A DNA stretch of 63,738 bases, the filler included, from Sluysia triapertura (lineage: Eukaryota): the NCBI GenBank assembly GCA_046118255.1. It is 5 parts of 5 records of this genome, joined end to end, with 100 filler letters (N's around TTAATTAATTAA, not from the genome) between each part and the next. Parts side by side here need not be neighbours in the genome. Positions count along the whole stretch, not along the records: positions 11,801 to 23,695 come from JBJNIA010159711.1; positions 23,796 to 39,383 come from JBJNIA010224019.1; positions 39,484 to 50,865 come from JBJNIA010185346.1; 2 more parts are not named here. One strand, given 5' to 3'. The position numbers were made by a program, and so were the translations under genes. Below the pieces are notes generated by a model. It searched no databases, was not told the DNA's origin, and was given only the letters and a program-made list of their open reading frames with translations. Positions 1 through 63,738 of the stretch are shown here, piece after piece (within the stretch, counting starts at the first letter, position 1; each line of letters begins with the position of its first letter).

Positions 1-1209
1 AAGTATGTCAATAATAATAATTGTTATTTTAATGTAAGAAGTGATTCATGAAAAACTAGATCGAGTAGAGTAGAAGACAATATGAGAGTTGATTGTTAAT
101 CGAATTATTTTGTTTTGTTTGACAGGTCTTACTTTGTAAGTGTCAAAGTCGTTTCAGTCGGTTTAATCTTTAAAGAAGGTTTTGATGATTTGTGTAAAGG
201 TAATTCCTGATTGTGAGTTTGAGAATGATTGGACGGTAAAGAGATATAAAAGCGAATACATAGAAAATTTTTCACACAACACTTAAGACTAGGTTTAGGA
301 GAAAAAAGAAAATCAATGATGATGGTAACATTTTTGTTTACTTTATAATTTTAATTATTTAAATCAGCTTAATATTTTTGTTTATTTTATAATTTTAATT
401 AATTAATATCTTTTTTTATATTTTTGGTGGCTCCCTGTCCGAATGGTTATTACTTAACTATTATTTTAAGAGACTCCCTGCCCAAATTATTTTTAGTTTT
501 TTGGCTATTAAGTTAAAATAAAAATATTTGACAAGACGTAAATATAATTGTTATCGACTTTAATTTTTGTAGATATTGGTATTTTAATTTTGCTAATTGT
601 TGCGTTACCTTTTGTTTCCTTTAACATATTATTGCGTGTTTAATATCTATAATAAACAGATATAATGTTGACTTTAAGATTTAATCATTATTAGTTAATT
701 TATTCATGTTCTTATATTTGATTTTTGTAGTTAATATGGTATATATTTGTTGTTTTTATTTTGAAAAGAATAAATAATTTTTGAGTTAATTCAACTATTG
801 AGTTCTTGCTAATAATTTTGATTTAAGAAGCAAAATACTTTACACTTAATACAATATTTATTTATTTTATGCAGGACAACCAATTAATTTCGATTATTAA
901 ATTTTTGATTGAATCCCTAATTTATGTGCATGATCCAAAAAATAGCATATTTTGCTACGAATTCTTGTGAAATGAAATCCATCAGTTAAACAAATCTTAT
1001 AACCTATAAACGAGTTTAGTAGCATACATAAAAGTTATTTATTTGCTATTAGTTTTTATCGTATCAAAAAAATTCCTTTACTTGCATTTGTTAAATCTAA
1101 AATTATCAAAATATTTTAAGTAAAAACTTTAAAAATAATACATTAATTTCAAATAAACCAAAAAACTAAAATAATTTTATCTAATTTTATTAAACAAAAG
1201 TTAAAATAA

Positions 1210-4183
1210 TTAACTAAATATTCTGAAAGTTTTTATATTTCTTTCGTTTAAAGTTACAGTTCCATTAATGTTTAGCAGTTCTTTATTTTTATTGAAATTA
1301 TTTTTTCTGTTGCTTTCTTTCCAAACTAAACGTTTCATATCTTTTATATTTTGATTAGCTGATAGATTTAATTCCTCGATTCGTCGAACATTGAAAAATT
1401 TAGAAAAAATTTGAACAAGATCTAAGGATATCCGCGAATTTAAATCTTGTAAATTTTCCAATCGTACGATTTTGTAATCAATTTCATTATTAGAATTGAA
1501 ATGATTTTCTAAACTTAAAATATGCACATCCTTCGGTAATGAAATATCAATGAATTTTTTAATATGATTTTTAATAATAAATTTATACGGAATATTAATT
1601 CGTCTTGATATAGACAGTAATGGTGTATTAAATAATTTTAAAGCGTCTATGCGTCGTCGTTCTAATAAATTGTTCCCTAAATCGACAGTATAATAATGCT
1701 TTCCTCGAACAATCAAACCTTTTCCATCGATTCCTGTTTCATTCAAAGCCTCACCTACTCCTAATTTATCATCATATAAGCATCGACGATGTAACATTAA
1801 TTGAATCATACCATTTTGATAAGCACCACCACCTTGAGAACGATCTGTGTGAATTAATATTCCTTTTCCGTTGTGCTCATCTAAAACCAAAACTGATGAA
1901 TCAATAGGATAATAATTTCCAGCGACAGGTTCTGTTTGATTGAATATATAATCGGATCTATAATTTATTTTTCGCATAATTAGTTGACGTCCATTTGAAT
2001 CAGTGAAAAACGATTGTCCATTCTCAATTTCTAAATCAAAATGCATCACAACTTCTTTACCAATTTCATCTTCAACAGGAATTGGTCCTACAGTCCATTC
2101 AGACTCTATTAAATCCGAATAGCTGTATAATCGTGTTACTAATGACAACCAACTGGAAAATTTCTGATGCACTTCCTGCACAAACTTATTACGAATAATT
2201 TTCACATCAATATCATCAGTAGTATTAATCATTTTGTTAATTTTGGGTCTAAATATATAGGCACCTGAATTTTGAATTTCATCAGGTCCACTCGATAAAT
2301 AATACGCTAACTTTTGTTGAATTTTCAATAATACATTTGACTTTTTGTTTAGAATTTGTGATAAATAACCATTGTTATATTGTAATTGAATATATTCATT
2401 TTCTATTGAAAATGATTTAGTTTTAATATTTCTAAAATAACTTCGATTATATTTTACAAAATACTTGTTGCTTAATTTTGATTGATTTCTTATCAAACTA
2501 AATGTTAAATAACCAAATTTTGGAATTTTAACAGGAAAAATTAATTCAAAATTTGCTTTAGATGATTTGCTTCTTTCTGGAATACTTAAAGTAATGTTGG
2601 ATATTGGAATAAGTTGGAAGTCAATTTCTGTAGAATTTTCATCAAATAGATAATATTTATCTAATTTTGAATTCACAGAAACAGGTAATCTAATCCAATG
2701 TGATATATTAATTTCAAGTTGATTATAAACAACTAAAATTACTTTTTTGTTTGGTATTAAATTGTCTGTTAAATTACAGTAACTAATATTTAATAAGTTA
2801 CATAATGCAAAATCTAAATTTAGATTTTTTAATTCCATTATTTTATGTAATGATGCATTAATTACTGACTCACAAGAATTAATACCTAAAGTTAGCCTTT
2901 TCATATAATCGTATGTTACATGCTGTTTTTCTGTTCCTGTTATCGAATCATGATGTTGCAAAATACCCATTTGATGAGACATACTGATTATTTGTTTATT
3001 TAAATTGATATCATTTAAATTACTGTGAACATACAGTTTTTTACACGCCTGAAAAATTGCATTACCCATGCGTATGAAACCTTTAGTTGATGGTTTACTA
3101 GAAAAGTAGCCAGTCCAGTAAGAATGTGTATCACTTGCATATGGAAAGAAATCATCTAATTTTAATGTGTAATGCTGTCCAGCTTTATTAACTGCATATG
3201 TGTAACATGATGGTGTTGAATAAAATAAATTAAATTTTTTCTGATATTTATTTGTGTAATAAATTAATTTATCAATATTTTTAAAATTATGAAAAGCATT
3301 TTGAAATTGAAAGTCACAACCCATAGGTACTAATATATGATTTGTTGTATATGATTTAGAAATAGTCTCTAAATCATTTATAAACTCTTCTACTTTAGAC
3401 TTAACATTATAATCAAAAGAGTTTGGATTATCAATAATAGGTTCATCATAACATTCTTGATCAAAACAAAAATTGCTCAAAGTACAATAAGTGTCAAACA
3501 TAATACTAGTAAATAACTTCGATTTGGATTCAGAATTTAGAAATTGCCCACTTTGAATAAATTCCATTCGTTTTTCTGTACTGCGTTGTTCATGATCTCT
3601 ATAATCTAATCGAGAAATAAAAAGAGCATCGTAACCAACAGAATTGAATATATTTGCTTGTTCTATTGAATGACCAAAAGGATCAATTTGCCAAGATACT
3701 AATGGTAAACCGCATTTTCCAAATGTTCTGTTTAGAAAATCTAATCCTAAAGTTAGTTGATCAATAATAGCAGTGTAATGTGCAGCTGCTTCATCATTCA
3801 TAGACCAACCACCGAGTAAAAATTGTAGTTGACCACTATTAATCATATTTTTGACTAATTCCTTGGTGTTATCATTTTGATCTTGCCACCATTTATAAAA
3901 ATAGACTATTTCTACGTAACTAAAACGGCGATCTGGATTTTGTTGCAATGCTAATATCACAGTATCCAGTATATATTGTACACCAGCCCTTTGAATCGAA
4001 TCTTTATTGCCATAGTAATATTGATCAACAGTTTTTAGCCACCCAACATCATCATGTGTATGAGGAATTAAATGAACATTTATTTGTTCAGAATTACCAA
4101 TATTACATCCTTCGTATCCACATTTACTATATATCGTGGAAATAACTGATGAAAGTATTAAAATATACCACAAGATTGTTTTC
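1210..4183 (-). CDS. MAN2B1: Lysosomal alpha-mannosidase (GH38, MAN2B1-like), single large coding exon
   Basis: 987-aa ORF with GH38 motifs: VHLIPHTHDDVGWLKTVDQY (Zn ligands), WQIDPFGHS (nucleophile Asp), QHHDSITGT, SGAYIFRP, FFTDSNGR, EPVAGNYYP, LMLHRR. The ORF begins at TTG with no in-frame ATG; a good acceptor (TATTTCAG|G) precedes 4183 and is followed by a signal-peptide-like KTILWYILILSSVISTIYS. Confidence 0.95.
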
Positions 4184-5091
4184 CTGAAATATAATATACA
4201 AGAAGTAAGAATAAAATGAATATTAATAAAAGAATAAAATAAAATCCCATGATGGATTATGTTTGTTAAATCTTTGAGTTAAAAAGAAAGAACGAAAGAT
4301 ACGAAGATAAGGTTTTACTCTTGAGAATATAAAAGTACATTTAATTAACTTAATTAGAAATTATTTCGACTTAATAACTTTATGTTAGATGTTGATGCAT
4401 AAGAAAATAATATATGAACTGAGTGTAATGTTGAGTATCACAAATGTTTCTAATATCGAAATGTTGCAAAACATGTAAAAATTAACTTTCTATAGTGTAA
4501 AGCTACATTAATGTATGTTGCAGCATTAATGCATAATAAAAATATATGCTGAATCAATTAAGGTACGTATTGAAATCGATATGTAACGTATGTTGACGTA
4601 TGACGTACTGCATTACAAGTTATAATGGTAAAGACATTTTGGTATTTAATTGATTTTATGTTTAATTAAATTAATGTATAAATCAAATAGTAAACATTAC
4701 TCTGATATTCGTATTGAATTTTGATTTTAATATGTTAATTAGAGAAGAGGATTGTTTGCCATAAATCTCATTATCTTTGGGCAATTGCAACTCAACAGAA
4801 ATTATTATTAAAATTGGTTACTTTATAACCGACTGAAAAGAATAAATAATTATACAAAGTGTTGTGTTTTTATTTAAAAGTAGAATTATCAGTTATTCTT
4901 TAATCGCAATATCCAGTATTCTTCTTCTAACTGCTAAATTTTTAGGAAGTTTAAAAATTATAATAGATAACTTCTACTAGCTGCAGTTCTGTTAACCGCC
5001 ACATTGTTTAAAAAATATTTTTATGATTTATTTTTATTTTTGACGTTTTAATATTAATTGTTTATGAAAAATTTTTCATTGGACCTTATTT

Positions 5092-5724
5092 ATGGTAAAA
5101 CGAAAGTGCGTAAAATTAATTGTTTAAACTGAAATTTTGAAGTACTTTGAATCTTATCTTGTATATTCAGACATCAGAGTAACAGAGTTTTTCTAAGGTA
5201 AATTAAATGTGATCAGAAGAAAGAATGATTTTTTGATTCAAAGTGCTGATCTTGTACACAAAAGTGGTTGGCGAATTCCAGTTTTAGACAAAGAATCTTC
5301 TGCAAGAATTGATAGACTTGCAGAAAGAGCTGCTGTCATTATAGATAATATAATAAAAGAAAAGGTAGTTCAAGTAGCATACAAGATTTTAAATCCTCAC
5401 AATGGTGGATAAGAATTTTTGTTGAAGTTAAGAAATATACACGGTGAATCACATACCATGTCGACCATACAGCCTGAAGAATATGAACCAGAAAATGTTT
5501 ATAATGCTGATTTTACAGGCATCTTTTACAAACTTATTCCGTCTAAATCAGTACGTAAAAATGTTAGGAATGGTTATAAAATATTGAAAGATAGAAAATC
5601 TGTTTTATTTGGTGTAAATATGAAAGGAAGTCATAAATTAAATTTTCTAGACATTCACGTTTCCGATTTCATCTTCGAAGGTATAAAAGTTCATCATGCA
5701 TATTTATTACTAAAATATACATGA
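5092..5724 (+). mobile_element. Degenerate pogo/Tigger (CENP-B/DDE_1) transposase remnant
   Basis: HNGG/W..LRNIHGES, YEPENVYNADFTGIFYKLIP (cf. NxDETGLFYK), KDRKSVLFGVNMKGSHKL; interrupted by stops and frameshifts. Confidence 0.8.
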
Positions 5725-6384
5725 ATTTATAGATTTTAAAATTGTTAAATGTTGGGATTGCCAAACTGCTGATCGGAAAATGAGTGAGAAACACATAGAA
5801 CTGGTAGAAATAAAGGAAGGACATTATAAAAATTAAAACATCTATAATAATGTTAATAGCTGAAGAATACCTTGTAGTTACAAAGACTTACATTATTGAG
5901 ATGGGCTGTGAACTTGTTGACCTAGAGATCATGTGAAACTTCATTGGCCTTTAAGTATTCTTGAAACCTTGCTAAGCACTTAAGATCTTTGAGTAATCTT
6001 ATAAATTATTTAGAGTATTTGAGAAATAAAATCATTGCTATTGGCGTAGCGAACTCAAATTTAAAATACAACAATTACAGATATAATCATAAGCAAACTC
6101 CAACACAAATTAAAAAATCTTACACAAACAAGTCAATAAACAAACTATTATCAAATCACCATCAATACATGTAAATTTTAAACAGTTCTTATAATATCAT
6201 TTTTTGTTAAATTTTATCTATTATTGTTATTAATATCATTTGTTATATTTGTAATAATAATAAAAATGATAGTAATAATAATAACAATAATCGTAAACGA
6301 TATTTTACTTATTTTCGGAAAATACTGTTCCAAATGATAGGTTATAAGAAATAACACCACATAACAACAATAATTTTCGTTTCA

Positions 6385-6960
6385 AGAAATAAATTCTCGT
6401 GTTACAAACAATAAACAGCCTTTTTATCGTCCAACGATGTTCAGGAAAAAAGTTCAGGAACTACGAAATATCTTTATCAATTAATTGAAGATTCATGGCA
6501 GAAAGATCCTTTATCGAGACCAAATTTTGAGAACATCAAAAATCAGATGAAAAAATTCAACAAAAGCGGAGATTCTGGTAATATTATTGATAATCTTTTT
6601 TTCCAGAATGTAACAATATGCTATAAATTTAGAAGATTTAGTTGATTAAAGAACAAAGGATTATTCTAAAAAAACAAGGAGCCGAAGATTTATTGTATTC
6701 TATTTGCCAAAATCAATAGCACACCAACTTATCAATAGACAGATCGTAATTGCAGAAAGTTATGATATGCATTATCAGCAAAATAATAAAATAATAAAAT
6801 TGCTCAATCGTTTATACACTACTTTCAATTCTTTATCGAAATTTATATCTATAAATTAGAAACTGTCAGAGATACCTATAGGGTTTGTAAGAGTTTACTT
6901 CAATTGAATGACCATTGCTTTTGTGGAAGCTGTTTCGCGTTTTGTAATTCCACATAGACG
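6385..6960 (+). pseudogene. Intronless pseudogene fragment of a receptor guanylyl cyclase (end of kinase-homology domain, hinge, start of cyclase domain)
   Basis: Manual translation across frameshifts: PFYRPT...QLIEDSWQKDPLSRPNFENIK...NIIDNL...NLEDLVD*RTKDY...EDLLY..LPKSIAHQL...AESYD...IYKLETVRDTY (cf. VYKVETIGDAY)...FVIPH. Confidence 0.8.
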
Positions 6961-6999
6961 ACTCTTGTTCATTCAATACCTCTCAAAATCCATATCAGT

Positions 7000-9900
7000 A
7001 AATCTGTTGGGATGCAGGCCCAAAGTGCCATAGAATAATAATAGTGTAATTGACTGTAATAAAACAAAATTGTTAGAGAGGTCTGATAGCTCGGCGACTA
7101 GCTAATTAAAAATCATGTGTATGAACTGCCCTTCGTGGATGAAGTATTGGAGGGTCCCTGTGACTCTGGAAAAGTTTTTCTTGAGTTCACTGTCAACGGC
7201 CGGACATGAAGATCTCGTTGGTTGGGGGTACATCCGCCATTATCATACCCAATGACCTTCTAGGTCAGTCTGCATGGATTGTATTTCAACGAATGAAAAT
7301 TTTATGTTATTTTCATCACTTAGCCTTCAATTCACTTTTAATATCCCGGACGATGAGGCTGCTGATGATGAGGATCAAGTTGCGATTCTGCGCCTAGTCC
7401 TAGTGATGCAGATTTTACGTTCCGGTATCTTAATGATGATGAAGTTTTTACTTTTGATTTGAAGACCCATTAAAGACAAAAGCGATAAAGTTGATGATTA
7501 TATAGTAGTTCCAGTGATTGAAGATGTAGCTGTCGCTTATACTATTGATGCCGCATTTCCCGGATAGTTTCCTGATGAAGCCAAATTGTTCCAGCCCATT
7601 AAAGTTATAGATGATTTCAATGATGATATGGTAAATTAAGATATTGATGATGCACCTGGTGATGCTACTGCTGATATTCCTGATGCTTTAATGCTGCTGA
7701 TCTTGCTCCTGCTGTTGTTCTTGACAATAATGCCGTTGCCGATATTGCTGGTTTTGCTTCTGTAGTTCCTGCTATTCATGTTGCTGCTGAGCTTTCTGCA
7801 CGGGGTATGTCTCCTGCTAGACCAATTTATCCTGAGTATCCAGCTGTCTACCTGGATGTTCCTGACAATGTATCCTGAGTCTCTTGCACAAGGTCTGTCC
7901 GCAGTTAGGCCGTTGTGCTCCAGGCATCGAGTAAGCCGTACTGATGTGGTACCTGCTGCTCACCAGGTTGTTCAAGCCAGTCCATCAGGTACCTTGATAG
8001 TGCCAGTTTGTGCATTTCTTATTTTTCTATATGTGATCCGATCTTTTTCTTGTTTATGCCTGTTCTTTAAATGTGTGATTGATGTTGTGATTCATTATGT
8101 CAAATTTATTACATCCTTTCTCTTACTAGTTAACTTCCAGCTAGTTAACTTTCTCCGGAGATGATCCCGGCCCTAATGATCTTTGGCTCTATGAAGACGA
8201 GATAGAGTTGTATTTTGTTTACACATCTAGTATCTGCCTTATCTCTTCCAAGTCACTTTCCTTTCTTAACAATCCGCGACACTTTAAAGCACTTACTCTT
8301 GGTTACAACCCTGATTGCAACTTCATTTGTGCAATATTGCATATTGCCAAGCACTTTGCCCTCCTTGATATGGACTTAAACAAAGGTCAGTCCTATGTTC
8401 CTGACCCACTCCATGCCCTAATAATTCTACCACCATCTCCAAGGGTAGAATTTGCAGGCTCATAAATCTACCTGATCTTTCATTTCTTGAGCATACGCCT
8501 CAGCCCTTCCTACTCCAGCCAAACTCTCATGACTGTGGTGTTATGGTTTGTGGACACTTTGATGCTGTTTCTTGGGGACGTTCTCTTTCTTCATTTGATT
8601 ATGCTGCTATTCGTAGGTTCCTACGTCCTCATGAAAGTAAAAATCTCACTAAGCGGGCTAAAACCATTGTTACGGGTTTTCTTTCACCAAACCCTAAAAA
8701 CTTGATAAACGTTTCACACCTCCCTAAACCCTAATTCTTCTACCAAGGATTTTCATTCTTCCACTACTAATAAAATTACGAAGGTTCTAGCCTCCAATAA
8801 TTCTAAATTTATTATAAAAGCTTTCCCTAACCCTAAATCTTACTTATATGTCTGGCGCTCCAAGGAGAAACATGTATCACTTCCTGGTGATGAACGTACC
8901 ATTTTACTTGAAAAACCTAAACTTTCCCTTGTCTAGCATTCGTTCCTAATGCTTCTCACCTCCCTGGCCCTAAAGTTTTAAATATCAAACAGATGCGTAA
9001 ACGACGCCCTGCTAACACCAAATTGCGCCACAGATCTAAACTAAGAACAATTAAATCGTCAGATAATCTGAACCTTATAATCATTTTCCCCAATGATGTC
9101 TCTTCTGCCTAGCTCGCTTTCACTGAGACAACAAACTCTTCCATGACATTTGGCTTCACAACATTAAACTTTATCCTCCACGAAAACGGTAATGTCATTT
9201 TCTGCCAACGTCTTCATCCTGTTATTCCTGCTGATGAGAAGACTAGGCTTACTGAGACTCTGGCCGTAGTTCCTCCTACACAAACTACACCTATTCATCC
9301 AGACAGTTTTCCTCTATTGACGATTCCACCCTCGTCTCTATTGAGATTTCTAATAAGGTCTCTTTGCTCTCTCCTAATGCTGATAACTCCATATCTGATA
9401 ATTCTAAAGTTAAAGAGGTTATCCTTACAAACTGCGATCATGCCGCACCTATTTCTTCAATCATATTTCTTCACCAATCCCCATCACACTATGCTCTGTT
9501 GATCTTGATATCGGTTGCTTCCCCCGTTTTCAGATGTTTTGGTTGCTAATTTTCAAGTGAGAGTGACTTTCACGAGCCTCAATCATTGTTATCTGCCTGG
9601 ATATACCACGAAGGGTATCTCTATGAAAACCGACAAAGATGTATATGAAATTCGTGGGAAATATTCCCAAAACATACTCTCACGACACTGTTTAATGACC
9701 TAATTATCCTTCATTCTTGTGGTTCTACTATCCGATGGGAAGACTTTACCTCCTCCCACAGTGTCTACTGAAAAGCTCTTGATCCAACTGCACACAAAAC
9801 CCTGACCAAATGCTTTATACCGTCATTGATTCTACATCTGTCCGATGTCATTCGTGCGGTATAAAACAAAAATTCAACCCCAGCAATGGCAACAGTCTTT

Positions 9901-10730
9901 GCAGATACCAACGCAATAAGCACAAATCTTCTTAAAAATTTCTTAAATGTTCCTACGCCCTCATCTTTGAGGATCACACAAACCTTACCAAACATCTTCT
10001 TACCCACACCTCTCCTAACAATCTACCCACTAAAACGACCACCAGGGACTTGGATCCAATCCACGAATCCGATTGACTAACCCTTGGCGCAATCATGACT
10101 TTCTTTAACGCGTACATCGTTGATGCTCATTCTCTGTTACTATGTTCAATTTTGCTATGTTCAATGACGAACAAGTTTCCCTTCTCGAAATATTCAGCTT
10201 GGCATTTTTAATAAATAACAGAATTTCTTCTGCATTATTGACTCTCGTTTATTTTATCCACGTCACATTTTCCTCCTGTGTGATTATTTATCTAACGTCG
10301 TGATTGAGTCTACATCTTTTCCCGTCTACCCGTCACATTAAATTTATTCTTTATCCAACACAGGAAGGCCATACCTGTGGCCCCTTTATCTGCGACATTT
10401 CCGCCTTCCTTTCCACCTTCTCAATCTCAATATGAATACATAAAAACTGAGTAGCCCGCATGCGAAGTAATCCAAGAATCTCCCTCAATGATGAAAACGC
10501 TCGTCAAATATTTAAACATTTTCTGGGCTCTAAAACCTTTCCTCATAATAATAATTTCTTTTTTTGCGCATAAAAACCACGGTGGTCTCAGCTCCTCCTG
10601 CGATGGCTACATGTGCCAAAATATAGTCTGTACCTTTAGATTCTTCAATAGTCACACCTCTTTTATCCGCACCCTTGCGCTGAATGAACTGTTGAGAGTC
10701 GCTTTATTATATTTATATTTAGATTAAATA
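7000..10730 (+). mobile_element. Decayed, internally deleted NeSL/R5-like non-LTR retrotransposon with zinc-finger remnants and two Ulp1-like protease domains
   Basis: GC-richer than flanks. LGVH C2H2-like remnant ~7220; acidic/Ala/Pro low-complexity region 7330-7900; Ulp1 motifs IDVVIHY...HFALLDMD...PDPL...QPNSHDCGVMVC (8075-8550); FRCFGC ~9530; second set D(W/*)LTLGAI...IIDS...PTQEGHTCGPFIC (10070-10395); post-RT motif FFAHKNHGGLS..YMCQNIV..FRFF (10560-10650). No RT core seen. Ends approximate. Confidence 0.65.
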
Positions 10731-11635
10731 ATTTTTGATATTGTGAGGTCCCCTGACCAAGTTATTTTTGATAAAATCATTAAGAAATATTTAATTGAGT
10801 AATTTTGAGTTTATAATATTAAAATTGTGAATCAATTAATTGTAAATTTTTGCAGTCTACATATTTAATTTTTGCGTAGAAACTCTTGTTAGTTGCGTTA
10901 CCCTTGATTTCTTGATTAAACTATTGCGTTGTTAATATTATCATAGAATTATCTGGTGCTAATTTCTATTAAATACAGTTTATAGATATCTTTGATATTT
11001 TGGACATTTTGTTCTATTAAGATTTATTAATTGTGAGTTTAGTTAATTTTAGTTAGTTCATTGTGTAATTGTAATATTTGCATCACATTGAATATAATTG
11101 AGTAAAATGTTTTTGATCTTAACACATTTTTAAATTTAATTCTAGTTTTAAGTAAATTAATTAGTAATAAGGAGTTATTGGGAAATAACAAATCTATTTG
11201 TGTTATTGTTAAGGAAGAAACTGATAGTGATAAATTGATGTTGATTTTGCGATTATTAGATTTCATTGAGATCTAGAATAAATTATTGTTAAGTAATTTC
11301 AAAGTAATTTTGAAGATCATTATTAGAGTTCATAATTGGGTAATAAAATTATCAACATTTCTGGAACTTCAAAATCTTTATAAACATTAAATATTAAAAA
11401 TTATCATTATGTAATAATGATTAATAAAACTATTCATATTTTTAGACAATCGAAAGAATTTATGCATTAAAAATTGTTTAATAACTAAATCGATTAATGA
11501 AATTATTAACATCTTTAAAACATGTCACTGCATTTTCAAAATTTTACATAACAAAAATAATAAAATTGTTATTTTTAAGTTTAAACATGGATTTATATAT
11601 TAAACCAATTAACATAATATTTTTAATATAAATAT

Positions 11636-11638
<3 letters not shown>

Positions 11639-11695
<57 letters not shown>

Positions 11696-11700
11696 TAATA
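11639..11700 (+). repeat. (AAT)n microsatellite ending at the assembly gap
   Basis: Directly visible trinucleotide run. Confidence 0.95.
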
Positions 11701-11800
11701 NNNNNNNNNNNNNNNNNNNNNNNNNNNNNNNNNNNNNNNNNNNNTTAATTAATTAANNNNNNNNNNNNNNNNNNNNNNNNNNNNNNNNNNNNNNNNNNNN
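11701..11800. other. Artificial contig spacer N44-TTAATTAATTAA-N44
   Basis: Identical 100-bp spacer occurs four times; the 12-mer gives stops in all six frames. Confidence 0.97.
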
Positions 11801-11801
11801 G

Positions 11802-11929
11802 TGTCTGCCAGCCATTTTTAACTCCACAGAACGCAGAGCAGACATAAAGCAGAACAAACCAGATACAGCACTCTTGTTTTTGTCTGGTTTGTCTCTTCGA
11901 GTTCCCAGCAAAGTCATGGCGTGACTTTG
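11802..11929 (-). other. Candidate structured element (three adjacent stem-loops) in DDX3 intron 3
   Basis: Perfect stems 11802-11808/11838-11844, 11854-11863/11883-11892 and 11909-11916/11922-11929; GC well above background. Confidence 0.4.
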
Positions 11930-11940
11930 TTGTAAAATTA

Positions 11941-17666
<5,726 letters not shown>

Positions 17667-18928
17667 AATATACTTAAATCAATAACTAAAATTGTGTAAT
17701 TTTTGAAGTAATAACCTTGAAAACAAAAAACCAAAATAGTTTGAAAAATTAATTACATAAATTCTCAAAGCGTTCTTAAAAATCAATGTATTCTTCCTTT
17801 ATAAAATAAAATGAAAAATAAAATAAATATTTATTCAAATATATTTTGTAAATACACATATATATAATATTATATTATATATATAATAGTATATATACAT
17901 ATATAATTTTTTTAATGTTTAATAATACTTATTCAAAAATAAAAATTGATTAATTTATGAAAATAATGTTAAAAATATCTAAGTCAGGTGGTTTATTTTT
18001 TTCTTAAAATTATTTTTATTTAATAAAAGCAATTTAAACAATTAAATGCCTGTGTAAAATCAGACAGTATGAAACATGAAATCATTAATAATTGAATTTT
18101 AAGTTAAATAAATATTAGGCAATATTTAATAACTTCTAATAAACTAACAGGGAAATTTCCTAGAAATGACTAACGTTAATTTTCCTCTAAATATGTCAAT
18201 TAAAAAATGATCTCCAAGAATTATTTTTATAAGTAATAATCTAAACTAAAAAATAAAAAATTTTGATATACATAATATACACTTTAAAAATAAAATGATA
18301 CAAAATCTTGAAAATGTCTATGATTAATTGTGATGTAATATTTTTAAGTATTTCCTTTTATAATTTCTCGTTATCCGATCGTTGCAGTTTTTCTTAAAAT
18401 TAACATAAGGCAAAATAAAATTGAGCAGGATTCGGTTACATTAAACGTCTTATGTCGCAAATTGACGTTCCTGTAACTATAATTCAGCAATTCTTAACAT
18501 ATCATTTATCTTAATTTCAGTATCACTTCGAATTACTCATAAAAATCTTCTCTTTAGTATGTAAGTATACTCTAATTTACTGTAAGAAGGTGTCAAAGTA
18601 ATTGCTCATTTTGTTCATTATGATTTTAAATACTTTTAATGTAATTCGTTCTTGTTTACATTCTTTCTGGTACACTTTATCAATCTATTTATTCTTTAAT
18701 GAAAATAAAAATTGAACAAATGATTATATTTACAATTACATTTACTATTACTATTAGGAAGTAAAACAGATTAAGGGATAAAACAATGATTTAGTATTAG
18801 AATTAATGTATAAATATAAATTTAATTCGATTTTACTCCTTAATATATCGGGAATTGAATATATATATTTTTATAAATAATTTTGAGTCGATTTTAAGAT
18901 GCTAATTTCTAAAATTTTATTACCATAC

Positions 18929-19062
18929 TGTTGGGGTAAAGGCTTAAAATTCCATTTGGAATAACTGACTATAATAATATTAAAATGTTAGACGGGGCTG
19001 ATAGCTCAGTGGGTAGAGCTCCTAGGTTCGATCCCGGTCAGTCAATTTTATGAAGTCTAACA
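18929..19062 (+). mobile_element. tRNA-carrying TGT...ACA element, copy 1 (anticodon arm deleted), 4-bp TSD ATAC
   Basis: TGTTGGGG start; internal TGTTAGAC; A box TAGCTCAGTGG; B box GGTTCGATCC; TTTT; ends GTCTAACA; ATAC at 18925-18928 and 19063-19066. Confidence 0.8.
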
Positions 19063-19085
19063 ATACAACAAATAAAACATGATTA

Positions 19086-19243
19086 TGTTAAACTTCATAA
19101 AATGGACTGACCGGGGATCGAACCTGGGAGCTCTCACTGCTCATTTCGATGCTCTACCACTGAGCTATCAGCCTCGTCTAACGGTTTTATTTTATTATTG
19201 TGAATTTTACCAAATGGCATCTTAGGCCTTTTTACCCCCAACA
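19086..19243 (-). mobile_element. tRNA-carrying TGT...ACA element, copy 2 (most complete cloverleaf)
   Basis: Minus strand: TGTTGGGGG...GTTAGACG AGGCTGA TA GCTC AGTGGTA GAGC...CCAGG TTCGATC CCCGG TCAGTCC ATTTT ATGAAGTTTAACA. Acceptor, D and T arms mostly pair; anticodon arm does not. No TSD. Confidence 0.8.
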
Positions 19244-20311
19244 ACTCCAATCCAAGCGGCTTTGCTAAAAGGATAATATCGCTATCGGTGTTGGAATATC
19301 TGTAGTAAAACTGGTTAGCGAATTATGATATTAAAAAATGTTGATAAATTAAAGTAAGATGGCGACTGAAGAAGTATTGCTTTAAAAACAGCTAAAAATT
19401 AAAATTTCTGACAATAAAATTGATGTTAGTTTATATCCCAGTCATCAGAAATTAGGAATCGATGTGTTGTTTGTGTAACTCAAATCATATTGTTAAAATC
19501 AAATATATATTATGTGTACAATTAAATATGTATATGATTATTTATGTTTATAGGCATTAAACTAAAATCAATAAAAAGTCAATCAATATTTTAGAAGTTA
19601 TTATAAATTTGTCTAATTTAATTAAATAACGTATTTGGAGTTGTCTAAAATTAGATTTATTTAAAATTAGGTAAGATATTATTTTAAATTTTAATAATTT
19701 TAATTTTATTACATTAAATTTTAATAATTTCTGGTTACATTTTAATATTTTTAAATTTATATTTTTTTTGTAAAGGGGTACATCCATTTTTATATATGCT
19801 TTAATTTATATTGTTTTAATGACCACAAGGTCATTCATTCTATTTTTATATAAATAGACAATCATTTTGTCATAATGTCACACAAAAAAACGACAAGTCA
19901 ATTTTTGTAAGCATCTTTGCTGATTTTAAGAAAAAAGGGAACACTTTCATAGCCATTCTAATTTCAAGAATTCAGCCTTGTCTTTACAAACCTTATCGTT
20001 AGTTTTTTATCATTAATTATATTTACAGTATTTACAACTGTGTATTTAAAATCTACGCAAAATCCGAATATCACCTTGCTACTGTTTTCAAAGTAGCGTA
20101 TTAAAATCAAATATTTTTAAATCTATTACTTAAAGGATTATCTAAAAAGGATAATCCTACCAAGTTGATATTGTAATTATTTTTTTTATTATTTTATTTT
20201 TATTTATAAACATTTGAATAGAATTTTGTTTGTTAATAAAATATTTTATATCATTTGTTAAAATCTTGATAACATTACAGATTAAAATCCACTAAAATTA
20301 CTTTTTATGGA

Positions 20312-20445
20312 AGGTTCGATTGAGAACCTAATTAAAATCTCTATAATCAATAAAGGTTCGTTTTAGGAACCTTATTAGAATCATTAAATTAAAGGTTCAG
20401 TTTAAGAACCAAATCAAATTCTTAACAGGTTCAAAGTAAGAACCT
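20312..20445. repeat. Array of four palindromes (A)GGTTC-N6/7-GAACC(T)
   Basis: GGTTC at 20313, 20355, 20394 and 20428, each followed by GAACC after 6, 7, 7 and 7 nt; spacers differ. Confidence 0.85.
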
Positions 20446-20549
20446 TATCAAAATACAATTAAAGTGAATTTTGTAAGGAAATTTAACATTGGAGCAACTT
20501 TACTTAAAGTAGTATATTAATTAACACCTCCATTTACTTTAAATTTTTT

Positions 20550-20630
20550 GACAAAAATCCAACGGCTGGCCCTAACCGGTAAGCCCAGTATGTTGGTGAA
20601 CTCATGTTAATCATGATTTATTTATTCTGA
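20550..20630 (+). repeat. Dispersed direct repeat, copy A (partner at 23430-23500)
   Basis: AAAATCCAACGGCTGGCCCTAACCGGTAAG versus AAAATCCAACGGCTAGCTCTAACCGGTAAG, with weaker similarity either side. Confidence 0.75.
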
Positions 20631-20648
20631 CACACACACACTTTTCTT

Positions 20649-20688
<40 letters not shown>

Positions 20689-20720
20689 TTATTTATTTAT
20701 TTATATTTATATTTTATTTA
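20630..20720. repeat. Compound microsatellite (CA)n/(AT)n/(ATTT)n
   Basis: Directly visible. Confidence 0.9.
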
Positions 20721-23429
20721 TATTTTAGTGAAGAAATAAACTTCAGTATTTCTTTTATTTATTTGAGAATTTTTTAAAAGAAAGTAAATTAAAAGATATA
20801 TATGAAAGTTATTATCTTTATTATACAATTTATATAAGAATTCAATGTTAAGCTCGTTTGCCTGAGAAGCTTCATTAAATAAGATTTCCAGAGGAATATT
20901 TAAAGAAATTAACGATATTAAGAAAAGTTGAATATAACCAAAAGTTGTATATTTTCCGTACATAAGAATAGAAGAATGTAGGAAATACATTTACAGTGGG
21001 AAAGCATTGAGTTTAGACTCATGGATGCTAGAATTAGTCTTGATATAAATCCTAAAGGTCTGTAGCGAGCCATAAGTTTAAGATTATTTTGAGTAGATTT
21101 GTGAACGGAAAACATTTGCACAAGCAATAGTTTTTATAAACAAAGTTGTAATAAAACAAAATAACAACTGATCTTACAAATGTAATGTATAAAAGAAAAA
21201 TGAGTTATGCAATATTGTAAATTAAAGTGGCAAGTGAATATGTTTTGAAATTGAACTGAATCCTATTTGATGGCCTAGTGATGTAGCTGCCGAATATGAA
21301 ATATTATTAAGCCGAGTGGGTTTTATATAACTTGAAAGTCACTTCTTTTAATTAATACTTTCATAAGGAGTCGATATTACATATGAGAAATTTTGTAAAC
21401 CTCTTTCACATAGTACATTCATGAAAACGTTCTTGATGTAACTAAAAATCACTTTTCAGAGTGTAAAAACAAAGTCTCGTCTGTACGTAAATGTACATCG
21501 CAAGTGAATCTTTTTGTTATCATTTTTGTATTAAATGTTTTGAACATCAGCTGTGATTTATTTCAATATCAATTCTTCATAAAAATCAGGAAGAGTTTAT
21601 TTCTATTGACATCCAGGTCTTAAATCTCATTAAGCTTGATGTTTTTATATTATTTTTTATTTTCCGTATATCTGTAGGTAATATGCGGTGCGTACTTATA
21701 AATTTAACATCAATGGGTTTAGAACTACCCAAAAAAATAATACGAGTTGATCTATTATAATATACATATTCTATTTTATAATAAAATTGTAAAATGCACG
21801 ATGATCATAAAATTTAGAAAACTTACTAAAAGTTTATCAACATACAAATCTTTTATTGTGCAATTACTGGTAAAAGTAATTATTTGCTATACTTGGATAA
21901 GGAAGTAAGGATGATCGTCGCTTCATTGGTGCAGAATGAGTGACAGCCTTGAACAGGATCATGAAAATATGATTTGCTGACTGATTGACATTTGAAGAAT
22001 CTGACAATTGTATAGATTATAAAGTTTTGGTGATATTTTATATGCAATAAATTTCCTGAATTGGATTTAGATTTTTCCATAAACTGCACTAAACTTTATC
22101 ATTGTCAAGAATGTTTGCAGGTTTATTTCGAGTTCTATTTAAAGTATTGTAATTACTAGAATTTGGAGATTCAGTTGAGATACTAGATTTAATAATAATT
22201 ATAGTGCTTTCAGGTAATTGTTTGGTATTTTGTACAAATTTTGAATGAGCGTTTGACGATTTGGGTAACGTGATACTACTTCTATTTGATGAGGAAAAAA
22301 TTTGTGCTTCCTCAAAATTGTTTTGTTCTCTTTGCATAGTACATGAATGTCAAATAATTTTAGGACTAGAATTATCAATATTAGATCCACTTGAAAGATA
22401 ATGTGGTTTAACAATTATATTAGTTTGTTTTTGAATAAAATGATGATGAATATTTTATATTTTACTCTTAGATTGTGGAGATTTATCTTCTGATGATTTA
22501 CGATTAATAATTGATGTATGAAAATCGAATACTTCGAAAATAGGGTTTAGTTGGTTAAAACTCTTTCTAATAATTTTTCCATATCAGCATGATTGAGTGC
22601 CTGACTTAGAGGTTATTAAGTACTCTTGTGTTGTAAACTGTATAATTATTGATTTTTTATACATGTATTAAACATAGTTTATGAATTATTGATTATTTTA
22701 TAAAATTATTTTGGAATTTTTCATTTGTAACGAAAGTAATTATTTTATTTTGAACTTTTAATTTAATAAACATTAAATTATTTTAATTTCTCGAAATATT
22801 TTGAGAATTTTAAAAATTGTTAATTGTTTTAATAAATAATTTAAAATTGAAGTCAAGGTCGATTCCAAAATTAGTATAAAAACCACTACTAAATTCTAAT
22901 AACACACAATTTTTTCTTCAAAAAATTAATCTTGGTGTTTTAGTTCAAACAGTACCAATTGGCAATTCTTGGAAATGATTTTTTCTTTTACATATAACAT
23001 TTATATCTGATAACTGGTTAGTTTATTTTTGTTAGGAAAGTACAACGCAAAATCAACTTAAAATTTATTAATATACATATTCACAGAAATATATAGCAGT
23101 TCTATCGTAAAATACGTTTTTACAATTTACTTTGAGTTTGATTAACATTTGGTTAATATTATAGTTGTAAAATTTCTTTTTGTGTTAATGTATATATTCG
23201 AGCCTAAAATTATTATTACTTGAGTTATTGATTTAGTTTCAAATTATTAAAATTGATTTTGAATTTAAGTTATTTGAAATTTATCGGAATGTAATTTTTT
23301 AATTTACAAATTCTTTTAAAGGATTTCTCGCAAAATCTACAAAAATAATTTAATAGCACCTTTTTAAGATTATTGATTTAATTATCTAAGCTATAAGTTT
23401 AGCATTTGACCTCCTACATTTAATTGCTT

Positions 23430-23500
23430 CTAAAATCCAACGGCTAGCTCTAACCGGTAAGTTTGCTGAATTCACCATAATCATTCTTTTATTCGTGATT
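23430..23500 (+). repeat. Dispersed direct repeat, copy B
   Basis: Matches 20550-20630 over a 30-nt core with 2 mismatches. Confidence 0.75.
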
Positions 23501-23695
23501 TAAGAAAATAAACATAGCTGTATTTATAGTGTAAGTAAATAAAACTTTATTAAAAACTTTATTAATTTAAAAATAATTTAAAAACAATTTCATTTCAAAT
23601 TTAAAATAATTTTATTTTATTTCCAATTTAAATTAACAATAATAATAATAAGAAAAAATAATAAAAATTTAATAAATAATTATCAAGGAAAAAAT

Positions 23696-23795
23696 NNNNN
23701 NNNNNNNNNNNNNNNNNNNNNNNNNNNNNNNNNNNNNNNTTAATTAATTAANNNNNNNNNNNNNNNNNNNNNNNNNNNNNNNNNNNNNNNNNNNN
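23696..23795. other. Artificial contig spacer
   Basis: N44-TTAATTAATTAA-N44. Confidence 0.97.
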
Positions 23796-23860
23796 TTATA
23801 TGAGATCTTCTTCCAACTTGGAGAATTAGTCTTGCTGCTTGATTAATTATTAATTGTAAT
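23796..23860 (-). mobile_element. CR1/L2-type LINE fragment truncated by the gap
   Basis: QLIINQAARLILQVGRRSHI; DNA nearly identical to 36225-36262. Confidence 0.6.
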
Positions 23861-26800
23861 TTTTTCACTTTTAAACGAAAAACTAAATTAATAGTGAAAT
23901 TTAAGTGACCATAACATAAATATTAAGAAAAACATTTGATTAAATTTCGAATAAATTCCTTTTTTTAAAACAAAAACTTTATACTTCCTAGTAATCGATG
24001 AAAATATGGTTTATCAATATTTTTAATACAATTTCTTATTCTACATTTTGCCGTTTTTGTTGTATTAATATTTTACCACTAAAAGAAAAAGAACAGTATA
24101 ATTTAATTCAAAGAAAATTATACTCGAGATATTATTATTAAGTAAGATATTAGTAAGTTTTTGGTGATGGTAAACAATGCCCATGATAATAATAATAAAA
24201 TAAAGAAGATATGAAAGAGAATTTTGATAAAGAATTAATGAATTTGAGGGTGTTAACAGAAATTCCATTTAGTTTATTGTTATTTTGAAATTTAAATTAA
24301 AAATTTAATGATTTTTGATGTGGTGAATGGTTTAGATGTTGTAAAAGTATGATTTTTAGTGTAGTGTGATGTATTGAAATTTTGTGTGCAGAAGTTGGCC
24401 ACCACAATAATAATAATAATGCAGTTCTTAATTGTTTTCTGTTTATAACATTTCCTTTAAATATTATTTGAATTTTTAATTAAGGATTATGTTAAAACAT
24501 TCCAACAATAATCTTAATAATAATTTATTTAATTTATGTTATTTTTATGTAATTAGTTGTTTTTATATTAAACTTTTTAAAAAATTTAATCAATTTAAAT
24601 TTTGGTCAATAAAAACAATGTTTTTCAAAATTTTACATATTTTGTAGAATTTCAAAATAATTTTGAAAGTTTTGTAAACAAAGATTTTCGATAGAATCTT
24701 GTGATAGTGTATTTAAATGTATCTTTATTAATTAAATGATTGATATACTCATTGAATAATCAAAAATTCGTTGATTGTGCTGCCAAGTTTTGTAGAATTT
24801 CAACCCATGGAAGTAATCTAATAAAATACACATATCTAAACATATTGTATTTATGTTTATTGAAAGATTTTGAATTTTACGAGAATCACTTTTATAATTT
24901 TGAATAAAAATTATTTCATTACACAAATCATTATACCTACAATCCTTACAAGTAGGTAAAGAATAAATTGACCATAATTTTCTTAGAAAACAAATTGATT
25001 CAGATCATGCGAAGGTTTTCGTTGTGTGTTACCTGATGAGTCTCAGTTCTGCCGAAATAATGATAACAAATTTAAAATTGTTGTTGCCAAAGTTTCTGTA
25101 CTAAAGTTGTACTTCTCATGTCTCTCTCAAATTCGATGAAGATGCAGCGTAACGACATGTCCCACATGTCTAAATATAACATGTCTGGAGATTTTGGAGG
25201 TAAGGAATTAACGTTAAAACTTGTCTATATTTCCATTAACAATCTTTATTTTCATGTTATTTATTTTAGACGGTTTATTCTTCTCATCAATAACAATGGA
25301 TCATGGAACGAAGAGGCGTGCAATCCTTTAACAATACCATTATTAATGTTTTACAACTTACGAGTTTTGTGTAAATTAATATATTCCAATTTTAGGTCTT
25401 TTAGTTGTTATCACTTCTATAAAAGTTTTCAATCAAATAACTATGAAAGTCTAAAGATAGTAGGAACGAGCAAAGAAATAACAAAAAAGGATAACAAATT
25501 TTATAAAAGGCCAAATTGTCATATGATTATCCAAAAAACCAAATTTATCACTGTTGTACAAGAACGTAAATACAAAAAGTATAAATTTTCGATTAAATTT
25601 TCACAATATGAAACACTTTGTATTGATGATCACATGATCACTCGAGATAAACCCATACTAACTAAAGATGTAAGTAACTTAATACTCTCATGGCGTAACG
25701 TCAGAGCATTCCAACCATTAAATTTTATTGATAGCGATGACGAGTCCAATATCTTTCAGCACATTCGGCTGTTTTTGACAATAAGTCCTCAATGACCTTC
25801 GTAAAGATATCCGAGCTTATCAACAGACGAACAGATATACTAAGCCCCATACTAGTATCGTAGGCGAAACTCAAAATTCAACTCATTTATTGGTAGGTAT
25901 AAGTCTGTCAAATTCTTATCTATATTTTACGAGTTTTGATTGTTCAGCTTATGTTTAATTATTAATTGTTATAGGTTATAAAAATGTAAACAGAACTTTT
26001 AGTCGAACGCACATTATAAGAAATAATAGCTTAAAACTGTTTACTTTTCATTATCAAAGTGCAATTTTCATCAATGAAGTTTGTTTCCCGAGATACAACA
26101 CTATTAATTTTAATGATATTTTGATTGTGTATTTTTAAAGTTTGTGTGCATATATTATAGATTTTAATATTGTGTTTTGAATAATAATTTTTCATGGCAT
26201 GTAAATAAAAATACTTCGTATATTCTAGACATGAAAAGTATTAATATACTGTGTTTTTATTTGGGAGGAAAATTACAAAGAGAATATAATTTGTTTCCAG
26301 TTGTATCTATTTTCACACTTTCGTATGCTTTGTTTTCAGTTATAAATAAACAATATTGCATAATTTTTTATCTGATATTCCATTAATAATTTCATTTTTT
26401 TAATTTTGCTTTGTATAATTGGTTGCTTTAATTTAGCTTGATTCCAAAAATAATTTACGAATCACAAATGTTGTAACTTTATGTTACTGTGATGTTATTC
26501 TTCCTGAACCCAGAGATAAACAAAATCAATACCAAATTACAAAATCAAATACAAAGAATTAATTTAATTTTATTAATTCTTAATCAGAAAAGGATAAGAA
26601 AGAGTAACATCACTAAATATCATTAATAAATATCATTAATACGACAAAGCGCTGATAAAACTGAAGTTATAGCGTGTGACACTCAATGTTAATGATGATG
26701 ATTGTGATAATTTAAGGGTATCGAGGTTAACACAGTTAGGTTTTAATCTAAATAATCAGAAAAGTGACTCTAACTTGCATAAACATAAATACAAGACTTT

Positions 26801-27747
26801 GTGTTGTCTCAAACTATTCTTTAAAAAACAATCATCCAATCTTAATACACCAAAATAGTAGAAAATATTTAGGATTTTGTTCCACATTAGGTCTTTTGAC
26901 CTTAATTCTGTCAGAGGATTCAAAAAGGAGAGGATAACGAATACATGGTTAATAAATCACGTAAATCGATCAATAATAAATGTCAATCTATAACAATAAT
27001 GCAGTTACTAATACTATTATTAAGAATAATAACAACCGTCCAATTATAATTTCCTCTTGTTATAAATAGAAATGAACCATGATAAGTCCCAAGCATTGGT
27101 TCAACTTTTATCATTTCATTTCTATTTAATTTTGAATGCAAATGAAATTAATTTTCATGGTTTTATTTTATATTGTTTTACTTTTAAGACAACACCTCGC
27201 AAAATTTTTTAAAACTACTAAATTATTCAAGTACCGATTCTTAGCGACCTAACACTCCCGATTAAAACCAAACTTTAGAATAATACATTAAATTACTTTA
27301 ATATATTATTCTAGAATTTTTTAATTTTTATTTAGTGGACTATTTGTAAGAACAGATTTTCAAGGGATAATTTCAGTGCATTGTGATAGGAAATTGTGTA
27401 TTACATTTAATGATATCTGCGAACTGGAAATTGATGACTGACTCCGAAATTTGAAATTAGAACTTTTTCTGAACATTGTGTTAGTTTTAGATTTTTGAAA
27501 CTGGGCTAAGAAGTATTTAAAATATAAATTACATTAAAGTTGAAGTTTTAAAAATAGCTGACATCAAGTTAAGACTTTCCTATGAATATGAGTTTACACT
27601 TAAATATTCTACAAATCCTACATATTTCATTATTTTACCCTGAATTTCCGTTGAGAATTTGTCGTCCTGATTTAGAAACAACTTTTCATGTTTCTTGGGT
27701 TCTAAAAATGAGCCCCTGATCTTCACATATTTTAAGAGCTATAAGCC

Positions 27748-27749
<2 letters not shown>

Positions 27750-27797
<48 letters not shown>
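27750..27797 (+). repeat. (AAT)n microsatellite
   Basis: Directly visible. Confidence 0.95.
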
Positions 27798-27800
<3 letters not shown>

Positions 27801-29849
27801 TATCATAATATTTGTTAAAAGACCTTATAGTTTACGCAATACCGCGCAAACTTTTCATAGACATACCGAACTTTACAATGTCTGCTTTTTGCGTGAGCAC
27901 ATATTTAATATCACGTAGGGAACATCTGGACAAAACTATTGACTTGCGGATAACAATTTAATAAAACCGAAGAAATGTCAACAATTTATTTGCCATGATT
28001 TGTGATAATCAACCGAAACACAACCAGTTGATTGTGACTCTACTTCCTGTAAAAACAATTCATCTTAAAATTAGATACCCGAGTTATTTAGTAGGTTCGT
28101 TCTACTTGTTTCTAATGTGGGCAAATTGTATTAGTTGAATATGATCAAAATATTGGGTCTCCATGTAATTAGTCAACCAGCACACTAAGGTTTATTTGTA
28201 TAATACAATAACTACAATTACAAAACTATAGTGTAAGAAGAGCATGTGAAATCATGTTTAATTATGTATTTAGAACATCTAATATTTAATAAGATCTCAA
28301 ATAAAAAATAAATAATAAAAGCAGGTAACATAGATGATACATTCAATCATTTGATGTTCATCGATGAGATCCTCGAATGCCTTATTTTGACACAGTATCC
28401 CAGTGATACTGATCTTAACAAAAAAGAAAATATATATGGAAATACACAATACAATAAAGAATCATTACTAACACAAAAAGGAAAATGAAAAAATGAAGTA
28501 AAAACTACAACAATCTTCTATTGTAAATAAGAAAGTTGATTTTTTTATTTTAGTTTATATTTAAGTAATAATAAAAGATTAATTATATTTCAGACTGGAA
28601 ATAAATCTTACCCGAAATTATCATCAATGTAAATAGTCCTTATTCGAAATTCAATGAATGTAAGTAGAGGGATTCGATGTTAATAGATAGTTTCAATGTT
28701 ATAGACAATCGATTCCTGATACTAATTTTCGTCAGACGTTCCAAATAAATATTGGTTCACAAATTCTATTATTTATTTTTTAAGTGTGTTCGTTGATATT
28801 TATACTGTTTTTTGATAATTCCAATCAAATTAATTTTAAAATAACACAAATCAATGTATTTTCGACTCATGATTAATTTCGATATAATTAATAGAACATG
28901 AAATTGTAAAAAATTATATTTCTGTAAGTTGGTTAATGTAAAATTTAAGACTTAAGATTAATAAATATAAATTTTAAATCGAAGGTGATATTGAAACTAA
29001 GGCCCAAATTAATAAAACCTGAGCATCAGCGTTGTGTATTGATAAAGTGTAACAGTACAGAATGCACAAAAATAAAGAACGGGAACGTAAAATGTGTGAA
29101 TATAAAGTACATGCACACTTATATAAACATGCTCAATTTTAAAAAATAGACTTTAACTACTCAAACTAACTTTGAACGGTTTGAAGACCGAATAATTTTA
29201 TTTGTAGAAAATTCATTTTCAATTGTTACACAACTAGAAATTTCTTCTATTTTATCTTAACTAAGCTATCATTACTTAAGAATGCGAATAATATGAACAT
29301 CTTTAACATCTTCGTACATTTCATTACAAAATAAGGCAACCTTTTCAAACTAAAAGTAGTACTTAAACAAAATACATAATATATAATTGTATATCATATA
29401 ACGCATAATTGTATCATATAATTGTACTAAAATAATAATAATTATCATTTATTGAACTTTGTTGTTTATTTTAAGATTTTAATTTCCAATGGAGCTCAAC
29501 TGTGTTAGACCAATATCATAGGGGGACTCACAAAACAAAAATTAAACTATAATTTATTAAAATCCAAAACAAGCACGTTTTCACACTTCATATACTTGAA
29601 AATTTCTTTTATACAGATAACTCAAAACTTTTTCAAATTCTTTTACTCACTCAGCTCTAAATTAATCAAATGACTCTATCTAATTCATTCTCTTTCTCAA
29701 TTAGACTCTCTCTTTATGGCTTTATTCTAAATAACTTTTACTTAATTTAATTTTGGAGATTAAGTTCAATACTGGTCACCGTTCTTAAAGGTGGAGGTGC
29801 TAATTTTTAAATCACAAGCTAAATCCCAAAACAGAAACGAAAGAAAGCT

Positions 29850-30330
29850 TTTGTATGAAAATTTTCGTGCAATAATTTTTAAATAAATTCTCTATAAAAA
29901 TTTAACAATATATTATAAAGTCTATAGTATATATTATTTGTTATTTTATTCATTCAGCTGAAGTATCTCTTTAAATCATTTTAGACTAACTTTCACTTTC
30001 ATTACCCTCATTCAAATGGGGTGGCAGGTATATAAAAATGAACATTTCCGGCATCTACTCCTTTTCTATTTCCGCTCCATGTCGAACCATCTTACTAGTC
30101 TCACATTTGAAAAATAAAAAATAACAAGATGGATTGAAGAATTTTCGACAAAAAATCACCAAGCTTCTTCAAACTGTCAGAGCGGTGGAAGTGATCGATT
30201 GTGACGGAAAATATCTCACCGACTGAGACTGAGATATTTGTTTTTTCTAATGATTTAATAAGTTCATTTTGTTTTCTGGAATTTTTTGCATTGTTTTTTT
30301 ACTTGGTGCACGAATTTTTTCAATAATAAA
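29850..30330 (+). mobile_element. Internally deleted mariner-like element
   Basis: Imperfect inverted termini AAAATTTTCGTGCA (~29858) and TGCACGAATTTTT (~30308); C-terminal remnant ERW..VIDCDGKY near 30180-30215. Confidence 0.5.
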
Positions 30331-31501
30331 ATTGATTAATTTATATTTATTATTAGTAAATCAATTAACTTTTGTAGCTCATATTTTTCTTTAATTTAAA
30401 TATTTTTTAATAATAATTTATTCAATCAATCATAAATATTTAAATATTAGCATTCATTAAAGTATTCTAAACATTCGTTTTGATTCAGGTATTTTCTGGT
30501 TCACCATGATTTATCAAATAAACATTTCATTGACGCGTATCCAACATTCAAATCATTAATCAAACATTCGACACGTTCATTTTATTTTATTTGAAGAAAT
30601 ATTTACGTTCATACGTAATAAAATATTTACATAATTTAATAAATCTGAAAATCGTCTTACAATTTATTAATTTTTTTACTGATTTATTAATTAGTTTTTC
30701 AAGAAAATCATTAAATATTGTACACACTATTATTGAAAATATTGGAATATTGTAAATAAAGTTAAATAAATAAATATTAAATTATTTTTTAAAATTGTTT
30801 ATAAATTTCAAGTCATAAAATAAATTAGAAAATTGTAAAATATTCTTAATATTTACAATAATTTATTAGATATTTATTGTATATTTATTATATGTTTTAT
30901 TAAAAATTTACATCGTTCACGTAATAAAAATCAAATTAAATCATTTAAAAATTATTCCACTATGATGAATATCGAAAACAAAAACATATAAAAGAACACT
31001 CAAAGAAAATAACAACCGAAAATAGATTTTTCAAATCTACCTAAGGAAATTTTTAAATCTTTGATTCGACAACAAATTATCTCAAGAAATTTCAAAGAAA
31101 ACAGTTAAATTGTTTAAAGAAAATTTGGAAAATGATTCGGATCCAGTGTTATCTTTATCAAAGATTGATACTTATTGTGGAGAATCTATATTATAATAAT
31201 TCATTTATGTAAAGTAAGATAATTGTAGGTTTTTTTTATTGCTGTAACAGTTAGCATTAAAATTGTGACTTAAAATCTTTAAAGTTTTTGAAATCCAAGT
31301 ATTAAGCCTGGATTAAAATATTACTAAATTACCATTTAATTAAAGAAGTCATTTCTTTATTTTCAATTATATATTTCATTATACATTTCATTTGTCATTG
31401 ATTAACGTTTTTTGTAGTTAATAAATTCTTTTTGTATTATTTTGGTTAATTACTTTGATAATTTCAAAAGAATTAAAGAGAACCACCTGAGTTAAACGAT
31501 T

Positions 31502-32450
31502 TGTTAGAAAAATATAAATAAATTAACTATAACATAAAGCACCGTTACTATAAGTTGTTGAGTAGACAAAATAAGGACAAGAAATATAATAAATATATAA
31601 TTCTCTTAATTATTTCCAAGAGTAGAGAAACACTTATACGTAGAAATTTCTGTAGATACGTCCACTTTACTTTGTAAATCGTATACTACAGATGAACCTG
31701 TTTTAAAATTTATAATTGTTAGGTAAAAAGTGGGAAAATAACCAGCAATTATTTGGCGGCCGAATTGGGACATACTGACATTAAGTAACTAAACGTTTAA
31801 GCTAAGAATAAATAATAGAACTTAAGTGTTTAAGTTTTAAAATATTTTGTGAATTTAATAATTGCATTTCGTTTTTAGGTTTGACATAACCTTTTAAGAA
31901 ATTGATAAAGAAAATAGAAGTGGGCTAAGTAGAATTAATTCTTTAGAAAATATTAAGATTAAAACTAAGAAAAATATGGAAGAAACAGTTGAAGACTTAA
32001 GGGATTGCATAAGATAGCTCTCTGTTAATATGAAACCTGCAGTTATTCTTCCGGAAATGAGGAAGACATGTGCGATTTTCTTTTTGAATTTGACAGCGTC
32101 ACAGAATCCAACGGCTGGTCAGAAATAGAGAAGATTAAAAGAATTAAGAATTATTTGACAGGAGTTATTATTCGCGATACAAAGGTACAAAGATATAGAA
32201 CAAGAGAAAAAGAAAGATTGGACTACCTTTTTAAATGCCTTCATAGAAGAAATAGCTTTAGATAACATAGGCAAATATTACCTTAAAATGTTAAATATTA
32301 GGAAACAAAAAAGCAACGAAACGGTATCGAATTCACATGTGCGTTAAAATGTTTAGTAGTTAGAGCTAACGAAAAGAAAGAAGCAACATTAATAGACAAA
32401 TTTTAAAATGGTTTAAGACCTGAATTGCAGATGTTTGTAAGCTTAATAGA
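31502..32450 (+). mobile_element. Gypsy LTR-retrotransposon remnant: probable 5' LTR, tRNA-Lys-like PBS, degenerate gag
   Basis: TGTTAG start at 31502; PBS-like TGGCGGCCGAATTGGGAC at 31754-31771 (15/18 to the tRNA-Lys PBS TGGCGCCCGAACAGGGAC); gag DFLFEFDSVTESNGWSEIEKIKRIKNYLTG, KQKSNETV, LIDKF*NGLRPELQ. Confidence 0.75.
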
Positions 32451-34441
32451 TAATTCACCGTTTAAAGTAGTAAAGAAATATCCCTATGGGAGTAGGGGCT
32501 TTCTTTTCTTTATTGCTTTTAGATTTTAACATTTTAATAGACGATCGGTCTAAGTTTAATGTAACGTTTTCTCTAATACGTGATGGTTTACTATTATAAC
32601 ATACGTGCTTAAGGCACTTGAAATATTTTAGATTATAAGTTTGAAAATAAAAGTCAATATAAAAACACATTGAAATTTTATTAACACTACTTTTAAGCGT
32701 ATCCACAATTAGTTTATTACGACATAAATTTTTAACTAAATAAACATTCTTACGTGAAAAGTTATCGACTAGACAATCATGTTGAAGTAATAAAAAAGTC
32801 ATCAAATGTTTATAAAATATAAAAATTAGAAGGCCACGAGATCTCATAACAGTTCTTCTTCTTTCGAATCCGTCTTCTTGATAGTTTGATTCCGCCAATG
32901 ATGCACCAGCTGCCTGTTCGGTTCTGCCACCAGTATCGTAGGGTTCTAACAATTCAGTCCGTTTACGCGTATCTTCGTTAATAGAGGATCTGTTCAGCGA
33001 TCACTTCGGTTATGTAAGCATCTTATTTACTGACATTTACTTCGTGGTAATGAGCATTGTTACGTTTGATTTTATAATCATTATCTTTGTAGTGCTTAAC
33101 ATCGTTATCGTCTTTATATTCTTCGACATTATAATCATCATCTTTATATTGTTTAGCATCATCATTACCATCTTTGTATATAAAAGTCAAAAATGATTTA
33201 TAATATAGAAACTGGAAAGTTTCTTTTGAGACTTCTGTCGGTGTTAATTAATATTGATTGAAAATATTTACAATTAAGTCAGTATTGGTTAACTACTTTT
33301 CACCAAGTTGAGCCCTATCCAAGTTGGTTTTGTTGGCGGCAGTTAATTCATAACATTTCACTAAATTTTAATTCACGTACTCTTAGTTTCGGCGAGTTCA
33401 GTCACATTGATGGTTGAATGTCATCATTTAGCTTTAGCATACGATTGTTTAAATTTTATCATAATCTGAGTTTGCTTTATTATTATTATTATTATGACTA
33501 TGACAATATTAATTTAATTTAATTTTTATCATACAATTTTTATTTATGTTTTTCTCTATCATAAAGTGGTTTAAATAATTCATTAATTAAATCTGTTTTT
33601 CATCATTAGATAGTGGAATTTCATTTTCAATCTAATTCAAATAAATATTTGTCATTGTTAATGTACAAATGAAAAATTTATTTCGAAAATTCGTGTTACA
33701 TTGTGACAATGAATTAATGATATCTAATTCTTTGCCCTTGTAGAATTTAAATCCAGGGGCTTTTTTAAGCAATACACTTTTGAATATTGTAGCAATTGGA
33801 ACACTAATAAAATTTTGTTCGTGTGTTCCTAAGTACTTCCTTAGGACGGTTATCAGACGCTTTATCGTTGTACTGTATGAACATTAGGTAATTCGATTTT
33901 TTATAATTGATATCCTTTTAATTTTTTTAAATTAATTTTATTTGGGCACTCAGGACAATGCGCTTCATTCAGTGAAATGTGAATTTGCACTGATGTAGCC
34001 ACTTCGCATTTGATTGGTTTGTCAAACTAATTTTGACTAAAATCCATAATATCATTAAGGCCTAGATCAGGCCATTTCTAATTAGAGATAATATTCCAAC
34101 AATGCTATTAAGACATGAATTGAGCCACCACAATTGTAAACTAGATTTGTTTCCTTTTCTGTGTTTATGATCATATCATATAATTTACCTCATACTCAGT
34201 GAACATTTCTTGTTTCAAGCAACTTTAAAATAAATCTAATATTATTTATTATGTCCTTGAATTCGCATAGAGATATTTTGATTTCTTCCAAGATCATTTC
34301 TGATTCGAAACACAATATTAATTTGTTTTGGGCTTAGCCGTAATTTCTTTGCTTGTTATATATTTTGAGGTAATTCCCATTAAATAAATAAATTATTATT
34401 TAGAATGAAACTTTATACGCTTATGTTAAATATTAATTTAG

Positions 34442-34729
34442 AAACGATGAAATTGATCAACAAAATGATAGTCGAATGAATTTTTATGATAATCAAGAAA
34501 AAAGACCACCATTCCGAGGTTCTAGGGGTGGTTTTCGTAGAGGTACAGGGAATTTTCGACGCGGTAATCGAGGAGGTCGACGTGGCCGCGGAAGTTTTAG
34601 AAGAGACGGCGAAGGGCAAGACAATTTACAGTAAGTTTTAGTATAATTAAACAAAAATTTAATATATTTCAGACCTAATGCAGGATTTAACGATGGTAGT
34701 TCAAAAGGGCCAACAGATTTTGATAATGG
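34442..34729 (+). CDS. Two orphan exons encoding an RGG/RG-rich segment of a putative RNA-binding protein
   Basis: Exon 34442-34630 (NDEIDQQ...RPPFRGSRGGFRRGTGNFRRGNRGGRRGRGSFRRDGEGQDNL), 42-nt GT-AG intron, exon 34673-34729 (PNAGFNDGSSKGPTDFDNG) in frame; flanking exons not identified. Confidence 0.6.
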
Positions 34730-35896
34730 GTTGGATAATAAATTTTTGATTTAATGCATTTCTAATTATATATACAAATCTTGTTCAAAGTTCATAAAAA
34801 CTAAACATGCTTATTTTTAAATAAACAATAATATGAAATTATGATTTTATGAAATTTAATATATTCATTATTCAAAAAACAAATTAAAAGAGAATCTTTT
34901 AGAAAATTCAATAATTTTCAAGGATCCAATTTTTATTATAAGATAAACAAAAATATAAATCTTAGTATAAAATCAGTTTCTTTGCATCATTTAGTCGCAT
35001 GACGATTAATTCTTGAATTGTATGCACACATTTTTAACTTGGACATGCATATACTCGACTCTTTTGTCATTTCATTCTTAAAATTTTTGAAACAAATTCA
35101 TTGAAAATTTAGAATATATTTTGTCGAATTTTAAAGAATTTTCTTTGACAGAATGCAAGTATTTTCTTGCTTAAAATTTTTGGTAATTTAAAATAACAAC
35201 AATTAAAATGTGATATATTTCATATTACGAACGAAAAATTTTATTAAGGTAATCAATTTTTTATAATAACGAAATCTTATATTTCGAATTCCGGTTTTTT
35301 ATCGTCCATCCTGTATGAATCTTGTAAATCATAAATCTTATAAATTATCTACTGTATGATATATCTAAATTAAAATAAAAAATTTCAATTATTAATTTTT
35401 AATTATCAATAGTTGGAATTTCACAAATTTTAATGTAGGCGTGATATTAATTGCTACAATTTAAGAAGTACAAATGCGTAAGATATGTAAAGTATGCACA
35501 CAAAATAAAATAAAAAGTGAATTTAATAAAATTTAACAGTTGGCCAAAGTTTTGATTTTAAAATGTTCATTTTAATTTCTAATAACAGTTTCATGATTTA
35601 TGGCTTATTTATCTTTGATGTAGTCCTATAAATATATGTTGTCCGCAAGATTTGCATAATATTAAGAATGGTGAGCTAAAATAATGTTTTATTTATTTTT
35701 AATAAGTTTTAATTCAAAGTAATAACAAAAACAATTGATTGATAATGCACCGTTTTTTGTTTCAACTTAGACATCAGGAAATTATTTTTTATGTATGGCG
35801 GAATATTAGATATAGAAATATTTCAAAAACTATTTACTTTTCTCGAATAATAATAATAATATATTAATTTATCTACTGCGTAAGTACTCAAAGTGC

Positions 35897-36262
35897 TTAA
35901 GGTAAATCATTCACTATGATATTTCTGAAACAGAAAGAACTTTGCTTTTTTCTTAAATATTTCATAATCTTCCAGTAATTTGACTGGTTGTATATTTTTG
36001 AGACATAAACGGTATACAACCTATCACCTAGCTTGTTATCACTGTGGATTCTGCATAGATTATCATGCCTCAATGAAATATTCATCTTGGTTTCCAATTT
36101 TCGTATTATTTCTAAAAGATATTCAAGACTTCCGTAATTCATGCATTTGTAAAATATTGTCATGATTTTAAATTCTATTCTTGCTTTTATTGGCAACCAA
36201 TATAATTCTCTAAGATAAGGTGTTACATGAGATGTTTTTCCAACTTGGAGAATTACTCTTGG
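35897..36262 (-). mobile_element. CR1/L2-type LINE 3' fragment
   Basis: RVILQVGKTSHVTPYLRELYWLPIKARIEFKI matches the HxTPxLxxLHWLPxxxRIxFK motif. Confidence 0.8.
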
Positions 36263-36479
36263 AGAATATTTTATTTAGTTATAACACCAACCACCTGCAA
36301 TATTAAGTATTAATAAAATTTGGTTAAGCAGTCCATACTTAATAGGGTATAAAATCACTAGCTACTCAGTTTAGAGAATGTTTTTTTATTTAAGTGTATG
36401 AAATGATTTTATTATCTAAGTTTGAGTATGTACTGCATTTATTTTCGAATTATGTACATACAGTTTGATTTTGCAAATC

Positions 36480-36760
36480 TCTCATTTTAACTAAAACTTC
36501 TTCCAGAAACTTGAACACTTCTATAAACGGAACATTGAACGTTTTTCAGTTTTGGGAGTCCTATTGTAATTCGTTTTATGATGCTAGTATTAGTTTATGC
36601 AGAAATAATTATTCTATTTTAAATAATTCTGTTCAGAAAATGCATGGTATAATTCATAAAGTATTTACAAACATAATTGAAAATTTCTAAAATATAGGTG
36701 TTGATGCAATTTTTAATGCAGAATAGTTCACATAATTTGAAGAATTACTCGCAACTATAA
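36480..36760 (+). mobile_element. Possible BEL/Pao gag (DUF1759-like) remnant
   Basis: KLLPE...NGTLNVFQFWESYCNSFYD resembles LPxxxLxxFxGxxxxWxxFW; highly degenerate. Confidence 0.35.
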
Positions 36761-36854
36761 AATAACAAAAAGCTACTTTAATTTAAATGCTTTAATTAAT
36801 CAAATATCTTGAAAATGTGTTACCTTGATTTTATAATTATTAAACTATACTCAC

Positions 36855-37951
36855 CTCAGTTTTATCACACTTTCGTAAATTCTTAATTTCGGCTGCAGGA
36901 TTTATTTTACTGTAATTCGTTCCCTAAAATATCACTTAAATCAACATGATAAAAAGTAGCACAGAATTTATTTAAAAACAATTACATATTCACATCAAGT
37001 AAATTATTGCATTGTAATTTGAATTTAAATTTTGTAATCAAAAACTAACAACTTTTGTGGGTGTTTCAGGTTTTGAATTACATACTACCGCATTAAAAGG
37101 CTTTTCTTTATCTTCAGGTGCAAGAGGCTATACGTGTTATGTTTAAAAGAATAATATTTACTTTGCTCGATATAATTTCCATAAATGAAGCTCTATTTCT
37201 AGAAATTTCAGAGAGTTCCTGTCATTTTTAAATTGATAATATATATATATATATAAAGTACTTGTTGCCGAGCTATTCTAGTAGAATTAGGATTATTGCA
37301 TTCACCTTTAACTACATTAGTTCTTTCGTACTAAAATTCATAGGTCAACAAATAAAAAACTACTGTTTTCTTAGATTCATTGTGATAACTATAATTTGAT
37401 CCTGACGCTGAAGCAACCTTCAGCATGATTTCTTTTAAATCTAAATCTTGTTCACTTCTTGCAGTTATTGTTACATGAAGTGGCTACATTTACTATGATA
37501 GTAAAAAATTCTTACTCTACATAAGGATTGAATTTTTGATGAATGCTGTACCGATGCGGTTTTAAAACTATGATCAGCACCAGATCCTTGCTAAAAATAA
37601 AAAGGAAATAACAATTTTTAATTTTTACCCAATGGATAAATAAGTTTTTCTTCAATTTGGTATTTGGATCTGTCACGGATGCAAATCCGTACATTACTTT
37701 ACTACCGTGAAATTCTTCAAACATATCTTCAAGAGAATCATCTAATTATAATGAAAATATAATTGCATTTTGAGATTACCTCCTGTTTCAATAATATCAA
37801 TTGTACAATCATGGCTGTAACCTAAAATGACCCTTTTAAAATAAATTCAGATTAATTATATAACACATTCAAACCATGAAAATTGGCCATTAAATAATGA
37901 ATTTAAAGCGTCTCGAATTTTATTGCCATTAGTATTTAAATCAAGATCCAT
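36855..37951 (-). CDS. DBNL: Drebrin-like/Abp1 actin-binding protein (ADF-H domain), 5' portion
   Basis: Exons 37951-37875, 37832-37780, 37741-37629, 37590-37516, 37483-37364, further small exons, then 36923-36855. Translation MDLDLNTNG...WVILGY...EEFHGSKVMYGFASVTDPNTKLKKNLFIHWQGSGA...HVTITARSEQDLD..IMLKVASASGSNYSYH...GTNYSKINPAAEIK. Confidence 0.85.
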
Positions 37952-38646
37952 AGTTAAATGTCAAATACAGAACTAAAAATGGAAAACATATGAATAAGTA
38001 AATTTCAAAAGACAAAAATAATTAAAATTACATTTCAAATAAATAATTTTGAAAATTATTATGCGCAATTAATATACCAAATTTCTAAAAATTTAAAAAC
38101 CTACAAATATTTATGCAGACATGTACACTTACATTGTATAGATATTATTTCTTATTATTAATACTTTAGCTATTAATTTAAATAACATTATTATTTTTAT
38201 TATTATAAAATTTTTATTATTAAATCTAGTTTACTAAAATTAAATTGAATACGAATTTTTCCTATTATACATTATTAAAACATTGATATTGTATAAATTA
38301 CAAAAATGATTAAAAATTTTCAGATAAAGGAATGTATTAGGTTCTTCAAAGATATATATTTATTAATACAATTAATATAATTTTTCAATTAAAAAGAATC
38401 TCACACAAAACGCCTTACCAATTACAGCAATAATATTATTAAACTTGGTGATGATATATAAATGCTCCATTATGGAAGTCCTCATGAATATCTTTTGGAG
38501 ATATTAAAAATGAAGAAACTAAACTCAGTATGGAATATTAATTTATTTCATTGTCTTATAACCATAGAAAATTATATGCACGTGTGGTCGAACTAATGAA
38601 ATTGGTGGGTATTTCAAAAAATCTACCAATAAATATTTAATGATAT

Positions 38647-38802
38647 TGTTAGACTTCATAAAATGGACTGTCCGGGGATCGAACTCGAGACCATCGCTGC
38701 GCAGTTCGAATGCTCTAGCAGTGGGCTATCAGCCCCGTCTAACAATTTTTAGGTTAGAATAGTCAACCATATTAAGTAGCACCTCAAGCCTATATCCCAA
38801 CA
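38647..38802 (-). mobile_element. tRNA-carrying TGT...ACA element, copy 3, 4-bp TSD ATAT
   Basis: Minus strand TGTTGGGATATAGGC...TGTTAGACGGGGCTGATAGCCCACTGCTAGAGCATTCGAACTGCGCAG...GAGTTCGATCCCCGGACAGTCCATTTTATGAAGTCTAACA; ATAT at 38643-38646 and 38803-38806. Confidence 0.8.
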
Positions 38803-38899
38803 ATATAATGAGTCCACCTGCGATCATAGTTCTTAGGATTTTAAATAAGCAATATAAAGGAACTTAATGGACGTCGATAACAATAATTTTCAATTTGGT

Positions 38900-39383
38900 T
38901 TAAGTGTTGCGATTGCCTAGTTGTAGATCAGAAGATGAATGTGAAACATGTAGAATTATTATATGAAAGAAAAAACTGATAAAAAGTGTAAAATATTTGA
39001 GAAATAAAGTCATTGTTATTGGTATGAAGAACAAATCTAGTATAGTAATAATTAACATGGAGAAGTAGAAAAAGGAATCAGAGAGATGAAGGTGATAACA
39101 TCTAGAGCCTCATGAATGCCTTACAAACTACTGAATAAATTTAGAGTCTTAATAAACCCTTTAAACAGAAAATAAGATGAAGTCTAAAAATAGATTAATT
39201 AATTAAAATCTTAATTAACTTAATTAAGAAAAAGTGCGTTTTTGTGAATAACTTTTGAATGCGGAATGCTATGTTGAATTTGAAACTGTGTGTGTATTTG
39301 TTTTGGAAAGACCTTTCGATGAAGGTATGGTTTGACCGAGTTCATGCAAGGAAAGCCTTAATATTGAGCAAAGTCAAATTTTA
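38900..39383 (-). mobile_element. Penelope-like element remnant (GIY-YIG endonuclease region plus adjacent repeat)
   Basis: LGQTI...SAFK remnant (cf. YIGQT...SA..H). 39055-39340 is homologous to 46905-47160; 38920-39040 is homologous to ~5915-6060. Confidence 0.55.
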
Positions 39384-39483
39384 NNNNNNNNNNNNNNNNN
39401 NNNNNNNNNNNNNNNNNNNNNNNNNNNTTAATTAATTAANNNNNNNNNNNNNNNNNNNNNNNNNNNNNNNNNNNNNNNNNNNN
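39384..39483. other. Artificial contig spacer
   Basis: N44-TTAATTAATTAA-N44. Confidence 0.97.
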
Positions 39484-40585
39484 ATTAATGAAAACAGACA
39501 GATATTCTTATAACTATAGGGTTAACAATGAAATATTTACGTTACAAGTTAATGTAAATTGAAAAATAGAAATTTGAATTGATTTCGAAATTTACAAATT
39601 GAAGGTTAAGTGATATTTTAAATCTGAATTAAGCTCAGATACGAACTTATTAAAGTAAACTAATGCCTAACTCTTAGACAATCTGTGTTTTAAATATTAG
39701 TCAATTCGACAAAATTGCGATCCCATAACTATGTCGCAATAAAATTGAGAAATCTTAGTAGTCAAAATTCAAATTCGGAAATAAATTTGTAGATTAAGTA
39801 AAATTTAATAAATAAATTGTTTAAAATAAATATATTAAGTTTCCAGTGCGCATTGTAAGTGTATGTAGTACTCTCCATTTTATTATACAACAGTGTACCT
39901 TTTGAGTATTTTATTTTAGTGAATACAAAGTACTATTTATCAAAGTACTCTTTATGTCACTGAAAAAATTCTGGCTACAAAGCCTCATTAAAATTATTAT
40001 TATAGTTACTTTTGTTATCTTTATTATTATTTTTCTGTTATGCAATTTAGAATCATTATTTTTTATTAAAAAAACATTATTTTTATTATCTTCTTAAATA
40101 TTATCATTATTATAATATTTATTATAATAATATTATAATATTATAATTATTATTATTAGACGTTTTTAAGATTTTTGCATGTTAATGTTAATGCCTTAAA
40201 AATTAAACGGAAAATTCTTAAACGCATTTACTTCGAAGCTTAGACTTTCATATGCAAGTAAAACTTAACCAATTTAAACTAACTGTGATTTATAAACATT
40301 CTCTTGGAAAAGTATGCTTTTCAACGTAGTTTGATTATTTTATACAAAGTAAATTGAATCGTTATGTTATTGATTAAACGTTATTTATCCACAAAATTTC
40401 AAATTTTATTTATTGTTGTCTAAGTTTTTTTAAAACTATTGTAAGCATAAAATATAATTCTTGAAAACTCATGCTTTTATAGTAATGTTGTTAATGATTC
40501 AGTATTTATATGCTATTTTTTATTTGTAGGCAGTGGTAGCATGCCGTTCATAATAATAAATCTGGAATTATAAATATTGATTATT

Positions 40586-40737
40586 TGTTGTGATACAGGC
40601 TAAAGTGACAATTAGAATAACGATAGTATTATACAATAGAATAAAATTGTTAGACGGGCAAAGCATCGAACTGCACAACTGTGAAGTAAGAGGGCTCGGA
40701 TTCAAATCCCGGCCAGTCCATTTAATGAAGTCTAACA
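40586..40737 (+). mobile_element. tRNA-carrying TGT...ACA element, copy 4 (A box deleted)
   Basis: TGTTGTGATACAGGC...TGTTAGACGGGC...AGCATCGAACTGCAC...GGATTCAAATCCCGGCCAGTCCATTTAATGAAGTCTAACA; no TSD. Confidence 0.7.
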
Positions 40738-41369
40738 GACTGACTAGTGATATGTTTTAGCTTATTTATTAATTTAAGGCTTACAAGTGTAAATTTTTAT
40801 TATAAACATTAAGTAATTAAACAATTATACTTAGATTCAATTAATGTAAATATGTACCAAAATTATATTAAAAGCATAATATGACAAAGACAAATGACCA
40901 ATGTTTAAAAATATTATTAGGATAGTATATAAACCAAGAAACATTAAACATAATTTATTTTAAGCTGCTCAATATTCTAGAAATCTAAAAGGATTAAAAC
41001 TTAAAAAGTATTTACACATATGTTGTCAATAAAATTTATCTAAAATTATAAAATCTTTAATCATATTTAAAAATACAAAAAAGCAAAACATTAATATTAA
41101 AGTGAAAGTAACTCAGCTTAAAAACCAAATTTTGCAAAAAATTTTAAATGAATGAGTAATTATATAAATTAGTAACTTCAGATTAAATAAAAAATAATTA
41201 AATGTACTCTTCAATACATACTACTTCAACGAAATATATCACATAAATATCTTATTTTATTTTTAAAATAATGTACATTGTATTGTATGTATTAAAAATA
41301 AATTTTTTTATAACTTTGTTTTTATAAGTGTTGTTTTTTTTTCTGAAATCCATTTTTAAAATTTTCAAA

Positions 41370-44300
41370 ATGGTTAAAATAAGTGTTCGTAATTTGCCAC
41401 ATTCAACAACTATACAAACTTTGAAAGATATTTTTAAAGAATACCCTGATATAATAGAATGTAAACTAGAAAACAATGTTGGATATGTGGTTAGTAATAT
41501 TGTATCTCTTTTGTAACCATAAATTTTCAGACTTTTGAAAGTGAAGAAAGTGGTATTCATGCAGTAAATAATTTAAATGGTTTTGAGTTTCGAGGTTTTG
41601 AATTAATTGTTGATCAAGTAAATTCCAGACAAAATGCAAGAGGGCGTTTTCAAAAACCACGAAATTTTCGACCACCAATGTCTCACCACTTTAGTGGAAT
41701 TAATCCAGTAAATAATCAATACGGACCTCGAGTACCTACGACTATGTATGGTCCTCCAATGAATCCAAATCCTTATAATATTCCTCAGTTAAATAACAAT
41801 TATGATTACGGTCATTCAAATTATGGTGACTTCACAAATGCTGGGAGTTATGGTGGTAATAATTTTCGGAAAAATGGTTATGAACCAGATTTTTCGGGTG
41901 AAGTTTTAAAATACATGATTAAATTGTATTTGACGTACATAATGTATGGCAATTTAATAAAATTCAAATTATGAATAGAAAAATTTTTTTAATTACATTT
42001 TATTTAAAATTTTAGTAGATTATGAAGAACGTGATTGGCACGAATCTGAAGATTTTTACAAAAATTCAATGATGAGTAACAGATTAGGAGATGTGGGTTA
42101 TCGGAGAAAACTTGATTATCACGGTATTAGTTCTGCACCAATAGACAGTTTTGGAAATAGTTATCCTCGATCAAATTCGAATTTTGAGTAGGTATATTTA
42201 ATATAGCTGTTTACTAGTATTAAAAACTTTAATGTATTAATATTAAAGTAATTCATTTTCTACGCATTTTTAATTCACTTTTCGTTGAAGTTCAAGTACT
42301 TAAAATAATAAATACACCAGAGGTTTTAGTATTAAAATGGCTAAATCTAAGCACAAATTGTGAAAGATTTCTAACGAATAGTGATATAATAGAATGTGAT
42401 TTTTAAACAATGTTGGATATGGGTTACTAATACACTGACTTTTTAACTTAATTGACTAAGCAGAAATTACAATCACTGATACTTAAGGAAAGTGTTGGTT
42501 TACTTTGAAAAAAGTATGAACAAATAAAAATTGTTTATTGGTGCACTTAAAAGGAATTATAAAATTAACAAGGTATTTCAAAAAAATACGTAAAAGGAAA
42601 TTCAAAAAGTTTAATAGCAGTTTTAATGCGATTTTATAAGTGGCTTTTAATTTAATTCAGAAGTCCGATGAGGCCTTTGCCAAACTGGTATGATGATCCT
42701 CCATACCGTGGAAGACCTTAGTAAGATTTTTAACTAAATATTAATTTTACTTTAGTTCGAGAAGAGGTTATAGAATGATGAGAGCTATACCAATTAAATC
42801 TTATATGTAAGTATTTATTTATAACAATCCAATGTTTATAGTTGCTGAATTTTCATTTTTATTAAAGAATTAATTTTTTTAAAAATATTTTGGTGATGTA
42901 AAGAATTATTTTGTTACACAGTAATTAAATTTATACATTAACCTAAAATTCGCTTATAAATTTTTATTTATATAAGGTTTATGGTAATATCAAAATATTT
43001 AAGGAAAAAGATGACGATCAATGGAATGGTAGTATGGCAATAATATAAGTTAAAATTTAAATGGAATTTTTATTGAAATTTTTAGTTTATTAAAATGCAT
43101 AACTGTGTAAATTATGTTTTGAAATTAAATGTAATAAATTTTATTCATATAATTTTTCATTCAAAAATTGCCTTTTTTCGTGTAGCTGTAAATAGTGAAA
43201 ATGCAAAATTTAAGATATTGAATAATTTTGTTTTTAAATTTTTATCGGCAATGCCATGTAATTAAGCACAAAAATAAAATGCATGATTAATCTACTGTAT
43301 AAAGCATACAAGTTATCTTGATCTATTTGAAATAAAATGTGGATGAGATTGTTATTTCATTAGATGTGAATTAAGTTTGGTCGTAAATAATCTGTGTCTA
43401 AAGTGAGAATTAAATTTCACAAAGGAGTTAAACTGAAGAATGTCGATTTAAATTTATAATGTCATGAGTATAATCGAAATGTAGTGAATAATCCTGCTCA
43501 CGTAAAGTAATAAATGTACTTATCTCGTTTCACAAGATATTTTCAAAATGTAGAAAATGAGCACTTTGTGATTACAAAAAATTAAAAATTGCCTTAGGCT
43601 TAATGTGTCTAACAATTATTTAGCACTTTATACTGTAGTATTTTTGTATTTAAGCAACATATCAATTAGCTATTTCGCAATGTAAATGAAATTCGATAAC
43701 TTTATTTTGATGCAAACAAAAATAATATTTGCTTTTCGAGCTACCTTATTAAACAGACAAGGCATTAAACTTGACCTATTTTTAAAAATTAAATGATTTT
43801 TGACTTAATATATTTTAGTCAATTTTAGCTACTTCCATATTACATAGACCGCTTGATATTTTGATTTAATTCAGAGCTAATTTTTCAAACTTTAAATTCA
43901 TTTTCACTTATGCTAAATGATTAAATTAAAAAAAACTCGTTTAATAGTGTGTTTATATCCGATATGATATATAATTTATATGGATAGTCCTTTTAATCCG
44001 GAATCAGAATAAACTTATGGAATTTATTTAAGTAACATTCATCAATCATGCAAAACAAAAATTAAACTTATTTAATGCATTGTTTTAACATAAAATGTTG
44101 TTTTGAACGTTTCTTACAAACATCAGCCAGGCATGCTGTTTCCTTTCGCTCTTAGTCGTAACACTTTCATCCCAAAAATTCTTTCTCCATTTTTGATATC
44201 ATAAGCAAAAGTAAGTCAATCATTTTTAAAATATATTTAAAGTATCCAAATTGCTTCCGAATGACACTTAAGATAAAAAATGACGTATTAAAAAGAATGC

Positions 44301-44837
44301 ATGAATACAATATTCATAATGGATCATATTAGGTTAAAGTTGAAATAAGTAAATTCTATGAAATCATATGCCCATTTTCATTTCGAATCAGACTTAAAGG
44401 TGTCGTAGTAGCGATAAAAATAAACTATATAAGGTAAAAATTTGTTTCAAGCAATACTCACAAGTTATTAATTAATCGTTTTTCTGTGGGCGACTGACCT
44501 TGCAAATTGTAACCCTTTTTATAACAGTTATTTGTTATAGTTGTTTTTATTTAATAAAGTATGTTTGAAGACAACTTGTGATATTTTATAAGAAAAGTAT
44601 CTATATTTTTTAAATATATAAACTTAAGTTTAACATAGTTTCATTTAGATTACCAAAATAATTTTAAAAAGCTTAGATTTTTATTTTATGAATTATATGA
44701 CTTGAAGAATATTCGGTTTTAAATATTTAAATACTGTTTAATATTGAAAATTTAATTTCAGCGATGAATACGATGATGATACTGATTATTCCAAGATCGA
44801 TCCGTATCCAACTTATTTAAAACAGTATCGACGTTAA
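41370..44837 (+). CDS. RRM-domain RNA-binding protein (RBM4/lark-like RRM) with Y/G/N/P-rich tail
   Basis: Exons 41370-41489, 41531-41897, 42016-42187, 42661-42720, 42756-42806 and a probable last exon 44762-44837, all phase-consistent. MVKISVRNLP...IIECKLENNVGYVTFESEESGIHAVNNLNGFEFRGFELIVD. 3' structure less certain. Confidence 0.75.
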
Positions 44838-45949
44838 ATCCGGTCATTATACATCTCATGTACAACCAATATCAAAAATATATTACATAACTAATATCAG
44901 TTTTTTTAATCACTTACAATTTTAGATTTAACAGAAATTGTTTGGATTTATTGTGGGTTTTATTTTAATAGTATAAATTCTCAATTCGCAATACAATTTT
45001 CTGTCGAATCTAAATTATATAATTATTTAATAGTTGTTGTTTACTTTGAATTATGAGTTTAATCGTCATAATCGTGTTAGTTTAATTAACCATTATTAAA
45101 TTTGATAATCAAATCGTATAATAATCATTTGTTACACTTATTTTGTAAAAATATTGCTTATTTTAAGTTACAAGTGGTATAATTTAAAATACATTATACA
45201 TTAAATAGTTTGATATTTAACACGTACCTTATTTGACGGTTATGGAATGTTTTAATATGGTTTATGAATATATCATAATAAAATAACAGCTTATGCGAAT
45301 TTTAAGTAGCTAAAATTAACTGGATTTTATTTCAATCTTTTGCCCAATAATAAATTTTATTATATATTCGATACGAATATTTGTGCATAATAATGATTTT
45401 ATTGAGTTTATAGATTCAAAGATTTTTAAAGTTGAATCTATTTTTCATTTTAAACGTGTCAAAATAAATCACAATGATAATATAAATAGTTTTATTTAGT
45501 GTTAAAATGTAAATTGCTTGTGTGGATAACAAGTATCTTTGTGATCTGAGAATGGGAATTTGTAGATGTAAGTAAAATAAAGAGTTAATTTTTGCTATTT
45601 TTTCGAGTAATTTAAAGTTTGATATTTGAACTTAATAATTAATGACGATAAAATATATTTTTATTTAACTGTAAATATTATGAAAACAATTAAATCTTTG
45701 TATTACTTTGTTAAGTGTTTATTTGAAGTAAAGTTGAATAGTTTTGTTCCTTGTATGATTCTCATTTGTTGTAATATATTTTATATGGCGTTGCGAATGT
45801 GAAATATACTCCAGAGTAGATTTTAAATTTAGTATTATGGTTTATGTAAAATTTACAAGAAATTTAATTATGGTCAATTATTTTGAATTGTACTTAAAAG
45901 TCGAATTGAGATAGTTCATTATTGGCTTACTGATTTAACTTCTTAAGAA

Positions 45950-46850
45950 GTTCACTAGAGGATATTGTCGCACCAAATAAGGAACGGTTTTGAGGCCCAT
46001 ATCTTAAATAGGATTGACGGTAAAGTTAATGTTAATGTGGAAGAACGCGTGAAATACATGGTTCAATGAAAGTAAAATTATTGTCATTAGTAATATCACG
46101 CTTTGAAGTGTATGGATTAAAAATTGTATTTAAGTTGACGAAAATTTGTTCCTTGTTAAGGGTGTTCAAATTTTTCTTGGAATTGCAAGTACTATAGAAT
46201 ATTTGTTAAAGAATTTGTTAATATAGCTCAACCATTACGTTTACTAACTAAATAAAATCTAGGATTGAATGGCCAGAAGTAAAGAGTTGCGATCATTCAT
46301 TTAAAGGACAATTTACTAACGTGGCAAACATAATTAAGCCTAAACATACATAAGTGAACCTTTCATTTTAAATAAAGATGCAAGAAATCACTCCAATGAA
46401 ATGATTTTGGAACAAAAGAAATACTAATTTGGAAGATATCCTAGTACATGTAAGTTATTACTTAAAAAGTCTGAAGTGAATTCTACAATCAACAGAAAAT
46501 GTCTTGTGATAGTTTAGGTATGTAAATTATTCAGGTATTTGTTTTAGATTGTTTACAAAATTTGACTTAGAAGTCATTGAAAAAACAGATGATTTGCGCA
46601 ACAGTATGTCAAGATTAACTGATATCGATGAAAAATGAAGTGCAAATTGTGAGATCTGAAGCAAAATAGAAGATATTAAGGAAATGATTAAGCATCAAAA
46701 AGATGAAAATATTTCTTTTATCATTGATGCTATTGCAAAATGTATATTAAATGAAAATGAAGCTGAAAAATTAGTTATAACTGATGAGGTACTACGATTT
46801 AAAAACTCAAAATATAAATGAAGTATAATTACACCTGACGATTCAATTTC
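45950..46850 (+). mobile_element. Gypsy pol remnant (RT thumb/RNase H region)
   Basis: VKGVQIFLGIA.YYR.FVKEFVNIAQPL..LT...W...F.L..DA across frameshifts. Confidence 0.7.
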
Positions 46851-46904
46851 ATGACTTAACATAACCAGATAGAAATAAATTTGATGCATTAATAATTAAC
46901 GTAA

Positions 46905-47165
46905 AGAAGTAGAAAAATAAGTGGCGAGGGTGAAAGCATCTAGAATCCTTTGAGTGCCTTCCGAAGTACCAATCAACTTTAAAATCTTAATAAAACCTTC
47001 AAACATAATATTAAATATAAAAATAGATTAATTAAATTAATTAAGAAAAAAGTACGTCATTATAAATGATGTTTGAATGCGGAATATTATGTCAAGTTGT
47101 AACTGTACGTATTTGTTTTATAAAGCTTTTTCAATGAACATATGGTTTAACCGAGATTGTGTATA
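46905..47165 (-). mobile_element. Penelope-like GIY-YIG remnant, second copy
   Basis: LG*TICSLKK...SAFKHH...KILKLIGTSEGTQRILDAF; homologous to 39055-39340. Confidence 0.55.
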
Positions 47166-50100
47166 AAAGTTAAATTTTAAATTTTAGAAAGTTGAGTTTT
47201 TCATCTTTAAAAAATGAAAAAATAATGAATTGAATATAAGATGATTTCTATGAAGGAGGGAATTGAAAAATGAATTTGAAATATCTGTAGAATTATCTGT
47301 TTGACAACATGACATTAAACAGTTGGGTGTGAAAAACTTAAAATTAGTTAAATTCTAAAAACCAAAATTAAATCCACTATTTTATATGATGACAATAATC
47401 ATGATTGATATTTTAATGTGAGAATTAATTTAAGCAAAAATAGATCGGGTACGGTACAAGAAAAGAATGATTGATCATTAATCTAATTTTTATCTTTTGT
47501 ATCAAATAAAGTATGACAAGTCTTACCATGTTATTGTCAATCTGAGGTCCAAATGATTTGTATAGATAATGTATGATTGTAACAATTTACAGCACAATAA
47601 TTTGTATTGCCAATGAGAACAATTCCATTTTACGGATAATATTTTTATTATAAGGTAATAAATTTAATATTTTAGGTAATCCCCGTTTATTTTTACATTA
47701 ATTTAATAGTTTTTTGGAAACCTAATTTGATTTCGTGTTATAATTTTACAAATAATTTTTTGGGAGTTCTTCCATTAATTATATTTTTAGAAGAATTGAA
47801 TTTTAAACCATTTTGGGAAATTTCATTTTTATTATCTGGTATTTCTAAATTTTTCGTTGCATCACCTTTAGTTTATCAAGTGATTTGTCGTGTTGCTTGT
47901 TTAATCCAAAGACTACTTCAACTAATTTATATATTATTAAGATTTAGGTTATATAAAAATATTTGGTTAGAGCTTATTTTGGTCATTTTGAATCAAAATG
48001 ACTTACAAATGAAACCATCTATTAGATTTGGATCTAAAATTTAATTAATAATAAGAAATAAAATTAATAACAAAAATTAATTCATAATAAAATTTATGAA
48101 CTTAGGTCGTATTAATAAAAAAATATTAACAGAGTTAATAATTAAAAATGAGTAATAATAATAAAAATAAATAAAATTATAAAATTTATAATAATAGTTA
48201 ATAGTAATAATGATAAGAGTTAATGGATAAATGGCGTACGAAAAGAAACCAAGTAATGAGATATTGTCGTCTATGTACATTTGTTACTTAATGTAATTAA
48301 CTTAATTAAAATATGTTCTGCAAAATAACTTTGTTCTGAAGTGATATTTTTAGAAAGTGTAGTAAAATATTAGTAGAAAGAGGAAATCTTGTGATTTAAA
48401 TTAATGGAGATAAATAAGAAAATATTGTTTTAATTAATTTTAAACCGGAAACCTACATAGAATAAATCCTTTTAGAGGAGCGAGTGCGAATCTGATATTT
48501 ATATAATAAAGAAAAGTTGTGTTGACATTACATATTGAAAATGATTTTCATATGTTAAAATTGTTAAAATAAAAGAAAATCATCAAAAGTTAAGTTGATG
48601 ATTATGTCGAGAAATATAATCTTTCAAAAATGTTATTTCAAAGCAATATGTGTTTATTTAAACGATAAATGAATATGTTACAATCATTGTTAGAAGATTA
48701 AGAACTTGATAAGACTTGTCAGATCTCATGTTATTTGGCTTAACTAAGCATCTGTTTTATTAGTTAATTATAGATTACAGGTATTAATGCGATTGAAACG
48801 TTACTATTAAGCTAGCAAGTTAGCTACTAATTTCACAATAGAATTATTGGAATCGTGAAAGGAAACTAATATTTTGTTTAACATCATTCAGCGGAAAGCT
48901 GTGTGTTAGATTCGAGTTACATTATTGGAGCATAGCAGTTTTTATTTCGTTTTAAATTGATTAATCTAATTTAATTTTTTTGCGTCACCATTGATTGATT
49001 TCTAATGTAATTTTTATGTTATTAATGCTCTATTATAAAGTTAATTCTTAACATTTTTGGTACATTAATTTGAGATATTTAACTTTTATTAGTAACAATT
49101 AATAAATTACATTAATTTTGATAAAGAATATAATTAAAGCTAAATCTAATTTTTGATTTTCTGAATTTATAGTTATTAAAGATTTAATTTAAATTATTTA
49201 AGATGTTCGATTTGTAAAAATCAAGAGTGATTAGATATGAGAAACGAAAAAATGAATAGTTGTAGATTTTTTTAGCAAAAAAATGATATATGCCTAAGAT
49301 GTACATTATTAAGTTAACACCTTTTACTTTATTTAGGTGTTAAATTTCAATTATTATCTAGTGCTTATTAAATTTTAGGAAGGGAAGAGAAGTCATTTTG
49401 GAAATTAGTTTTTGGGTTCCATCTGTACAGGATTTGTGAGGTCGTTTTTTGTCTAAATAAAATTCATTGTGTTTAAACTGATTTTATTTTATTGTTTTGT
49501 TCGTCAGTAATTTTTCATAGATAATTTTTATTCAATTAAATCAATATTATTGTTTATTTTTTGCTAGTATTAGGTTGAAAATTAAATAAATAATAAAAAT
49601 TAATTAAATTTGGGAATTAAATTTTATTAATTTATTAAAAATAATTATAAAATCTATGGAAATTAACACTAAAAATTATTAATAAAATAAGTAATTGGAA
49701 ATTAATAATATAAATGATTATAAAAATAAATCAAATTTATAGCAATACAAATATGAAAATGATGATAAATGGATAAACCGCGCACGATAAGAAATGATAA
49801 TATATTGAATAGATTGTGAAAACCTTAAAATATATTTTAAGGTATATAATTGATAAAAGTGCATTTGATAATTAAATTAATTAGAATGCATTATGTAAAA
49901 TAACTTAAAGTTGAAGAAATATTTTTGAAAAGTTGTACATTGAATGAAAGGTATTTTAGCATATTAATAGTGTAGTAATGCTAATATTAAAACTAAGGGT
50001 AATCCATGCCTCTATGTTATAATGTTACGTCTTTAATGGTTTTAAATCTTTTTAGTCTATATGCCTTAAATTCCAAACATAAATCAGAAAAAAATTAACA

Positions 50101-50865
50101 CTTAATTATATTCAGTACATATTTGAACAATTAAAATAAACAAATTCAATGTATCTTGCAATTAACAATAAATCTTAATAATAATCCAATATTCAGATCA
50201 GTTCAAATATTTGTTATCAATAAAATTAACACCAGGTAATTAACAACTGCTTTTATAATAATGTTAACAACACAAAAATCGAATTATTCTTTCAAACTAA
50301 AAATTTCCAAAAAACAACTTCAAATTTTATAAATTAATAAAAAAAGGACTTCCTAAATAAAAATGGTAAACTTTTATAAGTAAATGAAGATGAACTACCC
50401 GAATAATATTGTAAATTTCGTTATGATTTAAAAATTAATAATAAACAATTTCATCAGCTAAATTAGTCTGCAAACTCAATGTATTTTTCAATATAATAGA
50501 AAACAAAATACAATTTACTAATTTTTATAAATAAAGAGGGAGCTTCCAAAAAACTACTCTATTCAACATCAATAAAATTTAAATAAATTAAAATAATTAA
50601 AAAAGATTAAAATTTTATCCGATGGACGGATCTTGTACTGTAAAATTTTTAAGTATTCCTTTATTGGGATGCAGGAATTGTGGATGGCGTTATGTTATTA
50701 TTAACTTTATTTATAATATTAAATTCATTATTAAAATTGTTATCGTCATCCACATTGGTGAAATTATTAAATGGGTGTTTAATGTACGTGCTGGTGTTTT
50801 TCTTACACTTAAGCAAATTACCTGAAGAGTCGGTTCGCCTAATATATACGCTTTACACCAAAGTT

Positions 50866-50965
50866 NNNNNNNNNNNNNNNNNNNNNNNNNNNNNNNNNNN
50901 NNNNNNNNNTTAATTAATTAANNNNNNNNNNNNNNNNNNNNNNNNNNNNNNNNNNNNNNNNNNNN
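50866..50965. other. Artificial contig spacer
   Basis: N44-TTAATTAATTAA-N44. Confidence 0.97.

Positions 50966-51036
<71 letters not shown>
50966..51036 (+). repeat. (ATT)n microsatellite at contig start
   Basis: Directly visible. Confidence 0.95.
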
Positions 51037-53009
51037 CACTACTTTTCGTATTCTCATTATTACAGAATAACTGTGTATTTATTTTGTTACTGTACCGAGC
51101 ATTTTAAACATATGCCTATTTTGCACATCATCTATATTACCAGATGATTCAGAGTTAATCAAAATTAAACCAAATTATTAATACATTTAGGACGGTATGT
51201 AATGAAAAGCATATTAGCCTGAAATCCCTCATATTTTGTTGAAATTGTATATATTAAAATTATATAAATTACGCGATGTTGCTTGAAATTCAAAATAACG
51301 TCATCCGTCCTCAATGTGTTAAAATATTAAATATAAATATAACCAAACCACTCTTGATCTTTAAAGAAAAAAAGTATACCAAAAACATTTATAATTAGAT
51401 TTGTAATAAGTTTATGATTTTCAAAACTAGATTAATTCGATAAATTAAGTCAATAAAAAATTTTAATAAAAATAATTTAGTTTTACAAAGCTTGTTACTA
51501 CTTAAATTTTTAGGACTAATTCGATTTTTACAATTGTAATATAGGAATAGAAAAATACCAATTTAGACAACTTGATGTAACTGGTATAAAAACTTTCCAA
51601 TTGAAACTTTACATTTTTTTTCAAATAATCAATTGTAATTTTGAATAATTTTTTTATTCAATAATTTTATTATAATAAATTCTTTTCGGATTTTATGCAC
51701 AAATATGAACATTTCAATATTAATTATTAGGTATATTTTTCAGAAAAATGTTAAGATAGGTTTAACCTATTCATACGTATTTGTAGCAATTTAACAGATC
51801 ATATGCGGTCGAACGTAATATTCAAAGTAAGAAAGTTTCAATTAGATTTATAATAGCTAAAAATCGTTATGCAATAAAATTTATATCGATTATTACAATA
51901 AACCTACAAAACTTTAAAGTTAACTTATGCTTATAATTAATAATAACTCTTATTCGCTTTTTAAATTAATTGTAAATAAATGAAAAATTGATAACTAAGT
52001 TATTTTTAGTTTTCTATTTAAACTTTTAATCAGTGACTTAATTATCACAAACTTAAGGCAATAATAGGTTATTTTTAAACTTCAGTGTAAGTTATCTTTA
52101 TTTGTGAAATCGTGTATCTAAATCTGATGTTAAAGATGGAATTACAAATAAAATTTTCAAATTTTCTTTCAAAGTCTCAATAAAATAAACGACTAATTAT
52201 AATCTATTCCAAAGTTTTACTACAATTATAAAACACAATAAATTTTAAAACCACAACCAATGCTTACTAAAATTATATTTTATTCTACAGAATATTCTAC
52301 TTATTCTGTTTTACGATCTTCAAACAGTGATCCACCTAAATTACATTTATCGCCGAAATGTTTATCATTATAAGAACAATCTGGTTCTGTTCCATTTAAA
52401 TTTATTATCAAAAATTAATCTAAGAACCATAAGAATTTTTCCTTGTGTTCTGCAGTGCAAAATTTCTCTTTATATAAAAATTTCTTTAACAATATTTTTC
52501 TCTTAAGCCAATTTTATTTTACAATCAAATATACATTTATAATCTTATTCTATATATTCTTGCGGTTATATGGCCAATTTCTTGAGCAATTTATTTTATT
52601 TAAGCACTTATTCTTTATTATACTTTACAGTTCTACGAACGCAATTTCATATTCATATGCTGTCTTTTCAGAAACAACACTATATTTAATGGAAACTTAA
52701 AGTGAAATAAAGGTAGCCTATTTGTGCAGTAAAAGGAAATTAATAGCCAATAAACTAGGCAATACTTATGATTAATACAATTTGCAACAATTAATTACTA
52801 AATTAATGTTTGTGAAATGATAAATTACAATTAAAAAATATATTCGATGATAAAGTTGAAATTTGTAGTTAATAATATTACCAACTTTAAGCGCTTATAA
52901 TTTGATATTGACTTAATATTTACCGTTCTGTTTTTTGTTGGAAAAAAAATCATTGTAAGCTCTAAAATAATAAAAGCATAAAATAAAAAGCGTTATTACT
53001 CACAAATGA

Positions 53010-53760
53010 GCCACGCCGTCGCCATTGAGTCTGAACTATCTCAGAGTGTTGGGAATTATCGTTGAAGTTTGCTGTTAGCGAAGAAACCACCTAGCTCAAA
53101 TCGGTAAAGTTAAAAAGGTTGAATAAGTTCCAAATGAACTGAATAAAAAACAGAAAAAGCTCTTAGAAGCTTGTTGTTGCTTTTAAGTCACAAATGTCAT
53201 CCATTTTGATTTGAATTGTCGCTTGCGATGAGAAATGAGTCCACAAAGATCATCGCAAATTTTCAGCACAGTGGTTGATAAGAATGAATAACCAAAACAC
53301 GCCAAAGCCAATATGCATTAAAAGAAGCTGATGGTGAGTTTGGTAATCTAGCGTAGATGTGATCTATTGATTTCGTGAAACCTACCTCATCAATCACAGC
53401 AAAAATATACTGCAACAAATTGGACGAAATGATGGAAAATCTTGATAGACTAGCAAAACTCTACGAAAAAGGAGTTAGAATTTTTTATCTTCCCTACTCA
53501 CCATACCCTAGGCCCTTTTCTCCAGCAATTTGGCCAACTTCTTAATAGAAAAAGAATTTATTTCTGAAAATGCCGCAAAACTGGCATTCCAGAAATTCAT
53601 TGACTCTCGTCCACCAAGGTTTTATACCACTGCTGCTTAAATGACAAGTGTATAGACAATATGGGTGCATAATTTGTTCAATAAAACAATTATTTATATT
53701 TGTCTTTTTTCTACCAATTTGATCCTTGACACCTGACAAATATATTATTCAATACTAATA
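53010..53760 (+). mobile_element. Degenerate mariner transposon
   Basis: HLAQIGKVKK..VPNEL (cf. WVPHEL), IVACDEK(W), KLMVS.W, ITAKIYCNKLDEM, PYSP (cf. YSPDL), AFQKFIDSRPP, then a TIR-like end finishing in ...ACTAATA. Confidence 0.85.
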
Positions 53761-54421
53761 CGATAAATAAAATATGAGTGTAAGTGTACAACAACTTGGT
53801 ACCAACAGATTCTTTAACTTAAAAATAATTAATTAGAAATGAATTTTGACAACTTTTTTAAAAATATCTATAAATAAATATTAATAAAAGCACATAATTA
53901 ATAAGATAATTTTTTATTTGAGATAAAATTTGACTGATTCCGATCAAGGAATATCATGCAATTGGGCGTGGTGACATTTTAATAAATTGGTCATTATTTT
54001 AATATAAATTATTTGTGAAAGTAATTAAGCAAAAATGGCAAACGGTAGATCAAATAAATTGATGTGATAAAATACATTTAAGCTTGAAATTTGCATAAAG
54101 TTTAGTATTTAAACATGAAACCGTAAAACTTTCTATTTGATTAATTAACATAGAAAAGTAAAATTCACACAAAAAATTTAAGTCTAAAAAACACTTAGTC
54201 AGAAATCAATTACTAAAAATCAATTTTAATTTTAGTTGATCGAAACATTCTTTAAATAATTTTTAAAAGTGGGGTTCTTTATATGTTACACTCAAGTACT
54301 TCTTTGACTATCCAAATATTATAAAAATTTCCATCATAAAAACATACATTATAAATAAGTGGATTAATCTTATAAATATTTTGCAATATTCAATAAAAAT
54401 TTAAATAATAAAAGCACAAAC

Positions 54422-55940
54422 CTCATATGGTGATTCAACATCTTTTAATAATTCAACTAATGTAGTGATATCAACATTTTTAAAAGCTGGTTTATTTTCT
54501 AAATAACTTTTACACCAATTTATCAAATTTTCAAATTCTTTGTCGCAATATTCTTCCTGTTGATGTACTTGCTAAATAAATAATAATTTATTAACATAGA
54601 TTAATCCAAAACAATTTCGAATATTGTATTTTTAAAAATATTTATTTCAAGTAAATTAAAATTGTATAAATTTGCATTTTACGTGAATAACATTTTAATT
54701 ACATTCTTTATAACTAATTAAATGTTTATCTAAATCATACCAGTTATGTCAACGGCACTTAATATATTTATTATTTCATATTGAGTTATTTGTCAAAGGG
54801 GTTTAAAAATTTTTATGGTTATGCTTTTCTTATTTTCTTATTCTTTTCTTATACACTTTAAGAAATAAATTTTGCAATATATTTTAACAAATGATTAGTG
54901 TACTTACCTTCACTTTAATTACCGGTTTGGATATATTTGATTTTACATATCAACGGCTAGTTTTGATAATGTTCACACTTTTGATATTTGTTCTAAATTC
55001 ATCATTCATATTTCAACTATAATGGGTTTTAATACTATTAATACTATAAATTATAACTTTATAATTATAATTTTTGCAGCATTGCTTATATTCTCATAAT
55101 TTGTGGCAAAAATCATTGAAGTGGGACATTTTAATTTAGTTTATTTTTATTTTATCTTTTATAATTTATCTTTTGAATATTCTATTTAATTTAATATTTT
55201 TAATCCTAGTTCGAAGATTTTAAATCTTTCGTCATTTTCTTCAAAATGCCCAAATTATTTAAAGCATCTAAAATAATGGATTATTGGAAATATTTTTCAT
55301 GGAATCATTGATTTGCTTTTTTCGGATGATCTTGGTTTACTTTTTTTATATTTTTGCAATAATTACTAAGAATCAAAAGTGATAATTATGATAAATGCAC
55401 GACTGTGATATGTAATATCTTCGAACCTATCTTTTGGATTTTTTTGTTTCACCAATCATATTTGTTAATACTTGAGAATTACAATTATAAAAAGATGCAA
55501 TAACTAAATTAGCATATCAATAATATAAAACAATTTAATTTACGTTGTTTAAATTCAGTGATATATACCACCACGAAAATTACATTAATATAAATATATA
55601 CAATATTCACAAATTAAAAAATACTTCTCTTATGAAATAAAAAGTTTGGTTTAAATGACCAAATAAAAAGTTAAATTATTGAATATATTTTAGAAACTTT
55701 TATTATCTCTAGAATAAAATATTTGGAAACCAAGATAAATATTTCGTTGAGACATAATAATCTGTACAGAATCCACAGTGATAATAAGCTAGGTTTCAAA
55801 TCACTGAAAGATATGAAATATTTAAGAAAAAGGCAGAGTTCTTTCTGTTTCAGAAATATTATGAATGATTTATTGTAAGCGCTTTTGAGAACTTTTATAG
55901 AAGATATGAGCGTAATATAAATTAATTTATTATTATCATA

Positions 55941-56004
<64 letters not shown>

Positions 56005-59000
56005 TAATATTAGTGAAAAAACTTTGCACATTTTATTAAATCAAAAGATTTGATGGAATAATCGAAATTAGAGTTCAAAAGAAATATAAACACTACCTCA
56101 TTTTCGTATGTTTCAATAGATTGACCTGTTTGAACATTAAGATTGTAATCTAATTGTTGACCTTGCTGTCCATGCATTTGAGCACCAAATTGATCGATAT
56201 TTAATCCCAAAACGCTAGCTAGTGTTTGAGGCTTGTTTTGATGAGCAAGATTATGTGGGTCTGATTTTACTGCATCATTGAGTCCAAGTGCATTTTGAGA
56301 ACCAACACTACTATTGCCACCTTTCCGTACTAAATCAGCCCAACCATGTTTATTGCTAACTGACTGTGATGAATCAGCCTGTTGCTGTTTAAGGGTATTT
56401 GCAGCAGTCATATGTCGATAAATCCCGGATGGATCAGCAGGCCCCATGCTAATGATAGCTGGATCATCGATATTATCGCTCCATACACTAGTATGATGTT
56501 GGGACTGATTCGCATTTGGAGAAACATTAGAAACTGTTGCTGGATTTGATGGAGATATATGATCTGCCTGTTCAGATCTTGATGGAGAAGCTACTGCAAC
56601 TGCCGATGACGGTGACGTTAATTGTTGCTTTTGATTGGATTGTAATAATGACCCTGACATTAATATTGGAGAATGTTGTGATGGAGACGTTATATCACAG
56701 TCAATTAAAGAACCTCGAGACCAAGTGTTAGTTCTAAAAATGTAGTACATTTTGCTATATATTTTTATATCTGACATCAATTATTCCTAATTACACAATG
56801 TATATGTTATATTTTAAGCCAATAACTTTAAAATTATATTTAAAATATCAAAATCCGATTTAATACATTCATTTGTTTTCCTACTATTAAGAATATAAAA
56901 TATAATTTTTTCATTAACCCATTAATGACGAACATCTTAAATTCTGATTAAATTCCTTTCATCTGCTTAATTTATAGCCTTTACCTAACTATGAAACCAT
57001 ATATAAATTTGAGTTTTCTATAACATTCAGAAAACTAAGTTTAAGTTTAATAGATCATAAAAACGAAATATTAATTTATATTCATTTATTAGCTATAAAT
57101 ATATATTCTGCGGCAACTATAGTTGCTCGTCGTCATTAATGGGTTTAAAATAATAAATCTGTTTTAGATTTAAATCAGTTTATAAAAACTGAGTTATATT
57201 TTACCTTAAATTAGTTGCCTCTAACCTTATATAACATAAAGCAGGAGCATATTGTTAATAAAAGAATGTAATAAAAAAATACGTTTCATAATCTGAACAT
57301 TATCGACTCCAATGCCAGAGACAAAAATATTTACATGCATTAAGTTCATCTTTGAACCCTATTTTACAAAAATGAGAAATTTCCAAGTTTGCTTCATTTC
57401 GACCTAACCTGCAACATTAAATTGTTAGAATAGTATCTGACATGTTAGGATTATTTTTCTGAGGCTCAAGTGTAATAGAAATATTTACTACCTTTGCCGT
57501 ATTCTTCAGTGCACTGACAGTCTATCTCTTTCAGCTCTTATAATTTTTGGATTAGTGACGTAATTTCAACCTAGAAGCAAAATAACTGAAAATCCTCTTT
57601 GGCTTTTTCTTCTCTCAACGGCAATGCCGATGTGAGGAATGCGAACGGATATTGTTCAACCACTTCTGACAATTTTCATGTGCAAAATTCTTGGAATCTG
57701 ATCATGTCTAAGAAACAGTTTTTTCGCCACTGTTAGATTTGTTCGCGCCATGGAAATCGATGATCGCTTCACATTTGCTCATTTTTTTAAAAAATTATCA
57801 AATCATTTTCTGAAATACTAATGAAGACTAAAATGGGTCAGTAATGCACAATTTAGGTAAATGAAAATTTCTAGAACTAGTAATAAAGAAGCTGAAATAA
57901 ATAAAAATCCTCGAAATTAAAACCAAAAATGCCTCTACATAAGTAGAATCTGAAATAGAAACTCAAAATCAAGCGTATGAAATTTTCATGTAATAATCAA
58001 GGTTTATATTCGTAGGAATAATTTCGCAGTATTGAGAATACCATTACATGGAAATCTGGTTATACAGATGTTAATAATTGTCTATTGATGTAATAAAGTT
58101 AACAATCAAAGCAATTAATGCTCATGGGTCATATAGCCATTTCTAAATTCATCTGATCATTTCATTATAAGCATTCAAAGCTTATCCATATTATAAAAAC
58201 GGCTACAGTTTTACTCGTTCTTCTATTCGTTGCAACGATAACATTAAATTGTTACTCAACCTCCTTCACTGAATTTGTTCAATCTTTAAAATACTTAATG
58301 CAACATTTTTTGGTTACGAGACTTAAATCTAAAGTGACTAAAAATCTAAATATATTAAATACCTAATAATATAGTATAAAATACTAAATATTACAAATGA
58401 AAACTAGGCTTAAATTAAAACTCAAATGTATTACAGTACATCTGTCAAAATCAGAACATACTTTATTGAAAAAACTCCAAAAACTGCTTTAAATAAATTA
58501 AAATAAAAATGACAAAACACAAGTTACAAATACCTAAAAAACATGCAATGTTAATAAACTAAGAATTAAAATTGAACAATAATACATAGCCAAAGTTATG
58601 TTATAGTTATTTCATAGACAAAATTGGCCAGATAATCGCAAAAATACACAGAATAAGAAAAGCAATATTTTAGTATGAAATAAAATTGGCCATATAATAG
58701 GATTAACCGTAGGAATAAATACTATAGAATAAAATTACATATTAAATGGCCATATTTTTGTAACTAAGACACTACATAAACATTTTATTCTATTAACAGG
58801 AAATATTTATTAAAGAAAATCTAAGTACCAAAATTTCAAATAAAGAATTTAAATTAAAATCTGGATTAACATAAGTAAAACTAAGAGAAATATAAATTCT
58901 AACTAAACATTTTAAAAAAGAGAAATGTATTATAGTTTTCTGAGTACTTTGTGGCATATATGAAATCCGAAAAAAATTAACGTTTAGCTTATTAAGAAAA

Positions 59001-62000
59001 AAGGATTTTATGAATTCCGGTAGATTATTTCAAAAAATTAAATTTTTTGCATCTCACCAAAAGGAACGAATCAAAAGAATTCACCGTAAATTGAGAGACT
59101 AATTTTGCGTAATTATATTTGACAATACCAAATTTTATTTGACGAATTACCAAAGCTCTAATTTTTAATAAGTGAATTTTGTGACATTAGACAAAGATAA
59201 AATACTCTAGCTTTTATAAAGTAATAATTTTCAAAAATATAAATTTATATTGATAATTTTAAATTTAACATTTTGAGAATTTCCCTCATTTTAATAGTTA
59301 AGAAATAATAAATCCAAAAGGTATATAGATGAGTCATTTTGAAGAATTGGTCAGTAGATTGATCCACAGAAAGACACATATTAACAATTACCTCATTTTC
59401 ATACCTCATGGTGTTTAAATCATAAAAAGGTTCAATATAGTCTTTAAATTTCAATAATGAAGTTAAAATTGAAACTTAGAAACTTCTGTTCTGCATGCAA
59501 ATCATGCGAAACAAAAACGCTGCATTTTGGTTACGATCAAATGCGGTTGTTTCTACTTGAAATGTGTTCAGAACACCTATTTCCGTAAGTTATCCAAGTC
59601 TAAGTCTATCCTGTAAGTCGTAGTAACCCTACCTAAATCTTTTAACCGTTCTAAGTCTCATAGAATCTGGATGTTTTCGAAATTTTATTATTAATGTAAA
59701 ACTTGGATTTAATTAATATTTTAATATTAATATTTTACTATTAATATAAAACTTCCATTTTAGTGCTCTATGAACCATTTATTTATTGGTATGAATGTTC
59801 TCAATGATTCATTTGGAGATATGACATTTCGTAGTGTCCTTCAATTGCACCTTTTGCAACTCTTTTTAATATTACTCTTGGAATTAATTTTAATTCATAG
59901 TTGTCCTGATTGCTTCAAAATATTTTGAAATATCATCTTTTCTTCGCAGTTTCAAAATTAAATTTTATCATGAATGATTCCTAAAAAATTGTTGATATTG
60001 TATTTGATTCCAATTTCTTACTTATCTAATGACCTCTTTTATAAATAATGTAGAAAATCTCTTCCTCATATCATTATCACACGATTCAATTATACTTGGC
60101 AAAAATGAAATTTATATTGTAACCCGTTGTAAAATGTTCCAGTGTATTTAAATGGGTTCAAAACGCATGTGTGGTGTTTGACAACACATGAGAGCTCATC
60201 TTAGGATAAGATTTTATTAACTGTTATTCCAGACAACCAGATTTTTGTTTTAATTCATTTGCTGAATTGTCCAAACATTACGCGAAACTTCACTAAAATC
60301 AGAGTACCAATGTTTATAGCGGTCTATAGGTTATTTGATATGCGGTGATATGGAATACGTGAAGACATGTATTCAAAAACCATTTCACAAGTTACTTCAA
60401 AATCTTAATAGATTTGATAAAATGCATAAGATGATTTGTATGATGAGTCATACAAAACTTGATAACTTTTTATAATTTAAATCGGTGTTATCATTACCAT
60501 CAATCAATCTCATTTTTATATTAAATTTTGTTTATTCACGAAAAACTAACAATAATGAATCTTTGTTAGATGTCCATACATTATCAGATAAAACGGATGC
60601 CTGTGTTTGCTGCTGATTTGGATTAAGCTGAGCGGTAGGTATAATTCCTGAAACATTTGAAGTGATATTGGCCGTTATCACAGATCCACTTGTAGGCATT
60701 TCCCAATTCATATTGACAGATGATAAACGTTCGACAAATGAATTAACGCCGTTGTTACATTTGCTCATACCACTGTCAAGTGTAATCTGTGTTTGAGAAA
60801 AATGCGCATTCTGTGTCATATTATGTTGTAAATGAGTTGGAACATTACTGGATGACAAAACAACAGTCGACAAAGGTTGAGGAATTAAACCACCATTACT
60901 ACCATAATTAGTAGTTTGTTGTGGCATCATTTGCACATTATATGATGAATAAGTAGGATCGATTAAACCATTAGGTAACTGAGGATGCGCATGTGGATTG
61001 TGCTGCTGATTTGAAATTGAAATTGCATCTTGTGGTGACATAGAAAGTCTTTGTATTAGTTTTGTCAAATCTTCTGGATTTTGTGGAAATTTAACAATCA
61101 TTCCTGAACTATCACATGTACGATTCAATGTTGGATGTACTAAAGGTGGAGTTAATGATTCTGTTAACGGTGGTACGCGGATATCTTTTCGACAGAAAGG
61201 AACACCATTAAAGCGACGACTGTAATCCTGTAAGGTAGAAAAATCTGAGTCACATTTCCGTCGCATTAATAAGGAATTTTGAAAATAAATGCCTTGTGAC
61301 CACCACTGAAACATTTGAGAATCATGAAATGGACCTTGACAATTATTTCTAGGATCTAAATAGTACCACTGATATTCATCGTCTAGCATTAAACCACTAG
61401 CTACTGGTACTGAAACTGATGTTGGCACACAAATTCCTGTGGTGCTCGACAACGAAACATTTGAATTACCTAATGATATTAAAGATGATGATACTGGTTT
61501 AGACACTGAAAGACCCATTGTATTAGATAAATTTGGGGTACTAGTTGGATTTTGTTGAAATAATTTCATTATAATATTGGAATCTACGTTATCTGGTTTT
61601 AAATTAGGATTATTTTTATCGTTTACAGTTGAATTTATAATTGCAGATACATTACTATTTTGCATACCATAAGAACTCTAAATTAAGAAAACTAGTCAGT
61701 TTGCGTATACATACATTATAAATAAAGTAAATTTTATACATATTTTAACGTATTAAATGATTGCAAAATGAGATAAATTAGATTGCATAAGTATAACATT
61801 ATGTGCAATTAAAATAATTTAACAAAATGTATATACTTACTTTTCCAATATAGTTTGATTCCAATGAATTTTGATCTATATCTCCAAAACCTTTGTAATC
61901 TCTAAAAATATTTCCGTTTAAATTGTCATAAGATTCATATTTCGGTTTTCCTTGAGAAGTGTCCGTTTCTAATGGATTATTTGTAGAAACTGGGGATTTT

Positions 62001-62259
62001 ATATTATCTAAAAAATATTTAAATCATTCCTCGCCACTGCAGTTGATTAGAAGTTTTAGCTATATGTTAAAAAATAAAAAATTAAAAATAATTTTAATTA
62101 AGTGTTGCATGCAACACTTTAAAAGTAATGTAAAATTAAAACAGCAAAATCTTCCATTAAATAAAATTGCAATGGCCAAAATTACCTGAAACTTGGGTTA
62201 CACTCTGTTTACTCCACATAGATGAGGTAATGTTTTGATTCATATTTTGTTTCATACTG
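54422..62259 (-). CDS. GIGYF: GIGYF1/2 (PERQ/GYF-domain) translational repressor homologue, internal exons
   Basis: Phase-consistent exons 62259-62186, 62007-61841, 61677-60551, 56733-56097, 54571-54422. GYF domain QWYYLDPRNNCQGPFHDSQMFQWWSQGIYF; C-terminal NWCKSYL...VDITTLVELLKDVESPYE matches the GIGYF C-terminus. 5' exons lie beyond the window; 3' exons not found before the gap. Confidence 0.88.
55939..56000 (+). repeat. (ATT)n microsatellite in GIGYF intron
   Basis: Directly visible. Confidence 0.95.
56918..57143. mobile_element. piggyBac-type MITE (226 bp)
   Basis: Perfect 13-bp TIR CCCATTAATGACG / CGTCATTAATGGG; left flank TTAA, right flank TTTA (mutated TTAA TSD). Confidence 0.8.
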
Positions 62260-63119
62260 CTAGTAAAGACCAAAAAATATTATGTTATATTCTATAAAGT
62301 TGATTAAATAAAAAAGTTAAATTTAAACTATGTATTCAGCAAAAAGTAATGTATTACTCTTTGTTAAAATAATGCTTTAGAATCATATTAATACCAAAAA
62401 TTACCTGTAAATTTATGAAATCGATACTCCGTTTACTTCAAACAAATGATTGTTTAAAAAAGAACGTTAAAACAAATTTGTTTAGAGACATATTAATTTA
62501 ATTGAAATATTATTTCAAAAAAATATGAAATGAGACTAAAAGCACTTAAATAATATATAAATTCTTTAAAATAATTATTTATATATATGTGATTGTATAA
62601 AAAAAATTAATTAACCGTCTTGCGTGTGCGAAATGTGGTTTTTAAAACAAAATATAATTTAAATTTACATTATACGAAGACTATTATAAAAACTAAAAAT
62701 TGAAAATTATAATATAATGTTTTATAATACTTTTTACATTTCAAATGAATATTCTTTTATCCTCATATTATCAATACTTATTAAAATAAGAAATGGTTGC
62801 AATTTATCCAGTGTTAGTAATTGATTTTAAACATTACAGGTGTGGAGGGCGTTAAGTAATTTAATTCTAATAAATTATAATTAGTTCTATTTAATATTAA
62901 TAAATTATGTTTAATTTTATTTATTTTCGAATGTGTATTTAAAAAATTTATGAATTTACTTAACAAAAACTATCACACTTTAATTCAAAAACAATTAGTG
63001 AAATATAAAGTTTTTATCAATGAATTATTCCTAATGCCTTTAAAAAATAACAAGTTTAATAAAATGACAATATTTGAGACTTTATTTATACAATAAAGTA
63101 TAACAAAAAAATATATAAC

Positions 63120-63738
63120 AGTACTGAGATAAGTAAGTAAAGAGTCTAGAGCATAGTGATACGAATATTGACAGTACAAAATTATGTTTCAAAAACGAAT
63201 AATAGGTGATATGAGTAATGGGTAACAGTCTTTTCAAAATGCTTGGTAATTTTAATGTATGCTCTCTAAACACTGAATTTCGCACACACTCCTTAAACAG
63301 AGTACCCTGGATATCGTTGTATTCCAAGGAACACACAAAATAATTGATGGGAAATGATGGGAAATATCACTGTTGATGCAGCAGCATCAATGAAACCTTC
63401 TGTCTTTTATTGGTGGAGTCCAACCAATGGCGTTTCCAAAAATGTAACCCATGATATCATTGAAACATATCAACAGAATTTGTAGTATAAACCAAATAAT
63501 GTCCAGGAAAATATTGTTTATTAAGAAGTGACTGCTCGTAACAAATGAGTCCATCCAAGCAATACAAATTGCTTAAAATAATGTTTTTTAGTCAATATCA
63601 AGACTAAGATCACGAAACCAATTAAACAAAAACTAAACGAAATTAAACAATGATTAGTAACAAAATACTGCAGTAAATCTTCTTTAGTCAATAAAATTCG
63701 AAAATGACTAATGAGATTTTCTCCGAACAAGAAATAAT
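63120..63738 (-). pseudogene. Intronless pseudogene of phosphatidate cytidylyltransferase (CDP-DAG synthase, CDS1/2-like)
   Basis: YFLFGENLISHF...HCLISF..LIGFVILVLILTKKHYFKQFVLLGWTH...NDIMGYIFG..GWTP..KTEGFI...FVCSLEYND...CVRNSVFREHTLKLP...HNFVLSIFVSL, with deletions, frameshifts and stops. Confidence 0.85.

Follow-up and report, generated by a model that had tools for sequence, protein, structure and literature searches.

Analysis of the window (the whole stretch of DNA analysed, 63,738 nucleotides from Sluysia triapertura, filler included) showed a family of short LTR-like repeats, present as four complete copies and one partial copy. The four complete copies, c1, c2, c3 and c4, sit on contigs 2, 2, 3 and 4, respectively, of the window's five N-joined contigs. 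An earlier note on this DNA had given these four, and their coordinates and strands were confirmed; the fifth, c5, was absent from its list. The features are as follows:

7005 to about 7099, plus strand: copy c5, 5' half only, with the break inside the A box
18925 to 18928, plus strand: left target-site duplication (TSD) of c1, ATAC, exact 4 bp
18929 to 19062, plus strand: copy c1, 134 nt, ends complete, A and B boxes intact, anticodon region with a net 21-nt deletion
18986 to 18993, plus strand: inner TGTTAGAC of c1, reverse complement of the last 8 nt of the copy (19055 to 19062)
19063 to 19066, plus strand: right TSD of c1, ATAC, exact 4 bp
19086 to 19243, minus strand: copy c2 of 158 nt, facing c1 tail to tail across a gap of 23 nt, without an exact TSD in the window
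19103 to 19174, minus strand: tRNA-like segment of c2, with acceptor stem, D arm with A box and T-arm sequence with B box, without a regular anticodon arm
38643 to 38646, plus strand: left TSD of c3, ATAT, exact 4 bp
38647 to 38802, minus strand: complete copy c3 of 156 nt, more than one change in the A box and one in the B box
38803 to 38806, plus strand: right TSD of c3, ATAT, exact 4 bp
40586 to 40737, plus strand: copy c4, 152 nt, ends complete, A box and D arm lost, no TSD

The partial copy c5 was detected by nhmmer with a four-copy profile from which it was excluded (E = 1.5e-8), and beyond these five copies the profile search of the window produced no match below E 4. The density was 5 copies per 63.4 kb, or 79 per Mb (95% range 26-184), about one copy per 13 kb. 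A decayed transposon-like region adjoins c5.

The copies start with TGTTGG (c1, c2, c3 and c5) or TGTTGT (c4), followed in all five by a leader (57, 60, 58, 62 and 66 nt, one value per copy) and an 8-nt inner motif, which is TGTTAGAC in c1, c3 and c4 and has a single change each in c2 and c5. The tRNA part begins about 66-70 nt inside the copy, and in 5/5 copies the leader of 57-66 nt and the motif come before it. The copies end in GTCTAACA, with the exception of c2, which ends in GTTTAACA. All four complete copies (134-158 nt) have TGTT...AACA termini, and the outer ends form an inverted repeat across only 4-6 nt (4 nt plus one position), as is usual for LTRs. The common layout proposed in the earlier note held for the starts, leader, inner motif, ends and B box (within one change in 4/4 complete copies); it held in part for the A box, intact in only two of the four (c1 and c2), and for the TTTT run, found in three.

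Pairwise identity was 59-75% for the leaders (shuffled sequences 47 +/- 4%), 80-90% for the last 40 nt, and 73-92% for the first 26 nt of the cassette among c1, c2, c3 and c5; c4, which carries a deletion there, showed 59-65% to the others. The leader is conserved less than the cassette and tail, a pattern that fits selection on a promoter and an RNA intermediate, as far as can be judged from sequence comparison. An AATAAA motif lies inside the leader of three of the five copies.

The 8-bp inverted repeat said to bracket the cassette is real. It is perfect in three of the four complete copies (chance within 140 nt about 0.002), and it closes the predicted fold in all four inner units (z -1.1 to -2.4). 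Elsewhere in the window TGTTAGAC was found at 29503 and 43614, both without a cassette, where 2.0 occurrences are expected by chance.

The c2 copy scored 34.5 bits against the Rfam tRNA model (RF00005; gathering score 29). ARAGORN at its default threshold called no tRNA gene among the copies, and with relaxed thresholds it called two of the five (c2 included), both without an assigned anticodon. The tRNA parts folded no better than shuffled sequences (z -1.05 and -0.54), and a cloverleaf with a regular anticodon arm was not seen in any copy by ARAGORN or folding, so that the cassette, judged by its sequence, is unlikely to act as a working tRNA. The proposal that the anticodon arm decays faster than the B box and acceptor stem is not established, since only c1 shows such a loss (net 21-nt deletion), while c4 lost the D arm with the A box and kept the anticodon segment. 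A match to Rfam MIR5380 (55.9 bits; gathering score 150) was rejected as the hairpin formed by the tail-to-tail pair of c1 and c2.

The TSDs of c1 (ATAC) and c3 (ATAT) match exactly at 4 bp, as the earlier note had stated, but not at 5 or 6 bp, and they border the outer ends of the copies, not the inner cassette unit. The chance of an exact 4-bp flank match was 0.0105 per copy, which gives 6.5e-4 for two or more of four copies. No exact TSD flanks c2 or c4 in the window.

Dispersal of the family was assessed in one matching public sequencing run (run X1), which may be where the window itself comes from and is therefore not independent evidence. A total of 10,138 contig records of run X1 align to two of the copies, and the summed depth is 78,664 in 19225-19239 but 16 in 19255-19300. 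Loose ends cluster at both termini: 91 and 210 records lie at 19085/19086, the 3' end (agreement 0.43-0.44), and 93 records, starting AACA, at 19238, the 5' end (agreement 0.49). This pattern indicates fixed ends and unrelated flanks, which together with the number of records points to a dispersed, high-copy family. Given a one-letter difference in the run at place 19245, the flanks of c2 match at three of four positions. No flank common to several loose ends and no loose end at the inner boundary of the cassette were found among 6 of the 348 loose-end rows, and no joint from the 3' end back to the 5' start among 15 of 24 joints. No RNA run was present among the matches listed for the public sequencing runs. 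Pattern scans of metagenome contigs gave no match in one scan and one in another, the latter a chance match without leader, tRNA part or end motif, and scans of viral contigs and of prokaryote genomes gave no match each. A scan for bacterial promoters and terminators, of a type inapplicable to this host, was also empty.

A DDX3 tree of a quick type, with multi-domain matches of Macrostomum left out, grouped the host with the planarian Dugesia, while the mannosidase (best matches 52-53%) gave no placement. Schmidtea genomes are rich in Gypsy elements according to the portion of PMC11410931 available.

Paired (two-LTR) copies were not found among the four complete copies in the window. Downstream of these and of c5, no TGG occurs within 8 nt, and upstream of them no purine run exceeds 4 nt within 25 nt. 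No autonomous partner element was found in the window, and no gag or pol beside the copies in 18 of the 29 long ORFs and the six frames of 7100-11700, where Pfam returned nothing useful (one match, under its cut-off). In ta-TRIM, another flatworm TRIM, full-length elements made up 142 of 1,939 loci, and 52 of 57 TSDs measured 4 bp, by the accessible part of PMC4558846; as most ta-TRIM loci there are not full-length, the lack of a pair among four copies is to be expected.

Elements of this structure were described as Helenus (TRIMp3) by Kojima (2024, Biology 13:119; PMC10886601), defined by a tRNA-like sequence in the LTR with box A (TRGCY, YGG) and box B (GGTTC). Animal Helenus LTRs measure 104-323 nt and have TG...CA ends, a leader, a tRNA-like part, a T run, a short tail and a 4-bp TSD; whole elements are non-coding, 311-1,263 bp long (screen limit 1,000 bp), and have the primer site in common with an autonomous Gypsy element. 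Solo LTRs are common and solo-only families are also filed as Helenus, while the tRNA-like part is considered unlikely to be functional; several origins are proposed for Helenus, so that membership does not call for sequence relationship to a described family (PMC10886601). The present copies have the same TG...CA unit (134-158 nt), leader, tRNA-like segment with A and B boxes, T run, short tail and 4-bp TSD. The repeats of about 155 nt are thus quite probably solo LTRs of a small non-coding retrotransposon of Helenus type in a planarian-like flatworm, and membership of the family in Helenus is likely. Solo LTRs of a TRIM with a tRNA-derived, predicted Pol III cassette are the best explanation, with an ordinary SINE excluded; this part of the earlier note stands, its two-LTR parent being unseen (0/4). 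The tRNA analogue of Cassandra that it proposed is not a new kind: the concept is already known as Helenus (PMC10886601) and only the host group looks new. A prior description of this structure was among the refuting outcomes that the note had set.

It is unlikely that the single unit of about 155 nt is itself mobile as a non-autonomous DNA element (a Ginger-type or other TG...CA MITE) that captured a tRNA or SINE head and moves by cut-and-paste through an integrase-like transposase. Every complete copy seen is a single unit, copy number is high and length uniform, and the loose-end rows of run X1 showed no common flank (6 of 348). The ends also fit, since Ginger1 and Ginger2 have TGTNR ends and a 4-bp TSD (Bao et al. 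2010, PMC2836005), as do the copies here (TGTTG and TGTTA; TSD in 2/4). However, the terminal inverted repeats span about 40-270 bp in Ginger1 and 45-297 bp in the Ginger2 table, and the targets are CCGG/CCGT and RTATAY (TSD TATA), respectively (PMC2836005), whereas the outer ends here match at 4 nt plus one and the two TSDs (n = 2 only) are ATAC and ATAT. The Ginger-type MITE offered in the earlier note fails on these terminal repeats. A DNA element also has no need of A and B boxes kept better than the leader across diverged copies, and a search of the open literature listed no tRNA-derived MITE with a Pol III promoter.

A small chance is likewise given to the possibility that no two-LTR parent exists. 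The spreading form would then be the single LTR-like unit of about 155 nt itself, a Pol III cassette with an 8-nt terminal stem and integrase-type ends, mobilised singly or as head-to-tail units and numbering thousands to tens of thousands. If this were true, the family would connect SINEs, TRIMs and MITEs as a missing link, and it might also supply TFIIIC sites across planarian genomes.

A protein-coding Gypsy element of full size, or a large Pol II derivative, is an improbable parent; its solo LTRs would carry the cassette to recruit TFIIIC or as a passenger and not as the genomic-RNA promoter. Solo LTRs look alike for any parent, the termini and 4-bp TSD are Gypsy-like, and AATAAA is present in the leader of three copies, but this motif is frequent by chance at 25% GC, the described tRNA-bearing LTRs of this size all come from elements of 311-1,263 bp (PMC10886601), and no gag or pol lies beside the copies in the ORFs and frames scanned.

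A tRNA-derived SINE with an odd fixed 5' extension, spread by a LINE, is very improbable and already largely refuted, as the earlier note had argued. The copies do have tRNA-like A and B boxes and a high copy number, as do SINE2 elements such as Sm-alpha of Schistosoma, flatworms have such SINEs (PMC2770079), and the window contains decayed LINE-like pieces. SINE2 elements nevertheless have a 5' tRNA head and a LINE-like tail, whereas the tRNA part here is internal, between two fixed integrase-type ends; the 3' end is a fixed ...TAACA without a simple tail (4/4, and 19085/19086 in run X1), both ends are sharp in run X1, and both TSDs are 4 bp. That the inner cassette of about 98 nt, bounded by the 8-bp repeat, is the mobile unit and the leader a separate insertion target can hardly be credited, because for all the perfection of the repeat in three of four copies and its closing of the predicted fold, a homologous leader is present in 5/5 copies, the TSDs lie at the outer ends, run X1 has no inner-boundary loose end in the rows named above, and the other TGTTAGAC sites lack a cassette.

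Under the Helenus reading, transcription of a two-LTR parent by RNA polymerase III would begin in the left LTR, close to the 5' end of its tRNA-like segment. The polymerase would pass the weak T4 run and cross the primer site, the short internal part and the purine tract before terminating downstream of the tRNA-like segment in the right LTR. In LTR terms, this segment would be the R region, with the leader of about 60 nt as U3 and the tail of about 17 nt as U5. Since the leader would lie upstream of the Pol III start, it could be rebuilt from RNA only by LTR-type strand transfer. A Gypsy element may act in trans as the source of reverse transcriptase and integrase (4-bp TSD), and recombination between the two close LTRs would leave a single LTR inside its TSD, as in the window. 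In the RNA, the inner 8-nt repeat may pair with the last 8 nt of the LTR, which would close off the tRNA-like domain directly ahead of the primer site; alternatively, the repeat may be a former 5' end, dating from a time when the LTR was shorter.

The family adds no new class of element. If the Helenus reading is true, Platyhelminthes would be the seventh animal phylum for Helenus, after the six named in 2024 (PMC10886601), where Platyhelminthes is not among the hosts, and an LTR would probably have acquired a tRNA promoter independently once more. Being apparently abundant, the family would lend itself to testing the predicted Pol III transcription of Helenus in a group with good laboratory tools. 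The family could also mislead tRNA and microRNA annotation, as with the spurious microRNA match from the adjacent c1 and c2. A literature search, with subscription papers, Repbase and Dfam outside its scope, found no report of a tRNA-bearing LTR element in a flatworm or planarian.

Compared with the Helenus families of PMC10886601, the present family differs in its planarian-like flatworm host and in having shown no two-LTR copy so far. Its copy density is apparently above the published counts and implies more than the 5,575 LTRs of the largest family counted there, a point against the Helenus reading. Short-motif searches of the supplement of that paper found no described Helenus family with the same cassette ends. 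The TGTTG start is nearer to fungal Helenus families, the animal LTRs compared from the part of the data at hand beginning mostly with TGTA, TGTG or TGTC. An unscored likeness by eye was seen in the start and tRNA 3' end of the fungal Helenus-1_AmAr. The oyster Helenus-4B_SaGl LTR, also by eye, likewise repeats its 3' end in inverted form at an inner site upstream of the tRNA (PMC10886601).

The ta-TRIM of taeniid tapeworms (Koziol et al. 2015, PMC4558846), compared by description, resembles the present family in its flatworm host, TG...CA LTRs (about 198 bp), mostly 4-bp TSDs and mostly solo or partial copies. Unlike the family here, ta-TRIM has polyadenylated transcripts and uses a tRNA as primer only, not within the LTR, and it was not found in Schmidtea, in so far as the available text of that paper describes it. 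Cassandra and Ajax, the 5S-bearing TRIMs, likewise have a Pol III promoter derived from a small RNA inside the LTR, and Cassandra is the only such case with demonstrated Pol III transcription (PMC10886601). Their LTRs carry 5S rRNA sequence, whereas those of the present family carry a tRNA-derived one, and the TSDs of Ajax are 5 bp (PMC10886601).

The window was composed of five contigs of 11-16 kb each with N spacers at the joins, and had a G+C content of about 25%. Its eukaryotic gene content was as follows:
1210-4278 (-), lysosomal alpha-mannosidase (GH38), a single-exon, uninterrupted frame of 1,022 codons with best relatives 52-53% identical
11938-17398 (-), DDX3/PL10 helicase, a gene split into two large exons separated by about 3.8 kb
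GYF-domain exon

Among single-domain helicases, the top match of the helicase exon was Dugesia japonica DjVLGA (55% over 94% of the exon, 342 bits), while matches from parasitic flatworms reached 278 bits or less and four multi-domain proteins outscored DjVLGA. A quick tree of 19 rows placed the helicase as sister to Dugesia with an SH-aLRT of 99. The helicase matches best and groups with Dugesia, which makes a triclad planarian or one of its near relatives the most probable host, as judged from one gene and one triclad row.

All four repeat copies listed in the earlier note were present in the window, and a profile built from them added a fifth (E 1.5e-8), with nothing else in the window below E 4. 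The copies were:
18929-19062 (+), c1, complete
19086-19243 (-), c2, complete
38647-38802 (-), c3, complete
40586-40737 (+), c4, complete
7005-~7099 (+), c5, 5' half only

The common layout was a TGTTG start, an AT-rich leader of 57-66 nt, the motif (T)GTTAGAC, a tRNA-like segment, a T run, and a TAACA end. The ends are fixed and of integrase type. Conservation between copies was higher in the cassette and tail (80-90% in the last 40 nt) than in the leader (59-75%, against 47% for shuffled sequence). Exact 4-bp target duplications had been claimed for two copies; these were found at c1 and c3, where they ended before 5 bp, and c2 and c4 had none. Empirically, a single copy shows such a duplication by chance with probability 0.0105, and the chance that at least two of four copies do so is 6.5e-4. 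In the public sequencing run X1 one flank letter of c2 is different, and with that letter the flanks match at 3 of 4 positions (one contig, depth 16). The inverted repeat said to bracket the cassette was also confirmed: in three of the four complete copies, the reverse complement of the inner 8-mer is identical to the final 8 nt, which has a probability of about 0.002 of arising by chance in 140 nt. It closed the predicted fold in all four inner units (z -1.1 to -2.4), and may serve as an RNA stem that presents the primer site, or may mark where an earlier, shorter LTR began.

Copies c1 and c2 face each other tail to tail with 23 nt between them, and together form a 315-nt inverted repeat (18929-19243), which gave a spurious Rfam microRNA match. 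They are located upstream of the first DDX3/PL10 exon, at a distance of about 1.5 kb. Similar or nested joins between copies occurred on other X1 contigs and may hint that copies insert close to those already present. Where c5 is cut, inside its A box, a decayed, transposon-like stretch of higher GC content begins (7100-~10400). It held a fragment resembling Ulp1/C48 protease (8405-8731, +, Atlas score 0.95); visual inspection alone suggested APE-endonuclease-like motifs downstream of the fragment, and a Pfam scan of the region was negative. The region may be a broken LINE that landed in the tRNA-like segment of c5, whose 3' half was not detected in the window. Five dispersed repeat pairs, 70-90% alike, were also recorded:
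39046-39340 and 46890-47155
5-118 and 47389-47500
35847-36097 and 55723-55936, overlapping a frame that resembles the end of a LINE protein by eye and has no Pfam match
23796-23834 and 36223-36261
41414-41499 and 42353-42432

Run X1, the one sequencing run found to carry this DNA, contains 0.86 of the window words and may be the window's own source. Its contig records were aligned to 18880-19300 at 80% likeness, and 10,138 records matched. Summed depth was 16 over 19255-19300 and 78,664 to 1.7 million within c2. Loose ends clustered at both termini: at the 3' terminus, groups of 91 and 210 records with a median of 255 nt agreed at 0.43-0.44, and at the 5' terminus, 93 records starting AACA agreed at 0.49. 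These mark fixed termini beyond which the AT-rich flanks are unrelated. The 3'-end depth gave a rough bracket of 3,400 to 107,000 copies, depth being no copy number, and the window held 79 copies per Mb (95% range 26-184), from which we infer at least thousands of copies. The repeat family is real and high-copy. No shared flank or link from a 3' end to a 5' start was seen among 6 of 348 loose-end rows and 15 of 24 joints, a sample in which a single collapsed internal contig would escape notice.

The cassette is not a functional tRNA. At default settings ARAGORN called no tRNA among the copies, and relaxed settings called one in 2 of 5, with the anticodon undetermined. The Rfam tRNA score of c2 was 34.5 bits, and the tRNA parts of c2 and c3 folded no better than shuffles. 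Both retained the G3:U70 pair and A73, which we take to be alanine identity elements. Box A was intact in c1 and c2, altered in c3 and lost in c4, and all four complete copies were at most one change away from box B. The proposal that the anticodon arm decays fastest is not established: it draws on a single copy, through the c1 deletion, and c4 lost the D arm instead. Low X1 depth across the c2 anticodon region reflects changes in c2 itself, since it coincides with sites where most aligned contigs differ from c2.

The family probably consists of solo LTRs of a two-LTR parent that moved through an RNA intermediate, in trans, by means of a Gypsy element. The better-kept promoter boxes suggest the RNA intermediate. 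A predicted Pol III transcript would begin close to the tRNA-like segment and leave out about 60 nt at the start of the element. Only LTR-type strand transfer from another copy could then restore the leader, and the expected parent would therefore have two LTRs as well as a primer site and a purine tract. A Gypsy element would mobilise such a parent in trans, and recombination would cut it down to solo LTRs. No two-LTR parent was found in the window, and neither a TGG just downstream nor a purine run over 4 nt upstream was present in any of the five copies. This absence is weak evidence against a parent, because full-length loci of the tapeworm ta-TRIM number only 142 of 1,939 (PMC4558846).

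It is unlikely that a single unit spreads by itself with no two-LTR parent. A Ginger-type MITE, taken to include any single-unit mode, is likewise improbable: it would share TGTNR ends and 4-bp duplications, but requires terminal inverted repeats of about 40-300 bp (PMC2836005) and CCGG or RTATAY targets (PMC2836005; PMC3845634), whereas the outer ends here match as an inverted repeat over only 4 nt plus one position and such targets are not seen. Derivation of the solo LTRs from a full-size Gypsy element is quite unlikely. An ordinary SINE is very improbable, being contradicted by both ends of the family, and independent mobility of the inner unit is barely credible, as the leader is present in all five copies and the target duplications border the outer ends.

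The "tRNA analogue of Cassandra" suggested in the earlier note is already described as Helenus (Kojima 2024, PMC10886601). Animal Helenus families have 4-bp target duplications, a presumed dependence on Gypsy and LTRs of 104-323 nt (PMC10886601), several families having no internal portion determined. Their LTRs show the same order of parts as this family. By eye, the oyster LTR Helenus-4B_SaGl carries an inverted copy of its own 3' end upstream of the tRNA, so the inner inverted repeat is not unique to this family. The fungal LTR Helenus-1_AmAr resembles the first 20 nt of the copies and the tRNA 3' end (by eye), a likeness that chance may explain, given the more than 200 families. No report of a flatworm Helenus turned up in the literature searches; Repbase, Dfam, subscription papers and the rest of the PMC10886601 supplement may bear on novelty. 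PMC10886601 names six animal phyla, with "Platyhelminthes" occurring 0 times in its supplement. In the accessible text, PMC12859917 merely cites Helenus, and PMC11410931 describes abundant Gypsy with no whole-word tRNA, SINE or MITE. In Schmidtea mediterranea 19 tRNA pseudogenes were counted (PMC2770079), so such a family is either missing from that species or too degraded for that scan to pick up. The present family behaves like a Helenus solo LTR and is a likely member of Helenus, with no two-LTR copy seen in the window, and would represent a known kind of element in a phylum not listed for Helenus.
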